Source: an uncultured Myxococcales bacterium (GTDB lineage: Bacteria; Myxococcota_A; UBA9042). Taken from it: DNA of 64,000 bases. The translations under genes were made by a program, and so were the position numbers. The notes below the pieces were generated by a model. It was not told where the DNA came from. It did not search any database and was given only the letters and a program-made list of their open reading frames with translations. Location of the stretch: the NCBI GenBank assembly GCA_903883645.1, contig CAISBR010000004.1, positions 13,461 to 77,460 on the forward strand, written 5' to 3'. This document shows positions 1 to 64,000 of this stretch, piece after piece. Numbering within the stretch: the first letter of the stretch is position 1; every line of letters starts with the position of its first letter.

Positions 1-647
1 AGATAGCCGGTAAGACCGCTCGCCCCCTTCTTGTCGTCGAGATCGCGCACCCAGCCCGTCGCACAGGTCCCAACCGCGCTCGACACCCCTTGAATCGAAG
101 TAACACCAGAAAGCAGCTCGCGAAATTCGGTCCACTTCAAGTTCTCGCACTTGGCTGCCGTGCCCACGCTCGCGTTCGGCTTCTTAAATGCCTTGTAACT
201 ATTATCTTTCTGCCACGCATAGCGGTCTTGGTACAGCTGCGCGTGCTTCCAACGCGGCAAGTGGTCGTAGGTGCCGTGGTCGTGGGCGTTGATAAGCCCC
301 GGCGTGATCACCCCGCCGGTACAGATCACGGTGGCGGTGGCGGCCTGGGGCGACTCACTACAATCGCTAGAAACACAAAGAATCTGACCGGTATTGGCGT
401 TGACGTAGACCTCGCCGTCGTCGAGGCGCAGCTCGCCGGTCCACACCGTGCCCCGCAAGCGAATAAGGTTGGGGTCGCCCGCCATGGGCTGACAGGGGGC
501 AAAGCTAATTGTATCGGCTACTTTAGTGCTATCGGCGCTGGCGTCGTGGGCCGCAGACGCCGAGGTGGCGGTCGCATTGCTGCCCGAGCCACAACCGACA
601 AGGGTCGCGAGTAGTAGAACAGCAAGACTAGCAACGCTTTTATTCAT
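1..647 (-). CDS. Amidohydrolase-superfamily lipoprotein (5' part; runs off the window's left edge)
   Basis: Not in the ORF track; manual translation from ATG 647 gives MNKSVASLAVLLLATLVGC (lipobox) and VITPGLINAHDH (metal-binding HxH motif); no stop before position 1. Confidence 0.8.
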   Translation of the reverse strand, partial: MNKSVASLAVLLLATLVGCGSGSNATATSASAAHDASADSTKVADTISFAPCQPMAGDPNLIRLRGTVWTGELRLDDGEVYVNANTGQILCVSSDCSESPQAATATVICTGGVITPGLINAHDHGTYDHLPRWKHAQLYQDRYAWQKDNSYKAFKKPNASVGTAAKCENLKWTEFRELLSGVTSIQGVSSAVGTCATGWVRDLDDKKGASGLTGY

Positions 648-871
648 ACAGGCAGGTCCAGAGGCCGGCACCGGTGCCAGGGCCGCGACCCCTACAGACC
701 GCGCACTTGCAGCATACGGTCGCCATCGCATGGCGTCGAGCCAGCGCAACACATCGGCACATGCGGCAAGGTGCTTGGAAAGCGGCGACGTGTCAGGCAT
801 ACTGGCGCTAGCGTGTCGCTGCCCCCCCAAGCGGCCTGGACTCGCAACCCCCGAATTCGGAGGCTGATCTC

Positions 872-2401
872 ATGCGCCTGCTTGCTGTTCGTTCCAATCC
901 ATTGCTCTGTCTCGTTGTCGCTTCGGCGCTCGCGCTGTCGTCGCTGGCGGCTGGCTGCAGCTCGAGTTCCACGGCGGCCGCGACCCCCGACGAGGGGACC
1001 ACCGACGAGGGCGACGCCGAGCCGGGTGTCGACGGCAGCACCGACAAAGGCGACACGCTCGTGGGCGACGCCAAGCCCGCCGATGTCGCGGTCAGCCCCG
1101 ACGGCACACCCCTCGACACGACCGACGAAGACAGCCAAGTCGACGGCACGGACGACGACAGCGGCGTAGATGCGGCCGGTGATGCGTCGTCGACAGGCGA
1201 CACCACCGACGCGGGCGCAGATACGGTCGGCGACACGGGAGGGCCTAAGATTATTCTGCCCGACTGTGCCATCGGCAGCTGCGCCAAGTGCTCGTACTGC
1301 CCGACCGCGCCCCTGTGCGTCGGCGGTGTCACGTACAACAATGACTGCGACGCGATCTGCAAGCTTGACCTGAAAGAGGGCTTGGGGCCGATCCTCGACC
1401 AGGTCAAGAAGGGCGCCTGCCCCGAGTGCGCGGCGTGCGGCACTGAGACCATCAAGTGCAACACCCAGAGCCAGCACTGCGCCATTGGCGAAAACGGTGT
1501 GTTTGTCGACAAGACCACCTCGACCTGCCTCAAAGACGCCGACTGCGCTGCCGCCTATACCCAGTGCGCGACGCTCGAAGACGGCAGCAAGGTCGAGATC
1601 GACTCGCCCTGCCAGGCCAGCTGCCTCAAGCTCAAGACCGGCATCACCAACCCCACGCCCGGCGCCTGCAAGACCAAGTGCTCAGCGCCGCCAGCCAGCT
1701 GCCCCACGACCAAGCCGTCGTCGGCCGTGCCGTCTGTGCCCGTCTGCGCCAAAGAAGACGGCAAGTCGTACGACACCGCCTGCGCGCTGAAGAACTGCTC
1801 ACTCGACGGTTGCTACGCCACGGGCGAAACCGCGGCAACCCTGGCCTGCGGCACCGGTCTGACCAAAGAATGCGACGGCGAGTGCTTTGCCGATGCCTCG
1901 AAAGTCAGCGCCACGGCAGCCAATTGCCCCAAAGACTGCAACTCGGTCTGCGGCGTGCTGCCCACCGGCCGCGGCAAATCGTTCCGCAACGAGTGCCTGG
2001 CCACCAACGCCGGCGCCAAGGTTAAAGACTGCACCGGCATCACCGCTACCCCTGACGACAAGTGCGCCGCCGACACGCTGTACAGCAACCGCGGCTGCTG
2101 CGCCGACGTCAACTACACGCTCGGCGGCATCAAGCAGGTTTGCGCCAAGAAGGTCGACCCCGCGGGCGGCCCTGAGCTATGGGTAACCTTTCGCAATACC
2201 AACGAGTTTAAGTGCCTGACTACCGGCCAGACGGGTTGGGAGCAGCAGTACTACGGCCCCTGCCTGTGCAAATGCTCCGACGTAGAAAAGCTGGTCTGCG
2301 GCGACAACGGCCAGACCTACCTGAACCAGTGCGTCGCCGAGTGCTACAACAAGTTGCTCATGCCCGGCTTTACCACCAAGCCCGGCTCTTGCACGCCGTA
2401 A
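872..2401 (+). CDS. Cys-rich lipoprotein with multiple Kazal-like domains
   Basis: Lipobox LAAGC, Asp/Thr-rich linker, motifs PLCVGGVTYNNDC, PVCAKEDGKSYDTAC, LVCGDNGQTYLNQC. Confidence 0.75.
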   Translation: MRLLAVRSNPLLCLVVASALALSSLAAGCSSSSTAAATPDEGTTDEGDAEPGVDGSTDKGDTLVGDAKPADVAVSPDGTPLDTTDEDSQVDGTDDDSGVDAAGDASSTGDTTDAGADTVGDTGGPKIILPDCAIGSCAKCSYCPTAPLCVGGVTYNNDCDAICKLDLKEGLGPILDQVKKGACPECAACGTETIKCNTQSQHCAIGENGVFVDKTTSTCLKDADCAAAYTQCATLEDGSKVEIDSPCQASCLKLKTGITNPTPGACKTKCSAPPASCPTTKPSSAVPSVPVCAKEDGKSYDTACALKNCSLDGCYATGETAATLACGTGLTKECDGECFADASKVSATAANCPKDCNSVCGVLPTGRGKSFRNECLATNAGAKVKDCTGITATPDDKCAADTLYSNRGCCADVNYTLGGIKQVCAKKVDPAGGPELWVTFRNTNEFKCLTTGQTGWEQQYYGPCLCKCSDVEKLVCGDNGQTYLNQCVAECYNKLLMPGFTTKPGSCTP

Positions 2402-2421
2402 GAAATAGCCACTAGCTTCAG

Positions 2422-3072
2422 CTACTTCACGGGCTTGTTCAGAGCGATCTGGGCAAGCTTCGTGCTTTTTGCCGTGGCCAGTGTGCGCCAGGGCAGGCGC
2501 CTCAGCCGGGCCAGCAACGCGCCGCGCTCAAGATAATCCGCCGCCAGTTCGGGGTGTTGCCGCAGGTGATCCCGCAGTTGGGCATAGTGCTGCACGGCCC
2601 GGTCCAGGCACTTGGGCAGCGCCGCCATAGCCTCGTCGGCGATGCGACCCGCCAGGCCCGGGGCATTTCCTGCCGTACCTACGCACAGTTGCACGTCGCC
2701 ACGCTGCCGCACCGCCAGCCACCACGCCGAGCACGACTCGGGGCGATCGGCCGCGGTGCACAGCGTCTGATGTTGCTCGCACGCGGCAAAAACTGCTGCA
2801 TCCACCTGGGGTTGGTCGGTGCAGGCCACCACCAAGAAGTGGCCGACCACATCGCTTGGAGCAAATTCGCGCAGGTGCAAGGTGATCGCGCCCGCATTCG
2901 CCAAGTCTTGGATCGCCGGCAAGGCCTGTGGTGCTACCACATCGACGCGCGCGCCGGCAGCCAACAGCGTTTCTAGCTTGCGAACCGCGACGTTGCCAGC
3001 ACCAACCAGCAAGACAGCACGCTCCTCGAGGCGCACGGCTAGGGGCAAGGGCAGCCGGCTCACGGTAGCCAC
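2422..3072 (-). CDS. Precorrin-2 dehydrogenase/sirohydrochlorin ferrochelatase (SirC / CysG N-terminal-like)
   Basis: VLLVGAGNVAVRK Rossmann motif, VVACTD, VGTAGNAPGLA; overlaps cobA. Confidence 0.85.
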   Translation of the reverse strand: MATVSRLPLPLAVRLEERAVLLVGAGNVAVRKLETLLAAGARVDVVAPQALPAIQDLANAGAITLHLREFAPSDVVGHFLVVACTDQPQVDAAVFAACEQHQTLCTAADRPESCSAWWLAVRQRGDVQLCVGTAGNAPGLAGRIADEAMAALPKCLDRAVQHYAQLRDHLRQHPELAADYLERGALLARLRRLPWRTLATAKSTKLAQIALNKPVK

Positions 3073-3812
3073 CGCTGCGCCACCACGGCGCCCAAAATCG
3101 CCACCGACGGACTGCGCGGGTCCGGCGCATCACGGTCGGCATACGCCTGCGAAAGATTTGTAATCCTGCACGTTTGCTCGTCGCGGCCCGCCCAGGTCAC
3201 CCACGCGAGCGGCAGGTCGGGCGGGTAGCCGGTTTGCAGCAACTGCCCCAGCCAAAGGCCGCGACTGGCCACGCCCATCAGGACCACCAGCGTCAGTTGC
3301 GGCGCAAACAGAGGCCAGATCGGCAGCGCTTCGTTCTGGCGGTGCGCCGAGATCACGGCAAATCCATCAGCAACACCTCGCAAGGTCAGAGGAATCCCCG
3401 CCAATGTGGGCGCCGCCAAGGCCGACGACACCCCCGGAACCACATCGAACGGCACCTCGGCAGCGAGCAGCGCCCCCACCTCTTCGCCGGCGCGCCCCAG
3501 CACCATCGGGTCGCCGCCCTTGAGCCGCACCACTGCCTTACCAGCCTTGGCTAGGCGCACAAGAAGATTATTAATCTCAGACTGTTTCATGCCGTGTGCA
3601 CCGGCGCGCTTGCCGGCATCGATCACCTCGGCCGCCAGCCCGCCCAGCAGTGCCGGATCGACGAGCGCGTCGACGACCACCACATCGGCCGAGTGCAGCA
3701 GCGCAAGCCCACGCAATGTCATCAGATCTGCGGCACCCGGCCCAGCCCCCACCAGGTACACCCAACCCGGGCGGGCAACAACAAGCGGCAAGTGACGAAG
3801 GGGATGTGGCAT
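3060..3812 (-). CDS. cobA: Uroporphyrinogen-III C-methyltransferase
   Basis: VYLVGAGPG, VVRLKGGDP, VPGVSSA motifs; start placed at ATG 3812. Confidence 0.9.
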   Translation of the reverse strand: MPHPLRHLPLVVARPGWVYLVGAGPGAADLMTLRGLALLHSADVVVVDALVDPALLGGLAAEVIDAGKRAGAHGMKQSEINNLLVRLAKAGKAVVRLKGGDPMVLGRAGEEVGALLAAEVPFDVVPGVSSALAAPTLAGIPLTLRGVADGFAVISAHRQNEALPIWPLFAPQLTLVVLMGVASRGLWLGQLLQTGYPPDLPLAWVTWAGRDEQTCRITNLSQAYADRDAPDPRSPSVAILGAVVAQRWLP

Positions 3813-3914
3813 GATCGTCCAAGTGTAGCGAGGCTGCGAAGCGGCGAAAACTCGCGACACGCCAAGCCCGCGCTATGCTGGCAGTTGGCGCCCAATGGCG
3901 CCGTGCGAGACGCT

Positions 3915-4742
3915 GTGCCCGACGGGGACTCTCAGCCCACAACCCCTTGGTTCAAGCCGCTGTTGTTGCTGGGGTCCGTGCCGCTGGCCGCTGTAACCTA
4001 TATGGGCGCGGTGGTGCTCTTTGCCGTGACCGCAGTGTGGCGCGCGCGGCGGCGACCGTATCGCTTCAGCTCCTATCTGCAGCAGATGGAGTTCGCCGGC
4101 GTCGGCTCGCTGGGTATTATCTTGCTCACTGGCACCTTTACCGGCGCGGTGTTCGCCATCCAAACCTCTGTGGCCTTTGGTATTTTTAACGCGAAGGCGC
4201 TGATCGGCGGTTCGGTGACCCAGGCGCTGGTGCTCGAACTGGCCCCGACCATTGGTGCGCTGATGGTGGCGGGGCGGGTAGGCTCGGCCATGACAACCGA
4301 ATTGGGCACGATGCGCGTGACCGAGCAGATCGATGCGCTCGAGACAATGGCTGTCGATCCGCTGCACTACTTGGTCGCACCGCGGCTAGTGGCGACCACG
4401 GTGATGATGCCGATGCTGACCATCGCGTTTAACGGCGTAGGCATGGTGGGCGCCTATCTGGTGTGCACAAGCCTGCTAGGTATTGACCGCGCTTCGTTTT
4501 TTTCGCGCATCTACGCTTGGCTCATACCGTCGGATATCTATTGCTCGGTCGTAAAGGGCACGGCCTTCGGGGCGATCATCGGCGCCATCGCCCTGTACAA
4601 GGGCTTCAATGCCTCAGGCGGCTCGCGCGGCGTCGGCCTCGCCACCACCAGCACCGTGGTCACCGCCAGCGTCACCGTGCTCATCGTCGACTACTTGATC
4701 ACCAGCTTGTGGATGGTCATCTTCCCCAGCATGGCGATCTGA
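3915..4742 (+). CDS. mlaE: MlaE-family ABC transporter permease
   Basis: ELAPTIGALMVAGRVGSAMTTELGTMRVTEQIDALETMAVDP signature and GGSRGVGLATT; start approximate. Confidence 0.9.
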   Translation: MPDGDSQPTTPWFKPLLLLGSVPLAAVTYMGAVVLFAVTAVWRARRRPYRFSSYLQQMEFAGVGSLGIILLTGTFTGAVFAIQTSVAFGIFNAKALIGGSVTQALVLELAPTIGALMVAGRVGSAMTTELGTMRVTEQIDALETMAVDPLHYLVAPRLVATTVMMPMLTIAFNGVGMVGAYLVCTSLLGIDRASFFSRIYAWLIPSDIYCSVVKGTAFGAIIGAIALYKGFNASGGSRGVGLATTSTVVTASVTVLIVDYLITSLWMVIFPSMAI

Positions 4743-4826
4743 GGCGCGGTTTGCACTTGCGGGGGCCGGCCCGTACACTGCGCCGCGCTGCCCAGACCGG
4801 TCTGGGGCGACCCTTCGCGAGGATAT

Positions 4827-5964
4827 ATGGCTACTTTTTCTGACCTGCGGGCCTGCGCCAGCGTGATCGATGTGCGAATCGATGCGCTGCGCAGGAGTCT
4901 TTGACTGCGATGCCAAAGCCGCACGATTACATGAACTTGAAGCCCTAAGCGCCGAGGGCGACTTCTGGCTCGATGCCGACCGCGCCCAAAAGCTGATGAA
5001 AGAGCGTGGCGACATTGCCGCCGATTTGGGCAATGTGCTCGAGCCTGAAGCCGTGGTGCGCGATGTGCGCGACATGGCTGAACTGGCTGAGATGGAAGGC
5101 GAAAGCGGGTTAATCGACGACTTGCAGAGCCAGCTCGACGACGTGAGCGCCCGCCTCGACGCGGTGGAATTCGCCCGCACCATGTCGGGACACACCGACA
5201 AATCGCCCGCAATTCTGCAAATCAACGCCGGCGCGGGCGGCACCGAAAGCGCCGATTGGGCGTGGATGCTGCTGCGCATGTACACGCGCTGGGGCGAAAC
5301 CCATGGCATGAAGGTCGAATTGCTCGACGAAGTGCCCGGCGAAGAAGCGGGCGTGCGCAACGCCGTGATCCGCGTCGAGGGGCCGTTTGCCTTCGGCTGG
5401 CTCAAGGCCGAGAACGGCGTGCACCGCCTGGTGCGCATCAGCCCATTTGACGCCGCCAAACGCCGCCACACCAGCTTTTGCAGCGTATTCGTGGTGCCCG
5501 AAGAAGACGACGAGATCGACATCGAGATCAACGAATTGGACTTGCGAGTCGATACGTTCCGAGCCTCGGGCGCAGGCGGCCAGCACGTGAACCGCACCGA
5601 CTCGGCCATCCGCTTGACCCACATCCCCACGGGCATTGCGGTGGCGGTGCAAGCCGAGCGCAGCCAGCACAAGAACCGCAGCTTGGCCATGAAGATGCTG
5701 AAAGCGCGGCTGATTGATCTGGAACGCAAGAAGCGCAACGCCGTCAAAGACGAGATCGAGGCCGCCAAGCTGGGCATTAACTTTGGCAGTCAGATTCGCA
5801 GCTACGTGCTGCAGCCGTACCAGATGGTCAAAGACCACCGCACCGGGCATCAGACCAGCAACACTTCTGGCGTGCTCGACGGCGATTTGGGTGAGTTTAT
5901 GAAGGCTTATCTGCTGGCGTCGGCTTCGGGTGCGCCGCTGGCCGTGCAAGTCGACGACGACTAA
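4827..5964 (+). CDS. prfB: Peptide chain release factor 2, programmed +1 frameshift
   Basis: ATG 4827 opens 25 codons ending CTT TGA C (4899-4905); the +1 frame has GAGGTES, SPF and GGQ motifs. Confidence 0.97.
4891..4905 (+). promoter_or_regulatory. prfB frameshift site with internal SD-like sequence
   Basis: GCAGGAGT-CTT-TGA-C. Confidence 0.9.
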
Positions 5965-5997
5965 CTTCGCGACCCTGGGCAAGAAACCAACTGGGCT

Positions 5998-6060
5998 AAA
6001 AAACCGAAAGCCCGGAACGCGGTCCTACTCCAAAGAGTAAGGCGCGCCCGGGCTTACGGT
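5998..6060 (-). terminator. Intrinsic terminator of the tRNA operon (may also serve convergent prfB)
   Basis: Minus strand ACCGTAAGCCCGG...CCGGGCTTTCGGT imperfect stem with inner TACTC/GAGTA stem, followed by a T-run. Confidence 0.7.
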
Positions 6061-6061
6061 A

Positions 6062-6137
6062 TGGCGTCCCCAGCGGGAATCGAACCCGCGTTATCGGCGT
6101 GAAAGGCCGGTGTCCTAGGCCGCTAGACGATGGGGAC
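6062..6137 (-). tRNA. tRNA-Glu (TTC)
   Basis: GTCCCCA..TGGGGAC acceptor stem, anticodon loop CTTTCAC, GTTCGA T-loop, encoded CCA. Confidence 0.97.
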
Positions 6138-6138
6138 G

Positions 6139-6214
6139 TGGTGAGCCGGGAGGGGATCGAACCCTCGACCAACAGATTAAAAGTCTGCTGCTCTACCGAC
6201 TGAGCTACCGGCTC
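6139..6214 (-). tRNA. tRNA-Lys (TTT)
   Basis: GAGCCGG..CCGGCTC acceptor stem, anticodon loop CTTTTAA, encoded CCA. Confidence 0.97.
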
Positions 6215-6240
6215 GGTAGGTCGGCGAATCCGGAGACACT

Positions 6241-6292
6241 CTTGAGAAGTGTCCTTGAGAAGTGTCCTTGAGAAGTGTCCTTGAGAGGTGTC
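6241..6292. repeat. 13-bp tandem repeat x4 (CTTGAGAAGTGTC)
   Basis: Three exact copies plus one with a single mismatch, no spacers. Confidence 0.95.
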
Positions 6293-6336
6293 ACGTTGCG
6301 GTGGCCTAAGTCCGCGTGCCCGCGCAGGGCCGGCGA

Positions 6337-6365
6337 AGTTTAGAGACGATTGCCGGCAGCGTCAA
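6337..6365 (-). promoter_or_regulatory. Sigma70-type promoter of the tRNA operon
   Basis: TTGACG-N17-TAAACT followed by a GC-rich discriminator-like stretch. Confidence 0.7.
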
Positions 6366-6396
6366 GGGGGCTCGCTGGCAACGTCGCGTTCTGTAG

Positions 6397-6425
6397 TTGA
6401 CAGCGCGCAGCAATGACCGCACATT
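6397..6425 (+). promoter_or_regulatory. Putative sigma70-type promoter of lepA
   Basis: Perfect TTGACA, 17 nt, weak -10 CACATT. Confidence 0.45.
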
Positions 6426-6470
6426 GCGCGACGTTCCAGCCCGTCGCTGGCCCACTACCGCAGCGAGCCG

Positions 6471-8279
6471 ATGAAGGCCAACCACATCCGAAATTTTAGC
6501 ATTATCGCCCACATCGACCACGGCAAGTCGACGCTGGCGGACCGCATCCTCGAGCTGACTGGCGCCGTAGAAAAGCGCGATATGCAAGAGCAGTACCTCG
6601 ATTCGATGGATATCGAGCGCGAGCGCGGCATTACCATCAAGTCGCAGGCCGTGCGGCTGCACTATGTGGCCAAAGACGGCATCGACTACATGCTGCACCT
6701 GATCGACACGCCCGGACATGTGGATTTTCATTACGAAGTCTCGCGTTCGCTGGCGGCGTGCGAGGGTGCGCTGCTGGTGGTCGATGCGTCGCAAGGGGTC
6801 GAAGCGCAGACACTGGCCAATGTGTACCTGGCGCTCGATCAAGGGCTCGAATTGGTGCCCGTGATCAACAAGATCGACCTGCCCGCGGCCCGGCCCGACG
6901 AGGTGGTGCGCGAGATCGAAGAGGGTATCGGCATCGACGCCTCGGGCGCGGTGTTCGCTTCGGGCAAGACCGGCCTGGGTATTGTAGAGCTGCTCGAAGC
7001 GGTGATTGCCCACGTGCCGCCGCCCGAAGGTGACCCCGAAGCCCCGCTTCGCGCAATGGTTTTTGACAGCCAGTACGACAACTACCGCGGCGTGTTGGTG
7101 CAGGTTCGCATCATCGATGGCAGCGTGAAGAAGGGCGATCGCGTCTACTTCATGGAGTCGGGCAGCGAGTACGAGGTGCTCGAAGTCCGCATTCGCACTC
7201 CCAAAGATGTGATCGTCGATCAGCTGAGCTTTGGCGAGTCGGGCGTGCTGGTCTGCGGCATCAAGACCGTGCGCGATGTGCAAGTCGGCGAAACAATTAC
7301 GGGGGCCAAGCGCCGCGCCGAGCACGCGCTCAAGGGCTTCAAGAAAATTCAGCAGATGGTGTTCTCGGGCATCTTCCCGGTGGAATCGCACGATTACGAA
7401 AAGCTGCGCGACGCCATCGAAAAACTGGCGCTCAACGACTCGGCGTTTTCGTGGGAGCCCGAGACTAGCTCCGCGCTCGGCTTCGGTTTTCGCTGTGGTT
7501 TCTTAGGCATGCTGCACATGGAGGTGTTCCAAGAGCGGCTCGAGCGCGAGTTCGACGTCGACCTGATCACCACGGCGCCCAGTGTCGTGTATCATGTCTA
7601 CAAGAACGACAAGACCATGCTCGAAATCAGCAATCCCGGCGATCTGCCGCCCACGGGCGACATTGACCGCATCGAGGAGCCGATCGTGCGGGCGACGATC
7701 CACACGCCGACCGACCACATTGGGCCGATCGTCAAGCTGTGCACCGATCGCCGCGGTCACCAAAAAGACATGCGCTACATCTCGCAAACCCGCGTCATGC
7801 TCGAGTACGAGATTCCGCTGGCCGAGATCGTGTTCGACTTTTTTGACAAGCTGAAAACAGCGACGCGCGGCTACGCGAGCTTAGATTATGAATTCAAGAT
7901 GTTCCGTGCCGACGACCTGGTGCGACTCGACGTTTTGCTCCACAGCGACATCGTTGACGCCCTGAGCGTGATCGTCCACCGCGAAAAATCGTACGAAAAG
8001 GGCAAGGCCCTGGTGCATCGCCTGCGCAAAGTGATTCCGCGTCAGCAGTTCGACGTGGCGATCCAGGCGGCGGTGGGTGCTCGCATCATCTCGCGCGAGA
8101 CCGTCAAGGCTATGCGCAAAGATGTGACGGCCAAGTGCTATGGCGGCGATATCTCGCGGAAACGCAAGCTTTTAGAGCGGCAGAAAGAGGGCAAGAAGCG
8201 CATGAAGATGGTCGGCACGGTCGATGTGCCGCAAGAGGCGTTCTTGGCCGTACTGTCGAGCGACGACGATGACGATTAG
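6471..8279 (+). CDS. lepA: Elongation factor 4
   Basis: [43 protein letters not shown]. Confidence 0.98.
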
Positions 8280-8297
8280 GTTGTAACCAACTGAATC

Positions 8298-9104
8298 TTA
8301 CGACTTTTTTCGCGTGCGTTTGACCGGTTTGCCATCGTCGTCGTCATCGCCGCCTGGCTTGACCGCCTGCTTGTATGCCTGCGCCGAGGCGGCCAGCGCC
8401 TGGTCGTAGCCCAGAGCACCGTAGCCCGGACCAGCACGCAACAGGGCCACGCCCGCCCAATCTGCCTGACCAATCGCGGTCTTAAGCGAGGGATCGCCAG
8501 CAATCACCGCCGTCACCGCATCGAGTTGTGCCGTCGCATTGCCATCGAGCGCCTGCTTCATCGCCTCGGCCGACGGATAACCCGCTGCCACGGCCTCGCT
8601 ACCGCTCACTTGCCCAAGGCCCATCCGCAACGAGCGATGCGCCGCCTCGCCGTCGAGCGCTTTGGCCTGGTCGAAGACGCGCTGCTCAGCCTGCTGGTCG
8701 CGGTGGGTCGCCGCCAGCCAGCGCCCCGTTTCGCGAAAAAAAGCATAGGGTTCAAAGCGAATGGCCAGAGTCTCGTTACCGGCGAGCTTGGGCACGTACT
8801 GGCCCTCGGTCAGCACCACCGCCGCCAGATTCTCGCCCGGCACACCCAACTTGCCCGCCGACTGCTGCAGTTGTTCGCCATGTTGCGCCGCCAGGGTGAG
8901 GGCCGCCTGATGCAGCTCGCTGGCTGGCCCCGTAGGAGTTACCGCAGGTTGCGACCCCGAGGTGCCCGGCGAACGCGCTGCAGCGGCCCCCTGGTAGCGA
9001 TGGCCAGCGGCACTATCGGTCGCACCACGGCCAACCGCAACCGTCTTGCCCGAGCTTGGCGCGGGTCGCGTGGTCTGCTGCTGCTTGGGCGCGTCGTGCT
9101 TCAT
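8298..9104 (-). CDS. Divergent N-acetylmuramidase (DUF3380-like) protein
   Basis: AAVVLTEG, IRFEP, MGLGQVSG, AGYPSA, DWAGVA...GPGY...YD fit the family pattern. Confidence 0.65.
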   Translation of the reverse strand: MKHDAPKQQQTTRPAPSSGKTVAVGRGATDSAAGHRYQGAAAARSPGTSGSQPAVTPTGPASELHQAALTLAAQHGEQLQQSAGKLGVPGENLAAVVLTEGQYVPKLAGNETLAIRFEPYAFFRETGRWLAATHRDQQAEQRVFDQAKALDGEAAHRSLRMGLGQVSGSEAVAAGYPSAEAMKQALDGNATAQLDAVTAVIAGDPSLKTAIGQADWAGVALLRAGPGYGALGYDQALAASAQAYKQAVKPGGDDDDDGKPVKRTRKKS

Positions 9105-9198
9105 GATCACCGCGGCATGGCCGTTGAACTGTTTTGCCACGGCTCGGCCGCATTCGCAAACCTTTGGGCGCAAAGCCGACCGCAAGGGCTCACAGTTT

Positions 9199-9225
9199 GA
9201 CCTTTTGCGCCCGGTCGGTGTCCAA
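9199..9225 (+). promoter_or_regulatory. Putative ECF-sigma autoregulatory promoter
   Basis: GACCTT-N16-TCCAA, close to the sigmaE consensus GAACTT-N16-TCnAA, directly upstream of the sigma gene SD. Confidence 0.5.
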
Positions 9226-9241
9226 TCGGCAGGAGCGTTCC

Positions 9242-9880
9242 ATGTCGGTGTCGTCCAATTCCCTTGCTCATCTTCCGTTGCCGCAGGTACCTATGGCCGC
9301 CGCGCACGATGATCCCCAGCAAGATGACAATCGACTGCTGCAGCAAGTGGTGCAAGGCGACCGCCAAGCGTTTGCCGTGCTGGTTCGCCGCCATCAGCGC
9401 ACGGTTTTTCATGTGGCCTGGCGCTATGTCGGCGACGACGAAGATGCCCGCGATGTGACCCAAGCCGCGTTTGTGCGCGCCTGGCAAAATTGCGCAAGTT
9501 TTCGCGGCGACTCCAGTTTTCGCACTTGGCTCGTGCAGATTGCCATCAATTTGGCGTTGAATTTCCGCCGTGATCGCAGTCGGCGCCGCCAAGAGCCCCT
9601 GGGCGACGAGCAGACCACCCTGCCCGACCCGCACACCCAGCACCCAACCGACCGTATTGCCCACGCCGAGACGGCGGAACAGCTGCGGCAAGCGGTCGAG
9701 GCCCTGCCACCCAAGCAGCGGATGGTGGTCGAGCTGCGCGTGCATGAGGGCCTTTCGTTTAAAGAAGTAGCCGACATCGCCGAGTGCAGCGAAGACGCGG
9801 CCAAAGCCAATTTTCACTACGCGCTGAAGCGTTTGCGCAGCTTGCTCGCGCCGGTGCCCCAGGCCAAGGCCGAGCGCTAG
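9242..9880 (+). CDS. ECF RNA polymerase sigma factor
   Basis: DARDVTQAAF, FRGDSSFRTWLVQIAIN, LPPKQR, EGLSFKEVA; SD AGGAG. Confidence 0.93.
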   Translation: MSVSSNSLAHLPLPQVPMAAAHDDPQQDDNRLLQQVVQGDRQAFAVLVRRHQRTVFHVAWRYVGDDEDARDVTQAAFVRAWQNCASFRGDSSFRTWLVQIAINLALNFRRDRSRRRQEPLGDEQTTLPDPHTQHPTDRIAHAETAEQLRQAVEALPPKQRMVVELRVHEGLSFKEVADIAECSEDAAKANFHYALKRLRSLLAPVPQAKAER

Positions 9881-9907
9881 CCGCAGGCGATGCCACAGGA
9901 GGATACG

Positions 9908-10555
9908 ATGCAACCCCATGATCCCCAAAATGATCCCTTAAGGCAAAGGCCTGCGCCACGCTTTGAGGTGATCGCCGGCGGCAAGCCAGATCGCTGTCAA
10001 GAGCTCGCGGAGGAGTTGGCGCTGTGGACCGACGATGCGCTCGACGACGAGCAGGCCCAGCAAGTAGCTGATCACGTTCGTGTTTGCCGCGCTTGTGCCA
10101 GCGAGGCCCGGGCTTTGCGCGAGACGCTGGCTCTGCTGCGCGATGCCGATGAGCGCAGTCGCCCAGCGCGGACCCCCGGGTTTTGGAGTGCACTGGAAAC
10201 GTCGGTGCTTACCGAGGTCGATCGACAGCCGCAGGCGACGCCTTGGTGGCAACGCTCGGCGTGGCGCTTTGGGCTCGCGACGGCCCTGGCAGCCGTGGTA
10301 CTGGGTGCAGTGGCGGTGCCGATGGCGCATTGGTTGGCCCAAGCTCCGGCAGAGGCCGCGGCGACGGGCGACGCGGTGGCAGTGTTTGGCACGGCCAGCG
10401 AGGCCGTTACTGAAGATCGCAATTTTGTAAATGATCTGGCTGCGACGGACGATGACCCGCTGGGCACAGTCGATGAACTCGACGACCTCGACGATGTAGA
10501 CCTGGACGCCTTGGGCACTGCCATGGACGACCCGAATAACGGACATGGAGCCTAA
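9908..10555 (+). CDS. Zinc-finger (zf-HC2) anti-sigma factor
   Basis: HVRVCRAC (HxxxCxxC), single TM helix, acidic tail; SD AGGAGG. Confidence 0.85.
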   Translation: MQPHDPQNDPLRQRPAPRFEVIAGGKPDRCQELAEELALWTDDALDDEQAQQVADHVRVCRACASEARALRETLALLRDADERSRPARTPGFWSALETSVLTEVDRQPQATPWWQRSAWRFGLATALAAVVLGAVAVPMAHWLAQAPAEAAATGDAVAVFGTASEAVTEDRNFVNDLAATDDDPLGTVDELDDLDDVDLDALGTAMDDPNNGHGA

Positions 10556-11201
10556 GGTGATGCTTGTACGCCCCTTTCGCCGGCACTGGGCGGCCTTGAA
10601 TGCCGCGGTGACCGTAGCCGTGCTGGGCCTAGCGACCTCGCCTGTGCTGGCCGAGGATGCCCTGCCGCCCCGCCCCGCCGCCAGCACGACGGCTGCGCCC
10701 GCGCCCCTGCCGCCGCAACTTGGCAAGCCGCCCACCGCCAAGCCGGCCAAGCCGCCCAGCAAGGTCGATCCCAAACAGCGCGAGGCGGCGAAACAGAAAT
10801 TGCTGCAAAGCATCCGCGCCATGCGGGCCAAAGAATTGGGCGACGTGCTGAACCCCGATACCGCGGCGGTGGCCAAGGTGGTCGAGCTGTCGTCGGGTTT
10901 TGAAGATCAGCTGGTGGCGGCCCGCCAAGATCTCAGGCAAAAGCGCAGCGCTATCGATATCTTGCTAGCCCAACCCAAGCCAGATGACCCGGCACTCAAC
11001 CGAGCGGTCGACGCCCTGATGGCCCAGCGCAGAAAGCTAGAAGACATCGAGGCCGAGCGCACCGCGGCATTACGCAAGGTGCTGACGCCAAATCAGTTTG
11101 CCCGTGTGGTAGTGGCGTGGCCGCGCATCAATCGGCGCATTCAAGAGCAGCTGTATCGGGCGCTGCTGTCGGCGAAGCAGGGCGCGGTCGACGTCGAGTA
11201 A
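10545..11201 (+). CDS. Periplasmic Spy/CpxP/heavy-metal-sensor-like helical protein
   Basis: Signal peptide, helical body, VLTPNQ motif; third gene of the ECF operon. Confidence 0.7.
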   Translation: MEPKVMLVRPFRRHWAALNAAVTVAVLGLATSPVLAEDALPPRPAASTTAAPAPLPPQLGKPPTAKPAKPPSKVDPKQREAAKQKLLQSIRAMRAKELGDVLNPDTAAVAKVVELSSGFEDQLVAARQDLRQKRSAIDILLAQPKPDDPALNRAVDALMAQRRKLEDIEAERTAALRKVLTPNQFARVVVAWPRINRRIQEQLYRALLSAKQGAVDVE

Positions 11202-11231
11202 ACCGGCAGACGCCAACAGGCGAAATTGCGG

Positions 11232-12485
<1,254 letters not shown>

Positions 12486-12614
12486 GGTGACCTCCGGGGC
12501 CGGCATTGTCGGTCAAGTGCGGCGACCTGCAAAGGGCACATGCGCGTGCGCGGTTGACAACGTAGCCACAGTTCGAAAAAACGCAGCTGCGGGCCGCTCC
12601 CGCTTGAGCGCGCA

Positions 12615-13169
12615 ATGCCCCTGCCCTGGATGGAACACAGTCGCACGCAGATAGCCGAAACCCGTGTTTTTACAGTGTGGTCGACCCAGCGCGCGTCGCC
12701 GCGTACGGGCGCGGTCCACACGTTTGGCCTGATCGACTGCCCCGATTGGGTCAATGTGGTGCCGCTGACGGATACCGGCGAGCTGGTGATGATCGAGCAA
12801 TTTCGCCATGGCATTTCTGCAGTTACACTAGAAGTGCCGGGCGGCATGGTCGACCCGGGCGAGTCGCCGCTCGAGGCCGCCCGCCGCGAGCTGCTCGAAG
12901 AAACGGGATATGCCTGTCGCGAGATCCGCCCACTGGGCGCGGTGCATCCCAATCCGGCCCTGCAACCCAATCGCTGCCACTCGTTCGTGGCACTGGGCTG
13001 CCACAAAGTGTGCGAGCCGCATTTCGATTCGACGGAAGACTGTCGCCTAAAGGTGGTGCAAGCCGATCAGGCCGGCGCGTTGGTGGGCGATGGCTCCATT
13101 ACGCATGCGCTGGTGATCACGGCGTTTTCGTATGCTTGGTTGCAGGGTTACCTACCTATCAAGCCCTAG
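12615..13169 (+). CDS. NUDIX hydrolase (ADP-ribose pyrophosphatase-like)
   Basis: PGGMVDPGESPLEAARRELLEETGY Nudix box. Confidence 0.92.
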   Translation: MPLPWMEHSRTQIAETRVFTVWSTQRASPRTGAVHTFGLIDCPDWVNVVPLTDTGELVMIEQFRHGISAVTLEVPGGMVDPGESPLEAARRELLEETGYACREIRPLGAVHPNPALQPNRCHSFVALGCHKVCEPHFDSTEDCRLKVVQADQAGALVGDGSITHALVITAFSYAWLQGYLPIKP

Positions 13170-13520
13170 CTAACCCTCGTCGCGCGCCATCGCCGCGATC
13201 AAGCGCTTGCGCTGGTCTGGAAACAGGTGCTTGAAGCGGATTGCCCAGGCCAATTCGCTCGCGGGCGACGGCCCCATCACTTCGCCAAGTGCGCGGACGG
13301 GTTCACCTTCGTCGACATCGAGGTCGAGCCACACATAGCGCCCCAGCACCGCCGACGGCGGCTCGGCCAGGCTTACACCTTGCAGATCAAAGTGCTGGGC
13401 GGTGGCCACACAATCGGGCTCGTCCTGGGCACGCCGGCGATGCAGCCCCACACGGTAGGCGTGCGGCGCGCGCTGCTCCGGGGCACGGCGAGAGGCGACG
13501 GAAGTGGTCTCGGTCTGCAT
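13170..13520 (-). CDS. PilZ-like domain protein
   Basis: RRAPEQRAP (RxxxxR), degenerate HFDLQG, AIRF strand; 116 aa. Confidence 0.55.
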   Translation of the reverse strand: MQTETTSVASRRAPEQRAPHAYRVGLHRRRAQDEPDCVATAQHFDLQGVSLAEPPSAVLGRYVWLDLDVDEGEPVRALGEVMGPSPASELAWAIRFKHLFPDQRKRLIAAMARDEG

Positions 13521-13605
13521 GGGGCCCTAGACTGCCAACTGCGGCAGACTGCGATAGTGGCCCAGCCTCGTGCGCCGTCAAAAAATGCGCACGCTCGACC
13601 GCCGG

Positions 13606-14700
13606 CTAGTGGGCGCGGGCCTTGACGATCTCATCGTATTCAGCCGTATACATGCCCAGATTATTGCGTACAATCTGCAGGTTTTGCGTGTTCGCCGGCC
13701 TACCGTGCACATCGTCGAGGCGCTGCATCTGCCGCTCGACCTCGCTCAGCCGGTCGATAATGCCGCACAACCGATCGAGATCACGGGTAGCGCGCGTCTT
13801 GCCCGCAAAGTGCTCGCCGTAGGACTCAAACTCCGCGTTCGCCGCGGTCGCCAGGTCGCTCTCGAGCGAGGCCGCACTCGCCTTTTGCCGCTCCGCACGA
13901 ATCGCCGTCAGCTCGCTTTGCCACGCCACAAGCCGCGACTCGACAATACCGAGGTTCTGGTCATTGCTCGCATCGGCCAAGCCCTGCTTCTTCAGCGCCA
14001 CCATCTTGTCGCGCACGGTCTGCAGCGCACCGGTCAGCCGCACCAGCAGCTCGGGGCGCCGCGACACCCGCGGCTGATTGGCAAAGCAGCGCGTGTACTG
14101 AGCAAACAGGTTATTGGCCGTGCCGCCCAGCGCCGAAGCCTGGTCATCCGGCGCACCGTCGCTCTGGGCCTTTGCGACCTCTTGCCGCTCTTTGGTGAAC
14201 TGGTCGATACGGCCGTCGATCACCGCCAGGTCGCTGCGCGCACCCTCGAGGTCGGGCCGCTGCGCCACCAAGGCCGCCATCGCCGCGCGAATCGTCTTGA
14301 GTTCATCGAGCATGTCGCCCAGCAGCGTGCCGTCGCGACTCGTGCGACTCTGCCCCGCAAAGTGGCGAGCATACACATGAAACACTTGGTTGGCCCGCGA
14401 CCCCAGCTTGCCCGCTTCGGTCGCTTGCGGCCCCTGGCGCTTGGCTTGGTCGATCAGCGTGCGTTCGCTGCGGTACAGCTCGAGCTGCCGTTCGGACTGC
14501 GCCACCACCTCGTCGCGTTCTGCCGATTCGCCTTTGGCACTGCGCAGTTGCCCGGCAAGGTCTTGGCACGAAGCGATCAGGTCGTCGAGCAGGTCAAGGC
14601 TGCGCGTCGCCCGCGCGTGACCGGCAAAATTCGCCGCGTAGCGCTGATCGATCTGTTCAAGTTGCTTCTTGATCTTAGTAGCTTGCGTGTCTTGCGTCAT
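13606..14700 (-). CDS. Hypothetical alpha-helical protein with four ~90-aa internal repeats
   Basis: Repeated YxxxFA(G/N)xxRx(T/S)R motif at 89-92 aa spacing. Confidence 0.85.
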   Translation of the reverse strand: MTQDTQATKIKKQLEQIDQRYAANFAGHARATRSLDLLDDLIASCQDLAGQLRSAKGESAERDEVVAQSERQLELYRSERTLIDQAKRQGPQATEAGKLGSRANQVFHVYARHFAGQSRTSRDGTLLGDMLDELKTIRAAMAALVAQRPDLEGARSDLAVIDGRIDQFTKERQEVAKAQSDGAPDDQASALGGTANNLFAQYTRCFANQPRVSRRPELLVRLTGALQTVRDKMVALKKQGLADASNDQNLGIVESRLVAWQSELTAIRAERQKASAASLESDLATAANAEFESYGEHFAGKTRATRDLDRLCGIIDRLSEVERQMQRLDDVHGRPANTQNLQIVRNNLGMYTAEYDEIVKARAH

Positions 14701-14784
14701 CAGGCGCTGGGTTCCATACGCCGCGTTAGGCGGCAGGCTCCACAGCAAAGCACGCCACTTCGGCCGCGCAAGGCACGGCTTCGG

Positions 14785-15051
14785 CTATTGCGGGTCGTCG
14801 CGCAATTCTTCGGTGTCTTGCACCTTGGCATCGCCGTACTCGGCAATCAGGGCCTCGGCGCGATCGGCGTCGTCCAGCGGCACCACCACCCCCGTGCCGT
14901 GGGCAAACGCCAGCGCCGGGTCCAGGCCGCCCAGGTCATCTTCGTCGATAAGCTGTGCGTCGATGCCGTTGCCGCGAAGCCACTGCAAAATCGGCTCGGC
15001 GTCCATCGGGTTGTCTGCGTAGAAGACCTTGCGTTCGTCGGAGAATACCAT
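14785..15051 (-). CDS. DUF2007-like small putative signal-transduction protein
   Basis: DAEPILQWLRGNGIDA...VVVPLDDADRAEALI pattern. Confidence 0.7.
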   Translation of the reverse strand: MVFSDERKVFYADNPMDAEPILQWLRGNGIDAQLIDEDDLGGLDPALAFAHGTGVVVPLDDADRAEALIAEYGDAKVQDTEELRDDPQ

Positions 15052-15110
15052 GATCGCCCTCCACTTTCGCTGCCTAGACTCAAGGTAGGTCGGCGCGGGC
15101 CAGCGGCAAG

Positions 15111-17396
15111 CTATTTCGTGGAGCACATGGCGGCGTCGGCGCTGCCGAGCGGGCTTAGGTAGCACGGGCGAATGCAGGCGGTGCCCGTATCGCTCCACAT
15201 CTTGCCGCCCTTGGGGTCTTTGGGGTCTTTCAGGGCCAAGCACTGGTTGCCAGTCTGCAAGCACGGCTTAAACACGGCGTCGGTGCCGCCAATGGCGTCG
15301 TTCGGCCAGTTGATCTTGCCCACGTACCACATGTCGACCGGGCTCATCTCTTGGTCTTTGTACTCGACCTTCAAGTTGCCGAGGACATAAATCCGCACAG
15401 TTGCATAGCTTTTGCCAAAACCGTGGTCGTTCCAGTAGTGCACACCGACCGAGTACTGCAACGGCTCGCTCACCGTGCCCTGCGGCACATCGAGGTTGAT
15501 GTTCTCGGGCCCGGCGCCATCGGTGTCGTCGAGGTCGAGATGCGCATCGTCGTCGGTAGTCGACGCGCTGCCCCACTTGGGCATGGGGTTGAACCAGAAG
15601 CAATCAAACGGCTGATTGAACCACGGGTCGGGCTCGCCATCGCAGTCGAGATCCTGGCCTTGCGCCAGCGGATGGGCCAAGTGCAAGTCCATGTCGGCAC
15701 CCACGCCCTGGCCTTGGTTGGTCTCGTCCGAATCGGCGGGCGTCTTCCACAGCAGCTCCGCGTGCAGAGCTTCGCTAGGAATCACCAGCACTTCGACACA
15801 CACGGGGTCGCCGCACGACTTCTTGGGCGGACTCTGATTGTCGTACACATCCAGGCAAAACTCGTAGGTACCCGCGGCGTTCGTGGTAAAGGTGGGGTCG
15901 GGGAAGTTGGCGCCGGGCACAAATGTCTGCTTGTAGCCTTCGGGCTGCTTGGCCACGGTCCACACGTACTTCGACACGCTGCCACCGCCGGGGGCATACG
16001 ACGCTGAACCCTTTAAGTGCAATACGGTTTGCGGCACGACCTGTTCGCCTTCTTGCACCGTGACCAGCGCCACCGGGCAGGTCTCGGCCACACACACGCC
16101 CGTCAGCTTGAGCGCCACGGGCGAGGCATTCGACTCAAAGTCCAAACTGCCCAGGTCGGGCGCATCCGCCAGCGCAGGCGGCATGTAAGTCACTTTAAAC
16201 TCTTTACTATCGTTGACGGCGAGCACCCACGGCGCTGCGGCGGTCGGCTTGCCCAGCGTGCCAAAATCGACCGTATAGGCATCGCGCGCGCCGGCGTTGA
16301 GGCCGATGTTGCTGAGTGTGAGCTTTTCGCTGCCGCAGTTGGCCACGGTGATGTTTTGCGGAACCGTGCTGCCGACTTTGACCGCGCCAAAATTGACCAC
16401 CGGCGACGGCGTAACCTGGATACACGGCACCTTGGTGTTGGCGGTGACGAGGATCGGCAGGCCGCCGACAATGGTGAGATCGTTGCTGAAAATCTTGATC
16501 TCGCCGGCGCGTTTCTTGTCGTCGACGGGCTTAAAGTGCACGACGCCGCCGAGGGTACTGCCCGGCGCAATCGCCAGCGGCGGATCAAAGGCGGGCAGCG
16601 CGGTGCCGCCCTTTAGACTTTTGCCGGCAATGTCGACCGCGAACGACGAGTCGAGGTTCAGCTCAAATTTGCTGAGATACAGCGTACTTTCGCCGCCATT
16701 GAGCACCGCAAAGGTACCCGTGGCCTCGCTGCCGAGCTTGACGTAGGGGAAGTCGACCTGCGGCGGCTGCACGCTGATCTTCGGTTTGCCTGCCGTGGTA
16801 ACCACCTGGAAACACAGGTTCTTCTTGGCAAAATCCTTGTCGCCGCCCATCACCATGCACACCTTGGCGGTGCGAACCTTGGTGTCGAACTGGGTGTAGC
16901 GGATCTTGAACGTTTCCTGCGCGAACAGACCGCTTGGGGTGGCGCCGCCCACGGGCGCGAGCTTCTTCCACATCCCCTTCTTTTCTGAGCAGGGAACGGT
17001 GCCGGTCGAGTCCCAGCAAGAAAGTGCAACCACAGACGTTTCTTGCGGATTAGTGGGCGTATAGCTGAACTTGATGTCGTCGATGCGCAGCGCCGCCGCC
17101 GAGGTCAAATTGGCGGTATTGGTGATGCGAAACTCAGCATCGGTGGTCTGCCCCAACGCGACCGAGCCGATCTGCAACTCGGTCTTGTCGCCCGTCGCGC
17201 CGGTCATTTGCTGGCTGTTGGCTAGGCGGCGCACCTCGGCCTTGGCGTAGCAGTCGAGGCCCGTTTGCACGCCGTTTAGGCAGCTTTCGAGCCCACCGCC
17301 CTCGCTCGACGCGGTGGTCGAGGTACTGGCGTCTTGGCCACAGGCGCTCAGCAAAAGCGCGACTATAATCAACACGTTCCATGGCATGGTTCGCAT
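15111..17396 (-). CDS. Lipoprotein with choice-of-anchor D/ASH Ig-like repeats, PKD-like domain and acidic C-terminal domain
   Basis: Lipobox LSAC; VDFPYV..NGG and VNFGAV..NCG repeats; YVWT..GTYEFCLDV; DMDLHL and LDLDDTDGAGPENI. Confidence 0.75.
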   Translation of the reverse strand: MRTMPWNVLIIVALLLSACGQDASTSTTASSEGGGLESCLNGVQTGLDCYAKAEVRRLANSQQMTGATGDKTELQIGSVALGQTTDAEFRITNTANLTSAAALRIDDIKFSYTPTNPQETSVVALSCWDSTGTVPCSEKKGMWKKLAPVGGATPSGLFAQETFKIRYTQFDTKVRTAKVCMVMGGDKDFAKKNLCFQVVTTAGKPKISVQPPQVDFPYVKLGSEATGTFAVLNGGESTLYLSKFELNLDSSFAVDIAGKSLKGGTALPAFDPPLAIAPGSTLGGVVHFKPVDDKKRAGEIKIFSNDLTIVGGLPILVTANTKVPCIQVTPSPVVNFGAVKVGSTVPQNITVANCGSEKLTLSNIGLNAGARDAYTVDFGTLGKPTAAAPWVLAVNDSKEFKVTYMPPALADAPDLGSLDFESNASPVALKLTGVCVAETCPVALVTVQEGEQVVPQTVLHLKGSASYAPGGGSVSKYVWTVAKQPEGYKQTFVPGANFPDPTFTTNAAGTYEFCLDVYDNQSPPKKSCGDPVCVEVLVIPSEALHAELLWKTPADSDETNQGQGVGADMDLHLAHPLAQGQDLDCDGEPDPWFNQPFDCFWFNPMPKWGSASTTDDDAHLDLDDTDGAGPENINLDVPQGTVSEPLQYSVGVHYWNDHGFGKSYATVRIYVLGNLKVEYKDQEMSPVDMWYVGKINWPNDAIGGTDAVFKPCLQTGNQCLALKDPKDPKGGKMWSDTGTACIRPCYLSPLGSADAAMCSTK

Positions 17397-17536
17397 GCAA
17401 TTCCCCATCGGCCGCTTTTGACGCAATTGGCAGCGACCACAGCCCGCGCAGCAACCGCTCATCGTGCGGTAACCCGCCAGCTTGCGCAAGTGGCCGCGGG
17501 CGCGACGGCGAGGTCGCCCACAGACCGGCTCTGACG

Positions 17537-18799
17537 CTAACGGAACAAGCTAAACAGGGTGGCGATGCCAATGTGGACCTGAACGATGCGCGCGCGCTGT
17601 GTTTCCCACAACTCAAGGCCTAGGCCGTTCCAGCGAAAGCCGTCGCCGTCGCCGCTGAACCACACGCCGGCGCGCAATTCGTCGGCCCAGCCAAGTGTGG
17701 GCGAGCCGTTGCGGCGGTCGCTGCTGGCCGACCAGCTGGGTTCGAACCAGGCGATCGTGTCGTATTTGCCAAGAGTGGTGTGGCCTTGGGCGCGGGCCGA
17801 CATCAGCAAGGTGCCGGGCAAGACACTTTCGGTCACGCCGGTGACGCTGAGGCCGCCCTGTACAGCCAAGCCATGCCGGGCGTTGCCGACTTGGGCGCCT
17901 AGAAACCCTGCCAAACCATAAGAAAATCCTAGGGGCAAGCCGCCGCCAAACTCCAAGCGCAGGGTCGCCGTCCAGCCCTGCTGCCGCGAGGCGCTCAGGA
18001 TGTGTACGCCCAGGTCGCCGGCTAATTTCTGCTGGCCACCACTGAAGTTACCCCCTACATAGGCCGAGCCGAAGCCGAGACCGGTATCGCCCTTAGGCGT
18101 GAGCAGATCGGGGTCGAACAAGCTGCCGGCCGCTGCAGGCCAGTCGCGCGCACACACAGCATCGGCCGTAGGGCGAATCTCATCGGTTAAGTCTGGGTGA
18201 TTTGGACATAAAGTGGCCTTGTCGACCTTGGCCTCGCGCAGCATCCAGATGGACGCAGCCGCGAGATCGGGCGTGGGCACCGCATCAAACTCGTCGACGG
18301 CGCCCGCCGGTGCTGGGCTGGGCGGCTCGGGCGGCGGCACGTACTCCGTCACCAGTCGCATGGCTACCCAGCTCGTCTTGCCGACAATGCCGGCCGAAAC
18401 GATCGTGGCCGACCAACCGGCGCTGGCTTGCACGGCCCCGACATCGACCACCCGACCGTCGCTGTAGCGCACACGGTGGCGGACAGAGCCTACGTAGGCG
18501 ACGTGGATCGTGTCGCCATCGTCGACGGCAGTCGCGGGCAGTCGGGCCAAGGCAGCCACAGCCAATTTGCGAATTGCGGCAGGATCTTGCTGAGGTAGCG
18601 GGCCAACAATACCCGCAACGGTGCCCACGGCGACCACGGGCGGCGGCGCCACAGGCACGGGATCGGTCGCGGCGGGGGTCCCCGGCTTTGCCCCAGGCGG
18701 TGCAGGCCGCGGCCCCGCCAGGCCCATAGCCGGCACCAACAGCAGCGACGCAATCGCGCCAAGCACCAACAGCAAGCTGCGTTTGACCCTAATCTTCAT
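17537..18799 (-). CDS. Secreted hypothetical protein with C-terminal beta-barrel-like region
   Basis: Signal peptide, Pro-rich linkers, alternating Gly/aromatic strands in the last ~190 aa. Confidence 0.6.
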   Translation of the reverse strand: MKIRVKRSLLLVLGAIASLLLVPAMGLAGPRPAPPGAKPGTPAATDPVPVAPPPVVAVGTVAGIVGPLPQQDPAAIRKLAVAALARLPATAVDDGDTIHVAYVGSVRHRVRYSDGRVVDVGAVQASAGWSATIVSAGIVGKTSWVAMRLVTEYVPPPEPPSPAPAGAVDEFDAVPTPDLAAASIWMLREAKVDKATLCPNHPDLTDEIRPTADAVCARDWPAAAGSLFDPDLLTPKGDTGLGFGSAYVGGNFSGGQQKLAGDLGVHILSASRQQGWTATLRLEFGGGLPLGFSYGLAGFLGAQVGNARHGLAVQGGLSVTGVTESVLPGTLLMSARAQGHTTLGKYDTIAWFEPSWSASSDRRNGSPTLGWADELRAGVWFSGDGDGFRWNGLGLELWETQRARIVQVHIGIATLFSLFR

Positions 18800-19082
18800 A
18801 GCTTTTGCCCCGCAACTGGACGAGCGACCCGCCGCCATCGTAGAACGCGCGACGGATGCGACGCAATTGCCGCGATCGCACCTTCGACACAAATTTTAAG
18901 ATTGTAGGTGCCCTGCGACCTAGCGAGGCAGGCGGCGGAGTTGCTAGGCTTGCCCTGCCCGGCCAGCCGTGGTCGGCCCCACCGGGCACCCATCCGGCGC
19001 CCGACGTCGCAGCGCCAGACTGTTCACGGCCTATACCATCTTTCTGCAGAATACTTAAGAACTTACGACCCATGGAGGACTC

Positions 19083-19586
19083 ATGCGCCTTGTCGCCATC
19101 ACCCTGTTGACCCTGCTCGCCACCGCCTGTAACTCGGAAGGCGGCAATCAGACCACGGCCGACAACACCTGCTCGGCCAAGGTGGCTTGGTCCGGCGGCG
19201 ACCATGGCAGCAGCGAAATGCGTCCGGGTGGCGACTGCATCGGTTGCCACAAAAGTCGCGGCGAAGGACCCAACTACGTAGTCGCGGGCACGATCTACGG
19301 CGACATCGCCGATCACGACAACTGCGAAGGCAAGTCGGCCATTACGGTGCAGATCACGGGCGCCGACGGCAAAGTCACCTCGGTGACCAGCAACGCCGCG
19401 GGCAACTTTTCGCTGAGCAACAGCAAGGGCTCAGTCAAGTTCCCGTACACCGTACAACTGCTCTACAACGGCAAGAAATACGGGGCGATGGCCACCAAGG
19501 TGTCGGACGGGTCGTGCAATACGTGCCACACCGCCACCGGCGAGACCGAGGGCCCCGCCGGGCGCATCATCGCGTTCGAAGAATAA
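19083..19586 (+). CDS. Diheme cytochrome c lipoprotein
   Basis: Lipobox ATAC; two CxxCH motifs (CIGCH, CNTCH) flanking a beta-sandwich (TSNAAGNF); SD GGAGG. Confidence 0.85.
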   Translation: MRLVAITLLTLLATACNSEGGNQTTADNTCSAKVAWSGGDHGSSEMRPGGDCIGCHKSRGEGPNYVVAGTIYGDIADHDNCEGKSAITVQITGADGKVTSVTSNAAGNFSLSNSKGSVKFPYTVQLLYNGKKYGAMATKVSDGSCNTCHTATGETEGPAGRIIAFEE

Positions 19587-19719
19587 CTGCAGCCGAAGCG
19601 AACCGCACCCGCGCAGAATACTTGCCGCTGCGACGCAGAAACCGCACCATGATCGCCAGAGTCGCCGCCGCCGAGGGGTTCTGCCCAACGCGGCGAGCGG
19701 CAGGCGACAGGGGTGTGCG

Positions 19720-20901
19720 ATGCGAATGCTCGTTCTGATGGCAATTCTTGGGGCGACAGCTTGTGGTGCGACCCCTAACTCGGGCGGCAATTACTACGAC
19801 GAGGGCGGGCCGGCGCCAGTATTCGGCAGCGACTCGGGCGCTGTGACCCCGGCTAGCGACGCAGCGACCGTTAAAGCCGACGCCGCAGCCGACGTAAGCC
19901 TAAGCGACACAACCGTTCTAGCCGACGTCACCGTAATCGGCGAGGATGGTCAGGGCCAAGACGGCGCAAACCCCATCGACGCGATCGCCGATCAAGTGGG
20001 CAAAGATACCCAGGCCGACACCAAAGCAGACGCCAAATCCGACACGGCGGACGCAAAATCGGACACGGTCGACGCCAAAGTAGACGCGAGCCCAGTGTGC
20101 GGCGACAAGAAGTGCGACGCGGCAAGCGAGGACTGCGCCAACTGCCCCAGCGACTGCGGCGTATGCCCCGCCGTGTGCGGCGACGGCACGTGCGACAGCT
20201 CGGAAACCTGCGGCGGCTGCCCAGCCGACTGCTGCACCCCCAGCTGCGGCAACGGCACCTGCGAGCAACCGGGCGAAAATTGCAGCACCTGTAGCGCGGA
20301 CTGTGGCAACTGCCCGACCGGCACCTGCAACACCATTACCTCGCAAGGCTGCAAAGCTGCTGAGCAATGCTACCTGGGCAGCGACATGAAACCGGTCTGC
20401 GGCGCGCCCGGCAGCGTGGCCGCAGGCTTGGCCTGCAACGCCGTAGCCGATTGCGTAAAGGGCTATATCTGCGTCTCGGGCCAATGCAGCAAAGTCTGCG
20501 ATACCAAGAACTTGACACCCGGCTACGCCTGTCCGAACAGTGGCATCTGCGACGAGCTGAGCGCCAACGGCGTAGCCTTGCCCAACAACTTGGGCGTGTG
20601 CTTTGGCGGGCAAACCTGCAATTTGGTTAACAATTCGGGGTGCCCTAGCGGCCAGGCGTGCGTCTTCAGCGGCACAACCAAGGGCTGTGTGATCGCGGGC
20701 CCCGGCGGTACAGGCGCGGTGTGCCAAGGTTACACCGACTGCAAGACGAGCCACATCTGCGTCAACGATGGCAAATCATCGACTTGCCGGCAAAAATGCA
20801 CGACGACGGGCACGGTTACCTGCACCGTCGGCACCTGTTCGGGCTTGACGAGCGGCAATCCGCCCAAAAGCACACCCGACTCGCTGGGCGGCTGCTTCTA
20901 A
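19720..20901 (+). CDS. Cys-rich lipoprotein
   Basis: Lipobox ATAC, D/A/K-rich tether, three CG(D/N)xxC..ExCxxCxxDC repeats followed by other Cys modules. Confidence 0.8.
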   Translation: MRMLVLMAILGATACGATPNSGGNYYDEGGPAPVFGSDSGAVTPASDAATVKADAAADVSLSDTTVLADVTVIGEDGQGQDGANPIDAIADQVGKDTQADTKADAKSDTADAKSDTVDAKVDASPVCGDKKCDAASEDCANCPSDCGVCPAVCGDGTCDSSETCGGCPADCCTPSCGNGTCEQPGENCSTCSADCGNCPTGTCNTITSQGCKAAEQCYLGSDMKPVCGAPGSVAAGLACNAVADCVKGYICVSGQCSKVCDTKNLTPGYACPNSGICDELSANGVALPNNLGVCFGGQTCNLVNNSGCPSGQACVFSGTTKGCVIAGPGGTGAVCQGYTDCKTSHICVNDGKSSTCRQKCTTTGTVTCTVGTCSGLTSGNPPKSTPDSLGGCF

Positions 20902-21056
20902 GCCCGCACTGCCAGCGCCAACGCGGCGGCCAATGCAAGGCCACGAGCCTTGGTTACAACCAATGGATGCCAGCTAGTTTTGCCCCTGGGGCAGATCGAG
21001 TGCCGGCGTGGCGCGTCTTGCTGAGTGCGGCAACAGAAGTCGCCGAGGAGCAAGCG

Positions 21057-21695
21057 ATGGCACACACGACGGCGCGAGCGACAGGGCAGCGGGGGGCGTT
21101 GGCAGCGATGGTGGCGGCGGCAGTGGCCTTTGGTGCACTGGGCGCACCGCCCTTGGATGCAGACGACGATGCGGCGGCCAAACAGGAGCACGCGCAGCTA
21201 GTGGCGGTAACGCCCGAGACCGTCAAGGCACTGGGGCGGCTTGTCAAAGACCCGCTGTCGCCGTCGGGCTGGTCGGCCGAGATCGAAGTGACCAATCCGG
21301 CGCAAGAGACCGTGGGGCTCGACGTGGTGGTGGCGGTGACGGAGTCGCGCGGTGGCGGCATGTCGCGCATGCCCGCGATGCCCGTGGTTAAATTTTCGCA
21401 AAAGACCCATCTCGAACTGCTGGCCGGTGCGCGGGTCAAGCAGCGCGTGGCCATCCCCAAGGGCACGCTGAGCATTAAGGGCGACAAGGTGCTGCGGCCG
21501 ACCGCGGTTCGGGTGGCCATCGACAAGCTGCGGCGGGCCGACGGTACGCTGGTGGCGGCGAAAAGTATGGGGCGAAAGCTGTTGCCATCACTGGCGATTG
21601 GCGACCTTGGCGACCTTCTCGACGACCTTGAGAAGCCGCCCATGGCCGCGCCAGCCCAGGGCGACGCGGTGGCCAAGCAGGCGCCGCAGCCCTAG
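21057..21695 (+). CDS. Secreted hypothetical protein
   Basis: SD GAGGAG, hydrophobic N-terminus, beta-rich body. Confidence 0.55.
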   Translation: MAHTTARATGQRGALAAMVAAAVAFGALGAPPLDADDDAAAKQEHAQLVAVTPETVKALGRLVKDPLSPSGWSAEIEVTNPAQETVGLDVVVAVTESRGGGMSRMPAMPVVKFSQKTHLELLAGARVKQRVAIPKGTLSIKGDKVLRPTAVRVAIDKLRRADGTLVAAKSMGRKLLPSLAIGDLGDLLDDLEKPPMAAPAQGDAVAKQAPQP

Positions 21696-21731
21696 CGATT
21701 GCCTTCAGCGCGGCGCAGGCGCAGGATCCAT

Positions 21732-22955
21732 ATGGAATTGCTGAGGTCGTTGCCAATGCCGCGTTGGGCCGCTATTGCCGGGGGACTTGGAGCGGGCGCG
21801 CTGGCGGCGCTGCTGGTCAATGGCCTACAACCGAGCAAGATACTTGACAAAACCTTGCCGATGCAGGCGATTTCGGAGCTGGATGGCAGGCTGAGCCAGG
21901 TTTGGCTGCAGTACTCGGCCGCGGCGCAAGCGGTGGTGGGGCCGGCGCAGCTCGAGTTCGTGCGGGCGCTGCCGGCGACGACGGCGCAGGTCTGGACGGT
22001 GGCGCGCGGCGAGGAAGCCAAGCAATTACGGAACTTTCTGAGCCATGGCGGGGTGACGCTAAACGCCCAGTCCCAGGTGATCGAGGTGCCCGGGCCGCTG
22101 ACGCCGTGGACCCGCGATCGGGCCCTGGCACTGCGCCGCGGCGGGCAGTTGGCGCTGCTAGTGCCGCCGGAACCGGGTGAGAGCTGGCCCGAGCGGCAGG
22201 GCGACTGGCACGCCGTGCAGTGGCTGGCAAGCGGGCGGCAGGGGACAAAGAGCCTAGAGCTGCCTATTGATTTTGACGCGGGCGACCTGATCTTGAGCGA
22301 CGAAGCGACGCTGTTTGACGCCAACTTACTGGCCAAAAACCGTGGGCGCGGTTTTGCGAATTTGGCGGAATTGGCCACGGCCGTGGCGGGTTGGACCGGG
22401 CGGCCGGCGCTGGCTTTGGGGCACGACGAGGGCGATGTGCCGCGCTACCACATGGCGATGTACGTGATGCCGCTGGGGCACAAGCGAGTGCTGGTGGGTG
22501 ATCCGCAGCTGGGGCGCGCACTTACTGGGCCTAGGTGGCAGCCCGGCGACCGCTCGCCCGACGACGATAGCCTGCTGCTGGCCGACGATTCGACGGTGAC
22601 TCAGGCGCGTTTTGACCGTGCAGCCAAAGACTTGCAAGCCCAAGGTTGGGCGGTGACGCGCGCGCCGGTGGTCGCTTTTGACGACCGCACCTACCTAAGC
22701 TACACCAATGTGGTCGCGGAGATCGGCGCTCAGGGGCCGCGGGTGTACCTGCCGCACTACGCGAGCGCGACCGACGCCGCCGATTCGGTGCTTGGCCGCC
22801 TAGACGCTGCGGGGCGTGCGCCGTGGCAGCGTGCGGGGTTCGCCGTCGTGCCGATTCATGTGGCCGGAGTGTGGCGACATCACGGAACAATCGGCTGCTT
22901 AGTCAATGTGTTGTGGCGCGGATCGCTGCCCGCAACGCCGGCAGTGTCGCGCTAG
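21732..22955 (+). CDS. Guanidino-modifying (agmatine/peptidylarginine deiminase-like) enzyme
   Basis: DAGDL, YHMAMY, SYTN and C-terminal HGTIGCL motifs of the pentein fold; N-terminal hydrophobic segment. Confidence 0.65.
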   Translation: MELLRSLPMPRWAAIAGGLGAGALAALLVNGLQPSKILDKTLPMQAISELDGRLSQVWLQYSAAAQAVVGPAQLEFVRALPATTAQVWTVARGEEAKQLRNFLSHGGVTLNAQSQVIEVPGPLTPWTRDRALALRRGGQLALLVPPEPGESWPERQGDWHAVQWLASGRQGTKSLELPIDFDAGDLILSDEATLFDANLLAKNRGRGFANLAELATAVAGWTGRPALALGHDEGDVPRYHMAMYVMPLGHKRVLVGDPQLGRALTGPRWQPGDRSPDDDSLLLADDSTVTQARFDRAAKDLQAQGWAVTRAPVVAFDDRTYLSYTNVVAEIGAQGPRVYLPHYASATDAADSVLGRLDAAGRAPWQRAGFAVVPIHVAGVWRHHGTIGCLVNVLWRGSLPATPAVSR

Positions 22956-23059
22956 GTGCGGTGCATCGCAGCAGGCGATTCTTGTGTCCGTGCCGCGGTC
23001 TGGGTAGCATGGCGGTAGCGGCTGGCGGCACAGGCACGCGGCGCCAAGGCGCAGTCAAT

Positions 23060-26000
23060 ATGCAAGGCCAGCACGGTCGGGGTCATTCTTTGAAGTACTT
23101 GTCTGTGATTAAGCACTTTACGGCCATGGTGGCGCTGGCAGCCCTAGCGGCCGGCTGCAGCGAAAACGTTGTCACCAGCGGCAGCAAGGCCTTGAGCGAC
23201 GCCAAAGCCGACCAGCAAGTGGTCGATCTGCCGCTGGCCGCCAGCAGCGATCAAGCGGCGTGGTTGTGCCCGGGCGGCTATGGCTGCGCGTGCGAAAACG
23301 ACGCTGCGTGCCCCAGTTCGGGCCTGTGCGTCGCCGACGGCAAGGGCCCGGCACACTGCGCGGTACCCTGCCCCGAGGGCTACTGTAGCGACGGCGAGGT
23401 GTGCCGACCGCTGCCCAGCGCGAAAGATGGCGGCAACTGGTGCATCGGCAAGACGGCCCACCTGTGCGATCCCTGCGCCACGACTGCGGATTGTGCCATT
23501 GCCGGCCACCCGCAGGCCCGCTGCGTCGACTATGGCAGCGACGGGCACTTCTGCGGCCTAGCCTGCCAGGGCGATGCCGAGTGCGGCGCGGGCTACCACT
23601 GCGGGCAAGTGAGCACAACAGATGGCAATTCGGCCATGCAGTGTGTCAAGAGCGGCGTTCAACCGGGCCAGCTGGGCGTGTGCGAGTGCAGCGCGCGTGC
23701 CAAGAGCCAAAAGCTTGAAACAGTATGCGGCGTAGGTACTTGCAAGGGCAAACGCAGCTGCAGCGACGCGGGCTTGGCGGCGTGCAGCGGCGCGGCACCG
23801 GGCAACGAAGAGTGCAACGGCCAAGACGACGACTGCGACGGCCAGACAGACGAGACCAGCTGCAGCGACAACAACCCTTGCACAATAGATAGTTGCGACC
23901 TATCCAAAGGCTGCAGCCACGCGCCCGCCGACAGTTTGCCTTGCTCCGACAAGACGGCGTGCACCGAGGGCGATGCCTGCAAGAACGGCGCGTGCCAGCC
24001 AGGCCCCGAGGTCAACTGCGACGACGCAAACCCATGCACCATCGAGACTTGTGACCCCATCAAGGGTTGCCAGACCAAGTTCAGCGACGGCAAGGCCTGC
24101 GACGACGGCGATGCCTGCACCAAAGACGAGGCGTGCAGCAGCGGCGCGTGCGCCAGCGGCAAGCCACTGATCTGCGACGACAAAAACCCTTGCACCGCCG
24201 ACACGTGCAGCGCCGGTGAATGCACCGCCACGCCGGTTGACGGCGCACCCTGCAGCGACGGCAGCGCCTGCACGGGCGCCGACACGTGCGCGGGCGGCAA
24301 ATGCGCCGGCACCACGCTGGTCTGCGACGACAAAAATGCCTGCACCATAGACAGTTGCGACCCTGCCAAGGGCTGCATCTATCTGCCCGGCCCCGCCACC
24401 GCCTGCGACGACGGCAACTTGTGCACCACCGGCGAGACCTGCCAAAGCGGCAACTGCACCGGCGGCACGACGCAAGCGTGCGCCAACGACAACGCGTGCG
24501 CCACCGCCGCGTGCCAGCCCGCGACCGGACTTTGCGCCATCAAAAAGAAGGCCGACGGCACCCTATGCAGCGACGGCAAGACCTGTACCGCCGAAGATCA
24601 TTGCGCTACGGGCGCTTGCGTGGCCAAGCTAAGCTGCGACGACAAGGACGCGTGCACCGCCGACCTCTGCGGCTTGAACGGCAACTGCACCCACGTGCCC
24701 ATTACGACGGGGAACTGCATACCAGCCGCCTGCGTCGGGGTCGACTGCGATGACAAAAATGGTTGCACGATCGATGGTTGCGACGGCAGCGGCTGCACCC
24801 ACACCGCGGCAGTGGGCCAAAGTTGCGACGACGCCAGCCTCTGCACGGTGGGCGACGTCTGCAGCCAGCAGGGCAAGTGCGCGGGTGCCAGCGTGATCTG
24901 CGGCGACGATAACCCTTGCACAACCGATAGTTGCGACCCACTCAAGGGCTGCAGCAACACCGAGAACAGCCTGCCTTGCGACTTGGGCGGCTGCCAGGCG
25001 GGCGCGTGCACTGCGGGAAGCTGCGTGGGCACGGGGCAAGTCGGCTGCGACGATAAGAGTCCTTGCACGAGCGACAGTTGTGAGGCCAGCGGCTGCGTAC
25101 ACACCCCCACCGGCGACGGCACCGGCTGCGACGATAGCGACGCCTGCAGCAGCGGCGACACGTGCAAAGGCGGGGTATGCGCCGGCACCGCGCTCGATTG
25201 CACCCTGCCCGGCAACCCTTGCGCCGTTGGCCAATGCGAGGGCAGCCCCGGCCAATGCACCGTAACCAAGCTAAACGACGGCACATCGTGCGACGACAGC
25301 AACACCTGCACCAAGGCCGACAGCTGCGCAAATGGCGCTTGCGGCGGCAGCGCGGTCGACTGCGACGACAAAAATGCTTGCACTACAGACAGTTGCGACA
25401 AGACGGCTGGCTGCCAACACGCCAACGCCAGCGACGGCAGCAGCTGCAGCGACAGCGACGCCTGCACGGTCAGCGACGCCTGCACCAGCGGCACCTGCAG
25501 CGGCACGGCCAAGGTCTGCGACGACAAGAATCCTTGCACCAGCGATGGTTGCGACCTCTCGGTCGGCTGCACGGTCGCGGCAGTGAGCGATGGCCAAACC
25601 TGCGACGACGGCGACACCTGCACCCTGAGCGATGCCTGCCAAAGCGGCAAATGTACAGGTAATCTTGGCGCAGACGCGGTCAGCTCGCTAGCCGGTGCGG
25701 GCAGCTCGGGCTACATAAACGGCAAGGGCGCGGCGGCCAAGTTCACCCTGCCCTCGGCCATCGCAGTGGGCGCGGACGGCACGTTGTACATCGCAGACGC
25801 CGCGGCCAATGGGGCGTATATCCGAAAAGTACTGCAAGATGGCACTGTTACCAACCTTGCCGGCAAGGGAATCGACGGTTTTGCCGATGCCAGCGGCGCT
25901 TTGGCCCAGTTTTGGAACCCCGCCGGCCTCGCGGTCGATGCCTCGGGCACGGTCTACGTGGCTGACCGGTTTAACCAGCGTATTCGCAAGATTACCGCAA

Positions 26001-26692
26001 TTGGGGTGGTCACTACGCTCGCTGGCGACGCGGCCGAGCCGGGCTTCTTGGATACCAAAGCCATCGGCGGCTACCAAGACGGCCAAGGCACGGCGGCGCG
26101 CTTTGACGAACCCGCCGCGATCGCGCTGGGCCCCGACGGCAAGCTGTACGTCGCCGAGGCCGCCAACCACAAGATCCGCGTGGTCGATAGCGACGGCACG
26201 GTCACGACCCTCGCCGGCAGCAGCCAAGGCTACCTCGACGGCACGGGCACTAGCGCCAAGTTCGACGCACCGCAGGGCATCGCTGTGGCGGCGAACGGCA
26301 CTGTCTACGTCGCCGACACGGGCAACAACCGCATCCGCGCCATCAGCGGCGGGGTAGTAACTACCTTTGCCGGAACGGGAATCTACGGATACGCCGACGA
26401 CCTGCTGCAAAACGCCTGCATCGCCGCCCCAGCCGGCATGAGCATCGGCAGCGACGGCACGCTGTACGCAACGGACGCATTCCACACCATCCGCGCGCTC
26501 AGCAGCACGGTCGTGACGACACTGGCGGGCATCGGCGGCGCGTCGGGCTACCTGGATGCGGCGCCGCTGCAAGCGAAGTTCAATGGCCCGCTCGGCGTGG
26601 TGTGGGCGGGCAAGGGGCTGTGGTTCGTAGCGGATACGCTCAACTTCCGCGTGCGCAAGCTTCTTTCGCCCACGCTGGCTTGCAAACCGTAG
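23060..26692 (+). CDS. Large lipoprotein: Dictyostelium-type Cys repeats plus C-terminal NHL beta-propeller
   Basis: Lipobox LAAGC; EECNGQDDDCDGQTDE; many CDDxNxCTxDxC repeats; NHL blades (G.AVDASGTVYVAD..N.RIR). Confidence 0.85.
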   Translation: MQGQHGRGHSLKYLSVIKHFTAMVALAALAAGCSENVVTSGSKALSDAKADQQVVDLPLAASSDQAAWLCPGGYGCACENDAACPSSGLCVADGKGPAHCAVPCPEGYCSDGEVCRPLPSAKDGGNWCIGKTAHLCDPCATTADCAIAGHPQARCVDYGSDGHFCGLACQGDAECGAGYHCGQVSTTDGNSAMQCVKSGVQPGQLGVCECSARAKSQKLETVCGVGTCKGKRSCSDAGLAACSGAAPGNEECNGQDDDCDGQTDETSCSDNNPCTIDSCDLSKGCSHAPADSLPCSDKTACTEGDACKNGACQPGPEVNCDDANPCTIETCDPIKGCQTKFSDGKACDDGDACTKDEACSSGACASGKPLICDDKNPCTADTCSAGECTATPVDGAPCSDGSACTGADTCAGGKCAGTTLVCDDKNACTIDSCDPAKGCIYLPGPATACDDGNLCTTGETCQSGNCTGGTTQACANDNACATAACQPATGLCAIKKKADGTLCSDGKTCTAEDHCATGACVAKLSCDDKDACTADLCGLNGNCTHVPITTGNCIPAACVGVDCDDKNGCTIDGCDGSGCTHTAAVGQSCDDASLCTVGDVCSQQGKCAGASVICGDDNPCTTDSCDPLKGCSNTENSLPCDLGGCQAGACTAGSCVGTGQVGCDDKSPCTSDSCEASGCVHTPTGDGTGCDDSDACSSGDTCKGGVCAGTALDCTLPGNPCAVGQCEGSPGQCTVTKLNDGTSCDDSNTCTKADSCANGACGGSAVDCDDKNACTTDSCDKTAGCQHANASDGSSCSDSDACTVSDACTSGTCSGTAKVCDDKNPCTSDGCDLSVGCTVAAVSDGQTCDDGDTCTLSDACQSGKCTGNLGADAVSSLAGAGSSGYINGKGAAAKFTLPSAIAVGADGTLYIADAAANGAYIRKVLQDGTVTNLAGKGIDGFADASGALAQFWNPAGLAVDASGTVYVADRFNQRIRKITAIGVVTTLAGDAAEPGFLDTKAIGGYQDGQGTAARFDEPAAIALGPDGKLYVAEAANHKIRVVDSDGTVTTLAGSSQGYLDGTGTSAKFDAPQGIAVAANGTVYVADTGNNRIRAISGGVVTTFAGTGIYGYADDLLQNACIAAPAGMSIGSDGTLYATDAFHTIRALSSTVVTTLAGIGGASGYLDAAPLQAKFNGPLGVVWAGKGLWFVADTLNFRVRKLLSPTLACKP

Positions 26693-26751
26693 CGCGCGCG
26701 ACCACCATCGCTGGCGCAAACCCTGGCGACCGCGCAGCGAGGCAACCGGCT

Positions 26752-27552
26752 ATGCATTCAGCGCGACTGCACGCAAGTAAGCCCTTTATCATCGCGATGT
26801 TGCTAGGCATCCTGGCGGGCTGCGATGTGCCCAGTGCCACCGGCGTGGCAACGGCTGCGGTGGCCGAAGCCGCGACGCCACTCGAAACCGGATCGCTCGA
26901 CGCCGTGCTCGAATACCGCGCGCCACCCGCAAAATCTGCGCCCAGGGTGGCCAAGGGCGAGCCCAGGCCCGAGCCCAAGCCGAAACTGGAACCCAAGCCG
27001 GACCCCAAGCCAACGGGGCCGAGCGCCGAGCTCCTGGCCGCCCAGGCCGAACTTGCGCGTATTCAGGGCGATACTGCGACGATTGCGGCGGCCGAAGCCG
27101 CCTTGCGCGCGGCCACTGCCGAAGCTGCGGCGGCCAATGCCCCCATCGCGGCCGAACTGGCTGCGGTATCGCGCAAGATCCAAGAGGTAGCGCTGAGCAT
27201 GGAGATTGAGTCGGCACAAGTGCGCCAAAACAAATGCTGTTCGGTGTGCGGCAACAGCAAGACCGAAATCGAGAGGAACGGCGAGCCGTTCGACAAGCAC
27301 CTGACCAACGTGAAGGGCACCATCGCCGTGTGCAAGCCGGGTAAGCTAGAGGCGGTACAACGCAAGTATGCTGGGCAGTTAGAGCCCCTGAAGCAACGGG
27401 CGGCCGAGCTGCGGGCCAAGGTGGGGCCGGCCTCGCAAGCGGCGCAAGCCAAGGTCAACGCGGCCCTGGCGGCGGTAGATGCGGCGAAGGTGGATCGCGC
27501 GCAAAAGCTGGCCGCGGCGCAGGCCAAGCTCGATGCAGCGGCGCACAAATAG
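26752..27552 (+). CDS. Coiled-coil lipoprotein with central Cys/His motif
   Basis: Lipobox LAGC, PK/PE linker, Ala-rich heptads around CCSVC...H...C. Confidence 0.65.
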   Translation: MHSARLHASKPFIIAMLLGILAGCDVPSATGVATAAVAEAATPLETGSLDAVLEYRAPPAKSAPRVAKGEPRPEPKPKLEPKPDPKPTGPSAELLAAQAELARIQGDTATIAAAEAALRAATAEAAAANAPIAAELAAVSRKIQEVALSMEIESAQVRQNKCCSVCGNSKTEIERNGEPFDKHLTNVKGTIAVCKPGKLEAVQRKYAGQLEPLKQRAAELRAKVGPASQAAQAKVNAALAAVDAAKVDRAQKLAAAQAKLDAAAHK

Positions 27553-27558
27553 CCAAAA

Positions 27559-29016
27559 CTAGATGCCGATCAGCACCTTGAGCAGCCTCTCAATCGGCTT
27601 GCCGTAGGGCGGATTGGTCATGCCGGCGGCGTTCATGCGGCTTTGGTAGAAGACGCCTTTGCAGTGCGACAGGGTGTCGAAGCCCACCTTGCCGTGGTAC
27701 GCGCCCATACCAGCCGGGCCAACTCCGCCAAAGGGCAGTTCTTCTTGGGCAATATGCAAGATGGTGTCGTTGACGGTGACGCCGCCCGAAGTGGTGCGCT
27801 CGACCACCGTGCCGATGCGGCCACTGTCGCGATCGAAGTAGTACAAGGCGAGGGGCCGCGGCCGGGCGTTCACGTAAGCAATGGCGCTGTCTAAGGAATC
27901 GTACTCGACGAGCGGCAGAATCGGCCCAAAAATCTCGTCTTGCAGCACGGCCATCGTGTCGTTTGCGCCAATCACCAGGGTGGGCACCAGCTTGCGCGCC
28001 GCGGGTTCAAAGGTCTCGCCGGCAGGATTGAGCTCGACCAGCTGTGCGCCACCGGCCTTGGCCTCGGCCAGATAGCCCTGCAAACGCTCGAATTGACGGT
28101 CGTTAATCACCGCACAGTAGTCGGGGCTCTGCGCCAGGGTCGGCCGCAGACGCGCGATCACGGCCTGGCAAGCCTGCACAAACGCTTGGGTCTGGCCGCG
28201 CGGCACCAGCACATAGTCGGGGGCGATGCAGGTCTGGCCGGCGTTCAGCAGCTTGCCCACTAAGATACGTTCGGCTGCTTTTTCAAGAGGATACGACCCA
28301 TGCACGATAACCGGCGACTTGCCGCCAAGCTCGAGCGTCACCGGTACCAAGTTCTCGGCGGCGGCCCTCATCACGGCGTGGCCCACGCGCGTCGATCCGG
28401 TAAATACAATATGATCGAGGGGTAAGCGGCACAGCGCCTCGGCCACCTCCGGCCCGCCCTGGACCACCTGCACCTGATCGGGGGCAAAGACCTCGCGGAT
28501 CATGCGCGCCAGCAGCTCGGACGTCTGCGGCGTAAACTCCGAAGGCTTGATGATCACGCGGTTACCCGCCGCCAGCGCACACACCAGCGGGGCCAGCGCC
28601 AGCTGCACGGGGTAGTTCCACGGCGCCAGAATCGCCACCACGCCCAGCGGCTGCGGATGCACCTTGTTGCTGCCCGGCTGAAAAGCCCAGTGCACCGGCA
28701 TGGTTCGCGGCCGTGCCCAGCGCGCTAGGTGCTGCCGCGCGTGCTTTAGGCCCGCCAGAGTAGGAAACAGGTCGGCCAGCAGCGTCTCGTGGCGCGAGCG
28801 GGTGCCAAAATCGGCCTGGATGGCGGCGACAATGTCTTCGGTGTGGGCGCGAATCACCCGTTCCAGGGCATCGAGCCACGCGCGCCGGCAGGCGACACTG
28901 GGCGGCGCTTCGCTGCGACTCAGCTGGTGCATCTTGGCGAAGGTTGTACGCATTTCGACGATGGCGGGCGACTCGTCGCGGTGGTCGTCTAAGTGGGCAA
29001 GCGTAGCGGTACTCAT
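27559..29016 (-). CDS. Aldehyde dehydrogenase (coniferyl-aldehyde dehydrogenase-like)
   Basis: PWNYP, FTGS, LELGGKSP, NAGQTCIAPDY, EIFGP, LPFGGVG; SD GGAGG. Confidence 0.93.
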   Translation of the reverse strand: MSTATLAHLDDHRDESPAIVEMRTTFAKMHQLSRSEAPPSVACRRAWLDALERVIRAHTEDIVAAIQADFGTRSRHETLLADLFPTLAGLKHARQHLARWARPRTMPVHWAFQPGSNKVHPQPLGVVAILAPWNYPVQLALAPLVCALAAGNRVIIKPSEFTPQTSELLARMIREVFAPDQVQVVQGGPEVAEALCRLPLDHIVFTGSTRVGHAVMRAAAENLVPVTLELGGKSPVIVHGSYPLEKAAERILVGKLLNAGQTCIAPDYVLVPRGQTQAFVQACQAVIARLRPTLAQSPDYCAVINDRQFERLQGYLAEAKAGGAQLVELNPAGETFEPAARKLVPTLVIGANDTMAVLQDEIFGPILPLVEYDSLDSAIAYVNARPRPLALYYFDRDSGRIGTVVERTTSGGVTVNDTILHIAQEELPFGGVGPAGMGAYHGKVGFDTLSHCKGVFYQSRMNAAGMTNPPYGKPIERLLKVLIGI

Positions 29017-29058
29017 GGAGCCTCCTGGCAAGAAGATGGCGGATTCTGTGCGGTTTGA

Positions 29059-29694
29059 CTAGAGCGAGGTAAGAATCTGCAGCAACTGTGCGGCATCTGC
29101 GGCCGTATGGCGAAGATGCGCAACCTCGGCCGGGCGAAAGCCCCACTGTACCCCCACGGGCCGCATCCCGGCATTGACGGCCGTTTGCAGGTCGACTTCG
29201 GTATCGCCCACAAACCAGCAATCTGCAGGCTGTACACCGAGTTGCCGGCAGATATCGAGCGCCGCCGCCGGATCGGGCTTGCGCGGCCAGTCGGGGCGCT
29301 GCCCCACCACCGCACGCCACGGAACTCGGCCAAAGTAGTGCTGAACCAGGGCCTGGGTCGCCGGGTGAGGCTTATTCGACAGCACCGCGAGCGGCACGCC
29401 GGCCAGCACCAGCTGATCGAGCACGGACTCTAGGCCCGGATAGACACGAGTCTGGTCGCACATCCTTTGTGTATACAAGATCTTGTAGCGGGCTAGCCAC
29501 TCTAACTGCGGCTCGGCCGGCGCTGTCGCCCGCTGCAGCAGCATCTCGGCCCCTTCGCCAACAAAGTGGTAATACTCGGCCACGGGGTGCACAGGCAGGT
29601 TCACTTCGGCGAGCAGTGCGTTCGCCGCCGCCGCGATGTCGGCCACGGAGTCGATGAGCGTGCCGTCGAGGTCAAAGATCACCGCACGGGGCAT
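29059..29694 (-). CDS. HAD-family hydrolase (phosphoglycolate phosphatase-like)
   Basis: FDLDGTL, LSNK, KPDP, VGDTEVD. Confidence 0.9.
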   Translation of the reverse strand: MPRAVIFDLDGTLIDSVADIAAAANALLAEVNLPVHPVAEYYHFVGEGAEMLLQRATAPAEPQLEWLARYKILYTQRMCDQTRVYPGLESVLDQLVLAGVPLAVLSNKPHPATQALVQHYFGRVPWRAVVGQRPDWPRKPDPAAALDICRQLGVQPADCWFVGDTEVDLQTAVNAGMRPVGVQWGFRPAEVAHLRHTAADAAQLLQILTSL

Positions 29695-29715
29695 AAGATT
29701 TTCCTGAGCAAGGCA

Positions 29716-31527
29716 TTAAGCCGAGAGTTTGCGGGCAATTAGCATCCATGCCAGCGGCAGCACAAACGCACCGATGGTGGCAAGTGCCCCCCAATTGCGC
29801 AAGCGGGCGGCCAGATCGTCGCGACCGACAGCATGGGCGCGGTACTCGGCGATAACTTGCAGCGTGGCGATGCCGATCGAGGCATAGGCGGCAAAATACG
29901 ACCAATCGACGACCGTCAGGTAGCCGACTTCGGGCAGGTGGCCGGCCGTATTGACCTGCAACTCGACCGCGCATAGCAGGGCCAACACCGTTAAAAGCAG
30001 CTTGGCATCTAGCTTTTCGGCGGGGATGAGGCTCGCTGCCAGCGCCATTAGCACCATCAGCAGCAGGGGCGCCAAGTCGGCCACGGCAAAACGCAGCACT
30101 TCGCGGCGCACATCGACAACAAAGTTGTAACGACTAAAGAATTCGGTGGGCCCATACTGCGACTTGACCTCTTCGGAGCGCACCGCCACCAACTGCCAGT
30201 CGTGCAGCGAGAAGTTAGGGCCCAGGCGCTGGTCGAGGGTCAGCTTGGCCTCGGGGTGCCAGCGCGTCTCGCAGTGGAACACCAGCTGCCCGTACTGCAA
30301 CAGAGGGTGTTCAAACGCTAATTCGAAGCGCTGCGCATCGAACGGGTAGGCGTGCAGGTCAAAATGGCTGCGGGCGCGCCCGTGCATCCGCCAGTTGAGG
30401 CTGTGCCACGGACCGTGCGGCTCGTAGCCGTTGGGGGTGATCTCGACCTCGTCGGCGTTCATCACCTCGAACGGCCGCGGATCTTCGGGACCCATGCGCG
30501 GATCGAGCCAGCGCAGCTCAAGCGTCGCATCAAAGGTAAAGGTGCCTTTTTGCAGGTCAATCGCGCTAATCGCAATCAGCCAAACCGTTACGCGCACATC
30601 GATGGGCTTGTCGAGCGGCCCACCGCGGGCATAGGCATCGGCGGCACCCAGATGCAGGGGCAGCGGCGAGGGCATGGCGGCGGTGGCGCGCTGGAGACTG
30701 CCCAGACCGGGATCGGCGGTGCGCAGTAAATCGCTTTGATTCCAAATGGCTTCGACCAGATCGTCGACCTGCAGGCGCGGCAAGGCAGCCCGCCCCACCA
30801 GCACCTGCGGAACGGACAGCGTCACCACCTGTTTGTCGCCAAGCTTTTGAAATTGAGCGCGATCCACGGTCGCCACCTGCCACGGCCAGGCCGACTCGGG
30901 CAGTTCTTTGGTCGACGGCAGCGACAGCCAGTGATCGCCCGCCGCCAAAGCCGCTGTAAGGCTCGCATCCTCGGGCGCCACCACGGCAAACGCGGCATCG
31001 ACCTGCCCGGCGTGCAGCGCGGCCAGAGGGTCGGCGGACATCTGCACTTGCACCGCAGCCCGCGCCAGGCCGGCGTGCTCAAGCAGCACCAGCAGCGCCT
31101 CGCGATCGCCCGTCGCCGTCGCCGCCAGGGCCACCCGCTTACCCTGCAACTGGTCGAGCGTCTTCAGATCTTGCCGCACCAGCACGGCCAGGTAGGTGGT
31201 ATGCAGCACGGCAATGGCCCGCAAGTCCTTGTGCGGCTCTTGGAAGCGCCCGGTACCCAGCCACGCCGCCCGCGCCAAGTCAGCCCGCGCTACGGCCAGC
31301 GCATGACCCGGCTGAGCGAGCAATTTCTCTAGATTATCCAGCGATCCCGCAGTGGCAGTGGGCGTCACTACCTCGCCGCCGGGCACCGCCTGCGCCGCCT
31401 GCGCCAGACCCGCCGCCAAGTGCGCCTCGGCCTTGCCTGCCGGCCCCGAAAAGATGGGCAGCGCGTGCGCCGCTGGGGCCAGCAGCAGCAGCGCAAAGAG
31501 CAGGCAAGCCTGGGCCCATGCTCTCAT
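29716..31527 (-). CDS. TAXI solute-binding domain fused to a pentameric ligand-gated ion channel (GLIC/ELIC-like)
   Basis: N-half TAGSLDN, LQGKRVA, GQVDAAF, PLHLGA; C-half LRWLDPR, FDLHAYPFDAQ Pro-loop, four TM helices, LPEVGYLT M2-M3 loop. Confidence 0.85.
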   Translation of the reverse strand: MRAWAQACLLFALLLLAPAAHALPIFSGPAGKAEAHLAAGLAQAAQAVPGGEVVTPTATAGSLDNLEKLLAQPGHALAVARADLARAAWLGTGRFQEPHKDLRAIAVLHTTYLAVLVRQDLKTLDQLQGKRVALAATATGDREALLVLLEHAGLARAAVQVQMSADPLAALHAGQVDAAFAVVAPEDASLTAALAAGDHWLSLPSTKELPESAWPWQVATVDRAQFQKLGDKQVVTLSVPQVLVGRAALPRLQVDDLVEAIWNQSDLLRTADPGLGSLQRATAAMPSPLPLHLGAADAYARGGPLDKPIDVRVTVWLIAISAIDLQKGTFTFDATLELRWLDPRMGPEDPRPFEVMNADEVEITPNGYEPHGPWHSLNWRMHGRARSHFDLHAYPFDAQRFELAFEHPLLQYGQLVFHCETRWHPEAKLTLDQRLGPNFSLHDWQLVAVRSEEVKSQYGPTEFFSRYNFVVDVRREVLRFAVADLAPLLLMVLMALAASLIPAEKLDAKLLLTVLALLCAVELQVNTAGHLPEVGYLTVVDWSYFAAYASIGIATLQVIAEYRAHAVGRDDLAARLRNWGALATIGAFVLPLAWMLIARKLSA

Positions 31528-33710
31528 TTCCACGCCTCGGGCAACTGCAAGCCAAACTGCTGCACCAAGAAGGTCAGCCGGTCGGTGGCCTCGTCGATCT
31601 GCTTGGTGGTGGGCTTGCCGGCCCCATGCCCAGCGCGCGTCTCGATCCGCACCCGAATCGGCGCCGGACCGCCCTGAGCCGCCTGCAACGCCGCTGTAAA
31701 CTTGAACGAATGCGCCGGCACCACCCGATCGTCGTGGTCGCCCGTGGTCACCAGCGTGGCGGGATAGGCCGTACCCTTGTGCAAGTTATGAAGAGGACTG
31801 TACTTGTATAGCCACTCGAAGGCCTTGGCATCGGCACTGCTGCCGTACTCGGGCACCCAGCCCCAGCCGATGGTGAACAGGTGGTAGCGCAGCATGTCCA
31901 TCACCCCCACCGCCGGCAGAGCAGCGCCAAATAATTCAGGCCGTTGCGCTAGACACGCGCCGACGAGCAGCCCGCCGTTGCTACCGCCCGCGATCGCCAA
32001 ATGCGCCGAGGTCGTCCACTTCTCGCGGGTGAGCAGCTCGGCCGAGGCAATGAAGTCGTCAAAAACATTCTGCTTCTTTCCTAGCTGCCCAGCTTGATGC
32101 CAAGCCTCGCCAAACTCGGCACCGCCGCGCAGCACCGCCACCGCCAGCACGCCGCCCGCCTCGATCCAAGCTTGCAGGTCGGGCTTGTAAAACGGCGTCA
32201 TCTCTACAGAAAACCCGCCATAGCCGTACAGGTAGGCCGGCGCCGAGCCATCGCGGGGCAGGTCGCTGCGGGCAGTGACAAAAATCGGCACCCGGGTACC
32301 ATCTTTGCTAGTCGCATAGCGCAGTTGCGTACTGTACTTTTCGGCGGGCAGACCGCGCTTGGCGTCGAAACGCACCTGCAGCTCGCCCTTGTCGAGGTTG
32401 GCGTGGTATACCCGCGCCGGCGCCAAGAAGTCTACGTATGCAAAGAACAAATTGGCATCACCCGCGTGGCCCGACAGCCCCACCACCGAGCCCAAACGCG
32501 GAAACGTCGGCGCGGGCAGCGGCTTGCCCTGATAGTCCACGAATTCGAGCTGATGCGAGGCATCGACCAGCTTGCCCAAGACGATACCCTTGCCCGCCAA
32601 CACCGCGAACGACAAGGTAGAATCCGCCTCGCCCTGCACTTGCCGCCACCCCGCAGGCAGCGGCCCCACCGGCTTGTCGCTGTCGAGATTTGCCGCCTTG
32701 TGCAGGTCGAGCGCCAGCAGCCGGCCCCGCGGCGCACCCCAATCACTGCGCAAGAACAGCTGGTTACTAGCCACACCCGCCACTTCGAACGCGCCGCCAA
32801 AGCCGCTCGCCAGCTGCCGATTGGGACCCAGACCTTTGGTCGTAATTTCGCGAACATCCAAGCCATTCTTCGACTCGGCGCCGCGCGAGGTGGTCAAAAG
32901 CCACCAGTGCCCGTCGTCGCTCACCTCGACGCCAAAGCCCCACTCGGCCTGCGCGGCGTTCTCGTGCACCACCGCGTCGGCCGACTGCGGCGTGCCCAAT
33001 TTGTGGAAGCACACCTTCTGGAACTTGTTGACACCTGTAAGCGTTTCGCCCGCTTTGGGCGCGTCGTAGCGGGAATACCAAAAGCCGCTGCCGTCGGGAT
33101 GCCAGGCGATCGAGCTAAACTTGACCCATTGCAGTACGTCGGGCCGATCGGCGCCGCTGTCGACCTCGCGCACGTGGATCTCGTTCCAGTCCGAGCCGCC
33201 GCTCGCCAGGGCATAGCCCAGCAACTTGCCGTCGTCACTGGGCGAAATCGTCTGCAAGAACAGGGTGCCGTCGCCCGCCGCCCGATTGGGATCGTACAGA
33301 ACCTTGCACGTGCGCTCGTCTTGCGGCGCCCAGCACAGCACGGCCTGATTCTGCAGCCCGTCGTTGTGCCGCCAAAATGCCCGCCCGCCCCGCAGCGTAG
33401 GCGCCGTTTCTTTCGGAAAATCCCAGATCTGCGCGAGATGCCGCGCCAACACCGGCCGCTGTGGCACCCGATCGAGCAGCGCCCGCGTGGCCAGGTTCTG
33501 CGCTTGCACCCACGCCTGCGTCTCGGCACTGTCTTGCTCGAGCCAGCGGTACGGGTCGGCGACTTTGTGGCCATGGTAGTCGTCAACCTGGTCGCTGGTG
33601 CGCGTCGGCGGCGGCTGCGGCAGCTCGGATTTCGCAGGCGTCGCAGGCTGTTGAGCAGGCGAGGAACAGGCGACGGCAAGGGCAAGCAACCAAAGCAGCG
33701 ATGGGCGCAT
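31524..33710 (-). CDS. Prolyl oligopeptidase (S9A) lipoprotein
   Basis: Lipobox AVAC; ADPYRWLE, YGYGGF, GGSNGG, DDRV, AGHG triad motifs. Confidence 0.95.
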   Translation of the reverse strand: MRPSLLWLLALAVACSSPAQQPATPAKSELPQPPPTRTSDQVDDYHGHKVADPYRWLEQDSAETQAWVQAQNLATRALLDRVPQRPVLARHLAQIWDFPKETAPTLRGGRAFWRHNDGLQNQAVLCWAPQDERTCKVLYDPNRAAGDGTLFLQTISPSDDGKLLGYALASGGSDWNEIHVREVDSGADRPDVLQWVKFSSIAWHPDGSGFWYSRYDAPKAGETLTGVNKFQKVCFHKLGTPQSADAVVHENAAQAEWGFGVEVSDDGHWWLLTTSRGAESKNGLDVREITTKGLGPNRQLASGFGGAFEVAGVASNQLFLRSDWGAPRGRLLALDLHKAANLDSDKPVGPLPAGWRQVQGEADSTLSFAVLAGKGIVLGKLVDASHQLEFVDYQGKPLPAPTFPRLGSVVGLSGHAGDANLFFAYVDFLAPARVYHANLDKGELQVRFDAKRGLPAEKYSTQLRYATSKDGTRVPIFVTARSDLPRDGSAPAYLYGYGGFSVEMTPFYKPDLQAWIEAGGVLAVAVLRGGAEFGEAWHQAGQLGKKQNVFDDFIASAELLTREKWTTSAHLAIAGGSNGGLLVGACLAQRPELFGAALPAVGVMDMLRYHLFTIGWGWVPEYGSSADAKAFEWLYKYSPLHNLHKGTAYPATLVTTGDHDDRVVPAHSFKFTAALQAAQGGPAPIRVRIETRAGHGAGKPTTKQIDEATDRLTFLVQQFGLQLPEAWK

Positions 33711-33883
33711 ACGATTCCTGCGGGTCCGACTGCGACCACACGGCGCGATGGTGGCCCGCAGGCCTGCCGATGTCTAGTCGCGACAAAGAGCTGCGTATTT
33801 TCAGGCAGTAGAACAAGGGTGCCACGTTCTGCCGTCATCTGCTACCGTGTCGGCCGGCGCGGTAGCTGCGCGCGTGAGCAAGC

Positions 33884-34663
33884 ATGATCGAACCAATTCT
33901 TGTGGGCGCCGGGCGGATTGGCCTGGCCTTGGCGCGGCGAGCCGAGACGAAAGGCACGCCCACACAGCTACTTGGCCGGCACGACCGTTGGGATGTGCTT
34001 GACCAGCCGGCCGGGCAGCCGATCGCCCTATGTGTGCGCAACGACGACTTGGCAGTGGTGCTGCCGCGCATCCCCCAGCATCGCCATTGCGATCTGTTGT
34101 TTCTGCAGAATGGGATGTTGCGCGATTGGCTGGCGAAGCAGGGGCTGGCCCAGGCGAGCCGCGGTCTGCTGTTTTTTGCTGTAGCCGACCGTACTTGTGA
34201 CCCGGCGCCCGGCGGTGTCAGCCCGCTATGGGGCCACCATGCCCAAGAGTTTGCCAACTGGCTGAACGCGCTCGACCTGCCGGCCGCGGCGGTAACGGCG
34301 CAGGAGTTCGCCGACATTGAACTCGAGAAGCTGCTTTGGAATTGCTGCCTTGGTGTGGTGTGCCAGGCGCAGCACTGTACGGCAACAGAGGCCGCAACGG
34401 TGTACGCCTCACAACTAGCTGACTTAGTAGCCGAACTGGCGCAAGTGGGCCGCCCGGCGCTGCGGGCGCAGGCAGACAATGAGGCATTAACCCAGCGAAT
34501 TATCAGCTATAGCCTGCAGCTTGGTGATTATCGCGCCGCCGTCAAAGAATGGCCTTGGCGCAATGGCTGGTTCGTGGCCGAGGCCAAGCGGCGCAACATG
34601 GCTTGCCCACTGCATGATCGGCTGCTGCACCAGGCGATGGGCGAGAGTGCTGGCGCGGTCTAG
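33884..34663 (+). CDS. Ketopantoate-reductase-like Rossmann protein
   Basis: VGAGRIG, CVRND, FLQNG, EKLLWN. Confidence 0.6.
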   Translation: MIEPILVGAGRIGLALARRAETKGTPTQLLGRHDRWDVLDQPAGQPIALCVRNDDLAVVLPRIPQHRHCDLLFLQNGMLRDWLAKQGLAQASRGLLFFAVADRTCDPAPGGVSPLWGHHAQEFANWLNALDLPAAAVTAQEFADIELEKLLWNCCLGVVCQAQHCTATEAATVYASQLADLVAELAQVGRPALRAQADNEALTQRIISYSLQLGDYRAAVKEWPWRNGWFVAEAKRRNMACPLHDRLLHQAMGESAGAV

Positions 34664-35025
34664 GGTTTGCAATAGCCCTTGCCGTTGCAGCCGGCGCCAC
34701 TTGCTCCGCCCGGGCAGTCGGCGGCAGTTTTGCACGGCAGCGTACAGCGTTTGATGCCATCGCCGTAGGCAAAACAGGTCATGGCCGACGGGCAAACGCC
34801 CGCTGCGGGGCACGCCTCGCCAAAGCCCGCTGGGCCCAGGTGATCCCCGGCGCCGGCATCGGCAGCCGTGCCTGTGGCCGCATTGGCCAGGGCCGTGGCG
34901 TCGGTAGCGGTCGCGGCGGGTTGGGCGGCAGTCGATGCAGACTCGGTCTTGGCGCACCCAGATAGTGCCCAGCTCGCCAACGCCCCCAGCAGCAGCCCTT
35001 GCAGTACCTTGTTTACCCGCCTCAT
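34660..35025 (-). CDS. Small lipoprotein with C-terminal six-Cys module
   Basis: Lipobox LSGC, Ala/Thr linker, module ending CPGGASGAGCNGKGYCKP; ATGA overlap with the upstream gene. Confidence 0.8.
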   Translation of the reverse strand: MRRVNKVLQGLLLGALASWALSGCAKTESASTAAQPAATATDATALANAATGTAADAGAGDHLGPAGFGEACPAAGVCPSAMTCFAYGDGIKRCTLPCKTAADCPGGASGAGCNGKGYCKP

Positions 35026-35795
35026 CGCGCCCCCTTGCCGACCCCGCCGCCCACGACGAGCAGGCAGCCGGCGTCTTGGATATCGCCGCCCTTGCTGGCG
35101 TTTCGCCCCGTTCCGCATTGCGCGCCGAGCCACAGCGGCCCCAGTGTGCGCCGTGCACCAAGGTGGATGTGGTCCGCTGTGCCCTCGCCACCGGCTAGGA
35201 CAGCGCTGCGCACGCCCCACGACTCGGCCGAAATGGTCCACACATCAGTTAGTTGCCAGGCCGCCGCAGCTTCGTAGCGAGTCCGGCGGTCGTCGCCCGT
35301 CAGTCCGTCGATCGCCAGCACGGCCGAAAGATGCACCCGCCCGAACCGCCCCGCCACACCCGCGCCCAGTTGTGCCGTCGACGGCCGCGTCGCCTGCAGG
35401 CGTACCCGGGCGCCCGCCGTCAAGAAGGGGTGCCAGTTCTCGCCGACCGGCAGCACCACCGTCGCCAGCGGCGCTAGGCCCGCCACGCGCACATCGCTGC
35501 TCGAGAGTTGGCGAAAAGCGCCCTCTAGGCTGACTTGCAGCGGCCCAACTAGCCCCGCGCGCAGGCTAAGCCGTTCGTTTACGCCCTGATACTGCCCCGT
35601 GCCGCTGCCCACCCCACCCTTGACGGGCGAGAGCGGCCGCACCACTTCGGCCCCCAGGCTGGATTGAACCTCGAGCGGTCGGAGGCTGATGGTGTCTTGC
35701 ACGCGCACATAGGCCGGAGCATCGGCATACGCCGTCGAGCCAGCGACCGCGCTGACTAGCAGGACTGCAAAGACGAAGGCACCGCGCGTCGCCAT
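35022..35795 (-). CDS. Putative outer-membrane beta-barrel protein
   Basis: Signal peptide (AYA) and about 10-12 amphipathic strands (YEAAAAWQL, WTISAESWG). Confidence 0.6.
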   Translation of the reverse strand: MATRGAFVFAVLLVSAVAGSTAYADAPAYVRVQDTISLRPLEVQSSLGAEVVRPLSPVKGGVGSGTGQYQGVNERLSLRAGLVGPLQVSLEGAFRQLSSSDVRVAGLAPLATVVLPVGENWHPFLTAGARVRLQATRPSTAQLGAGVAGRFGRVHLSAVLAIDGLTGDDRRTRYEAAAAWQLTDVWTISAESWGVRSAVLAGGEGTADHIHLGARRTLGPLWLGAQCGTGRNASKGGDIQDAGCLLVVGGGVGKGAR

Positions 35796-35802
35796 CGCCG
35801 TC

Positions 35803-37542
35803 TTACTGCTTGATGCAGTAGATGAGACCTACATAAGGCGGCAAGTGATTGGTGAAATTGGTCCACGTCCACGTGTTTTGGCCGCCCGAGGCGACGGTCT
35901 GCTGCGACTCGCCCTGCCATTCGAAGCCGACGTAGCTGTACGAACCCGGCGAGTGCCAAGTGCCCGGGCCACGCTGGGTGTAGCCGCCGATGCGGTAGGT
36001 GTGCGAGCCGCCCACGCTGCCGAGCGCCACTGTGCCACCCTGGGGCAAAGGACCGACGCCGAGGGCAAGGCGACCGCGCATGTCGGGGGTACCGTTTGCC
36101 CCATCCGCCGCCACCCAGCCCGCCGGGCAGGTATTCAGGTTGAAAGGCGCGACCATGCCCGACAAGAACGAGGCGCCGCCCACCGTCAGGCCGCCATCGA
36201 CGATGAGGTCGCCCTTAATCTCGATCTTCTTGTTCGACAGCGTTTGGATGTTCACGGACCAGCTGAACTTGCCGTCGAAACCACCGGAGCCGCCACCCGA
36301 TTTCAGGTCCTTGACCGTAATGGACCACTGCCCGGCGATATCTTTGCCGACCCAGTCCAAGTCCATATTGCCAGAAACCAACGCCAAGTCTTTGTTGAAG
36401 TTGGTGGTCAGGGCCGTGCCGGTCTTGTTGCCGTTGTAAAGGACATACGGTGTCGCCATCTGCGGGCCATAGAGCTCGATGCGCACACCCGACATGTCCG
36501 AGTTGGTCACCTGCACGTTGATCCAAATCTTTTGCGCTTGGCCGATGCTCGGAAAGTTAAGCGTGTCGGTGGTGCCTGGGCCAAGGCCGTCTGGAATCAC
36601 GATATTGCTCTTGCCGGCAGTGGAGTCTGTGAATTGATTCCAGATTAGACCGTTCGAGACCTCGTCGATCAAGTCTGGCGCGATGGCCGATGCGACGCAC
36701 GCGTACGAGCCGTCGCTGTTGATGCCGTTCATAACGAGGCCGGTGCCGCAAGTCTTGCCGAGCTGGGTCGGCGTGGGCGTGCCGCTCAGGTCGGCATAGC
36801 TGCCGCTGGCGGCGACCTTGGCCAGGCTCGACGCTTTGACGTAGCCCGCCAAGTCGGCACTTTTTGCGTATGCAGCGAGGTCGGTTAGCTTGGCGTAGCC
36901 ACCTAAGTCGGTGAGCTTGGCGAACGCGCCGAGGTCGCTCGACTTGGCATAGGCGGCGAGATCGGTGAGCTTGGCGAGGCCGCTCAGGTCGGGACCGCCG
37001 TTCAGGTCGGTGAATGCTCCCGTGGTGGCCACTTTGGCAAGGTCAGATACCTTAGCGTAACCACTCATAATTTTTGGATCAACTTGGGCCGCCGTAATGC
37101 AGCCCGTGCAATCCATGCTCTCGGCCACGGCGGCGCGCATGGCAAAGGCTGTAGCCAAAAGCGGTCGGCGCGGCAGTTCCGTATCGGTTCCCACTTGCAA
37201 ACCAACCCATAGCGCGGCACCGGTCAAGACCGAGCCAGTGAGCGGCGACTTGGCGCCCAGAACGGCGCTCCATGTGCCAGCTTTGACGCCGACCGGGAGC
37301 GGGCCTTCCATCCAGATGGGGTTACCACCAGACTCATCTTTGTAAATCGCAAAGGTAAGCTGGTAATTACCGTCGGGAGCAGCACCTCCGGTCGAAGTCA
37401 GCGTACCTTCAATGCCGATGGTAGGGGGGACCGCTGCCTGGGCCGAGGCACTACCGAACAGGAGGCAGATCATGGCGACCTGCCAGCTCGCGCGCGCTGC
37501 CCAGATGCGCGCCGCCGTGGTCCAATTTCCTTTGCTTTCCAT
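35803..37542 (-). CDS. Secreted tail-fibre-like protein with P-domain-like sandwich and C-terminal tail-collar domain
   Basis: Signal peptide AQA; DLxxYAKxx repeats; LAKVAASGSYADLSG; GQWSITVKD; CPAGW..DG.NGTPDMRGR...LPPYVGLIYCIK. Confidence 0.75.
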   Translation of the reverse strand: MESKGNWTTAARIWAARASWQVAMICLLFGSASAQAAVPPTIGIEGTLTSTGGAAPDGNYQLTFAIYKDESGGNPIWMEGPLPVGVKAGTWSAVLGAKSPLTGSVLTGAALWVGLQVGTDTELPRRPLLATAFAMRAAVAESMDCTGCITAAQVDPKIMSGYAKVSDLAKVATTGAFTDLNGGPDLSGLAKLTDLAAYAKSSDLGAFAKLTDLGGYAKLTDLAAYAKSADLAGYVKASSLAKVAASGSYADLSGTPTPTQLGKTCGTGLVMNGINSDGSYACVASAIAPDLIDEVSNGLIWNQFTDSTAGKSNIVIPDGLGPGTTDTLNFPSIGQAQKIWINVQVTNSDMSGVRIELYGPQMATPYVLYNGNKTGTALTTNFNKDLALVSGNMDLDWVGKDIAGQWSITVKDLKSGGGSGGFDGKFSWSVNIQTLSNKKIEIKGDLIVDGGLTVGGASFLSGMVAPFNLNTCPAGWVAADGANGTPDMRGRLALGVGPLPQGGTVALGSVGGSHTYRIGGYTQRGPGTWHSPGSYSYVGFEWQGESQQTVASGGQNTWTWTNFTNHLPPYVGLIYCIKQ

Positions 37543-37673
37543 GATTATGCTCCCGCTGGATTCGCCTTGACCGGCCTCAGGCGTATGGCTTTGAATACAA
37601 GACGGCCCGTACGCGCCAATCCCGCAGATTAGCGCCGCTTAGCAGACCTGGCAACTGCCAATGCGGACGGCGG

Positions 37674-39836
37674 TTACGGCTTACAGAACCCCTTGCCGTT
37701 GCAGCCGGCGCCGCTTGCACCGCCTGGGCAGTCCGCGGCCGAGGTGCACGGAATGGTACATAACTTTCCAATAGTAAACGCAAAACACACCATCGGCGCC
37801 GGACATACGCCGTTGGCAGGGCAAGGGTCACCAAAGCTTGCTGCCGACCCGCCGCAGTCACCCGGGCAGCTGCTGGCCGTCTCGCCCGAGTCGCATGTGC
37901 CGTTGCCGCACGCGGCGCTGACACACTGACCGGCGCTGCATGTCTGGCCCGCGGCGGCGCAGTCGGTGCCACTGGTCGACCAGCCCGAGCCGTCGGCTAG
38001 GCAGACCTGCACGGTATTGCTGCTGCAGTTGGCGGCCCCTGGTGCACAAACCTGTGCTTGGCAGACGCCCGCTTGGCAGAATTGTCCGGTGCCGCAGGTT
38101 TGTAGCGCGGTAGGGCTAACCCCCAACGCATCGCACTTCATTGCAACATTACCTTGACAATAAAGGGGATTTTGCGGGTCACACAGCAAGCTGACGCACG
38201 CGCCGGCCGAGCAGATCTGGCCGCTTGAGGTGCAGTCGCTGCCCCCGGATACAAAGCCCGAGCCGTCGGCGTTGCAGACGGTCGCGACCGTGCCATTACA
38301 GGTCAACTTTGCAGGATTGCATAGGATTGCCTGGCATCCCGGCGCGCCACCTTGACCGCTACCGCAGTAGGTGCTGGGTGGGCAGATCTGCCAGCTGAGC
38401 ACCGCTGTGCCATCGCTGTTGCAGGTGCTGAGCTTGGCGCCGCTGCACGCCGTGGCCCCGGCCGCGCAAACTACATCTTTACACTGCCCTTCTGAGCACT
38501 TCTGCGCGCCGCACGCCTGGCCGCCACCCTGCCAACCCGTGCCCGAGGCGTTGCATGTCGCAACCACATTCTCTTGGCAAGTTGTTGAATTTGCACTGCA
38601 GACTAGAGGCAGACACGAACCGCCGGCACAGGCCTGCCCGCCGGCACAGGGGGCAACGACCGAACCTGACAGGCCATTCGCCCCGCACAGCACCACGTCG
38701 CCACCTACGCAATACGTCGTGTTTGGCGTGCAAGTGGTTGGAATGCAAGACCCCGCAACACAAACTTGGCCGCCGCACGCCTGGCCTGGACCACTTGGCC
38801 CCGAGCCCTGTGGGTTGCACACCTCGACCGCGTTGCCCACGCACGTGGCCTGATTGGGCAGACACACCTGCTCTAAGCACGCGCCGCCGCTGCAGTAGTA
38901 GCCGGCGCCACAAGTCTGGGTCGCCCAAGCGGACTGGCCATCGCTGGCGCAAACCATCACCTGATTGCCTTGGCAGCTCTGGCTTGCGGGCGCGCACAAA
39001 GTGGCCGCGCAGTGGTCGCCGAGGCACACTTCGCCGGGAGCACAGGCCTTGGTGCTGACCACCTTTAACCCATCGCTGGCACACACCTGCAACTGCGCGC
39101 CCACGCAACTGATTCCGGGCAAGCATGTCCAAGCCGCGCACACCGGGATGGCGCCATCGAGAGTGCACGTGGACTGCGCCGGGCATGGATCGGGCGCGGA
39201 CAAACTGCTGCCGTCGCTGTTGCAGGTCAGGCGCGCGTTGGCCTGGCAGATGCCTTGGCCGGGGCTGCAGATGTCGGTGGTGCACACGCCGGTGCCAGCG
39301 GGGCCAAAGGGCGCACAGAATTGACCGGGCGCACAGTCAAGCGATGCCAAGCATTTTGTGCACTTTCCCTTGCCTACGTCGCAATGGGGGGTGTCGCTCG
39401 GGCACTGGCCATCGCTGGCGCACGGCAAAAATGGCCGACAAAGGCCTGCGTCGCAGCTATGGTTGCTAGCGCAATCAGCGATCGTGGAGCAGGCAGTGAG
39501 CGGTAGGCAATGGTGGCCGATGCACTCGTGCTCGCCGCTGCATTGGGCGGCCGACATGCAGGCCACGCAACGACTGGTAATCGGGCTACAAATCGGCTTA
39601 TCAGCCGGGCATTCACCGTCGCTGGCGCAGGGGATGCCGGTCGCTGTCGCGTCGCCCGCAGTGTCGCTACCTGAGACTTCGGCGCCCGCCTCACCCACTA
39701 GGCTATCGCTGACGGCGCTGTCGCCGGCCACCGAACTAGCAGGCGCGGCGGCTGGGTTGCTGCTACACGCCAACCCCGCCACCACAGTCAACATCGCCAG
39801 CGGCACAAGTTCAATAATTCTCTGCAATAGGCCCAT
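37674..39836 (-). CDS. Cys-rich repeat lipoprotein
   Basis: Lipobox GLAC; about ten C.P....C.GN....C..DG repeats; C-terminal module shared with 34660..35025. Confidence 0.8.
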   Translation of the reverse strand: MGLLQRIIELVPLAMLTVVAGLACSSNPAAAPASSVAGDSAVSDSLVGEAGAEVSGSDTAGDATATGIPCASDGECPADKPICSPITSRCVACMSAAQCSGEHECIGHHCLPLTACSTIADCASNHSCDAGLCRPFLPCASDGQCPSDTPHCDVGKGKCTKCLASLDCAPGQFCAPFGPAGTGVCTTDICSPGQGICQANARLTCNSDGSSLSAPDPCPAQSTCTLDGAIPVCAAWTCLPGISCVGAQLQVCASDGLKVVSTKACAPGEVCLGDHCAATLCAPASQSCQGNQVMVCASDGQSAWATQTCGAGYYCSGGACLEQVCLPNQATCVGNAVEVCNPQGSGPSGPGQACGGQVCVAGSCIPTTCTPNTTYCVGGDVVLCGANGLSGSVVAPCAGGQACAGGSCLPLVCSANSTTCQENVVATCNASGTGWQGGGQACGAQKCSEGQCKDVVCAAGATACSGAKLSTCNSDGTAVLSWQICPPSTYCGSGQGGAPGCQAILCNPAKLTCNGTVATVCNADGSGFVSGGSDCTSSGQICSAGACVSLLCDPQNPLYCQGNVAMKCDALGVSPTALQTCGTGQFCQAGVCQAQVCAPGAANCSSNTVQVCLADGSGWSTSGTDCAAAGQTCSAGQCVSAACGNGTCDSGETASSCPGDCGGSAASFGDPCPANGVCPAPMVCFAFTIGKLCTIPCTSAADCPGGASGAGCNGKGFCKP

Positions 39837-39884
39837 GCCGCGTCGCCTGCGACGGTCGCCCCCGGCAACGCCCATCGCGCTACC

Positions 39885-42800
39885 TTACTTGCAGGTGGCG
39901 GCGCACGCGACGTCGATCTGGTAGTCCTCGACCGCGTCTTGGTAGCCGTCGACCACGATGAAGTACTTCTTGCCCTTTACGCCGGCGAAGGTCTTGGTGG
40001 CCGTGGTGCCCATCATCAGCGCGTGGCTGGTGCATGAGCCGGGCCCGCAGGTCTTGCTGCCATCTAAGATGAACAAGTCGACGTAGTTACCGCTCGTGCT
40101 CGACGTCTTCTTCAGCGTAACCGTCACATCGCCGGTGCAGGTGGCATCGTACGTGTAGGTGTACTCGGGGCCCGTGTAGTCGGCCTCGGCGCCGTCGGCG
40201 CACTGCCAGCTGTCGATCACATCGGTGCTGCCGGTTGTGCCGTTGTTGTACTGGTCGCTGCCACCGCAGGCCAGGCTGTAGTCAGAAACGCATTGCGGGG
40301 CGGCGACCTTGCAGGCGGGATCGGCCGCGCAATCTGTGTCGGCGCAGTCGGTTTGGCCGTCTTTGTCGTCGTCGATCTTGTCGCTGCAGTTGGTCTCGGT
40401 GGTGGGCGCGGCGCAGCTGCAGTCGACCTTCAGCGTATAGTTGCCGTTGTAGTTGTTGTAGCCGTCGGCGACCACGTAGTAGGTCTGGCCCTTCTTGGCG
40501 GTCCAGGTAGTTTTGCTGGTGGTGCTGCTCATCAGGCCGTGGACCAAGCAGGCATTGCTGGTGCAGGTCTTGGCGGCATCCAGCACGAACAGGTCGATGT
40601 AGCCCGAAGTCGTAGACGTTTTGGTCAGCGTGGCGGTTACCGGCCCATCGCACGCGGCGACATAGGTGTACGTGTACTCCGAGCCAGTCTCGCCGGTCAT
40701 GCTGCCGTCGGCGCACTGCCAGTCGCTCACCACCTTGGTCGAGCCGGTGCCGTTGTTGCTGTAGCTATCCGAATCGCCGCAGCTCATCGGGTAGTCGGCC
40801 TTGCACTGGGTGGCGGCGAGGCAGGTGGCGTCTTTGGCGCAGTCGCTGTCGGCGCAGTCGGTCTTGCCGTCTTTGTCGTTGTCGACCTTGTCGCCGCAGT
40901 TGGTCTCGGTGGCCGGGGTGCTGCAGGCGACGTCTTTGGCGCAGTCCGTGTCGGCGCAGTCGGTCTTGCCGTCCTTGTCGTTGTCGACCTTGTCGGCGCA
41001 AAGCACTTCCGTGCCGGCTACGATGCAGGCGGCGTCTTTGGCGCAATCGCTGTCGGCGCAGTCGGTTAGGCCGTCTTTGTCGTCGTCGACCTTGTTGGTG
41101 CAGCTGGTCTCGGTGGTGGCGCCGCACTTGCAGGTGGTCTTGATGCTGTAGTTGGCCGAGTACGCGTTGTAGCCGTCGACCACGATGCTCAACTTCTGGC
41201 CGTTCTTGACGGTGACGGTCTGGGTGGCGGTGGTGCCGCTCATCAGCGCGTGGGCGACGCAAGCGTTGCTGCCGCAGGCCTGGCCGCCATCGAGCAAGAA
41301 CAGGTCTAAGTAACCGCTGGTGGTCGAGGTCTTGGTCACCGCGACCGTCAGCTGGCCGTCGCACGAGGCGGTGTAGTCGTAGGTGTATTCCGCGCCGGTC
41401 TCGCTGCCCATCGTGCCGTCTTGGCACACGTAGGTGCTGACGACCTTGGTCGAGCCCGTGCCGTTATTGCTCCACGAATCCGAGCTATTGCACGCGAGCG
41501 GATAGTCCGGGACGCAGGCGCACGCACCCTTGCCCGAGCAGTCGGGGTCGGCGCAATCGACCAAGCCGTCGGCGTCGTTGTCGACCTTGTCGGTGCAGTT
41601 GGTCTCGCCGGCAGGCGCGATGCAGGCCGCGTCTTTGGCGCAGTCGGCGTCGGCGCAGTCGGTCTTGCCGTCTTTGTCGTTGTCGAGCTTGTCGGCGCAC
41701 AGCGTCTCGGTCGTGCCGCCGGTGCAGACGGGGTCCTTGGCGCAGTCGCTGTCTAGGCAGTCGGTCTTGCCGTCTACGTCGTTGTCGATCTTGTCGCCGC
41801 ACGCGGTCTCGACCGTGGGGGCGCAGGCCAAGTTGGTGGCGCAGTCGCTGTCGAGGCAGTCGAGCTTGCCGTCTTTGTCGTTGTCGATCTTGTCGGTGCA
41901 CGAGGTCTCAACCGTGGGCGCGCAGGCCAGGTCCGCAGCGCAGTCGCCATCGAGGCAGTCGACCAACTTGTCGCCATCGTTGTCGATCTTGTCGGTGCAG
42001 TTGGTCTCTTTGCCGCCTTCGCAGCCGCACGTAATCTTGAGCGTGTAGTCGGCCGCAAAGCCCTGGTAACCATCGACAACTACAAAGTACTTGGCGTCTT
42101 TCTTGGCAGTAAAGGTCTGCGTGGCCTGCGTCGACGACATCAGCGCGTGGGCGATGCACGACGACGAGGCGCAACCCTTGGCCGCGTCTAGGATAAACAA
42201 GTCGAGGTAACCCGCCTTGGTGCTCTGCTTAACCAGCGTGACGACCACTGGGCCATCGCAGCCCGCGGTGTAGCTGTAGGTGAACTCGGCGCCGGTCTCG
42301 CCGTTGACGTTGCCGTCGGTGCACGCGTAGGCGCTGAGCGCGCTGGTCGAGCCCTTGGCGTCGCTGGTGCCCTTCTCGTTGCCGCCGCAGGTGGTGCTGG
42401 CCGCGTCGACGCACTTGTTGGCTGCGCAGGCGACGTCGGCCTTGCAATCGCTGTCGCCACAGTCGGTTAGGCCGTCTTTGTCGTCGTCGATCTTGTTGCC
42501 GCAGTTGGTCTCTTTGCCGGCGCACGCCGCGTCTTTGGCGCAGTCGCTGTCGGCGCAGTCCGTAGCGCCATCTTGATCGTCGTCGAGCTTGTCGGCGCAG
42601 TTGGTCTCGGTGGTGGGCGCGGTGCACTGCTTCTTGCAGAGCGTGCCGACTTCCTCGACACAGGTAACGTCCCAAGCGGTCTTGCAACAGAACGGGTCGG
42701 CCTTGCACACGGTCGCGGCGCAGGCATCGCAGCCGATGGTCAGCGGCGTGCCACTCTCGAGGCAAACATCGCACTTACTCGCGCACTTGCTGTCTTTGGC

Positions 42801-44045
42801 GCAGTCGCTGTCGGCGCAGTCGGTAAAGCCGTCTTTGTCGTCGTCGAGCTTGTTGCCGCAGTCGGCCTCGGCCACAAGCGCGCACGCGGGGTCCTTGGCG
42901 CAGTCAGTGTCTTGGCAATCGAACTTGCCGTCGACATCGTTGTCTTTGCCGTCGGTGCAATTGGTCTCGGTCGTCACGGTCGAGGCGCACGCAACATCGA
43001 CGCTGCAGTCGTTGTCTTTGCAGTCCGTAAAGCCGTCGCCATCGTCGTCGATGCTGTTGCTGCAGTTCTTCTCGGCGGTCTTGCAGGCATTGTCGGCGGC
43101 GCAGTCGGCATCGGCGCAGTCGGTCTGGCCGTCTTTGTCGTCGTCGACGCCGTCGGTGCAGTTCGCCTCTTTGGTGGGGTTGATCAAGCAAGCCGCGTCT
43201 TTGCCGCAGTCGTTGTCGGCGCAGTCGGTCTGGCCGTCGCCGTCGTCGTCGACCTTGTTGGCGCAGTCGATCTCGCTGCTGGGCTTCTTGCAGGCGTTGT
43301 CCGCGGCGCAATCGCTGTCGGCGCAGTCGGTAGCGCCGTCTTTGTCGTTGTCTTGCTGGTCTTGGCACGCCGTCTCGGGCCCTACTGACTTGCAGGCCGT
43401 ATCCGACGCACAATCATTGTCAGCACAGTCGGTTAGACCGTCTTTGTCGTCGTCTTGGGCGTTGCCGCAGTTGGTCTCGGGGCCGGTTTGGCAGGTGCCG
43501 TTGGCCGTGCCCTTGCAAGCGCCCGCCGTGCAGGTGTCGTCGCTGGTGCACTTGTCGCCATCGTCGCAGGGCGCCTGGTTGTTGGTCGCCACGCAGCCGG
43601 TCTTGCTATCGCACTTGTTGTCGGTGCAGGGGTTGTTGTCTTGGCAACTGGTCGCGGTGCCGCCCTGGCACTTGTCGGATTTGCAGGTGCGGCCGGCAAA
43701 GCACTTGTTGCCGTCGTCGCAGGGGTCGCCCTCGGCCGAGGGGCCGGCCTTGCATACACCTGCGGCGCACCACGCTTTTTCGCACGCGGCGAGGTTGGTC
43801 ACCTTGCCCACGCAGTCGTCGTCCGTCGTGCACCCGGCCGCCGTGTCGGGCTTGGTCGTATCGAGCTTGGCGGTATCGTTCACCTGGGTGGAGTCGCCCA
43901 GATTGACGCCCATGTCATCGCCCGCGACGTCTTTGCCGGTCGTCTGCTGCGTCTGCGAGGAGCCGGAGTCACCACAGCCGACGGCGACGAGGCCGAGCAG
44001 CGCAGTGAGAGCCAAGGACCAACGAATCGTACTGAAATTCATCAT
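39885..44045 (-). CDS. Giant lipoprotein with 18 Cys/Asp-rich repeats and four PPC-like beta-domains
   Basis: Lipobox AVGC; ETxCxDKxDxDKDGxTDCADxDC repeats; four GxEyTYxY..YlDLF.LD..VvDGY domains. Confidence 0.85.
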   Translation of the reverse strand: MMNFSTIRWSLALTALLGLVAVGCGDSGSSQTQQTTGKDVAGDDMGVNLGDSTQVNDTAKLDTTKPDTAAGCTTDDDCVGKVTNLAACEKAWCAAGVCKAGPSAEGDPCDDGNKCFAGRTCKSDKCQGGTATSCQDNNPCTDNKCDSKTGCVATNNQAPCDDGDKCTSDDTCTAGACKGTANGTCQTGPETNCGNAQDDDKDGLTDCADNDCASDTACKSVGPETACQDQQDNDKDGATDCADSDCAADNACKKPSSEIDCANKVDDDGDGQTDCADNDCGKDAACLINPTKEANCTDGVDDDKDGQTDCADADCAADNACKTAEKNCSNSIDDDGDGFTDCKDNDCSVDVACASTVTTETNCTDGKDNDVDGKFDCQDTDCAKDPACALVAEADCGNKLDDDKDGFTDCADSDCAKDSKCASKCDVCLESGTPLTIGCDACAATVCKADPFCCKTAWDVTCVEEVGTLCKKQCTAPTTETNCADKLDDDQDGATDCADSDCAKDAACAGKETNCGNKIDDDKDGLTDCGDSDCKADVACAANKCVDAASTTCGGNEKGTSDAKGSTSALSAYACTDGNVNGETGAEFTYSYTAGCDGPVVVTLVKQSTKAGYLDLFILDAAKGCASSSCIAHALMSSTQATQTFTAKKDAKYFVVVDGYQGFAADYTLKITCGCEGGKETNCTDKIDNDGDKLVDCLDGDCAADLACAPTVETSCTDKIDNDKDGKLDCLDSDCATNLACAPTVETACGDKIDNDVDGKTDCLDSDCAKDPVCTGGTTETLCADKLDNDKDGKTDCADADCAKDAACIAPAGETNCTDKVDNDADGLVDCADPDCSGKGACACVPDYPLACNSSDSWSNNGTGSTKVVSTYVCQDGTMGSETGAEYTYDYTASCDGQLTVAVTKTSTTSGYLDLFLLDGGQACGSNACVAHALMSGTTATQTVTVKNGQKLSIVVDGYNAYSANYSIKTTCKCGATTETSCTNKVDDDKDGLTDCADSDCAKDAACIVAGTEVLCADKVDNDKDGKTDCADTDCAKDVACSTPATETNCGDKVDNDKDGKTDCADSDCAKDATCLAATQCKADYPMSCGDSDSYSNNGTGSTKVVSDWQCADGSMTGETGSEYTYTYVAACDGPVTATLTKTSTTSGYIDLFVLDAAKTCTSNACLVHGLMSSTTSKTTWTAKKGQTYYVVADGYNNYNGNYTLKVDCSCAAPTTETNCSDKIDDDKDGQTDCADTDCAADPACKVAAPQCVSDYSLACGGSDQYNNGTTGSTDVIDSWQCADGAEADYTGPEYTYTYDATCTGDVTVTLKKTSSTSGNYVDLFILDGSKTCGPGSCTSHALMMGTTATKTFAGVKGKKYFIVVDGYQDAVEDYQIDVACAATCK

Positions 44046-44091
44046 GATTCTCCAAGACAACCGGGCATTCGGGCGCCAAATAGGGGTCAAG

Positions 44092-44120
44092 AGGGTACGG
44101 ATCAGGGCAGTCTGCGTCAA
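44092..44120 (-). promoter_or_regulatory. Putative sigma70-type promoter for the giant-lipoprotein cluster
   Basis: TTGACG-N17-TACCCT, 47 nt upstream of the start. Confidence 0.45.
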
Positions 44121-44211
44121 GCAAAACCAGGTGCCCAGCTTGTGACATTTGTGCAAACGCTGGCCGCGCGCCGCTTCCCCTTGCCGCCACAATTCCGCTA
44201 ACCTAGGGGCC

Positions 44212-45309
44212 ATGAACTGGCGCGTGTTTGGGCTGATCCTACTTATTACAATGGGTTGTCGACGCAGCCCGGCGCCGATGGCTACACCGCACGCGGTGCC
44301 AGAGCCTCAGGCCGTCTTGGCCAACAAAGCCCTAGATTTGTTCAGGGATGCCACCATCACGGGTAATCCGCCGGCAGGAGCGCCGGACTTGCTGCAAGCG
44401 ATCGCGGCGATCAAAACCGAGGCGACCAAGCCGGCCCTGGGCAAGCTGGCCGCGCTGGCGACCCCGGCATCGGTGGCACGGCTGGCTGACCGCACCCGCA
44501 CCGAGGCGGGGCTGGCGGGGCGACTGCCGCTCACCCCGGGCAGCGTCTTGGCGCGCTTTGCCAGTAAAATCGAGGCTGTAGAGTACCTTGGCGCGCGGGC
44601 GGCGGTGCGCACCGTGGGCAAGCCCCAGCCGCAGACCTCGTGGTTCTACTACCGCAACGGCGCCTGGCTGCTCGACTTGGCCGACACGCGGGCGCTGCAG
44701 CCGGCGTGGACAGGCCCCATAAACTATGAGAATCACTCGGTAACTCTGGCGCAGGCTTTGACTCCGAGCGGCGATCCGCAGCAGCCCCTGGTCGTGACGC
44801 TGCATAGCGACAAGGGCGACGTCCACTGCCTGCTGCACGAGCAGCAAATGCCCGAAATCGTGGCACATTTTGTAGGTCTGGCCACCGGCGCGCGGGCATC
44901 GCGCAAGGCCGAGGCGCGCACCATGGAAAACGTGTGGCAGCACAAGCGCTTCTACGATGGCACCGTCATTTATCGCGCCCTGCCCGGCCGGCGTATCGAG
45001 GCGGGCGACCCCTTCAGTCTCGGCACGGGTCACGCCGGTTTTCGTCTGGCCGATCGCTTCGATCTCAGCCTGCGCCATAGCATTGCTGGGGTGCTGGGTC
45101 TGCTGCCGCTCGGGCCGCACAGCACCAGCTCGATCTTCTACATCACGCTGCAGGCCGAGCCCGATTTCGACGATCACGGCGTGATTTTTGGCCTGTGCCG
45201 CGATCTCGACGTGGTCGACCGCTGGAGTCGCCAGCCCAAAGGCAGTATTGTACTGAATCATTTCGACTTTTCGCGCGGATGGCCCAGCGAGGCGCCCGCC
45301 CCGCATTGA
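44212..45309 (+). CDS. Lipoprotein with degenerate cyclophilin-type PPIase domain
   Basis: Lipobox TMGC; FVGLATG, FYDGTVIYR, AGDP, SIFYIT, HGVIFG. Confidence 0.75.
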   Translation: MNWRVFGLILLITMGCRRSPAPMATPHAVPEPQAVLANKALDLFRDATITGNPPAGAPDLLQAIAAIKTEATKPALGKLAALATPASVARLADRTRTEAGLAGRLPLTPGSVLARFASKIEAVEYLGARAAVRTVGKPQPQTSWFYYRNGAWLLDLADTRALQPAWTGPINYENHSVTLAQALTPSGDPQQPLVVTLHSDKGDVHCLLHEQQMPEIVAHFVGLATGARASRKAEARTMENVWQHKRFYDGTVIYRALPGRRIEAGDPFSLGTGHAGFRLADRFDLSLRHSIAGVLGLLPLGPHSTSSIFYITLQAEPDFDDHGVIFGLCRDLDVVDRWSRQPKGSIVLNHFDFSRGWPSEAPAPH

Positions 45310-45340
45310 CGGCAGCGGCTGCAATCGCAACACTGGCGCC

Positions 45341-46231
45341 ATGGCCTCGCATCCCATCGTCCACGGGCTCTCGATCGACGTCGAAGACTGGTTCCATATC
45401 CTAGACTGCGAGGGCAGCCCCGACGCCAGCCGCTGGGCCGAGTTGCCATCGCGAGTAGAACGCAACACCGGCATCTTATTGGATCTTTTTGACCGCCACC
45501 GCGTCAAGGCGACCTTTTTTTGCCTGGGCTGGGTGGCCGAGCACTTCCCGACCGTGCCGCAAGAAATTGTGCGCCGCGGCCACGAGTTGGGTTCGCACAG
45601 CCATTTGCACGGTCTGGTGGGGCCCCTTGGCGCCGAGAGTTTTGCCCGCGACCTCGACACCTCGCTGCAAGCGCTGCAACACGCGACGGGCACCACGATT
45701 AAGTGCTTTCGCGCGCCCGGCTTTTCGCTGACGCGCACCGAAGTGGGCTGGGCGCTGCCGCTGCTGGCCTCGCGCGGTATCGACCTCGACTCGTCGCTTT
45801 TCTTGACCGACCGGGCCCACGGCGGCCTGCCGCTGGGTCGCCAAGATCCGTTTACCATCCAGCTACACGACGGGCACAAACTGCTCGAAGTTCCTGTGAT
45901 TCCGCGTCGTTTTGGCAACCGCGATCTCGCGTTTTCGGGCGGTGGCTACCTGCGCCTGCTGCCCCTGCCCCTGCTGCGCGCCAGTTTTGCCGAAGTCGAG
46001 CGCCAGGGTCATGGCGCGGTGTGCTACCTGCATCCCCGCGAAATTGATATCGATCAGCCGCGAATGCCGCTGCCGCCCCAGCGCGCTTTCAAGTATTACG
46101 TCGGCCTGGGTAGCGTGATGGCCAAGCTCGAGGCGCTGCTGCAGCAGTTTCATTTCGGCACGTTGCGGCAAATGGCCGAGCGCAACCCACGCGACCGCTC
46201 GATTTCGCTCGACAATCTGCTGCGCGGCTAG
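45341..46231 (+). CDS. Polysaccharide deacetylase (DUF3473/XrtA-system type)
   Basis: SIDVEDWFH, ATFF, HELGSHSHLH, FRAPGFS, GGGYLRL, YLHPREID. Confidence 0.9.
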   Translation: MASHPIVHGLSIDVEDWFHILDCEGSPDASRWAELPSRVERNTGILLDLFDRHRVKATFFCLGWVAEHFPTVPQEIVRRGHELGSHSHLHGLVGPLGAESFARDLDTSLQALQHATGTTIKCFRAPGFSLTRTEVGWALPLLASRGIDLDSSLFLTDRAHGGLPLGRQDPFTIQLHDGHKLLEVPVIPRRFGNRDLAFSGGGYLRLLPLPLLRASFAEVERQGHGAVCYLHPREIDIDQPRMPLPPQRAFKYYVGLGSVMAKLEALLQQFHFGTLRQMAERNPRDRSISLDNLLRG

Positions 46232-46321
46232 CCTTGGCGGGCCCGTCTGCGGTTGCGCCAAGGTCGCGACGTTCCTAGCATGCTGGAGCGGCCCGCGCAG
46301 CGACCGTCAGGAGGGCTTTTG

Positions 46322-47497
46322 ATGTACCCAACTTTGCCTCGCTGGTGGCTTGTGTGCGGTCTACCTTTGGTGCTGATCGCCACCGCACTGAACACACAAC
46401 TTGCTGTAGCATCACCATTTTCTGGCGCGAACCAGTTTGTGGGCAAGTCGGTGGTGCCCGATAGCAACGACCAACACTTCTTTGCGGGCGCGCATTTTCA
46501 AGTCGCACCGGTCAAGGCGGTGATTCAGTCGGTGGTAAAGAAGAAGGTGAATGACTACGCGGCACAAAACCCCGGTGCCGCGCAGATGGTCCAGTACATG
46601 CAGTATGTGGATGCCAAGCAAGTCAAGCAGTTTGCCGACAGTGGCCAGGTCGAGCAATACAAGGCCGAGCTGAAGAAGCAGCTGGCGGCGCAAGGGCAGA
46701 CGCTGACCGCCGACCAGACCGCGCAGATCAACGCGATCGACTCGAGCAAGCTGAAGATGCTGGCCACCGTGGTGCAGATGTACCAAGAGCCTGAACCGAC
46801 TACCACATTTTCGCTCGAGCCCTACGCCGGCTTTATCGCCGGGCCGCTGATGGTGACGGCGCAGGTGCCGATCGCCGGTTTTCATACGAGCGCGCAAGAT
46901 ACGATGGTGCTTGGCAATCCTGGTCTCGACGTGCGGCTTGGCCAGCACTTTGGTCTGCAGGGCGCGGCCTTTGCCTATGCCGTGGGTGCGTCGGGCTGGG
47001 CGCCGCTGGGCAGCGAAGACTCGAGTACCATTGTGCTTTCGAACGTGCTCGCCTCGCCGCGCTACATGCACGACTACGCGTCGTGGACGGGCTACGGTGT
47101 GTTGGCGGCCGAGCTGGCGGTCTTTGACCTGCAAGTGCGCGGCGAATACGTCGAGATGCGGCCGTCGTCGAGCCTGAACAGCGACTCGAATCCGCTGAAT
47201 GACTTACACTTAATGCGCTACGTGAACGCGGGTGCCGCGCTGTCGACCGACATGGGCTTTGTGGGTCTGTCGCTGGCGGTCGATGGCCTGTTCAACGTGA
47301 AGAACGCGCCGGCGTACAATAATACCTACTTTGTGACGGCGGGCATGCGCTTGTTCTTGAAAAAAGCCCAGATCGGTGCTGCCATCCAGTTGCCGCTGGC
47401 CAAACCGGGCGACGGCGATACGGTGCCGGTCGGCGGCATCAACCTGGGCTCGCCGGCGAGCGTCAACATGCTGCTCAACGCCCAAATTAGCTTGTAA
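46322..47497 (+). CDS. Putative outer-membrane beta-barrel with helical insertion
   Basis: SD AGGAGG, signal peptide, Q/K-rich helical block, then amphipathic strands ending LNAQISL. Confidence 0.6.
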   Translation: MYPTLPRWWLVCGLPLVLIATALNTQLAVASPFSGANQFVGKSVVPDSNDQHFFAGAHFQVAPVKAVIQSVVKKKVNDYAAQNPGAAQMVQYMQYVDAKQVKQFADSGQVEQYKAELKKQLAAQGQTLTADQTAQINAIDSSKLKMLATVVQMYQEPEPTTTFSLEPYAGFIAGPLMVTAQVPIAGFHTSAQDTMVLGNPGLDVRLGQHFGLQGAAFAYAVGASGWAPLGSEDSSTIVLSNVLASPRYMHDYASWTGYGVLAAELAVFDLQVRGEYVEMRPSSSLNSDSNPLNDLHLMRYVNAGAALSTDMGFVGLSLAVDGLFNVKNAPAYNNTYFVTAGMRLFLKKAQIGAAIQLPLAKPGDGDTVPVGGINLGSPASVNMLLNAQISL

Positions 47498-47509
47498 CAT
47501 ACGGATCTT

Positions 47510-48829
47510 ATGACCAATCTCAATCCGGCGCGCGCCGTGGTGGCCGACGCTTGCGGCAACATCTTTGATCACCCCGAGCTGCTCATGCTGGCGTGGGACG
47601 GAGAAGTCTGGCGCCAGCCGCGGCCCGAAGAGCTGATTACGCTGCCTAAGGGCTCGGATATGTTTGTGCTTCCGGGTCGCATTCCCTACGCGGTCGACCC
47701 CGAGAGCGACGAGCCGGTCGAGGTGATTGGCGACGACGACACCGGGCAACTGCAGGCCGTGGCTGCGTTTGTTGCGCCGGCCTATGCGCGGCTGCTGCAC
47801 CCGGCCTACGACACGCCGGCCGGTGCGCCCGATCTGACGCTTTATGCTTATACGGCAGTGGGTTGGCGCGATGGGCGCTTTGTAGTGCCGGCGATGCGCG
47901 TCGACGCGGACCAACGCCAAGACCCGTACCGCTTCGATATCGACGAGGTCGAGGCCGGGGTCCGCAAAATCCGCAGTGAACACCCGCAGAACAAAGCCTT
48001 AGAGCACATCGAGCACTGTGCCCTGGTCTACCACTGCCGGGCGGCGCAGAACTTTTACTTGGGCCGGTGGGAAGCGCCGATGCCGGCCGCCAGCACCTGC
48101 AACGCCGCGTGTATTGGCTGTATTTCGGACCAGAGTGGCTCCACGTTCGAGGCGAATCACGAGCGTATCGCCATCCCGTCGCACGCCGCCGACCTGGTCG
48201 AGCTCGCATGTCTGCATTTTGAGCGCGTGCCCAATGGCGTGGCGAGCTTTGGCCAAGGCTGCGAGGGCGAGCCGCTGATGCAGTGGAAAGCGCTGCTCGA
48301 TACCGTAGTTGGCATCCGTCAGCGCACCAAGGCGGGCGTCATCAATCTGAACACCAATGCCTCGCTGCCCGACAAGGTGGCGAAGCTGGCCGAGGCCGGA
48401 CTCGACTCGATACGCATCTCGCTCAATTCGGCCCGACCGGCGCTGTACCGGGCCTATTACAAGCCGCGCGGTTACGATTTTGCAGACATCGTGCAGAGTG
48501 CCCGCGAGATGCACCAACGCGGCAAGTACGTGTCGCTAAACTACTTTGTATTTCCAGGGGTTTCGGACTCACCGGCCGAGATCGAGGCGCTGGCGCAGTT
48601 CATCGAAGAAGGTGGCGTCGATCTGATTCAACTGCGCAATCTGAATATCGATCCTGAGCTGTACTTGCGCGCACTGCCCGAGGGGGCGGTCGATCAGCCG
48701 ATTGGCGTGCTCGAAATGGTGGCCGAGCTGCGGCGGCGCTTCCCCAAACTGCGCTTTGGCTACTTTAACCCGGCCAAGACCAAGTTCGGCCGGCCAGGAC
48801 CTACGCCAGGGCCTAACACAAGTAACTGA
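47510..48829 (+). CDS. Radical SAM protein, function unknown
   Basis: CNAACIGC (CxxxCxxC), SFGQGCEGEP, NTNA, IRISLNS. Confidence 0.9.
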   Translation: MTNLNPARAVVADACGNIFDHPELLMLAWDGEVWRQPRPEELITLPKGSDMFVLPGRIPYAVDPESDEPVEVIGDDDTGQLQAVAAFVAPAYARLLHPAYDTPAGAPDLTLYAYTAVGWRDGRFVVPAMRVDADQRQDPYRFDIDEVEAGVRKIRSEHPQNKALEHIEHCALVYHCRAAQNFYLGRWEAPMPAASTCNAACIGCISDQSGSTFEANHERIAIPSHAADLVELACLHFERVPNGVASFGQGCEGEPLMQWKALLDTVVGIRQRTKAGVINLNTNASLPDKVAKLAEAGLDSIRISLNSARPALYRAYYKPRGYDFADIVQSAREMHQRGKYVSLNYFVFPGVSDSPAEIEALAQFIEEGGVDLIQLRNLNIDPELYLRALPEGAVDQPIGVLEMVAELRRRFPKLRFGYFNPAKTKFGRPGPTPGPNTSN

Positions 48830-48999
48830 TCTGCAAATTATTATTCGGTGCACTTGCGCGACTGCTGCGACCTCGCCAGAATCGCTGCGACTGTAGCCCG
48901 ATCAACCGCAAGCGCTAGGCACCAAGACCTCGTATTTACTAGCGAAAAGAAGCTGCCACCGCGATGGCGCACCGCAGCACCGACCGAGGAGGACGCCCG

Positions 49000-51900
49000 A
49001 TGGCCCGCATCTACTTCTACAGCGACGAAGGCGAGTTGCTCGACGTCGAGGTCAGCCCCGACTACCCCGAGATCAGTGTCGGTCGACAGGCCAGTTGTGA
49101 GATCCGCTCGGCCGGCCAAAGCGTGTCGCGGCGCCATGCCCGTGTTTACTTCGACCAGGGGCAGTACATCCTGCAAGACCTCAATTCGTCGAACGGTACG
49201 TTCTATTCGGGCACGCGGCTGCCGGCGGGCGACTCGGTTGTGCTCGAGGACGATGCGTTGTTTGCGTGCGGTCAGTTTGAGCTGCGGCTTGCTTACGAAG
49301 AGGCCGACTTGCTGATGGCGGAGCAGGGGTGGGACCAGCCGGGGGCTATTCCGCCGCCGCCGCCGCCGCCGCCACCGCCACCGCCGCCACCGCCTGGACC
49401 GCAAGCCTGGGTTGACGCGGTCTCGGCTATTCCGCCGCCGCCCCCTCCGCCACCGCCACCGCCGTCGTTTGTGGAGAACTTGGCGCCGCCGCCACCGCCG
49501 CCGCCTCCTCCGCCACCACCTCCGCCGCCGCCGCCGTTTGTGGAGAACTTGGCGCCGCCACCGCCGCCACCGCCACCACCACCGCCGCCGCCGTCGTTTG
49601 TGGAAAACTTGGCGCCGCCGCCGCCCCCTCCGCCGCCCCCTCCGCCTCCGCCACCGGCACAGAGCCTGGGGGAGCCCGAGTGGGTAGAGGTGGATAGTGC
49701 GACGTTGCCGGCCGACCGCGATGGGCTGCCGACTCTGGGCCAGCCGGTATGGGCGCCCACAGCGCTGCCAGTAGTGCTTGATCCGCCGGTCGAGGTAGGC
49801 GCTGCGGCAGTGCCGGCGCAACGCGCCCAGGGCCCCGGCCCCACGTTGGCCTATGGCTCGACCGATGCCGCAGCCGCCATCGCCGCGGTCGCAGCCCCAC
49901 ACCGCGGCACGCCGGCACCACTGGCCGAAGCGGAACAAGTGGAGCCCGAAGAGGTCGAAGACTCGCTGCTCGACGCGATGGGCATGGGCGACGACGAGGC
50001 CCCTGCGCCGGCGGTAATCACAGAGGGCACTGAACGACCGACTGCAGAAGCTGAAACCGCGCCCCCAAGCGAGCTGATTGCGCGCATTTCGCAGGCTGCG
50101 CAAGCCGAAACCGAGACCGAGCAGCCCGTGGCCGATGCCGCCCTCCTAGCCGAGATCGACGGACTGCGCGCACAACTCGCCGCCAGTCAAGCGGCATGGG
50201 CCGAGGAGCACGAGCACGCGGCGGCCGCAGAAGGCTTGGCCAGCCAGCGCGCAGACGAGCTTGAGCAGGTGCGCCATGCGCTGCAGCAAGCGGAAGCCGC
50301 TGTCGCGGAAGTGCCGGCTGTGGACCTCGAGCTACCCACTCGACTGCAAGACGCGCAAGACTTGCTCGACCAAGCGCGTGCGGAGCTCGCCGATGCCGAT
50401 GCAAGGCTGGCCCAGGCCGACGCCTACCGCCAAACTGTTGAAGCCGAGACCGTTGCGACCCAAGCCCTGCTGGCAGCGAAGACCCGCGAGGCCGACGAAC
50501 AGCGCGAGCTTGTGGATGGCGAGCGCCTGACGCGGCGCCTTGCCGAGCAAGACATGGACCTCGCGGAACACAAAGTGGAGGAGCTGGAGACGCAGCTGCA
50601 AGGTCTTCGCGACCAGGTACAGGCGTTGCAGGCCACCGCGGGCGAGGCCGGACAGGCGCAGGCTCGATTGGGCAATCTAGAGACCCAGCTGGCGGGCGCG
50701 CGCGCCGAGGGGCAGCAGTGGCACAGCGAGCTTGAGCAGATCAGGTCGCAACTCCAAGCGCAGCAAGCGGAACACGAGCTGCTGCAGGGCGCCCATGGCA
50801 CTGCACAGACCGAGTTGGAGCAGGCTCGCCTCGCCCACATGGCCCAGCAGACCGAGCTCGCAGCCCAGCAGACCCAGCACGCAGCCCAGCAGGCCGAGCT
50901 CGCAGCCCAGCAGACCGAGCTCGCAGCCCAGCAGGCCCAGCACGCAGCGGCGGTTGAACAGCAGGTTGCAGCTCTGCAGGCGCAGCTCGTCGAGGCGCAA
51001 AGCCAAGCTGCGGCAGGGCTCGAACTGCAGACCCAGCTTCAAGAAAAGCTGACCATGGCCGAAATGGCCCACGCGGCGCTGCAGAGTCAACTTGGCCAGG
51101 GCGAGCAGGCCGTAGCCGTGGTGCAAGCCGACTTGGCCCAGGCCCTCGCAGCCCTGGCAGCGGCGCTCCAAGAGCAGGCAGGGCTGCAGGCCAACCTAGA
51201 GCAACTGGGCGAGCAACTGTCGGGTGGTCAGATTCAGCTAACCTCGGCGCACGCTGAGCTTGCGGCCTCGCAGGCAGAGCTGCAGGCGCTGCAGGCGACC
51301 GTGGCGGCACACAGTGGCGAGGGGGCGGCGGCTCAGGCACAACTTGCAGAATTGCAGGATCAGATCCTCGACTTGCAGCTTCAGGCCGAGCAAGCGGAGC
51401 GCGATGGTGGCGAACGCGTGGCTCACCAACAGGCCGAGCTAGAGACCCTGCGCCGACAGCTGGGAGAAGCCCTAGCATCGAGCGAAGGTACGAGTGCAAG
51501 TCTGCAAGAACAGCTGGCGACCCTGCAAGAACAGCTCGCGGCTGCGGAACTGGCTCGCCAGGAGCTGGCCACCCAGGCGGAGTGCGATCGGGCGGCCCTG
51601 AGCAGCCAACTGGCCGAGGCCACGCGCGAGGCTACCGAGCTGACTGCGAGCCAGAGCGCGGCCCAAATGCAGCTATCGCAACTGCAGGAACAGCTGGGCG
51701 ACTTGCAGATTGAACGCGAGCTGCTGCAAGAGCAGGTAGCGACCGACGCGGCCGCGGCCGATGCTAGTCTGGCCACTGCGCGGAGGGAGGCCGATGCCAA
51801 GGCCAGTGCCTTGGAGCAGAGTGCCGCAGAGCTAAATGCTAAGATCACCAAACTGCAAGCAGACTTGCAAGACGCTAGCCACGGTGCAGCCGGCGAGGCG

Positions 51901-53097
51901 AGTGCGCTGCGGGCGCAGCTTGGCGAGGCAGAAGCCGAGGTCGATGCCCTGCGGCAGCAGGCCGGCGCCGCCGAGCGACAGCTAGCCCAAGCGCAACAAG
52001 CGGGCGAGACTGCTACGGCGCAATCAGCTAAATTGCAGGATCATATCAACACGTTGCAAGCCCAGCTCGACGTTGTGCATACCTCTGCCAGCGATGAGGC
52101 GAGCGCGCTTCGCCAGCAACTGCAGGGCGCCGAAACGGATCTGGATGCGGCGCGATTGCGGGTCGCGGAGCTTGAGTCGGGCGAACGCGAGGCGCAGGCG
52201 AGTACCGCGGCGCTGCTCGCCCAGATTGATGCGCTTGAAGGCGATGTGGTCACGGCACAGCAGGCGCACGCCAAGGCCGAAGCGGCGGCGGCCGACGAGC
52301 AGAATCAGCTCGGCAAGCTGACACAGAGCCTCGAGGCCGAGCAGGCCAAGGCCACGCAACTACAGGCTCAGACAAGCGAATTGCAAGCCCAGGCCAGTGC
52401 GTTGGAGGCTCAGTCGGGCGAGTTGAAGGCCCAACTGGCGAGTGCCCAGGCCCAACTGGCGGGTGCCCAGGCCCAACTGACGGGTGCCCAGGCCCAACTG
52501 ACGGGTGCCCAGGCGCAGGCGGCTGCCGACACCAGCGGCCCGTGGCAGACCAAGTGCGATGGATTGCAAGCAGAGTTGGATCAAGCGCAAAGCGACCTAA
52601 AGCGGGTCAAAGCAGCGCGCGTGGCGGCCGAGGCGGCGCTGCATGAGTTCGAGGCGCAAGTCAGCGCGGCCAAACAGGGGACAGGCCAGGCCCAGGCCGA
52701 AGTTCAGCAGGCCGTCGAGCGCGCCGAGCAAGCCGAGAAGCTGGCCCGCGAGGCGGAGCGGCGCGCCCAAACGGCAGAACAGAAGGCCGAGCAAGCACAA
52801 AAGGCGACTGCCGCAGTGCCACTTGCCGCAGCCCCCGCAGCGACCCCGGGGGGCGCGATCGATCTGGGCCCCGCAGCGCGCCTGATCGACGAACTGTACG
52901 GGGTAGTATCGTCGTTCCGCCCCGATCTGCGCTCGATCGACGATGCCGCCAAGCTGCTGCTGAGCGACGACGAAGACGATCACACAGAAGGCGCTGAAAT
53001 GCTGCGCGAAAGCCTAGACAACGCCAACAGCCGCAGCGGTGAGCTGAAGAATCTGGCGGCAGCGCTGCGCGATTTTGTCGAGAAGCACGGGCAATAG
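49000..53097 (+). CDS. FHA domain + poly-proline + very long coiled-coil protein
   Basis: SD GAGGAGG; VGR, VSRRHA, DLNSSNGT FHA motifs; five Pro runs; about 900 aa of heptads. Confidence 0.9.
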   Translation: MARIYFYSDEGELLDVEVSPDYPEISVGRQASCEIRSAGQSVSRRHARVYFDQGQYILQDLNSSNGTFYSGTRLPAGDSVVLEDDALFACGQFELRLAYEEADLLMAEQGWDQPGAIPPPPPPPPPPPPPPPGPQAWVDAVSAIPPPPPPPPPPPSFVENLAPPPPPPPPPPPPPPPPPFVENLAPPPPPPPPPPPPPSFVENLAPPPPPPPPPPPPPPAQSLGEPEWVEVDSATLPADRDGLPTLGQPVWAPTALPVVLDPPVEVGAAAVPAQRAQGPGPTLAYGSTDAAAAIAAVAAPHRGTPAPLAEAEQVEPEEVEDSLLDAMGMGDDEAPAPAVITEGTERPTAEAETAPPSELIARISQAAQAETETEQPVADAALLAEIDGLRAQLAASQAAWAEEHEHAAAAEGLASQRADELEQVRHALQQAEAAVAEVPAVDLELPTRLQDAQDLLDQARAELADADARLAQADAYRQTVEAETVATQALLAAKTREADEQRELVDGERLTRRLAEQDMDLAEHKVEELETQLQGLRDQVQALQATAGEAGQAQARLGNLETQLAGARAEGQQWHSELEQIRSQLQAQQAEHELLQGAHGTAQTELEQARLAHMAQQTELAAQQTQHAAQQAELAAQQTELAAQQAQHAAAVEQQVAALQAQLVEAQSQAAAGLELQTQLQEKLTMAEMAHAALQSQLGQGEQAVAVVQADLAQALAALAAALQEQAGLQANLEQLGEQLSGGQIQLTSAHAELAASQAELQALQATVAAHSGEGAAAQAQLAELQDQILDLQLQAEQAERDGGERVAHQQAELETLRRQLGEALASSEGTSASLQEQLATLQEQLAAAELARQELATQAECDRAALSSQLAEATREATELTASQSAAQMQLSQLQEQLGDLQIERELLQEQVATDAAAADASLATARREADAKASALEQSAAELNAKITKLQADLQDASHGAAGEASALRAQLGEAEAEVDALRQQAGAAERQLAQAQQAGETATAQSAKLQDHINTLQAQLDVVHTSASDEASALRQQLQGAETDLDAARLRVAELESGEREAQASTAALLAQIDALEGDVVTAQQAHAKAEAAAADEQNQLGKLTQSLEAEQAKATQLQAQTSELQAQASALEAQSGELKAQLASAQAQLAGAQAQLTGAQAQLTGAQAQAAADTSGPWQTKCDGLQAELDQAQSDLKRVKAARVAAEAALHEFEAQVSAAKQGTGQAQAEVQQAVERAEQAEKLAREAERRAQTAEQKAEQAQKATAAVPLAAAPAATPGGAIDLGPAARLIDELYGVVSSFRPDLRSIDDAAKLLLSDDEDDHTEGAEMLRESLDNANSRSGELKNLAAALRDFVEKHGQ
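49351..49656 (+). repeat. Five CCN (poly-Pro) runs with repeated FVENLA spacers
   Basis: Runs of 15, 11, 17, 13 and 14 Pro codons; TTTGTGGA(G/A)AACTTGGCG x3. Confidence 0.95.
50841..50946 (+). repeat. 21-bp in-frame tandem repeat (AQQTELA-type heptads)
   Basis: GCCCAGCAGACCGAGCTCGCA and variants x5. Confidence 0.85.
52429..52512 (+). repeat. 21-bp in-frame tandem repeat (AQLxGAQ heptads)
   Basis: GCCCAACTG(G/A)CG(A/G)GTGCCCAG x4. Confidence 0.9.
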
Positions 53098-53109
53098 CCG
53101 CGGGTCGGC

Positions 53110-54213
53110 CTACATCGGCTCGTGGCCGCCCTCAGCCTGCTGAGCGAGCAAGTCGTCGAGAACGCGGAACAGTTCGTCGTTGCCTAGTTGCTTGTAGCTA
53201 GCTAGATTTTGGGCAAATTCGCTGGCACGCGCGAGCAGTTCCTCGACATCTTTGGCCTCGATCTCGGCCCGGTGCAGGCCATAGCCCAGCTTTTGCAGGT
53301 AGATCGCATTCAGCGTCTGCTCAAACTGCCCCACCAGCGGCACCGACAGCAGCGGCTTGCGCAGGTAAACCGCCTCGCCCATAAGCGAAAATCCACCGCC
53401 CGCGATCACCGCCTTGGCCGAAGCGAGGTGGTCGACAAATTTGGTCTCCGAAAACGGCTGATGCTGCAGGTTGCCATCGACCTGGATCTCGCCAATGCCG
53501 CGCCGCATCCCGTAGACCAAAAACTGCTGATCTGCAAAGCCTTTAAGCACATCCGCCAAGCGTTCGGCGCCCTCGCCCGTCTGGTAGACCAACACATGTT
53601 CACCCAGCGAGGGCTGCGCGGCCAGCACCTCGGGGCGCAGGATCGGCGGCACTAGCGTCGTGCGCCCGCGCTTGACGGTCGGATAGAAAAACGTAGTAAT
53701 GATATAGTGTTCACACCCAGGCAGCTTGGTGCGGACAATGCCTTTGGCCAGCAAGAACGCCGCCGGATCGACGCGAAACACATCGTCGTCGTGGTGGCAG
53801 CGACTCAGAATCTGCATGTTGTCGATACTGATGACCGGCAGGGCGTGCGCCTTGGCGAACAAGAATGACCACGACTCAAAATCCGAAATCACCAACTCGG
53901 GCTGCCAGTTGCGCGCGATCTCGAACCACTGGCGAATGTTGCCCGGCAGGCCGTCGTGCCATGTCGCCGGCAGCAGCGCCTGTTTTAGGTTCGACAGAGC
54001 GGTCGCCGTCTTCTTGACCTCGTTGTCTTCGTAGATCAGGTGCAGACCATGGATACGATGTACCCCTGCAAAATGCTTGGCCAACATCGCATGGGCGCGC
54101 CCCGAAACCACGATCTGCAAGTCGTGCCCGGCCGCCACCAAGTGCTCGAGCACCACCCGCGATCGCGTGGCGTGCCCCATACCTTCGCCGACCACTCCGT
54201 ATAGAATCCGCAT
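53110..54213 (-). CDS. MJ1255/VC2487-family glycosyltransferase (GT-B)
   Basis: MRILYGVVGEGMGHATRS, VISDFES, GGGFSLMGEA, GQFEQ. Confidence 0.88.
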   Translation of the reverse strand: MRILYGVVGEGMGHATRSRVVLEHLVAAGHDLQIVVSGRAHAMLAKHFAGVHRIHGLHLIYEDNEVKKTATALSNLKQALLPATWHDGLPGNIRQWFEIARNWQPELVISDFESWSFLFAKAHALPVISIDNMQILSRCHHDDDVFRVDPAAFLLAKGIVRTKLPGCEHYIITTFFYPTVKRGRTTLVPPILRPEVLAAQPSLGEHVLVYQTGEGAERLADVLKGFADQQFLVYGMRRGIGEIQVDGNLQHQPFSETKFVDHLASAKAVIAGGGFSLMGEAVYLRKPLLSVPLVGQFEQTLNAIYLQKLGYGLHRAEIEAKDVEELLARASEFAQNLASYKQLGNDELFRVLDDLLAQQAEGGHEPM

Positions 54214-54313
54214 CGCCTGCCTCGATTTGCTCGGTTGCTGTCTGTGGCGAGTGTCGCATGGCCCCTGCGCCCCAGCAATCCGCCGCGGCAAGCGCCCGAG
54301 CGCAGATTCGACC

Positions 54314-54342
54314 TTGACCACAATCGGGCAGCCCGTTAAGCT
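54314..54342 (+). promoter_or_regulatory. Sigma70-type promoter of rpsT
   Basis: TTGACC-N17-TAAGCT. Confidence 0.6.
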
Positions 54343-54485
54343 ATTGCCCCTCTGTGGGCTTTGGCGCCCGCTGAGAACCCACCCTGCAGCGCCCTGGCGA
54401 TCGACCGCACCCCGCAGTCTACCCGCTCAGTTGATCTGCAACCCCAACGTCGCGGCTGGCTTAGACCCGCCGCACGAGGTCCATC

Positions 54486-54746
54486 GTGGCGAACCATGTG
54501 TCGGCGCTCAAGCGCGCAAAGCAGAACGAGAAGGCCCGCAACCGCAACCGCGCGGACAAGGCTACCAATCGCACCGCCGTCAAGAAGTTCCTGGCCGCCG
54601 TCGAGCAGGGCAATGGCGACGCGGCGCTGCCCGTCGTAATGTCGCAGCTCGCCGCCAGTGCGGCCAAAGGCGTGATCCCCAAGAAGCGCGCTTCGCGGAA
54701 GATCTCGCGTCTGGCCAAGGCGCTGCACGCGACCAAGGCGAACTAG
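54486..54746 (+). CDS. rpsT: 30S ribosomal protein S20
   Basis: MANHVSALKRAKQNEKARNRN...KGVIPKKRASRKISRL; GTG start with SD GAGGT. Confidence 0.96.
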   Translation: MANHVSALKRAKQNEKARNRNRADKATNRTAVKKFLAAVEQGNGDAALPVVMSQLAASAAKGVIPKKRASRKISRLAKALHATKAN

Positions 54747-54800
54747 ATTCCACGGCTCTATCTGGGCCTTGGGGTTGCATAGCACAGGAGTAAGGCCGGC

Positions 54801-55532
54801 ATGGCTTGGCTCAGGAACGAGGACCTGCTGCAGATCGGCAAGGACCCGCCTGGGCTTGAGCTTGCCGGCTATTGGCGGCGCGCGGCGATCGGTGTTCCCG
54901 ATTCGGCCCGCCGTCTGCTTAGTTATCTTACGTCGAGCCTTGCCTCGCGCGGCTGGTTGGCCAGCGCCGACAACTTGCTGGTGCAGGCGGTCGAGCACTT
55001 GGCCGAACCTGCCCATCAAGTGCAGACGGATTGGCAGTTCTTGGTCGACCGCGACCTGCTGAGCCTGGACCAAGGCAAAGTAGTGGCGCTGGTGGGGCTG
55101 CTGGCGACGCGACCGACTCGACTAAGCTATGTTGTTGATACTCATCATGAGTTACACTTAGTAGGGCCGCTGGCGGCGCTGGCCGTGGCGCGCGCGTTGG
55201 GCAAACCCGGCGAAGTGCGGGCGACGTGCCTGGGCAACGGCCAGACCCGGCTGCGCTTGATGTGCGATGCCCATGGGGTGCAGGCGCGCCAGCCCGAAAC
55301 AATCGGTCTATTTTTGCCTAGTTGGGATGGTCTGATCGCACCCAGTCAAGCGAGCGCAGCCGGTGGATTGTTTGCCGACGACGACGCCTTGGGTGCGTGG
55401 CAAGACCGCAACGGCGATCCCGCAGGAATGCCAGTGCCGGCGATGTTTTTCGACATGGCGGCCATTGAGCTAGGGCAGCAGGTGGGCGCGGCGCTCGAGG
55501 GCCTGCTAAACCACCTACCCGACTTCGATTAG
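54801..55532 (+). CDS. MerB (organomercurial lyase)-like protein, catalytic residues missing
   Basis: N-terminal HTH-like part, then RPTRL...ALAVARALGKPGEVRATC..G...QPE pattern. Confidence 0.5.
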   Translation: MAWLRNEDLLQIGKDPPGLELAGYWRRAAIGVPDSARRLLSYLTSSLASRGWLASADNLLVQAVEHLAEPAHQVQTDWQFLVDRDLLSLDQGKVVALVGLLATRPTRLSYVVDTHHELHLVGPLAALAVARALGKPGEVRATCLGNGQTRLRLMCDAHGVQARQPETIGLFLPSWDGLIAPSQASAAGGLFADDDALGAWQDRNGDPAGMPVPAMFFDMAAIELGQQVGAALEGLLNHLPDFD

Positions 55533-55624
55533 GCCCTTTGGCGCGGTTTGGCGCGGCGCAAGGCTGGCCCTGCGGCGCACTCTGCGCTATCCTCGGCGGT
55601 TGGGGCCCAAGCCCCCGCGAGGCC

Positions 55625-56638
55625 GTGTTGAGCACTGACCGCCAATTCGAACAACTCGTTCAAACTATTACCGATCGCGTACGGTCGGAGCTAAATCGGC
55701 AGGGTCAGACCTCGCTGGGCGTCGCGGCGAGCAGCGCCCCAGCAAGCCGCCCAAGCAGCCACGGCGATCACGGCGGCCACGGCCATCACCACGCCTCGGG
55801 CTCACCGTGCAAGGCCGGCAAGGGCGAATGCACCGGCTGTGGCTGGTCGATCTCGCGCCGCCCCGACGACGTGGCCAAAATCGTCGACTTGGGCGCTCAG
55901 CGCGTGTCGGCCGCACCCGGCTTCGATGGCAGCATCTTGCGCGCGGACTTGGCCCGCTACATCGACCACACGCTGCTCAAGGCCAACGCGGATCGCGACG
56001 AGCTGAAGAAATTGTGCAGTGAAGCCGCCAAGTACAAGTTCGCCTCGGTGTGCGTCAATGCGGTCAACGTCGCCTACTGCGCCCGCGAGCTCAAGGGCTC
56101 GGGCGTGCCGGTGGTGGCGGTCGTCGGCTTCCCCCTCGGCGCCATGACGCCGGCGGCCAAAGCGTTCGAGACCCGCGAGGCCCTGCGCGACGGCGCCGAA
56201 GAGATCGACATGGTGATCAACATCGGCGCGCTGAAGTCGAAGGATTACGCGCTGCTGCTGGCGGATATCCAGGCGGTGGTGCAGGCGGCAGGTAGCAAGC
56301 GCGTCAAGGTTATCTTAGAGACCGGCGAGCTGACCCGCGACGAAAAGGTGATCGCCTGCGCGCTGAGCAAAACCGCCGGCGCGGCTTTTGTCAAGACTTC
56401 TACGGGCTTTGGACCCGGTGGCGCGACGGCGGACGATGTGGCGCTGATGAAGGCGGTGGTCGGCGCCGAGGTCGAGGTCAAGGCGTCGGGCGGGATGCGC
56501 ACCTCCGACGATGTCGACAAGATGATCCAGGCCGGCGCCACCCGCATCGGTGCCAGCGCATCGGTGGCCATCGTGCGCGGCGTGACGAACAAGCCCGAGG
56601 CGGGCAAGCCGCAGCTGCGACGAGTCGGCGGCTACTAA
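55625..56638 (+). CDS. deoC: Deoxyribose-phosphate aldolase with ~105-aa N-terminal extension
   Basis: IDHTLLK, VGFPLGA, EIDMVIN, VKVILET, FVKTSTGF, KASGG, RIGASA; start approximate. Confidence 0.95.
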   Translation: MLSTDRQFEQLVQTITDRVRSELNRQGQTSLGVAASSAPASRPSSHGDHGGHGHHHASGSPCKAGKGECTGCGWSISRRPDDVAKIVDLGAQRVSAAPGFDGSILRADLARYIDHTLLKANADRDELKKLCSEAAKYKFASVCVNAVNVAYCARELKGSGVPVVAVVGFPLGAMTPAAKAFETREALRDGAEEIDMVINIGALKSKDYALLLADIQAVVQAAGSKRVKVILETGELTRDEKVIACALSKTAGAAFVKTSTGFGPGGATADDVALMKAVVGAEVEVKASGGMRTSDDVDKMIQAGATRIGASASVAIVRGVTNKPEAGKPQLRRVGGY

Positions 56639-56639
56639 T

Positions 56640-58700
56640 ATGCTCAAACAAATTATATGGTTGTTGTTGATCGGCTCACTGTCGATCGGCTGCGAAGCCA
56701 ATTCGTCGACCACGGCCGAGACCGATGCCACGACGGCCGACACCGTCAGCCAATTCGACCTAACGACGCAGATGTACGTGGGCGAGCAAACCGGCGCGAT
56801 GGCCCGCTACGAGCTGGCGGCCGGCGACTGGCACGCCCTACCCTTCCCCAGCGATACCCGATTGGGGGCCGATGGCAAGGTCGATTTCTCGGGCTTCCCA
56901 GCCGCGCGCGATGGTGAATCTGCACAATTACTAAAAGATTACCTGAGCTATGCACCTGATGCGCAAAAGGGTGGCTTCTCGATCCAGCCGACGATCTATG
57001 TGCAGTTCGACCTGCCGCTCGATGCCAGCCAGCTGTATGCGCCGCTCGACAGCCCCAAGCAGCTGGGCAACTACTTCGTGACGGGTTTGGATGCGCAATC
57101 GCCCGATTATGGCCAGTCGCTGCCGGTGCGCGCCGCCCTGTCGCCGACCAAGCGTGGGCAGCACCTGTTGCCCAACCTGCTGATGATTCAGCCTGTTTGG
57201 GGCAAACCACTGCTGCCGGGGCATCGCTACGGGCTCGTGGTGCGGCGCTCGCTCAAAGACGCGGCGGGCAAGGTGCTGGGGCAGCCGCTGGTGGTCCAAC
57301 AGGTGACGGCGGCGTGGCGCAAGGGCGCGGACCCTGCGACGGAGCACCCCGAATTGGCTAAGCTGGCGGCGAGCTTACAGCCCCTGCACCAAGCGATGCT
57401 GGCGGGCAAGGTGCCTGTGGCCTACGACGACATTGCGGCGATGACGGTTTTTACCACAGCCGACCCGGCCAAAGAGCTAAAGGACATGGCCGAGTGGGTG
57501 CGCACGAAGTGGCAGACCAAGGCGGCGACGGGCTGGAAGATTAGCAAAAAGACCAACAACTACTGGATGGTCGAGGCCACATATCCCAGTCCGAATTACC
57601 AGCAGGGCAAGTGCCCGTACGATGCGCCGGGCAGCGGCGGGTTTGCGTACGATGCCAAGGGCGAGCCGATTGTAGATCACGACGAAATGCTGCGGGTTTC
57701 GGTGATGTTGCCGGTGACGCGCCCCGTGGATGCGGCCGGTAAGACGCCGCTAGTGCTGTCGGCCCATGGCACGGGTGGCGACTACCAAAGCTACGCTAGC
57801 GGTGGGCCGTACGACATTGCAAACTACCTGGCCGTGCAGGGTTTAGCCATTGCCTCGGTCGATCAGCCCTTGCACGGACCGCGCTGTGAGCCGCAGCTGA
57901 CGGATATGGCACTAGGGCTCAAGACCTTTAATTACACGAATATGGTGGCCGGTCGCGGCGGTTTTCGCCAGTCCGCGATCGATACGGTGGTGCTGAACCA
58001 GATGGCCGCCCATGGCCTGCTCGACCCGCCGGCCGAACTGTCGCCCAAGGGCGCGCAGTATCACCTAGATGGCGGGCGAACTAGCTTTATCGGCCATAGC
58101 CAAGGCGGCATTTCGGGGGCGCTGGTGGTGGCGATCGAGCCGTCGATCAAGGCGTTTGTGCTGTCGGGCGCGGGCGCGGGGCTGTCGCTGACCATCATGC
58201 AGCGCATCGATCCGCTGCCGATCGCGGAGCTGATCACCAAGATGCTGCACCTAGATGAGGGGGAGCTGAGCGAATTCCACCCTGCGATCAGCTTAGTACA
58301 GACCCTTGCCGATGTGGTGGACCCGCTGGCCTATGGCTACCAAGCTACGGAGCGCCTGCCGGGTGTGCGGCCGCCACACATTTTGCTGACCGAGGGCAAG
58401 CTCGATGTGTATACGCCTGCCGACACCTCGGAAGCGCTGGCGGCGTGCCTGGGGCTCGATGTGCTGACGCCGCTGGTGCACATGGGCGATGCCATGCAAC
58501 TGCGCGGTACACAGGTGCTTTCGCCGCCGGTGACCGACAACCAAGCGCGCAACGGCTTCCCCACGACGCTGGTGCTGTCGCAGTGGGCGCACGACGGGCA
58601 CTTTGCCATCTTCGACGAGGCGAATGCTGCGTGGCTGTACGCGAATTTCTTGCAGAGCGTGGCCAAGACGGGTGACGGCACTGCGGCATTTCAGGACTAG
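56640..58700 (+). CDS. Alpha/beta-hydrolase lipoprotein
   Basis: Lipobox SIGC; PFPSD, AHGTGG, DQPLHG, GHSQG nucleophile elbow, late Asp and GHF His. Confidence 0.8.
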   Translation: MLKQIIWLLLIGSLSIGCEANSSTTAETDATTADTVSQFDLTTQMYVGEQTGAMARYELAAGDWHALPFPSDTRLGADGKVDFSGFPAARDGESAQLLKDYLSYAPDAQKGGFSIQPTIYVQFDLPLDASQLYAPLDSPKQLGNYFVTGLDAQSPDYGQSLPVRAALSPTKRGQHLLPNLLMIQPVWGKPLLPGHRYGLVVRRSLKDAAGKVLGQPLVVQQVTAAWRKGADPATEHPELAKLAASLQPLHQAMLAGKVPVAYDDIAAMTVFTTADPAKELKDMAEWVRTKWQTKAATGWKISKKTNNYWMVEATYPSPNYQQGKCPYDAPGSGGFAYDAKGEPIVDHDEMLRVSVMLPVTRPVDAAGKTPLVLSAHGTGGDYQSYASGGPYDIANYLAVQGLAIASVDQPLHGPRCEPQLTDMALGLKTFNYTNMVAGRGGFRQSAIDTVVLNQMAAHGLLDPPAELSPKGAQYHLDGGRTSFIGHSQGGISGALVVAIEPSIKAFVLSGAGAGLSLTIMQRIDPLPIAELITKMLHLDEGELSEFHPAISLVQTLADVVDPLAYGYQATERLPGVRPPHILLTEGKLDVYTPADTSEALAACLGLDVLTPLVHMGDAMQLRGTQVLSPPVTDNQARNGFPTTLVLSQWAHDGHFAIFDEANAAWLYANFLQSVAKTGDGTAAFQD

Positions 58701-58706
58701 GCTCCC

Positions 58707-59375
58707 ATGCGCCGCCTGCTGCTGCTGAATTTGAATCTGGACCCTACGGAACTACATGGGTGTACACAGATTTCGGCGGCGATGCGCGAGGTAGACGCGC
58801 AAGTGACCATCGCGCACTTTGCGACGTGGCCCGATGCCACCGGGTTTGATGGGGTCGTACTTGGGCCACAGGGCACGCCATTTGCGGCCTATCCCCTCGA
58901 TTTTCTTAGTAACCTGCGGCAGTGGAGCCTGGGTCTGCGCGCGCCGGTGCTGGCAATTTGCGGCGGCATGCAGGCGCTGGCGCTGGCCCACGGCGGCCAA
59001 CTGGGTGGCGTAGACGGCGGGCCGCAGGCGCAAGGGCTGCACTACGGCGAAATTCCGCGCATTTCTGGTCCAACGGCCGTAGCGCTGACGGCGGCGCTGC
59101 CCAGCGAGTGGCAGGGGCCAGCAGCGGCCGAGCTGCGCCAACTGTGGAAAATTCCGCAGCTGCTGTGGCAGAGCCACGCGGAGCAACTGACGGTGCTGCC
59201 GCCGGCCTGGATGGTTTTGGCCCACAGCGTCAAGACACCGGTCGAAGCGTACACCGTGGCGGAAAAACGCTGGCTTGGCTGCCAGTTTCATGCCGAACGC
59301 GGCTGGCTGGGCGACGAAACCGCGTGTCCGGCCGGCAAGCTGCTGCTGGCAGCATGGACGCAGAACCTTGGCTAA
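58707..59375 (+). CDS. Class I glutamine amidotransferase-like protein
   Basis: ICGGMQ nucleophile, SH, QFHAE His-x-Glu. Confidence 0.8.
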   Translation: MRRLLLLNLNLDPTELHGCTQISAAMREVDAQVTIAHFATWPDATGFDGVVLGPQGTPFAAYPLDFLSNLRQWSLGLRAPVLAICGGMQALALAHGGQLGGVDGGPQAQGLHYGEIPRISGPTAVALTAALPSEWQGPAAAELRQLWKIPQLLWQSHAEQLTVLPPAWMVLAHSVKTPVEAYTVAEKRWLGCQFHAERGWLGDETACPAGKLLLAAWTQNLG

Positions 59376-61541
59376 CTATTGACGAAAGGCGGCGCGAACG
59401 GCTTGAGCGATCGGCTTGGCCGCGTCAAAGCGGTCGGCGGGCTTCTTGGCCATAGCGCGGAAGACGACGGCAACAATATCGACTGGCAGCTCTGGGTTGT
59501 AGCTGCGGGGATCTGGCACCGGATCGACCGCGTGCGACACGAAGACATTGCCCTGTACAAACGGCAAGTAGCCCGTGCACATCCGAAATAGAATGACCCC
59601 AAGCGCATAAATATCGGCGCGATGGTCGACCGCCGAGCCGTCGAGCTGCTCGGGCGCCATGTAGTACGGCGTACCGGCCAGCACCGAATTTTCGCCAAAC
59701 CCCTCGTTCAGCACGCGGGCGAGACCAAAATCCAGAAGCTTTACCTTACCTTTCTTGTCGACGAGGATATTATCGGGCTTGATATCGCGGTGCACCATGC
59801 CCTGGGCGTGGGCGTTGTCGAGGGCCTCGCACAGCTGGTCGAGGATGCTACAAAGCCACTGCTTGTCGGCAATCGGCACGCCGTGGTTCATGTACGCGGT
59901 GAGCGGCTGCCCGTCGACGTACTCCATGCAGTACCACGGCACGCCGTCGGTCTCGCCCATGTCGTAGATGTGCACAATATTCGGGTGGTTCAAGGCCGCG
60001 GCCAGCTGTACCTCGCGCAAGAAGTAGCGGCGCGCCACCTCGGTGGGCATGGTGCCCTCGATCATGAACTTGAGCACAACCTGGCGCCCCAACAGCTTGT
60101 CGGTGGCGCCAAACACGATGCCGTTGCCCCCCTGGCCCAGCCGCGACAGACCGGCGTAGCGCGCCGCAAGACTGAACGGGACACCTTGCGGCCAGCCAGG
60201 TTCGGGCAGATCCGCCGGAACGTCGAGGTCGCCGTCGAGCGCCGTTTGCGTCGCCTCGCTGGCTAAGCGACCGGCATCTGGTATCGGGACCGACAGCCGC
60301 GATGCCGAGGGTCTAGCCGCCAATGCAGGCATTTCTTGAGGAGTTTTGGGTGCAACACGGGCGGCGGTCGCCTTGAGCCAGCCCTCGACTTCAGACCCCT
60401 CGGCCGCCAGCGGCAGCAGTCGCTCGATAGCGGCACGGGCACTGAGGTGGTCGCCCGCGCCCAAAAATGCCTCGACCGCCTGACGGCCAATCGCCAACCG
60501 CTCGTCAGCCGGCAGCGGCACCTTGAGCAGGGTCAGCAGCGTGCGACCGCCGGCCACTAAGTCGCCATTCTGAAACAGCATCTCAGATGCCAGCTTGGTC
60601 AGCTCAGTAAAGCCCGGGTCGCTGGGCTTGGCCGAACTGGCAATGCGCAGCGCTTCTTCGGGCTTGCCCCCCGCGAGCCGCAGCTTGACCGCCGCCAAGC
60701 GGTCGCCCTCGCGCAGCAGGCACTCGATGACCTTTTCGGTATCGCCGGCCCGCTGAAAGTAGACCGCAGCCTTGCGGTAGGCACCGGCGCGCACGAGCAG
60801 GGCCGCGGCTTCGGCAAACGCGCCGGCCTCGTTGTAGTGCTCAAGCGCCGCATCGCCCTGCCCCAGTTGCTCGAGCAGCCGCCCCATATGCAGGTGATCA
60901 CCTAGCTTTTCGTAACAATTGAGCGCGCGCTGGGGCTGCTGCGCTTGCAACCAGCGCTCCGCCGCGCCGGCCCACTCGCCAGAAGACTCAAGGACCTCAG
61001 CCTCGAGCCCCACAGCACGCTGCGGCTGCCCCGCCGCCCGGTACAGTGCCGCCGCTTTCTGCGCGTGCCCCGCCTTTAGATGAAAGTCGGCCGCGACCGC
61101 CTTGTCGCCCACTTGCTCGGCAGCCTCGGCCGCCCCATGCCAATCCTCGAGCCGAATCAGCGTCTTGAGCAAGCGCCGCGGGTTGTTGGCACGCTGGTAA
61201 CAATGGGCTGCGGCCTTGTCGTCGCCGGCTTGCTCAAAGAGTTCAGCCGCTTGGTCCCAGTGTTTGCCTGAGCGAAAGGCCTTGGCCGCGTCTATGGTCT
61301 GGCCCAACTGCAAATAGAGCTCGCCCGCTTGATTCCACTCACCGGCATCCATGGCCAGTTTGGCCGCGGTGGCCGTCTCGCCATCGTCGAGCGCTTTCTG
61401 CCAATCGGGTATGGATTTGACGGGTTCAGCACTCTGGTCGCGCGCAAATTTCTGCATCATGCGCACAATCAGATAGCCGCCACCGCCGACCACTAGGGCC
61501 ACAATGGCGTAACTGACAACGCGCGGGTCAATGCCGTCCAT
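59376..61541 (-). CDS. Membrane-anchored Ser/Thr protein kinase with alpha-solenoid repeats
   Basis: N-terminal TM; WxxAAE..AG repeats; GQGGNG, VVLK, HRDIKPDN, DFG, YMAPE. Confidence 0.92.
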   Translation of the reverse strand: MDGIDPRVVSYAIVALVVGGGGYLIVRMMQKFARDQSAEPVKSIPDWQKALDDGETATAAKLAMDAGEWNQAGELYLQLGQTIDAAKAFRSGKHWDQAAELFEQAGDDKAAAHCYQRANNPRRLLKTLIRLEDWHGAAEAAEQVGDKAVAADFHLKAGHAQKAAALYRAAGQPQRAVGLEAEVLESSGEWAGAAERWLQAQQPQRALNCYEKLGDHLHMGRLLEQLGQGDAALEHYNEAGAFAEAAALLVRAGAYRKAAVYFQRAGDTEKVIECLLREGDRLAAVKLRLAGGKPEEALRIASSAKPSDPGFTELTKLASEMLFQNGDLVAGGRTLLTLLKVPLPADERLAIGRQAVEAFLGAGDHLSARAAIERLLPLAAEGSEVEGWLKATAARVAPKTPQEMPALAARPSASRLSVPIPDAGRLASEATQTALDGDLDVPADLPEPGWPQGVPFSLAARYAGLSRLGQGGNGIVFGATDKLLGRQVVLKFMIEGTMPTEVARRYFLREVQLAAALNHPNIVHIYDMGETDGVPWYCMEYVDGQPLTAYMNHGVPIADKQWLCSILDQLCEALDNAHAQGMVHRDIKPDNILVDKKGKVKLLDFGLARVLNEGFGENSVLAGTPYYMAPEQLDGSAVDHRADIYALGVILFRMCTGYLPFVQGNVFVSHAVDPVPDPRSYNPELPVDIVAVVFRAMAKKPADRFDAAKPIAQAVRAAFRQ

Positions 61542-61559
61542 CTGCCTCCGCTAGCTATG

Positions 61560-63515
61560 CTAACGCGGTTGGGGCTGCATTCCAAGCGAGCGGCTGGGGT
61601 GCCAACGATACAAGCCAACGCGCAGCGCAGCATTGCGGCCGTACCAGGCAAAAGTGGCCGTGTCGCTGTGATTCGGCAGGTCGAACTCCCAGATAGGCTC
61701 CATGTCGCTGTGGTGGGCCAAGCGCTCGCAGTCGGGCTGCTCGTAGTCCTGCCGTTTGGTCGGCCCGCCCAAGGGCAAGGCGTGGCAGCGCAGCGAACGG
61801 AACACATACAGGGGCACCACGGGCTGCGCCCCTGCATCGAGCGACTGCCGCACTTGACCGACAGGCACAGGCCGCAACCCTGCAGAACGCAACCACCACG
61901 TCGGCCAATGCAGATGCAGACCTTGGGCCGGCTCGTCGGCATAGCTGCGCAGCGCCACCACCCCGGGCGGCAGGTTCGACGCCAGCAGCTTGGTTAACAG
62001 CTCGTCTTCGTCGTGGGCAGCCGTGCGGCGCAGCGTAGCCGGAAGGGTTGCTAACACGCCAATAGTCCACAAAATTACCAGACTCCAGCGCAGCCGAGGC
62101 CGGGGTGCAAGGGCCGGCTCACCCAATGCGACCAACGCAACGGTGGCCAGCACCTGAGCGGGGGCCTGCAGACGCGGCAGCGAAGTCTCGTTGTAGTCGA
62201 GCCAACTGGGCAGCAGCGACAGGAGCGCCACGACCAGCAATGCCAGCCAGCGCCAGGTGCGCCGCTCGGCGCTGGGCAGCCACAGCACCGCTGCCACCAG
62301 CGCAAGCCAGGCCACCAGCGGCCACCAATCGGGGCGCCAGAGCACCGCGTCGTGCAGAAGGTGCTGGGGCAAATCGGCGGCAAATCGCTGCACTTGCGGC
62401 AAGTTGCCAGCCATTTGATCGGTCCTTGCGCGGTCGCTGGCCAGCCACGCCACCGAGCCGAGGACTCCTGCCGCGGGCACAGCGGCCAGCCAATGCCAGC
62501 GCTTCGGCGCGGCGGCAGCAGAGGGGGCAATCCAAGCCATCGCGAGGACAGTTAAGACGGCCGTGGGCAGGAGGTCGGCGCGGCACAACACGGCGTAACT
62601 TAAGCTAGCGGCAAGGGTCGTCGCCGAAAGCCAACTGGCACTGCGGCGAACGTCGACCGCGGCCCAGGCCGCCAAGCCCAGCGCGGCTAGCGCCGGCACA
62701 TGCATAGACTCACTGACATCATTGCGCAAAATTACGGGTGTCGCCGCCAGCGCGAGGCCTGCCCACTGCGCGGACCCAAGCCTGCCCGTAGCCTGCGCCG
62801 CCGCCGCCGTCCACGCCGCCACACCCAGGCTGCCGATGACAAGTTGCACCGCGTGCACCAGTTGCGGCGACTCGCCCACAGGCCCCAGGAGCCACGCCCA
62901 TGGCACCAGGGCACCCGGGCCGTAACGCGGCACACTGTCTAAGAAACGCGCCTGGTCAAACCACTCGTAGGCGAAATAGACCGCCGTCCAGCGCCACGGC
63001 CACAGCAACCGCAAAAGCAGCGACAAGGCGAAGATACGCGCAATAAGCCGGCGCTCCGGCCCCTGCAAGCGCAAAAGCAGCGCCACGCCCAGGGGCAGTA
63101 GCGCACCCGCCACGAGGGCCGCAATGGTGAGCAAGATGCGGTCGAGGCGGTTCGCGGCAGGCAAATCGGTGCCGGCGCGCACCTCCGACCAGGCGGGCCA
63201 GCGCGAGGCCAAGCCTTGCAAAGCTGCATCGCGCCAAGCTAAACAGCTTAGATCACGGCTGGCAGTTGCGGGCAGCGCCGGGCGCAGCAGGTTATCGAGC
63301 TCGAAATGGCAGGCGGCACGCCCTTGGGGCTGCAGGCGCCATCCACCTGGAACTTGAGTGGCGACGCCCTGCGGGTCAAGCGCCGCCAGCAGTTGCTGCC
63401 ATTGTGCCGTGGTAGGTAGTGCCGGCTGCGGTCGCGCGCGGGGCACCGCCAGCACCAGGGTAGCCGACAGCAGCGCCCCAGCTAGAGCAGTAACAACCCA
63501 GCGCGAACCGGCCAC
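61560..63515 (-). CDS. Polytopic membrane protein, GT-C (ArnT/PMT-like) glycosyltransferase candidate
   Basis: More than 10 hydrophobic helices; ATP...SESMHVP and LCRAD loops; soluble C-terminal domain. Confidence 0.55.
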   Translation of the reverse strand: MAGSRWVVTALAGALLSATLVLAVPRARPQPALPTTAQWQQLLAALDPQGVATQVPGGWRLQPQGRAACHFELDNLLRPALPATASRDLSCLAWRDAALQGLASRWPAWSEVRAGTDLPAANRLDRILLTIAALVAGALLPLGVALLLRLQGPERRLIARIFALSLLLRLLWPWRWTAVYFAYEWFDQARFLDSVPRYGPGALVPWAWLLGPVGESPQLVHAVQLVIGSLGVAAWTAAAAQATGRLGSAQWAGLALAATPVILRNDVSESMHVPALAALGLAAWAAVDVRRSASWLSATTLAASLSYAVLCRADLLPTAVLTVLAMAWIAPSAAAAPKRWHWLAAVPAAGVLGSVAWLASDRARTDQMAGNLPQVQRFAADLPQHLLHDAVLWRPDWWPLVAWLALVAAVLWLPSAERRTWRWLALLVVALLSLLPSWLDYNETSLPRLQAPAQVLATVALVALGEPALAPRPRLRWSLVILWTIGVLATLPATLRRTAAHDEDELLTKLLASNLPPGVVALRSYADEPAQGLHLHWPTWWLRSAGLRPVPVGQVRQSLDAGAQPVVPLYVFRSLRCHALPLGGPTKRQDYEQPDCERLAHHSDMEPIWEFDLPNHSDTATFAWYGRNAALRVGLYRWHPSRSLGMQPQPR

Positions 63516-63521
63516 AGGGCC

Positions 63522-64000
63522 TCAGCGACCGACGGCGAGCAGCTTGTAGCCGTTCTCGAACAAGACGCGCGCCTTGCCGATGCCAACGCTCTCGACGATG
63601 CCGAAGCCGAAGGTGGCGTGGTCGAGCAGCAAACCCGGCTCGGGGTGCAGCGTCGGCGCGTAGCCGGTGGCCTTGGCGCGGTCGAGTTGCGCCATGCTGC
63701 GCTGCCACACCAGGCGGGCGGCGCGGATTTCGATCGGGTCTTCTTTTGGAGCAGCGGCCGCCCGGGTCTTCGTCGACTTGGGCGCGCGCTCGCGCTTGGG
63801 CTCGGCGCTCGCCTTGGCCACTTCGCGCGCCGTCTTGTACTTGTGGGTGCCCGCGCAGGTCCGGCAGCGCACCTGCACCACTTCGAGGCCGACCATTGCC
63901 ACGATGATATGTTCGAGGACTCGTCCGCACTTGCTGCACCATGCTTCGACGTCGCGGCCGACCGCAGGTTGGGTGGCGTCGCGGGCAAGGCGGTGAATTC
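63522..64000 (-). CDS. Zinc-ribbon protein with C-terminal SH3-like domain (start lies beyond the window)
   Basis: Frame is open to the window edge; WCSKC...H...CRTC...H; HATFGFGIV. Confidence 0.75.
   Translation of the reverse strand, partial: IHRLARDATQPAVGRDVEAWCSKCGRVLEHIIVAMVGLEVVQVRCRTCAGTHKYKTAREVAKASAEPKRERAPKSTKTRAAAAPKEDPIEIRAARLVWQRSMAQLDRAKATGYAPTLHPEPGLLLDHATFGFGIVESVGIGKARVLFENGYKLLAVGR

Follow-up and report, generated by a model that had tools for sequence, protein, structure and literature searches.

Leucines at 2' and 6' and a glutamate at 13' in the predicted pore helix of a bacterial TAXI-pLGIC fusion protein

The stretch of DNA analysed (64,000 nucleotides, hereafter the window) carries on its minus strand a gene for a TAXI-pLGIC fusion protein (29716..31533), delimited from the list of open reading frames and the translation. 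The reading frame has 605 codons if counted from a GTG at 31533 and 603 if counted from an ATG at 31527, with the stop codon at 29718-29716, and the public protein P0003 (603 aa) shows 100% identity to the fusion protein over the part searched. Upstream lies a prolyl oligopeptidase gene of the peptidase S9 type (31524..33710, minus strand; Pfam Peptidase_S9_N 3e-88, Peptidase_S9 1e-56), the stop codon of which overlaps the channel-gene ATG at 31527. Downstream, beginning 21 nt past the channel stop codon, is a gene for a HAD-family phosphatase (29059..29694, minus strand; Pfam HAD_2 1.7e-30), which reaches 139 bits with the NCBIfam phosphoglycolate phosphatase model, below the cut-off of 180, and next to it a gene for an aldehyde dehydrogenase (27559..29031, minus strand; Pfam Aldedh 4e-86), for which the best NCBIfam model stays far under its cut-off. 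These neighbours recur at related genome loci: the peptidase at L002-L005, the phosphatase at L001-L004 and the aldehyde dehydrogenase at L002-L004. No pointer to an ion or a ligand was found among the three. Families of TRAP membrane components are represented neither among the 13 open reading frames of window positions 19720-44213 nor among 93 neighbouring open reading frames at L001-L020. Promoter and terminator scans returned sites no more numerous than in shuffled sequences, and tblastn found no second pLGIC gene within the 64-kb window.

The encoded protein starts with a signal peptide of about 24 residues (residues 1-24, 31462..31533, minus strand; hydropathy peak 2.20 over residues 3-31) that ends with AHA before LPIF, with a putative cleavage site after AHA. 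It is followed by a TAXI-type (NMT1_3) periplasmic solute-binding domain (residues 41-301, 30631..31413, minus strand), which scores 107.9 bits with Pfam PF16868 (cut-off 27) and 101.3 bits with the NCBIfam model TIGR02122 TRAP_TAXI (cut-off 84.35), and which is matched by the solved TAXI proteins 4ddd, 9ibo, 8s4j and 1us4 with E-values of 7e-12 to 4e-9. One liganded structure of this Pfam family binds glutamate (PMC10443332), and by analogy with that single structure the ligand is probably of a carboxylate-bearing class. The database label "TAXI family TRAP transporter solute-binding subunit" covers half of the protein only, because the TAXI domain is covalently joined to a channel and no TRAP permease was found nearby. 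No literature joining pLGICs with TAXI or TRAP-transporter solute-binding domains was found, and a search for surveys of N-terminal domains in prokaryotic pLGICs gave unrelated papers; in Jaiteh et al. 2016 (PMC4795631) no text dealing with binding domains at the N-terminus or in the periplasm was found.

A linker of about 5 residues separates the end of the TAXI domain from a pLGIC extracellular beta-sandwich (residues 307-478, 30100..30615, minus strand), as located by alignments to pLGICs of the PDB over query residues 307-581. With Pfam Neur_chan_LBD the window protein scores 23.3 bits, just below the cut-off of 26, and its relatives 28-33 bits; with the NCBIfam model LGIC_1 it scores 47 bits against a cut-off of 500. 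The beta-sandwich contains the Pro-loop Y396-P397-F398-D399 (30337..30348, minus strand), the bacterial counterpart of the Cys-loop, in which, across 29 sequences, P397 and D399 do not vary at all and Y396 and F398 hardly do; this motif was one of two patterns used in a sequence scan. Four helices follow, all encoded on the minus strand: M1 (residues 480-503, 30025..30096; gapless alignment to GABA-A alpha1, hydropathy peak 2.32), with a proline, P489, that is invariant in the aligned clade sequences; M2, the pore helix (residues 509-534, 29932..30009; alignments to solved pLGICs); M3 (residues 538-564, 29842..29922), which is placed by gapless alignment to M3 of GABA-A alpha1 and DeCLIC and has a hydropathy below the threshold of 1.5 used; and M4 (residues 581-601, 29731..29793; alignment to DeCLIC M4, hydropathy peak 2.01), where the clade shows no variation at F590 and P593. 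M3 and M4 are linked by about 16 residues, and a cytoplasmic output domain is absent. The C-terminal 300 residues are homologous throughout to solved pLGICs (phmmer, query 307-597), with E-values of 3e-10 for a GABA-A alpha1 chimera, 7e-10 for DeCLIC, about 1e-8 for ELIC and 4e-6 for GLIC, and so the pLGIC resemblance of M2 is not due to chance. It is very probable that the gene encodes a secreted inner-membrane protein composed of a TAXI domain and a full pLGIC module, with Pro-loop beta-sandwich and M1-M4, in which M2 has the canonical register and Glu524 occupies position 13'. Judged from its sequence, the protein would assemble as a pentamer.

The minus strand of positions 29916-30009 translates to DAKLLLTVLALLCAVELQVNTAGHLPEVGYL, residues 509-539 of the 605-residue frame, and gives the M2 positions D-2', K0', L2', L6', L9', E13', Q15', V16', G20', L22' and P23'. 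The codon for Glu524 (13') is GAG at 29962..29964 (minus strand), and the stretch with the three leucine rings spans 29974..29997 (minus strand; L2' CTT 29997-29995, L6' TTG 29985-29983, L9' CTA 29976-29974). The initial annotation had read D-2', L2', L6', L9', E13' and V16' from a gapless comparison with GLIC, and this register is now fixed by gapless alignments to GABA-A alpha1 and DeCLIC. GABA-A alpha1 chains align without gaps from M1 through M3, which pairs D509 with Pro-2', K511 with Arg0', E524 with Thr13' and L533-P534 with the conserved Leu-Pro. In the DeCLIC alignment L520, E524 and V527 stand opposite chain residues 554, 558 and 561, and DeCLIC L554 and F561 are 9' and 16' of its pore-lining M2 (PMC9897478). 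The pLGIC landmarks P489, K511, L520 and L533-P534 are thus in register with both structures. For GLIC the register was derived from the alignment end-points and not letter by letter: query 307-581 against chain 12-294 gives an offset of 287, which places D509 and E524 on GLIC 222 and 237, the residues named Glu-2' and Ala13' by Sauguet et al. (PMC3590989). The GLIC string used by the initial annotation agrees with the same paper at the seven ring positions.

On an ideal helix, the angles relative to 9' are +20 degrees for 2', +60 for 6', +40 for 13' and -20 for 16'. E13' lies 40 degrees from L9' and is thus on the side of the helix that borders the pore in all solved relatives, and Glu524 is, at the same high probability as its identification with 13', on one helical face with Leu9', Leu6', Leu2', Asp-2' and Val16'. 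Its exposure to the lumen is predicted from homology and ideal-helix geometry. If M2 were rotated or kinked, the carboxylate could instead pack on M1, M3 or an adjacent M2. The invariance of Thr4' and Gln15', evidence that polar contacts between helices are important in M2, and the rotation of the pore helix known as a gating motion in Orai (PMC5321763) would be compatible with such a position away from the lumen. We consider it very unlikely, given that from M1 to M3 no gap interrupts the alignment to solved pLGICs, which K0' and Leu22'-Pro23' anchor, that the universal gate residue Leu9' is kept with 13' only 40 degrees away, and that the positions which change together with 13' are 2' and 6', on the same face, and not the back of the helix.

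The typical pLGIC pore pattern, with small or hydroxyl residues at 2' and 6' and a small uncharged residue at 13', is absent, its place being taken by Leu2', Leu6' and Glu13'. These three residues are present in 30 of 30 proteins of the clade (43-90% identity) and at 20 of 20 genome loci, so that E13', the conservation of which among homologues had been named in advance as one of two points on which the pore reading could fail, is invariant in both sets. In 28 clade sequences, with 38-84% identity over the full length and 45-90% over the channel module, D-2', K0', L1'-L6', E13' and Q15' do not vary, and no stretch of the fusion protein is more conserved than the M2 helix. The Leu-Pro at the M2-M3 turn is conserved as well. 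Across the window and the 20 loci, E13' is encoded by GAG 15 times and by GAA 6 times, L2' by four different codons and L6' by three, and these synonymous changes reveal selection on the residues themselves. Asp-2' is found in all 30 clade rows and Glu20' in 25. Together they fit a cation preference and resemble the Glu-2' and Glu19' rings carried by GLIC (PMC3590989). The remaining rows, those of the window protein and its closest kin, have lost Glu20' and carry Gly (3 rows), Ala (1) or Asp (1) instead, which weakens the cation-funnel argument for the window gene. Some clade members are unfused, having neither a TAXI domain nor a neighbouring TAXI gene, and their pore pattern is identical. 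As to whether an adjacent TAXI gene might serve them, there were no NMT1_3 matches in the scanned neighbouring open reading frames at the 10 unfused loci, in a scan that covered 93 of 103 candidate frames, the other 10 being mostly antisense or distant.

A search for relatives gave 1370 matches, of which the best 150 were listed. Of 142 sampled relatives outside the clade, 122 have G, A, S or T at 2', 117 have T or S at 6', 117 have L at 9' and 110 have A at 13', which for this sample bears out the premise of the initial annotation that 2' and 6' are usually small or polar and 13' uncharged. Glu13' occurs in four of the 142, and bulky hydrophobic residues occupy both 2' and 6' in all four; none of 50 other ungapped pLGIC M2 segments from genomes has an acidic 13'. 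A second populated E13' lineage, of 6 proteins, has L2', W6', F9' and E13'. On a FastTree tree of 171 rows and an IQ-TREE tree of 53 rows, both built with the M2 columns removed, E13' requires 4 changes. A topology that forces every E13' row into one clade, as a single origin would demand, is rejected (delta lnL 177.7, AU p 2.9e-45). Because the two subgroups of the W6' lineage possibly share one origin (AU p 0.05), the safe count of appearances of E13' with hydrophobic 2' and 6' would be at least three and not four, while an alternative history of one early gain of E13' followed by many losses may also account for the distribution.

Hydrophobic 2' and 6' go with E13' in four of four independent contrasts, too few for significance (sign test, p 0.125). 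A scan of some 300 columns for sites at which both populated E13' lineages depart from 15 sisters with a canonical pore gave residue 318 and, in M2, positions -4', 2', 6', 11' and 13' only. The coupling is not absolute as read from the sampled sequences: P0035 and P0176-P0178 have C2' and L6' with Gly13', P0071 and P0075 have V6' with Ala13', and P0144 has L2' and M6' with Ala13'. Given its strict conservation and repeated origin, the pattern of three leucine rings under a glutamate ring is probably a real functional variant of the pore. In a literature search for an acidic 13' in pentameric ligand-gated channels, the E13 matches looked into were journal page numbers and not residues.

Our preferred reading, which we advance tentatively and at somewhat less than even probability, is that of a cation channel gated by a solute, with a pore re-patterned along Orai-like lines so that the glutamate ring acts as a cation or proton station over a long hydrophobic gate. 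A small solute, probably carboxylate-bearing, would shut the periplasmic TAXI clamshell, and the movement would pass to the extracellular domain of the channel and the Leu-Pro turn between M2 and M3, and from there to the pore. The hydroxyl rings at 2' and 6' of pLGICs normally hydrate the permeant ion. Leucines would stand in for them here, and a helical turn above the 9' gate a ring of five carboxylates would replace the alanines of relatives, as the only polar station within the membrane-spanning pore. This ring would bind and select the cation, a divalent ion being the likeliest occupant and protons competing with it, and wetting of the leucine tunnel from 2' to 9', and conduction through it, would depend on how the ring is occupied or protonated. 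The expected behaviour would be that of a low-conductance cation channel with strong dependence on divalent ions or pH. The Orai-type arrangement of one glutamate ring above three hydrophobic rings would be a product of convergence and not of descent. A bolder version, which we regard as improbable, would have the pLGIC pore rebuilt at least three times as an Orai-like design that is highly selective for divalent ions (Ca2+ or Mg2+) or protons, with the fused forms opened by a metabolite captured by the TAXI domain. The conduction and selectivity of the window channel are, like the rest of this scheme, predictions from sequence. The part of the initial annotation that concerned the atypical M2 pattern stands, the pattern being conserved and present in at least three lineages; among the roles it had proposed, namely proton or divalent selectivity, pH gating and a non-conducting receptor, the sequence singles out none. 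That annotation did not recognise the fusion to a TAXI solute-binding domain or the TAXI-pLGIC superclade to which the pore variant belongs.

The same conservation and placement of E13' also fit with Glu13' being a pH switch and not a selectivity site, such that periplasmic pH gates or modulates the channel with or without the TAXI ligand. The crowded carboxylates would have a raised pKa; when they are protonated the 9' gate would collapse, and when they are deprotonated their mutual repulsion would keep the upper pore wet. Basic residues that never vary in the clade in or near the membrane domain (R477, K511 and R565) are at the membrane ends, so that none of them is a partner at the depth of 13', a point that speaks for our preferred reading as well, and the unfused members keep the pore without a TAXI domain, which makes the variant independent of the TAXI ligand. 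A pH-gated bacterial pLGIC exists in GLIC, which is activated by protons (PMC3590989); GLIC, however, senses protons without a mid-pore acid, and a pH switch leaves unexplained why 2' and 6' turn hydrophobic with each appearance of E13'. We judge it unlikely, while granting it appreciable weight.

Under our preferred reading, hydrophobic residues at 2' and 6' would need a compensating polar station, as is suggested by analogy with GLIC, where the mutants S6'V and S6'G give no current and the stretch from 2' to 9' dewets in simulations (PMC3590989). These data cut both ways, as they may equally mean that a pore with Leu2' and Leu6' does not conduct. The protein could then be a non-conducting or near-silent receptor, with the rings at 2', 6' and 9' permanently dewetted, that serves as a solute sensor or scaffold and uses Glu13' for assembly or for structural binding of a cation. 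The parallel lineage, with Trp6' and Phe9', fits such a role, and Trp6' looks still more occlusive; so does the rule of polar residues at 2' and 6' among the sampled relatives (122/142 and 117/142). However, with an M3-M4 link of about 16 residues and no cytoplasmic output domain a silent receptor would have no evident signalling route, its M2 would not be expected to be the most conserved stretch of the protein, and all 30 clade rows retain Asp-2', a ring of the cation type. We find a silent receptor distinctly unlikely. Amt-type proteins deprotonate a cationic substrate, and the uncharged form crosses a hydrophobic path. By a similar logic, the glutamate ring could recruit and deprotonate ammonium or an amine, the uncharged form of which would cross the leucine tunnel. 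The architecture is consistent with such a conduit, having an outer acidic ring, a long hydrophobic path and an inner Asp-2', but there is no precedent for it in the pLGIC family and no amine- or nitrogen-related genes lie nearby, and we regard it as extremely improbable.

Few pore helices in biology have been studied as thoroughly as M2 of pLGICs, and hydroxyl rings at 2' and 6' with a small uncharged 13' are treated as near-universal in the family. Here a natural clade breaks the rules for 2', 6' and 13' together, and the new pattern is invariant down to 43% identity and recurrent. It is a ready-made experiment on the trade-off between hydrophobic gating, wetting and charge selectivity, and it would give a first functional handle on pLGICs that are fused to solute-binding domains and labelled in databases as transporter subunits only. 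If the glutamate ring is selective for divalent ions or protons, it would represent a new class of ion selectivity in the pLGIC family and a candidate route of metabolite-triggered cation signalling in bacteria. If the Orai-like reading is true, Myxococcota and Planctomycetota would have a direct metabolite-to-Ca2+/H+ signalling device, and the pore would be a natural counter-example to the need for hydroxyl rings at 2' and 6' in pLGIC permeation. Should the pore turn out not to conduct, the pLGIC family would have its first natural pseudo-channel.

Among the closest known systems are the sister TAXI-pLGIC fusions with a canonical pore (e.g. P0037). They are collinear with the window protein from end to end, TAXI domain and short linker included (E 3e-69, with 31% identity over 600 residues). 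PF16868 is found in 13 of 19 sister representatives. Their pore reads G2', T6', L9' and A13' as against L2', L6', L9' and E13' in the window clade, and the pore variant sits inside a TAXI-pLGIC superclade, the other members of which have the canonical pore. In databases the sister fusions are named only "TAXI family TRAP transporter solute-binding subunit". The sample also includes a different protein, P0069, which is a PBP-I-type fusion (Peripla_BP_6). The idea of bacterial pLGICs with extra periplasmic ligand-binding domains acting as chemoreceptors, which the window protein shares, was put forward by Tasneem et al. 2005 (PMC549065), and the available part of that text mentions neither TAXI fusions nor the pore variant.

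GLIC has homologous extracellular and four-helix domains (E 4e-6, query 307-581) and shares with the window protein an acidic -2' ring, hydrophobic 9' and 16', the Leu-Pro between M2 and M3 and the lack of a large cytoplasmic domain. It differs in having Thr2', Ser6' and Ala13' (PMC3590989), where the window protein has Leu, Leu and Glu, and in having no N-terminal TAXI domain. DeCLIC, which calcium modulates, is like the window protein a bacterial pLGIC of several domains, and no other solved relative scores higher over M2-M4 (E 1.7e-4 with the membrane domain alone, 7e-10 overall). It is described as the only pLGIC with an extra N-terminal domain of solved structure (PMC9897478, PMC12664993), and that domain consists of two jelly-roll lobes (PMC12664993), whereas the window protein has a TAXI clamshell; the DeCLIC alignment begins only at query residue 390. 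DeCLIC has Ala at 13' and Phe at 16', in contrast to Glu and Val in the window protein.

The likeness to Orai is one of pore logic only and not of homology, and Orai is not among the best 60 of 236 PDB matches to the window protein. In Orai1, E106 is the Ca2+ filter above the pore-lining hydrophobic residues V102, F99 and L95, which form a dewetting gate (PMC5321763), and the spacing of these rings (-4, -3, -4) is the same as that from 13' to 9' to 6' to 2' in the window protein. Orai is a hexamer of unrelated fold that is gated from the cytoplasm by STIM1 and has a basic inner pore, whereas the window protein is a presumed pentamer with an acidic inner mouth (Asp-2'), for which gating from the periplasm is proposed.

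The peptide DAKLLLTVLALLCAVELQVNTAGHLPEVGYL, translated from the minus strand of window positions 29916-30009, forms residues 509-539 of a 605-codon open reading frame (29716..31533, minus strand). Since that frame is long and a protein in the public collection, P0003, is 100% identical over the part searched, the peptide is real; starting from an ATG two codons into the frame gives the 603-residue form represented by P0003. The N-terminal domain, approximately residues 41-301, is a member of the TAXI family of solute-binding domains (PF16868, 107.9 bits against a cut-off of 27; TIGR02122, 101.3 against 84.35), and about five residues separate its end from the first β strand of a channel. Curated channel models are only approached (Neur_chan_LBD, 23.3 bits against 26; LGIC_1, 47 bits), and solved pLGIC structures are matched across the extracellular and membrane domains (GABA-A α1 chimera, E 3e-10; DeCLIC, 7e-10; ELIC, ~1e-8; GLIC, 4e-6). 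Hydropathy finds the signal peptide, M1, M2 and M4, and the family hallmarks are conserved, namely the Pro-loop Y396-P397-F398-D399, the pre-M1 arginine R477, the M1 proline P489 and the Leu-Pro turn after M2 (L533-P534). By homology and motifs, the protein is assigned to the pLGIC superfamily. No further pLGIC gene was found within the window.

The initial annotation had placed a glutamate at pore position 13' of M2, above leucines at 2', 6' and 9', and its position assignment is correct. Chain alignments with GABA-A α1 run without gaps from M1 through M3 and give D509 as -2', K511 as 0', L513 as 2', L517 as 6', L520 as 9', E524 as 13' and V527 as 16', with L533-P534 falling on the conserved Leu-Pro. 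The DeCLIC alignment pairs L520, E524 and V527 with chain residues 554, 558 and 561; in the pore-lining M2 of DeCLIC, the 9' residue is L554 and the 16' residue F561 (PMC9897478). For GLIC the register was read from the alignment end-points only (query 307-581 to chain 12-294), the offset of 287 putting D509 and E524 on residues 222 and 237; these are Glu-2' and Ala13', both among seven lumen-exposed rings (Sauguet et al., PMC3590989). On an ideal helix the angles relative to 9' are +20 degrees for 2', +60 for 6', +40 for 13' and -20 for 16', so Glu13' lies on the same face as the universal Leu9' gate. From homology and this geometry we infer that its side chain faces the lumen; that it is turned elsewhere is improbable.

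A word-indexed protein search with residues 300-605 returned 29 proteins, of which 27 (45-90% identity), as well as the window's own protein, carry D-2', K0', L2', L6' and E13'; the twenty-eighth, at 26% identity, has Ala13'. When 1.84 billion representatives were searched exhaustively with HMMER, 1370 relatives scored E ≤0.001, and identity fell sharply from 43% to 36% after the ninth match. The best 150 of these and the first search set were aligned in 172 rows. All 30 rows of the clade formed by the window protein and its close relatives share L2', L6', E13', Q15', D-2' and K0'. The 142 rows outside the clade mostly have G/A/S/T at 2' (122 rows), T/S at 6' (117), Leu at 9' (117) and Ala at 13' (110), bearing out the initial annotation's remark that 2' and 6' are normally small or polar and 13' uncharged; Glu13' occurs in only four of these rows, in an alignment including the best 150 of the 1370 relatives. 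The clade pattern is also present at 20 of 20 clade loci from species-dereplicated genomes, mostly Myxococcota MAGs, so that the proposed conservation check found E13' retained throughout. Outside these loci, the 50 ungapped pLGIC M2 segments examined from genomes all lack an acidic 13' (three gapped segments were set aside). Conservation along the protein is highest in M2, where -2' and 0' to 6' are invariant and which also supplied one of two patterns used to search genomes for loci. In the window and the 20 loci, E13' is encoded by GAG (15) or GAA (6) and L2' by four codons, which shows that selection acts on the residues and not on the DNA alone.

At 20', the outer acidic ring, 25 of the 30 clade rows carry Glu, one carries Asp and P0006 carries Ala; Gly is found in the window protein (G531, codon 29941-29943, minus strand) and its two closest relatives. 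As 20' is Gly, Asp-2' and Glu13' are the only charged pore-face residues of the window protein. Three clade loci (L008, L009 and L010) come from bins titled "uncultured Enterobacteriaceae", and their channel genes nest among Myxococcota sequences, L010 being nearly identical to the Myxococcales loci L011 and L014; these bin labels look unreliable. Two loci of distant relatives carry tandem pLGIC genes with near-identical M2 (L040, 6001-6759 and 7640-8329; L068, 5976-6515 and 8116-8748).

Each of the four outside-clade proteins with E13' combines it with bulky, hydrophobic side chains at both 2' and 6'. With follow-up homologue searches, for which two of the four were queries, a second populated E13' lineage comprises six proteins (L2', W6', F9', E13'; Planctomycetota where named), and P0059 is a singleton (I2', F6', L9', E13') with nearest kin that have C2', L6' and G13'. 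Those kin (P0035, P0176, P0177 and P0178) show a third non-canonical pore, C2', L6', L9', N10', G13', with hydrophobic 6' and no glutamate, inside the TAXI-pLGIC superclade. On trees inferred after removing the M2 columns, E13' needs four changes, both on the 171-row FastTree tree and on the 53-row IQ-TREE tree, where the W6' lineage splits into halves that each adjoin a canonical A13' protein (support 93 and 98). A constraint that keeps all E13' rows in a single clade lowers the log-likelihood by 177.7 units (AU p 2.9e-45), and one that keeps the W6' lineage together lowers it by 29.2 (p 0.05). The safe statement is that the E13' pore probably arose separately at least three times. The alternative is a single early gain followed by many losses, but every loss would still bring a return to polar 2'/6'. 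In all four independent contrasts, 2'/6' and 13' change state together (p 0.125, four pairs being too few for significance). A scan of about 300 columns for positions that set both populated E13' lineages apart from 15 canonical sisters returned only residue 318 of the extracellular domain and M2 positions -4', 2', 6', 11' and 13'. Counter-examples to the coupling are C2'/L6' with Gly13' (four proteins), V6' with Ala13' (two) and L2'/M6' with Ala13' (one).

Most members of the clade's sister group are TAXI-pLGIC fusions whose pore is ordinary (G2', T6', L9', A13'), PF16868 being present in 13 of 19 sister representatives. The TAXI-pLGIC fusion predates the pore variant, because one canonical-pore sister is collinear with the window protein over 600 residues, including the TAXI domain and linker (31% identity, E 3e-69). 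Within the clade, 13 of 29 rows retain an N-terminal domain, with about four changes between presence and absence across the tree; in unfused members the signal peptide directly precedes the first β strand. Since these members have the same pore, and no TAXI gene lies beside them among the neighbour ORFs scanned (93 of 103), the unusual pore is independent of the TAXI domain. That domain is under selection, as 25 of its residues are invariant in fused members, including R83, R105, H294 and R303. The sole liganded structure of PF16868 in a 2023 survey has glutamate bound (PMC10443332). Invariant polar and aromatic residues of the channel extracellular domain (E356, N359, R382, E408-H409-P410, Y460 and R468; window 30100-30615, minus strand), common to fused and unfused members, hint at a ligand or ion site there besides the TAXI domain. 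In the wider family, 40 of 170 aligned relatives continue beyond M4 for at least 300 residues at the C-terminal end; in all six scanned (P0049, P0052, P0055, P0058, P0077 and P0044) this extension is SBP_bac_5, a peptide/nickel-type binding domain, and P0069, a protein distinct from the window's, instead has an N-terminal Peripla_BP_6/ANF_receptor domain, a PBP-I-type example. Binding proteins have thus been fused to pLGICs at both ends, from at least three binding-protein families.

These proteins are named in databases only as "TAXI family TRAP transporter solute-binding subunit", and no TRAP permease was found near the channel gene in the window or among the neighbours at relatives' loci. 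The channel gene is the second of four tightly packed minus-strand genes (27559-33710), in the order prolyl oligopeptidase, TAXI-pLGIC, HAD phosphatase and aldehyde dehydrogenase; the channel gene's ATG at 31527 and the peptidase stop codon overlap, and the HAD gene begins 21 nt past the channel stop codon. Neighbours are shared with the nearest loci (peptidase, L002-L005; HAD, L001-L004; dehydrogenase, L002-L004), the four-gene order occurring in the nearest relatives, fused and unfused, and being absent from the rest of the clade. The peptidase, phosphatase and dehydrogenase gave no lead to a ligand or ion, and promoter and terminator scans stayed at chance level. A 1289-residue ORF (22823-26692, plus strand) has Dictyostelium-type CTDC and NHL/teneurin-like repeats, and at L012, L015, L016 and L020 the channel gene is likewise flanked by large proteins with repeats of this kind (Dicty_CTDC, FG-GAP, LTD/TSP3).

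In GLIC, the water that lets an ion pass is organised by the hydroxyls of Thr2' and Ser6', and the S6'V and S6'G mutants are expressed and pentameric, pass no current, and dewet over 2'-9' in simulations (PMC3590989). By this analogy, leucines at 2', 6' and 9' should form a long hydrophobic barrier. Such a barrier could mean a silent pore, which we consider unlikely. The Glu13' ring, the sole new polar element, stands one turn above the gate and has appeared alongside the hydrophobic rings on every occasion. In the reading best supported here, this carboxylate ring would make up for the lost hydroxyl rings and serve as the pore's cation station, and whether the tunnel beneath it is wetted would depend on how the ring is charged or occupied. 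A pure pH switch is unlikely. None of the clade's invariant basic residues lies at the depth of 13'. Asp-2' (30 of 30) and Glu20' (25 of 30, with Gly in the window protein) speak for cations. A conduit for neutral species is hardly credible.

Bacterial pLGICs joined to binding-protein domains have been in the literature since 2005 (PMC549065). In the literature searched, we found no description of TAXI and pLGIC together and, among the papers examined for it, no acidic 13' in pLGICs; as most subscription journals lay outside that search, earlier descriptions may exist. A DeCLIC-type protein was rejected, the N-terminal domain of DeCLIC being made of jelly-roll lobes (PMC12664993) and that of the window protein being TAXI. 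The variant pore, whose function is a prediction, is of real interest to channel biophysicists. In pore logic it parallels the otherwise unrelated Orai1, whose Glu106 ring serves as the Ca2+ filter over hydrophobic V102, F99 and L95 and whose pore helix rotates slightly during opening (PMC5321763). Because the arrangement of glutamate over hydrophobic rings and their spacing match those of Orai1, we tentatively favour a low-conductance, divalent- or proton-sensitive cation channel.

Follow-up and report, generated by a model that had tools for sequence, protein, structure and literature searches.

An uncultured myxobacterium carries a single gene in which a TAXI-type solute-binding domain is joined to a complete pentameric ligand-gated ion channel (pLGIC). 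Taken together with the whole of the mechanism proposed below, its product is probably a cation channel fitted with an accessory periplasmic TAXI sensor or modulator. The gene lies in the window, the 64,000-nucleotide stretch of DNA analysed here, with the following features:

29716..31527 (-): TAXI-pLGIC gene, whole; 603 codons plus the TAA stop at 29716-29718 (ORF listing)
31462..31527 (-): predicted signal peptide, residues 1-22 (sequence reading; helix 2-15 in the AF2 model)
30622..31461 (-): TAXI / NMT1_3 solute-binding (Venus-flytrap) domain, residues 23-302 (Pfam, NCBIfam, alignment, Foldseek)
30604..30621 (-): linker GGPLDK, residues 303-308, between the last TAXI helix and strand beta1 of the extracellular domain (ECD)
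30100..30603 (-): pLGIC extracellular beta-sandwich domain, residues 309-476 (alignment, AF2, Foldseek)
30028..30099 (-): M1, residues 477-500, with the conserved P487 (alignment, AF2)
29944..30012 (-): M2 pore helix, residues 506-528 (AF2 helix and alignments)
29830..29913 (-): M3, residues 539-566 (AF2)
29722..29820 (-): M4, residues 570-602 (AF2)
31524..33710 (-): S9 prolyl-oligopeptidase-family (POP) gene, upstream and translationally coupled (Pfam; ATGA overlap)
29059..29694 (-): HAD-family (phosphoglycolate-phosphatase-like) gene, starting 21 nt past the channel stop
27559..29031 (-): aldehyde dehydrogenase (ALDH) gene, the last of the apparent operon (profile search)

The gene, its locus and its channel half

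The sequence-only reading had claimed one uninterrupted ORF with a signal peptide, a TAXI domain and a complete pLGIC, and this is borne out by the ORF itself (29716..31533, minus strand), by profiles and by the AF2 model. Translation from the ATG at 31527 yields 603 amino acids; relatives have their start Met at the equivalent position of the alignment, a GAGG stands 8 nt upstream, and the ATG shares 4 nt with the TGA of the upstream gene (ATGA). The N-terminus reads as a Sec-type signal peptide, MRAWAQACLLFALLLLAPAAHA, probably cleaved after AHA.

The upstream gene codes for a POP-family protein (Peptidase_S9_N 3e-88, Peptidase_S9 1e-56 in Pfam) with a lipoprotein-like N-terminus. The nearest NCBIfam model to the ALDH gene is of the MdlD type, with a score under its cut-off, and no equivalog-level NCBIfam name was obtained for POP, HAD or ALDH. 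Synteny of POP with the channel gene was seen in 6 genomes of the genus, and the POP-HAD-ALDH context is limited to six genomes of one genus. Neighbours at other TAXI-pLGIC loci are unrelated (an MtrC-like cytochrome, a DHO_dh-like gene, an Asp/Asn hydroxylase and unknowns), and no conserved neighbour that would name a ligand was found across the loci compared. Among the sequencing runs found to hold the gene, none was of RNA. The host is a lake-water myxobacterium.

The AF2 model of the full protein (pLDDT 95.4, pTM 0.88) ends in four helices, with an M3-M4 loop of 3 residues and without an intracellular domain. That its C-terminal half is a pLGIC, as first read from the motifs, is confirmed by the fold: Foldseek aligned it with GLIC over 316 columns (E 1e-21, TM(target) 0.79-0.81, rmsd ~3 A). 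A phmmer search of the PDB matched a GLIC/GABA-A chimera (3e-10), DeCLIC (8.5e-10) and ELIC (~1e-8). Curated profiles under-reach in this divergent member: Neur_chan_LBD (Pfam) matches residues 306-345 at 23.3 bits, under its cut-off of 26, and LGIC_1 and LIC cover residues 389-577 at ~1e-12 with scores of 47 and 45.8 against cut-offs of 500 and 280. It is therefore fold and motifs that decide the family call. The previously noted WLDPR (340-344) and YPFD (Pro-loop, 394-397) are both there, as are the pre-M1 R475 and the M1 P487; Pro-loop [FY]PFD, pre-M1 Arg, M1 Pro and WxDxR in beta2 are what we take to be the hallmark positions of pLGICs. The hallmarks of the family can also be drawn from Tasneem 2005 (PMC549065). 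P395, D397, R475, P487, W340, R466 and Y548 are invariant in the alignment of 23 full-length relatives, and 12 TAXI-less, 17 clade-A and 12 clade-B sequences have the same machinery residues.

The M2 sequence DAKLLLTVLALLxAVELQV is conserved across clade A. Its register was set by alignments to the GABA-A alpha1 TMD of the chimera 6cdu and to ELIC 2yks, with the prime numbering that we assume for these references, and gives D507 (-2'), K509 (0'), L511 (2'), L515 (6'), L518 (9'), E522 (13') and V525 (16'). Leu at both 2' and 6' is unusual. L518 corresponds to the 9' Leu hydrophobic gate of GABA-A alpha1 and ELIC, and D507 falls at the -2' charged ring. From the acidic -2' position, an additional ring of Glu at 13' and the lack of a Pro-Ala-Arg motif we infer that the channel is cation-selective. 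At canonical positions of the ECD, residues E406, H407, Y458, R466, Y467 and W374 are kept with or without TAXI, which suggests that the ECD has a conserved site of its own. Loop C is 11 residues shorter in clade A than in the Planctomycetota clade (alignment). Complex prediction for a pair of TAXI-plus-ECD chains (residues 23-476) scored 0.00 and is not evidence either way.

The TAXI domain and its pocket

The N-terminal domain combines membership of the TAXI sequence family with the two-lobe alpha/beta fold. Pfam NMT1_3 (PF16868) matches residues 39-299 (9.4e-31, 107.9 bits vs a cut-off of 27), NCBIfam TRAP_TAXI (TIGR02122) scores 101.1 bits vs a cut-off of 84.35, and the TAXI half of the AF2 model superposes on VcGluP 9ibo with a TM of 0.81 and an rmsd of 3.1 A over 297 columns (Foldseek). 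Of the two domain assignments made from the letters, the TAXI one thus has a profile above its cut-off, while the channel one falls short in Neur_chan_LBD. No Pfam match to a Peripla_BP_6/ANF_receptor domain was found in the protein. The TAXI domain is contiguous, with a single join to the channel at ECD strand beta1, and in the AF2 model the linker is flanked by helix 293-302 and strand 309-324. Linker residue P308 is invariant in the 23 full-length relatives, and the mature ECD of TAXI-less orthologues begins at KPIDVRV, equivalent to the linker boundary.

The usual TAXI ligand motifs had been read as replaced by GKAEA, RAD and ATGD, and a ligand other than the usual one had been proposed. 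These replacements hold in the alignment to solved TAXI proteins, where GKAEA corresponds to TGVYF of Thermus, RAD to QSD/QND, and ATGD to GSGD of VcGluP and GSGT of Thermus. Among the glutamate-binding determinants of VcGluP, which include Y45 and Q93 (PMC11574862), these two are replaced by E34 and R81, and equivalents of S75, H123, G156 and D157 are present. Judging from the two replacements in the alignment, the pocket differs from that of glutamate-type TAXIs and the ligand would not be glutamate-like, in agreement with the earlier proposal. In clade A, Arg occupies the R81 position in 15/15 sequences and Tyr the Y45 position in 0/15, and D141 is mostly conserved; the clade-invariant Arg81 suggests that the predicted ligand may be an anion or a carboxylate. 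The Planctomycetota clade has, at the VcGluP determinants, Y in 8, S in 11, Q in 9 and E in 9 of 12 sequences. Within clade A, mean pairwise identity is 0.36 for the pocket columns vs 0.36 for the remaining TAXI domain, an equality that ligand diversification and a decayed domain without a ligand would explain equally well. Mean identity is 0.36 for TAXI vs 0.52 for the channel half, the TAXI domain being the faster-evolving.

The absence of a TRAP permease from the neighbouring genes, already remarked on, extends to the whole genome, which is 95% complete: profile searches found 0 DctM (PF06808) and 0 GltS permeases and no second NMT1_3 domain, the TAXI-pLGIC gene being the sole one. The PF06808 control was positive in 8/14 named genomes. 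A hidden TRAP or GltS partner is rejected for this assembly by these genome-wide zero counts. As the genome is without DctM, GltS or another TAXI, the TAXI domain is no transporter subunit here.

Proposed role of the domain in gating

In the mechanism that we propose, the polypeptide would be secreted, anchored in the membrane and assembled as a homopentamer, like all pLGICs, to form a Pro-loop channel selective for cations, with a crown of five Venus-flytrap domains of TAXI origin on its periplasmic side. Recruited from transport, TAXI would thereby have become a periplasmic accessory that senses or modulates, in a position analogous to that of the DeCLIC N-terminal domain (NTD) or the NMDA receptor amino-terminal domain. 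A small molecule of the putative class discussed above would bind the remodelled TAXI cleft, upon which the clamshell would close or reorient; this movement could travel through the 6-residue linker to ECD strand beta1 and bias the ECD-to-M2 gating machinery already in the channel core. Opening would let cations flow, and the change in membrane potential might act as a fast chemosensory output. The short conserved linker and the pTM of 0.88 would also be compatible with tight, obligatory coupling in the forms that keep TAXI.

The channel occurs without TAXI in 9/20 matching genomes of the order, and no NMT1_3 domain was found anywhere in the channel-alone genomes tested (5/5). In G028, G029 and G031, of the same genus, the TAXI-less channel occupies the same POP-channel-HAD-ALDH locus. 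TAXI-less rows are nested within TAXI-bearing clades of the channel tree, and the two trees, TAXI and channel, are congruent within clade A. The AU test, for which groups were named after the tree had been seen, rejected a single clade of all 12 TAXI-less rows (p-AU 0.0074). It did not reject g1 and g11/g13 TAXI-less rows as one clade (p 0.06), so that the statistics demand no more than two losses. Kin have lost the TAXI domain two or more times, one of these losses being at the syntenic locus of the same genus. Pore and gating residues, M2 included, are unchanged in the TAXI-less orthologues, and the channel core therefore does not need the clamshell. Since the identity of the TAXI-less channels in the channel half is just 55-56%, this loss is no proof of a merely modulatory role here.

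These orthologues bear directly on the alternative that the five tethered clamshells are primary, obligatory agonist sensors, whose closure gates the pore and for which the ECD merely transmits. A conserved linker of just 6 residues, a confident AF2 placement of the domains (pTM 0.88) and the persistence of the fusion over two phyla and ~21 clusters would all suit such coupling; the loop C of clade A, shorter by 11 residues, might mean a reduced orthosteric site, and a defined agonist is plausible in the Planctomycetota clade, which keeps a glutamate-type pocket. We nevertheless consider this reading unlikely, as syntenic TAXI-less orthologues share the pore and gating residues, the canonical ECD positions are conserved with or without TAXI, and the clade-A pocket shows no extra conservation. 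The iGluR-style logic put forward by the sequence-only reading is likewise not upheld: the clamshell is N-terminal to a complete ECD and held by one 6-residue tether, unlike the iGluR LBD with its two linkers, the topology is shared with the DeCLIC NTD and with the iGluR amino-terminal domain, which is modulatory, and TAXI-less orthologues in the same operon keep M2 and the gating residues. That TAXI closure on a periplasmic metabolite, possibly a product of the coupled periplasmic POP, should be the agonist event that opens the pentameric pore is unlikely. If true, clamshell-closure agonism would be a gating mode known for no pLGIC, the natural TAXI-less orthologues would be built-in controls, and the Planctomycetota sister clade would represent a bacterial 'glutamate-gated pLGIC via a clamshell'.

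The myxobacterial TAXI domain could instead be a degenerate clamshell that binds no small molecule and is being lost, with a role in assembly or stability, in protein-protein docking or as a structural vestibule. Replacement of both key VcGluP determinants (E34 and R81 might pair), pocket columns no better conserved than the rest of the domain, faster evolution than the channel half (0.36 vs 0.52) and repeated loss are what such decay could leave. Against these stand the invariance of R81 (15/15) with D141 mostly kept, scores above the curated TAXI cut-offs with a confident fold, and retention in several genera down to 39% identity, and we regard degeneration as decidedly improbable. Still further from our reading is ligand capture (Tasneem et al. 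2005), put forward for PBP-fused and PBP-operonic pLGICs (PMC549065), in which the fused domain would concentrate or pre-select a ligand acting at the channel's own ECD site. The residues of that site are indeed conserved; closed Venus-flytrap proteins, however, bury their ligand (VcGluP, PMC11574862) and no hand-over mechanism is known for pLGICs, which makes this idea very hard to credit.

A chimeric assembly or a frameshift-fused gene pair has practically no chance of being correct and is rejected, since contigs from other studies' runs cross the whole gene without indels, the same fusion recurs in other genomes (11/37 of the order, plus Planctomycetota MAGs) and AF2 yields one continuous, confident model. 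Logan contigs of three runs, of which X5 and X6 appear to be a single data set, cover 29000-32500 in one piece, and a contig of a fourth run (X10) extends across 30420-31782. Neither indels nor joints were reported in these Logan contigs, and the join is not an artefact of assembly. The single contigs from other studies' runs that cover the whole gene differ by 5 substitutions and 0 indels, and the contigs crossing the TAXI-channel join represent independent lake metagenomes.

Known systems and spread of the fusion

In iGluRs (GluR0, AMPA/NMDA), bacterial binding-protein folds serve as the extracellular sensors of an ion channel, and in NMDA receptors the amino-terminal domain, a clamshell that sits on the ligand-binding layer, acts as an allosteric modulator of gating. 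Modulation by this domain is cited in PMC12664993. The iGluR pore is a tetrameric P-loop pore that interrupts the gating clamshell via two linkers, whereas the TAXI-pLGIC is a pentameric Pro-loop scaffold with a single N-terminal tether, and hence ATD-like, not LBD-like.

Accessory-domain control of pLGIC gating is an open structural question. DeCLIC (Desulfofustis; PDB 6v4a, 9ftg), a prokaryotic pLGIC too, has a large periplasmic NTD on top of its ECD; this NTD modulates gating kinetics (PMC12664993) and is the precedent for a modulatory NTD in the family (PMC12664993, PMC9897478). According to papers of 2022-2026, DeCLIC is the sole NTD-bearing pLGIC studied, and its NTD is without a defined small-molecule ligand. 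That NTD consists of two jelly-roll lobes binding Ca2+ and is not a Venus-flytrap small-molecule binder; the DeCLIC match is limited to the channel half, the NTD of our protein being an alpha/beta TAXI domain and not a tandem jelly-roll.

PBP-I fusions to bacterial pLGICs were reported from sequence analysis by Tasneem, Iyer, Jakobsson & Aravind in 2005, with multi-site allosteric sensing proposed for them (PMC549065). These PBP-I (Peripla_BP_6)-pLGICs of alpha-proteobacteria and cyanobacteria likewise place an N-terminal periplasmic Venus-flytrap on a complete bacterial pLGIC and are, like the TAXI-pLGIC, predicted multi-site sensors known from sequence alone; they were recovered here as P0061, P0072 and P0119, with Atlas clusters of 92 and 70 members. 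They differ in the binding domain (class I LIVBP-like vs TAXI/NMT1_3), in the length of the NTD (~400 aa vs ~280 aa), in the channel clade and in the host phyla. The novelty seen by the sequence-only reading was therefore overstated as regards fusions of this kind (PMC549065) and holds for the TAXI-pLGIC, of which it knew no characterised example: our literature searches found no published characterisation of the architecture, and a term search of the main text of Jaiteh et al. 2016 found no mention of an NTD. The protein is an uncharacterised TAXI variant, PBP-fused bacterial pLGICs as such being already known.

VcGluP (9ibo/8s4j) and TtGluBP of Thermus (1us4) share the TAXI fold with the TAXI-pLGIC and are free proteins serving TRAP permeases, whereas TAXI here is fused to a channel. 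TAXI-GltS fusions (Lachnospiraceae; PMC12344293) also carry an N-terminal TAXI on a non-TRAP membrane protein, the partner there being a secondary transporter, and TAXI domains therefore get re-deployed. The present fusion widens their uses beyond TRAP and GltS transport. As a rare natural design, it might reveal how pLGICs are controlled by a sensor domain added to them. It provides a well-understood Venus-flytrap on a rigid tether, which a ligand can drive between open and closed states; TAXI-less orthologues that occur naturally in the same operon, as a comparison; and a sister clade whose pocket is recognisably of the amino-acid type.

Homologues of this architecture, found in 11 of the 37 genomes of the order, form ~21 clusters at 50% identity among Myxococcota and Planctomycetota MAGs, and the fusion has been kept in several genera over a long divergence, down to 39% identity. 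A systematic mis-annotation of TAXI-pLGICs in databases is hereby corrected. The named members seen are all titled "TAXI family TRAP transporter solute-binding subunit", with the channel never mentioned.

Structure, authenticity and spread of the fusion

The TAXI-pLGIC gene occupies a single open frame in the ORF listing (window 29716..31533, minus strand). Its ATG at 31527 gives a 603-residue product and is equivalent to the start Met of relatives; it shares an ATGA with the stop codon (TGA) of the gene before it, and a GAGG lies 8 nt upstream. By its sequence the N-terminus is a Sec-type signal peptide. An AlphaFold2 model of the full protein, built from 103 aligned relatives (mean pLDDT 95.4, pTM 0.88), consists of a two-lobe alpha/beta domain, then a beta-sandwich, then four long helices.

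Domains of the product
Residues 39-299: NMT1_3 (Pfam), 9.4e-31, 107.9 bits, cut-off 27
Residues 9-299: TRAP_TAXI (NCBIfam), 101.1 bits, cut-off 84.35
Residues 477-500, 506-528, 539-566 and 570-602: four C-terminal helices (AlphaFold2 model)

The pLGIC profiles match the C-terminal half weakly: Neur_chan_LBD obtains 23.3 bits where 26 are required, and LGIC_1 and LIC, at about 1e-12, stay well short of their thresholds. Among PDB sequences, phmmer related this half to a GLIC/GABA-A chimera (3e-10), DeCLIC (8.5e-10) and ELIC (about 1e-8), and the N-terminal half to the TAXI proteins 4ddd, 8s4j/9ibo and 1us4 (7e-12 to 4e-9). Foldseek searches of the PDB aligned the C-terminal half with entire GLIC chains over 316 columns (E 1e-21, target-normalised TM 0.79-0.81, rmsd about 3 A) and the N-terminal half with glutamate-bound VcGluP over 297 columns (9ibo; E 4e-20, TM 0.81, rmsd 3.1 A). 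The sequence-only reading, which had described an uninterrupted ORF with signal peptide, TAXI domain and complete pLGIC, was thus right in every structural particular.

Logan contigs of three lake or freshwater metagenome runs from other studies (X5, X6 and X7, the first two apparently a single data set) span 29000-32500 unbroken; they differ by five substitutions and show neither indels nor joints. A contig of 1363 bases from run X10 bridges 30420-31782. These contigs, and the presence of the fusion in 11 of 37 genomes of the order, rule out an assembly artefact. When 1.84 billion cluster representatives were scanned exhaustively with HMMER, about 21 clusters (50% identity) aligned with both the TAXI and the channel half (P0006, P0008, P0010, P0012, P0013, P0017-P0029 and P0035, with P0010 and P0028 N-truncated). 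Named members are MAGs of Myxococcota (clade A, that of the query) and Planctomycetota (clade B). Among 401 genomes sampled evenly from the phylum, 31 match at E 1e-15 or better; the full-length matches number nine, all in the query's family. Every named member of the TAXI-pLGIC family (P0003, P0007, P0008, P0017, P0021, P0023 and P0026) is labelled in databases either 'TAXI family TRAP transporter solute-binding subunit' or hypothetical, and nothing more. Annotation overlooks the channel half because its scores fall under curated cut-offs.

The channel half and its TAXI-less relatives

Residues invariant in 23 full-length relatives include W340 (in WLDPR), P395 and D397 (YPFD Pro-loop), R466, R475 (pre-M1), P487 (M1) and Y548. 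All are kept in 12 TAXI-less, 17 clade-A and 12 clade-B sequences, as are E406, H407, Y458, Y467, P532, G535 and Y536, and the channel half looks functional by this measure. M2 was placed in register by aligning it with ELIC 2yks and with the GABA-A alpha1 TMD in chimera 6cdu, using the prime numbering of these reference channels.

M2 register
-2' D507, -1' A508, 0' K509, 2' L511
6' L515, 9' L518, 13' E522, 16' V525

The motif DAKLLLTVLALLxAVELQV is conserved across all clade A. It combines an acidic -2' ring with the lack of any Pro-Ala-Arg motif, which points to a probable preference for cations; the 2' and 6' leucines and the ring of Glu at 13' are unusual. A genome of the same genus (G024) carries, beside its TAXI-pLGIC, a second, distant pLGIC-like gene (G024:C119:45256-46203; 30% identity to residues 293-596).

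We propose that the protein assembles as a homopentamer, forming a pLGIC that is probably cation-selective and is topped by TAXI clamshells as an accessory crown. These would respond to a small molecule in the periplasm and, by way of a rigid 6-residue tether, bias the gating machinery that the intact ECD possesses.

The channel half occurs alone in nine of the 20 matching genomes of the order (42-56% identity), in frames of about 330-390 aa, each with its own signal peptide; the five channel-only genomes tested have no NMT1_3 domain anywhere. Three genomes of the window's genus (G028, G029 and G031) carry the TAXI-less channel in the identical order of S9 prolyl oligopeptidase, channel, HAD phosphatase and aldehyde dehydrogenase genes, with flanking genes 56-63% identical to those of the window and a mature ECD beginning at the equivalent KPIDVRV. 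A maximum-likelihood tree built from 44 rows of channel-half sequence has the TAXI-less rows nested in TAXI-bearing clades; five presence/absence changes are needed, of which starred branches force at least four. In the TAXI-domain tree clade A is one group (99), with the internal subclades of the channel tree. This congruence indicates that the two parts evolved together, and loss is the parsimonious reading of TAXI absence. With groups chosen after the tree was known, the AU test rejected a single clade holding the 12 TAXI-less rows of clade A (p 0.0074) and did not reject joining those of g1 and g11/g13 (p 0.06), a comparison that supports at least two losses. TAXI evolves faster than the channel half (mean pairwise identity in clade A 0.36 vs 0.52).

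The TAXI-less kin are a natural deletion experiment and offer unusually good natural controls. Set beside these channels, with their conserved machinery, an obligatory gating role of the clamshell, a rival to the modulator reading, seems unlikely.

The TAXI-less channel of genus g13 has different neighbours from those of the POP-HAD-ALDH operon: an ORF of about 262-270 aa comes after it, then one of 569 aa. In locus L020 these scan as a TetR-family regulator (5193-6005) and an aldehyde-dehydrogenase-like protein (3361-5070); L024 has a pair of the same size and position (5126-5914 and 3363-5072).

Partners and pocket of the TAXI half

The gene's own genome, which is 95% complete (244 contigs, 5.99 Mb), offers the TAXI half no transporter to serve as a subunit: it contains no DctM-family TRAP permease, in a search whose control was positive in 8 of 14 named genomes, and no GltS symporter. 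Nor does it hold a second NMT1_3 domain or a second Neur_chan_LBD match. The remark that no TRAP permease lies near the gene therefore extends genome-wide.

The glutamate site of VcGluP, as defined by Davies et al. (2024, PMC11574862), depends chiefly on Y45 and Q93, and S40, V44, Y46, S75, H123, E125, G156, D157, Y200, M201 and G203 also contribute to it. We mapped the pocket through HMMER alignments to 8s4j and 1us4 (chain offset of 28, confirmed on S75, Q93, H123, E125, G156, D157 and Y200).

VcGluP pocket residues and their query equivalents (HMMER alignment)
Y45: E34
Q93: R81
S75: S62
H123: H109
E125: T111
G156-D157: G140-D141
Y200-M201: A181-V182

In clade B the canonical residues persist (Tyr at Y45 in 8/12, Ser75 in 11/12, Gln at Q93 in 9/12, Glu125 in 9/12), and these proteins look like amino-acid (glutamate-type) sensors. 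Clade A has Arg at Q93 in 15/15 and Tyr at Y45 in 0/15. The motif substitutions noted earlier are real; among them, ATGD differs little from the GSGD of VcGluP itself. The remodelled clade-A pocket with its invariant Arg suggests a different ligand, possibly anionic. A degenerate clade-A site is also possible because pocket columns are conserved no more than the rest of the domain (0.36 vs 0.36; clade B 0.43 vs 0.31). That TAXI is a degenerate pseudo-SBP nevertheless appears improbable, and transfer of its ligand to the ECD highly improbable.

The translationally coupled upstream gene encodes a lipoprotein-like periplasmic prolyl oligopeptidase, which hints, as a lead only, at peptide-derived ligands for the proposed sensor. 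This coupling is seen with and without TAXI, in one genus only, and is therefore more informative on the core of the channel than on its clamshell.

Precedents, related architectures and other features

Tasneem et al. (2005, PMC549065) described bacterial pLGICs of Magnetospirillum and Bradyrhizobium that are fused to PBP-I domains, as well as PBP-II genes in operons, and proposed an interplay of several ligand-binding domains. The PBP-I architecture was recovered here as Peripla_BP_6-pLGIC proteins (P0061, P0072 and P0119), with Atlas clusters of 92 and 70 members. As far as the available text of the 2022-2026 papers goes (PMC9897478; PMC12664993; 10.1101/2025.02.27.640520), DeCLIC is the sole characterised NTD-bearing pLGIC. 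TAXI-pLGIC is not mentioned in the main texts found by full-text search (supplementary tables could hold a listing), nor in a term search of the main text of the TAXI-GltS paper (PMC12344293). What is new is the TAXI-type NTD; binding-protein-fused prokaryotic pLGICs are already known and experimentally untouched. The observation behind the sequence-only reading stands, its interpretation only in part: the fusion is real, but its general type had been described. Nor does the topology support 'iGluR-style logic' as worded. TAXI has the topological arrangement of the DeCLIC NTD and of the NMDA receptor amino-terminal domain, stacked on its ligand-binding layer, and not that of the iGluR LBD, into which the pore is set between two linkers.

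In a third, numerous architecture the order is reversed: the pLGIC (ECD and TMD) comes first, and an SBP_bac_5 domain (family-5 peptide/nickel solute-binding) forms the C-terminus, which after M4 would also be periplasmic. It is carried by P0042, P0043, P0034, many 790-920-aa rows of the HMMER scan and Myxococcota genomes G237, G151, G136, G317 and G255. P0108 (704 aa) and P0110 (727 aa) combine TAXI/NMT1_3 with a K+-channel pore (Ion_trans_2), RCK/TrkA_N and Castor_Poll_mid; TAXI clamshells are thus joined to a second, unrelated ion-channel class.

Other ORFs of the window
22823-26692, plus: 1289 aa, eight Dictyostelium CTDC repeats and NHL/teneurin-NHL repeats; probably a large secreted repeat protein
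26602-27552, plus: 316 aa, Ala-rich, neither Pfam (E 0.001 or better) nor NCBIfam match; may not be a real gene
35022-35795, minus: 257 aa, without Pfam match at E 0.001 or better
35803-37542, minus: 579 aa, likewise
37674-39875, minus: 733 aa, likewise

Strong AT-skew excursions occur at window 50001-52000 (+0.33) and 40001-44000 (-0.31/-0.32), the latter coinciding with a 1442-aa ORF (39885-44213, minus strand).

Follow-up and report, generated by a model that had tools for sequence, protein, structure and literature searches.

Five co-oriented genes in an uncultured Myxococcales bacterium, one resembling a phage tail fibre gene and another encoding a candidate membrane barrel, raise the question of whether they constitute a single dedicated surface apparatus. 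They lie in a 64,000-nucleotide stretch of DNA (hereafter the window) from a lake-water Myxococcota genome. A preliminary description had treated the five genes as one adhesion or prey-recognition device in which the barrel is the outer membrane partner of the fibre. The comparative and structural analysis presented here points to a different reading, to which we assign a probability of roughly 0.6: the locus is a patchwork rather than one machine, with a fibre of a common family placed within a rare cassette of a barrel and Cys-knot lipoproteins, beside an unrelated giant lipoprotein.

Gene organization and export signals

All five open reading frames are present on the minus strand, in the layout originally proposed. 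In the direction of transcription they encode a giant lipoprotein (39885-44045; 1386 aa counted from MMNFST, defined by translation and NCBIfam), a Cys-rich lipoprotein (37674-39875, with an alternative start at 39836; 733 aa translated from the first ATG), a MAT-like fibre protein (35803-37542; 579 aa, comprising a signal peptide, N-domain, stalk, P-domain, and collar-like tip), a 12-stranded outer membrane barrel (35022-35795; 257 aa, assigned from an AlphaFold2 model and PDB fold matches), and a small lipoprotein (34660-35025; 121 aa, comprising a lipobox, an Ala/Thr-rich linker, and an 8-Cys C-terminal domain). The giant and Cys-rich genes are separated by 9 or 48 nt depending on the start codon, and the Cys-rich gene and the fibre gene by 131 nt. 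The fibre stop codon lies 7 nt before the barrel start, and the barrel and small lipoprotein genes share an ATGA overlap; both spacings are as initially noted. Because of this gap and overlap, the fibre, barrel, and small lipoprotein genes are probably co-transcribed. No sigma-70-like site emerged from a promoter scan of the locus, and hairpins resembling terminators occur at chance level (11 found versus 8.8 expected).

Consistent with the first account, export signals were read by eye in all five proteins; they take the form of lipobox-like motifs or A-x-A sites. The small lipoprotein carries the canonical lipobox LSG/C, with looser lipobox-like motifs in the giant (VAVG/C) and the Cys-rich protein (AGLA/C), while the A-x-A sites of the fibre (AQA/AVP) and the barrel (AYA/DAP) are kept by homologues at matching alignment positions. 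The cluster is flanked by an ApbA/PanE-like gene (convergent) and a cyclophilin gene (divergent), and its GC content resembles that of its surroundings. The neighbour genes scanned include no capsid, sheath, baseplate, or integrase family, in line with the previously reported lack of capsid, sheath, and integrase genes. Window positions 34400-40100 are spanned in one piece by independent public contigs (15.9 and 15.6 kb, with 12 differences), so misassembly is excluded.

The fibre protein and its paralog family

Mosaic adhesive trimer fibres (MATs) have been described in Bdellovibrio bacteriovorus (Caulton et al. 2024, PMC10769870), and a Myxococcales member appears in Supplementary Table 3 of that paper. 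The window fibre shows the defining order, in which a signal peptide precedes a conserved beta-rich N-terminal domain. This domain, delimited from the model and conservation (aa 37-135; 37138-37434, like all fibre segments on the minus strand), forms five strands in a monomer model with pLDDT 88-97 over aa 41-130. It is followed by a stalk of DL-x-x-YAK-type repeats (aa 136-262; 36757-37137), recognized by sequence reading and by a match to phrog_30808 over aa 134-255 (E 2e-12); stalk confidence is low in the monomer model, as expected for an intertwined region. Next comes a Cys-clasp with a P-domain-like beta-sandwich (aa 263-454; 36181-36756), assigned from Pfam and Foldseek: the match to Pfam P_proprotein falls under the cut-off in the window fibre (E 0.0065), 15 of the 35 paralogs match the same family at E<=0.001, and the top Foldseek matches of the region are the P-domains of furin, Kex2, and an Aeromonas protease.

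The variable tip (aa 455-579; 35806-36180) is phage tail-collar-like according to PDB and PHROG matches. The weak matches span aa 456-516 and comprise the PDB sequences 9qgo, a 'Tail fiber protein' (E 0.0023), and 6ov6 (E 0.0075), as well as phrog_8469 tail fibre (1.8e-5) and phrog_1800 tail collar fibre (7.1e-4); the similarity is local and centres on the motif P-x-GW-x-x-x-DG-x-x-GTPD-[LM]-RG-R in the tip. Pfam Collar (PF07484) gave no match to the fibre at E<=0.01, and the tip model has pLDDT below 50. Together with the signal peptide, these matches bear out the earlier view of a secreted, phage-tail-fibre-like protein, now recognizable as MAT-like. It differs from phage tail fibres such as 9qgo, the 'C24 protein' 6ov6, and the two PHROGs in that its resemblance to the PDB entries is weak (E 0.002-0.008) and the gene is chromosomal, Sec-exported, and without phage neighbours. 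Collar-type tips are present in 11 of the 37 genomes of the order, and a word-indexed protein search with the tip returned one relative.

The fibre belongs to a family of about 37-40 members in this genome alone (77 tblastn matches, 40 ORFs). N-domain matches occur at 37 places here and in all 37 genomes of the order, with copy numbers ranging from 2 to 100 matches per genome and from 9 to 40 in each of ten other same-genus genomes. Conservation among paralogs extends over aa 20-460, whereas the tips differ: among 35 paralogs, Pfam identified fibrinogen/COLFI-like tips in 15, DUF4215 in three, TLDc in one, and an ALK/LTK Gly-rich type in one, and 14 of the 35 carry no Pfam family at all. A conserved base is thus combined with at least four Pfam-nameable, swappable tip types in a single genome, which is a mosaic architecture. 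A structure search of the Atlas with the N-domain retrieved clusters with Collar, Peptidase_S74, and fibrinogen tips (the label PF30789 serving only as a lead), and a word-indexed protein search returned 23 mostly unnamed proteins, none of them labelled as Bdellovibrio. The closest fibre relative is the last of four fibre genes arranged in tandem, and neither a barrel nor a Cys-knot gene is present within 17 kb there.

The likeness to MATs lies at the level of architecture, established by comparing sequence features. As in the published account of B. bacteriovorus, there is a signal peptide, a conserved beta-rich N-domain of 100-130 aa, a long repetitive stalk, and interchangeable tips; the paralog repertoires are large (21 in HD100 versus about 37-40 here), and both resemble phage tail fibres. 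The fibres here are shorter (about 560-1060 aa versus about 630-1960 aa for MATs) and carry a furin-type P-domain before the tip, which is not mentioned for MATs in the parts of that account cited here. A Peptidase_S74 tip was found in none of the 35 paralogs scanned, and the tips that characterize the family here are collar-like or fibrinogen/COLFI-like. Judged from its sequence, then, the window fibre is an ordinary member of a large MAT-like family. It would form a surface-displayed, ligand-binding trimer, exported by Sec and presumably anchored on the cell surface by its N-domain, with the collar-like tip presumably binding a glycan on another cell or surface.

A 12-stranded outer membrane barrel

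Whether 35022-35795 encodes a membrane barrel was one of the points on which the earlier proposal had been staked, and the prediction withstands examination. The AlphaFold2 model (pLDDT 88, pTM 0.81) is a closed antiparallel barrel of 12 strands preceded by a signal peptide, and 11 of the 12 strands show alternating hydrophobicity, with lipid-facing hydrophobic and lumen-facing polar positions. The model has 144 PDB matches at E<=0.001, and among the matches listed all are outer membrane channels or engineered porins, the best TM scores being those of 12-stranded NanC (0.70) and VhGalP (0.69). The protein ends in GKGAR and thus lacks a C-terminal aromatic beta-signal; F or W occupies this position in six of the 22 aligned family members.

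In strand number, size, and fold, the barrel resembles KdgM/NanC-type 12-stranded channels (2wjq, 8xua), COG4313 (4rl8), and FapF (5o68), with TM scores of 0.56-0.70 normalized to the target and with polar or charged positions in the lumen. It differs from these channels in its low identity (8-13%), the lack of a family match, the absence of acidic-sugar genes nearby, and the lack of an aromatic C-terminus. No family in Pfam, NCBIfam, or PHROGs matches the barrel, and a word-indexed protein search returned only the query itself. A distant relationship exists to the uncharacterized DUF6662 family (PF20367): five of eight distant barrel relatives scanned match it at E<=0.01, and two of these exceed the gathering score, whereas the window barrel and its 21 aligned relatives (alignment A2) are not matched at E<=1. 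Around the relatives that match DUF6662, a Cys-knot lipoprotein is absent within 1.5 kb.

The barrel is rare. Its family comprises 27 representative clusters among 1.84 billion proteins; it is single-copy in this genome, strongly matched in five of the 37 genomes of the order, and, with a single-protein query, in none of ten other same-genus genomes. Its fold and neighbouring genes suggest that it most likely acts as a small channel for solutes, with Arg and Glu residues giving the lumen its charge, and that the lipoproteins would serve as its accessories. Mo/W genes are absent from this window, which counts against an oxyanion channel. A complex prediction run without controls for the barrel (aa 25-257, from alignment A2) and the small lipoprotein in its mature form (aa 26-121, from alignment A4) scored 0.11 against a mark of 0.32, which speaks neither for nor against binding.

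Cys-knot lipoproteins linked to the barrel

Both lipoproteins of the cassette end in the same type of domain. The Cys-rich lipoprotein consists of tandem Cys-rich repeats followed by a terminal 8-Cys domain that ends in CNGKGFCKP (37677-37844, minus strand), and its counterpart in the small lipoprotein lies at 34663-34830 on the same strand; alignment A4 contains eight invariant Cys residues. An HMM of the domain matches the Cys-rich lipoprotein in full at residues 673-733, in addition to degenerate internal copies, and full-length copies in this genome are restricted to the two lipoprotein genes of the cluster. No family in Pfam, NCBIfam, or PHROGs covers either lipoprotein, a profile search of the PDB with the alignment of the knot yielded nothing better than a chance-level match (E 2.7), and an Atlas search with the small lipoprotein returned generic myxobacterial Cys-rich lipoprotein clusters, all with scores below 0.9.

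Linkage between the barrel and 8-Cys-knot lipoproteins holds in all five barrel-bearing genomes. In three relatives (G009, G010, and G011), a small Cys-knot lipoprotein follows the barrel and a second lies upstream, and in a fourth (G003) a Cys-knot lipoprotein is located 1.2 kb downstream. At the position occupied here by the fibre, genus g5 encodes a TupA-like (SBP_bac_11) binding lipoprotein, whose match to that family (43 bits) is far below the cut-off of 400. The corresponding slot of G003 contains no exported protein, and an HTH+PBP_like regulator is encoded near its barrel. A search for related loci with alignment A1 recovered only the four known genomes and nothing in metagenome contigs. 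Taken together, the barrel and the two knot lipoproteins would appear to represent an outer membrane module in its own right.

A strain-variable block beside a resident gene

The giant lipoprotein is built of 18 acidic double-disulfide repeats and four beta-rich modules of roughly 150 aa, and it belongs to NCBIfam NF033662 (444 bits versus a cut-off of 41, over 18 stretches). In the closest relative (G027), its orthologue is 83% identical and directly adjoins the ApbA-like gene, and the other four genes are missing. These four genes, for the small lipoprotein, the barrel, the fibre, and the Cys-rich lipoprotein, make up an indel of 5.26 kb (34643-39899, no strand being assigned to the block as a whole), delimited by blastn against relatives and public contigs; at this site G027 carries 140 bp of unrelated sequence. 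In blastn, positions 1-1360 of locus L040 correspond to window 33268-34642 and positions 1501-9403 to window 39900-47761. Another relative (G025) contains a different large gene at the block position, a TSP3-repeat/OmpA-like ORF. Since relatives keep the giant in place, it lies outside the block and is regarded as resident in this lineage.

The fibre and the barrel are uncoupled: all 37 genomes of the order have the N-domain of the fibre, but strong barrel matches are confined to five. Of the fibre genes in this genome, which number roughly 37-40, a single one neighbours the barrel. Among four relatives, one has a fibre no more than 7 kb from its barrel, in a stretch that varies among the three g5 loci. 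The preliminary description had named a lack of co-occurrence elsewhere as grounds for abandoning its view, and this is largely what was found: outside this genome, the genes that stay together are the barrel and the Cys-knot lipoproteins. What survives of the apparatus is a secreted MAT-like fibre, a genuine barrel, and scanned neighbours free of phage structural and integrase genes; what does not is the single five-gene device with the barrel as dedicated partner of the fibre.

According to the patchwork reading, the slot between the ApbA-like gene and the giant holds a strain-variable 5.26-kb block whose conserved core is the rare 12-stranded barrel with two lipoproteins bearing a private 8-Cys knot, and one member of the fibre family sits in it where g5 has the TupA-like lipoprotein. 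Collar-type tips and the barrel are similarly patchy, being found in genera g4 and g5 and, within g1, in this genome alone. This shared distribution is compatible with joint acquisition, and a functional link in this strain is possible because the fibre, barrel, and small lipoprotein genes are spaced as closely as those of a translationally coupled operon and the four genes are gained or lost together relative to G027.

Alternative explanations

One alternative keeps the initial proposal but trims it to four genes, as a self-contained surface-display unit: the barrel and its pair of Cys-knot lipoproteins would serve to export or anchor the window fibre, and in g5 they would do so for the TupA-like lipoprotein in the equivalent slot. 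The 7-nt gap and ATGA overlap, the presence or absence of the four genes as one block, and the order of Cys-knot lipoprotein, variable exported protein, barrel, and small Cys-knot lipoprotein common to g5 all argue for it, and the MAT paper (PMC10769870), in the parts cited here, leaves the surface element that engages the N-domain unidentified. Nevertheless, the N-domain is family-wide, with about 36 other copies in this genome having no such barrel; ten same-genus genomes have 9-40 N-domain matches each and no strong barrel match; the closest fibre relative is barrel-free; a 12-stranded barrel is narrow for the export of a folded trimer; and the G003 barrel has no exported protein in the slot. 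The display unit is therefore considered unlikely. A broader version, in which the barrel and knot lipoproteins act as a portable docking or export station for whatever protein occupies the second position (a MAT-like fibre here, a TupA-like lipoprotein in the sister genus), likewise seems improbable, but if true, it would provide the first candidate surface element holding a MAT-type fibre on the cell.

A phage origin, with the fibre gene as a prophage or tailocin leftover and the cluster as a decayed phage region, is the least credible of the explanations. The tip matches to PHROG tail-fibre and tail-collar families and to a PDB 'Tail fiber protein', as well as the stalk match to phrog_30808, would fit such a history, but it was rejected given the Sec signal peptide on the fibre, an N-domain found at 37 chromosomal places here and throughout the order (37/37 genomes), and scanned neighbours devoid of phage structural or integrase families, with GC content like the surroundings; moreover, the arrays in which fibre relatives occur consist solely of fibre genes. 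A more plausible alternative, although one we still regard as doubtful, is that the fibres are real surface fibres with a role other than prey recognition, such as attachment to particles or algae, kin recognition, or matrix building, and that the barrel cassette is unrelated to them. The many fibrinogen/COLFI-like or unclassified tip folds and the spread of N-domain copies from 2 to 100 per genome within one order are consistent with this possibility, and deletion of MAT genes is stated in a review, in the portion cited here, to barely affect Bdellovibrio predation. No observation in the analysis opposes this explanation, which differs from the patchwork reading only in the ligand.

Implications for surface fibres and the barrel triad

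The fibre adds to the evidence that uncultured freshwater Myxococcota possess very large repertoires of MAT-like proteins with swappable tips, which bear on how such bacteria recognize other cells. The locus further shows that a slot between two housekeeping-type genes exchanges surface-protein genes among close relatives. Fibres of this kind are already known, and the less expected item is the triad of the barrel and two Cys-knot lipoproteins, which has no known function and in which the barrel, within its close subfamily, is always linked with the knot lipoproteins. In relatives, the triad is accompanied by tungstate/molybdate-type binding domains.

Gene layout and export signals

The window belongs to contig C4 of a 6.0-Mb source assembly (244 contigs, 95% complete), and its sequence is present in lake-water metagenome runs. 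ORF translation yields five consecutive minus-strand genes, encoding a giant lipoprotein (1386 aa; 39885-44045), a Cys-rich lipoprotein (733 aa; 37674-39875, alternative start 39836), a fibre-like protein (579 aa; 35803-37542), a barrel protein (257 aa; 35022-35795), and a small lipoprotein (121 aa; 34660-35025). The intergenic gaps in this order are 9 (or 48), 131, and 7 nt, followed by an ATGA overlap. A divergent cyclophilin gene lies upstream of the run, and the stop codon of the small-lipoprotein gene overlaps that of a convergent ApbA/PanE-like gene (CTAG). Read by eye, the small lipoprotein carries a canonical lipobox (LSG↓C), the two large lipoproteins carry looser lipobox-like motifs (VAVG↓C and AGLA↓C), and the fibre and barrel carry A-x-A cleavage sites (AQA↓AVP and AYA↓DAP, respectively); their homologues have counterparts of these sites in the same alignment columns. 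The preliminary description of five co-oriented genes for exported proteins, with a 7-nt gap and an ATGA overlap, was thus accurate in every detail checkable from ORFs, spacings, and signals read by eye.

A variable block beside the giant lipoprotein

In G027, the closest syntenic relative, the flank matching the window up to 34642 (S9-peptidase/ApbA-like side) and the flank matching it from 39900 onward (giant-lipoprotein side) have 140 bp of unrelated sequence between them (locus L040, 1361-1500); the second flank carries a giant-lipoprotein orthologue that is 83% identical. In a second relative, G025 (loci L091 and L092), the same slot holds another gene, which encodes a large thrombospondin-type-3-repeat protein judged to be OmpA-like from its C-terminal sequence and a homologue in contig C10. 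Between the ApbA-like gene and the giant lipoprotein, three close relatives show three different contents (140 bp alone, the four-gene block, or the repeat protein), and the slot contents of G027 and G025 delimit the four genes from the small to the Cys-rich lipoprotein as a 5.26-kb variable block (34643-39899). The giant lipoprotein does not belong to this block. The arrangement is real, since public contigs X5 (15.9 kb) and X7 (15.6 kb) cross both block junctions, with 12 differences; contig X6 gives the same figures as X5 and may be the same data.

The barrel and its lipoprotein neighbours

An AlphaFold2 model of the barrel protein, based on an alignment of 22 members, has 12 strands (pLDDT 88, pTM 0.81). 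Foldseek matched it to 144 PDB chains at E<=0.001, all outer-membrane channels or engineered porins among the matches listed, and the best target-normalised TM scores were those of 12-stranded NanC (0.70) and VhGalP (0.69). The earlier proposal that 35022-35795 encodes a membrane barrel is borne out by this model and these fold matches. Hydrophobic and polar columns alternate in 11 of the 12 strands, the exception being strand 101-114 (0.54 vs 0.47). The invariant or near-invariant E50, R130, R132, E163, R173, and E191 fall on the polar face, which presumably lines the lumen, as does E91 (17 of 22 members). Conservation is equally high for R75 and R137, but by strand parity R75 is on the opposite face, and R137 lies in a turn. 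The protein ends in GKGAR rather than in the usual aromatic residue; six of the 22 members have F or W as their last residue. No Pfam family matched the window protein; OMP_b-brl matched weakly in four of the 22 members, and DUF6662 matched five of eight more distant relatives scanned, in two cases above the cut-off.

The family is rare: searching 1.84 billion proteins with a profile built from the barrel protein and four relatives gave no more than 27 representative clusters at E<=0.001. With a single-protein query, the barrel was found in five of 37 genomes of the order, a sample in which many are incomplete: the own genome, all three of genus g5, one of six of genus g4, and none of the ten other members of the own genus. 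A 22-row profile matched 15 of 401 Myxococcota genomes, strongly only in the same five.

The barrel is accompanied by lipoproteins ending in an 8-Cys domain (knot), complete copies of which are confined, in the own genome, to the ends of the Cys-rich and small lipoproteins. In G009, G010, and G011, a small lipoprotein with the same 8-Cys end directly follows the barrel, and a second lies upstream with one gene between; in G003, a knot lipoprotein is located 1.2 kb downstream. Barrel and knot lipoproteins therefore make up the conserved unit. Of the five genes, these are the ones that co-occur elsewhere; among the four relatives, G009 alone has a fibre gene less than 7 kb from the barrel. The G009 fibre is located in a region where the three g5 loci differ from one another, and in G010 this region contains integrase- and transposase-like ORFs, as read by eye from N-terminal sequences.

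Where this locus has the fibre, flanked by the first knot lipoprotein and the barrel, g5 has the gene of an SBP_bac_11 lipoprotein with a distant likeness to tungstate-binding TupA (E 2.9e-11, far below cut-off). The g5 barrel locus has a sigma-54 activator upstream and multihaem cytochromes downstream; in locus L018 (G011:C4:191000-210000), the cassette at 6929-15755 sits between a PAS/sigma-54 activator and the cytochrome block, which comprises multihaem cytochrome c and cytochrome b (Cytochrome_cB, Ni_hydr_CYTB). In G003, the gene divergent from the barrel encodes an HTH regulator that carries a PBP_like domain.

The fibre repertoire

The fibre has about 40 paralogous ORFs in its own genome (N-domain matches, n=37), conserved over residues 20-460 and differing in their C-terminal tips. 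The monomer model is confident for the beta-rich N-domain (aa 41-130) and a beta-sandwich (aa 300-440), and not for the stalk and tip. In structure comparison, the sandwich matches P-domains of furin, Kex2, and an Aeromonas protease, and Pfam P_proprotein occurs in 15 of 35 paralogs. The stalk bears tail-fibre-type repeats (phrog_30808, E 2e-12), and the tip weakly resembles phage tail-collar-type ends (PDB 9qgo, E 0.0023; 6ov6, E 0.0075; PHROG 8469, 1.8e-5, and 1800, 7.1e-4); the Pfam scan gave no Collar match in the fibre. Among the 35 paralogs scanned with Pfam, fibrinogen/COLFI-like tips were found in 15, DUF4215 in three, and TLDc and ALK/LTK glycine-rich in one each, while 14 matched no family at all. 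As a lead only, an Atlas structure search grouped the N-domain with clusters from several phyla whose tips are Collar, Peptidase_S74, or fibrinogen. Bdellovibrio mosaic adhesive trimer (MAT) fibres, as presented in PMC10769870, have the same architecture; Supplementary Table 3 of that paper includes a Myxococcales member.

The N-domain occurs in all 37 sampled genomes of the order, with 2 to 100 matches each, and the collar-type tip in 11 (g4 6/6, g5 3/3, g8 1/1, and the own genome), with 6-9 copies per g5 genome. In G014, the nearest full-length relative of the fibre closes an array of four fibre genes, and neither a barrel nor a Cys-knot gene was found in the 17 kb around it. Head-to-tail arrays of three or four fibre genes are frequent, as in L105 (G014:C49:9000-26000) at 1277-8488 and in own contig C80 at 4810-10563 and 117422-123598. 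Adjacent members have N-domain and stalk in common and different tips, suggesting duplication followed by tip exchange.

A probable composite locus

We favour, with a probability of roughly 0.6, a composite locus in which a resident giant lipoprotein would stand beside a variable block, the core of the block would be an uncharacterised module of barrel and knot lipoproteins, one ordinary member of the fibre repertoire would have come to lie inside it, and the barrel would act as a small charged-lumen channel. That the block instead forms a functional display unit for this fibre is improbable: although its genes are tightly packed and jointly present or absent, the fibre N-domain is family-wide while the barrel is single-copy, and fibre relatives occur without a barrel.

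The giant lipoprotein and other window genes

The giant lipoprotein contains 18 acidic double-disulfide repeats (NF033662) and four modules of roughly 150 aa with the pattern ...YTY.Y...CDG.V.V...K.S...GY.DLF.LD...C....C..H.LM...Y.VVVDGY...Y.., which matched no Pfam family and by eye look like pre-peptidase-C-terminal-type beta-sandwiches; its gene is marked by strong AT skew. Two other very large genes occur in the window, at 22823-26692 and 48964-53097. The first product, of 1289 aa, has Dictyostelium-type Cys repeats along with NHL/teneurin-like repeats; the second, of 1377 aa, carries an FHA domain. In addition, an NMT1_3 solute-binding-like domain occurs in a 605-aa protein (29716-31533) that also weakly matches the ligand-binding domain of neurotransmitter-gated ion channels (E 4.9e-5, below cut-off).
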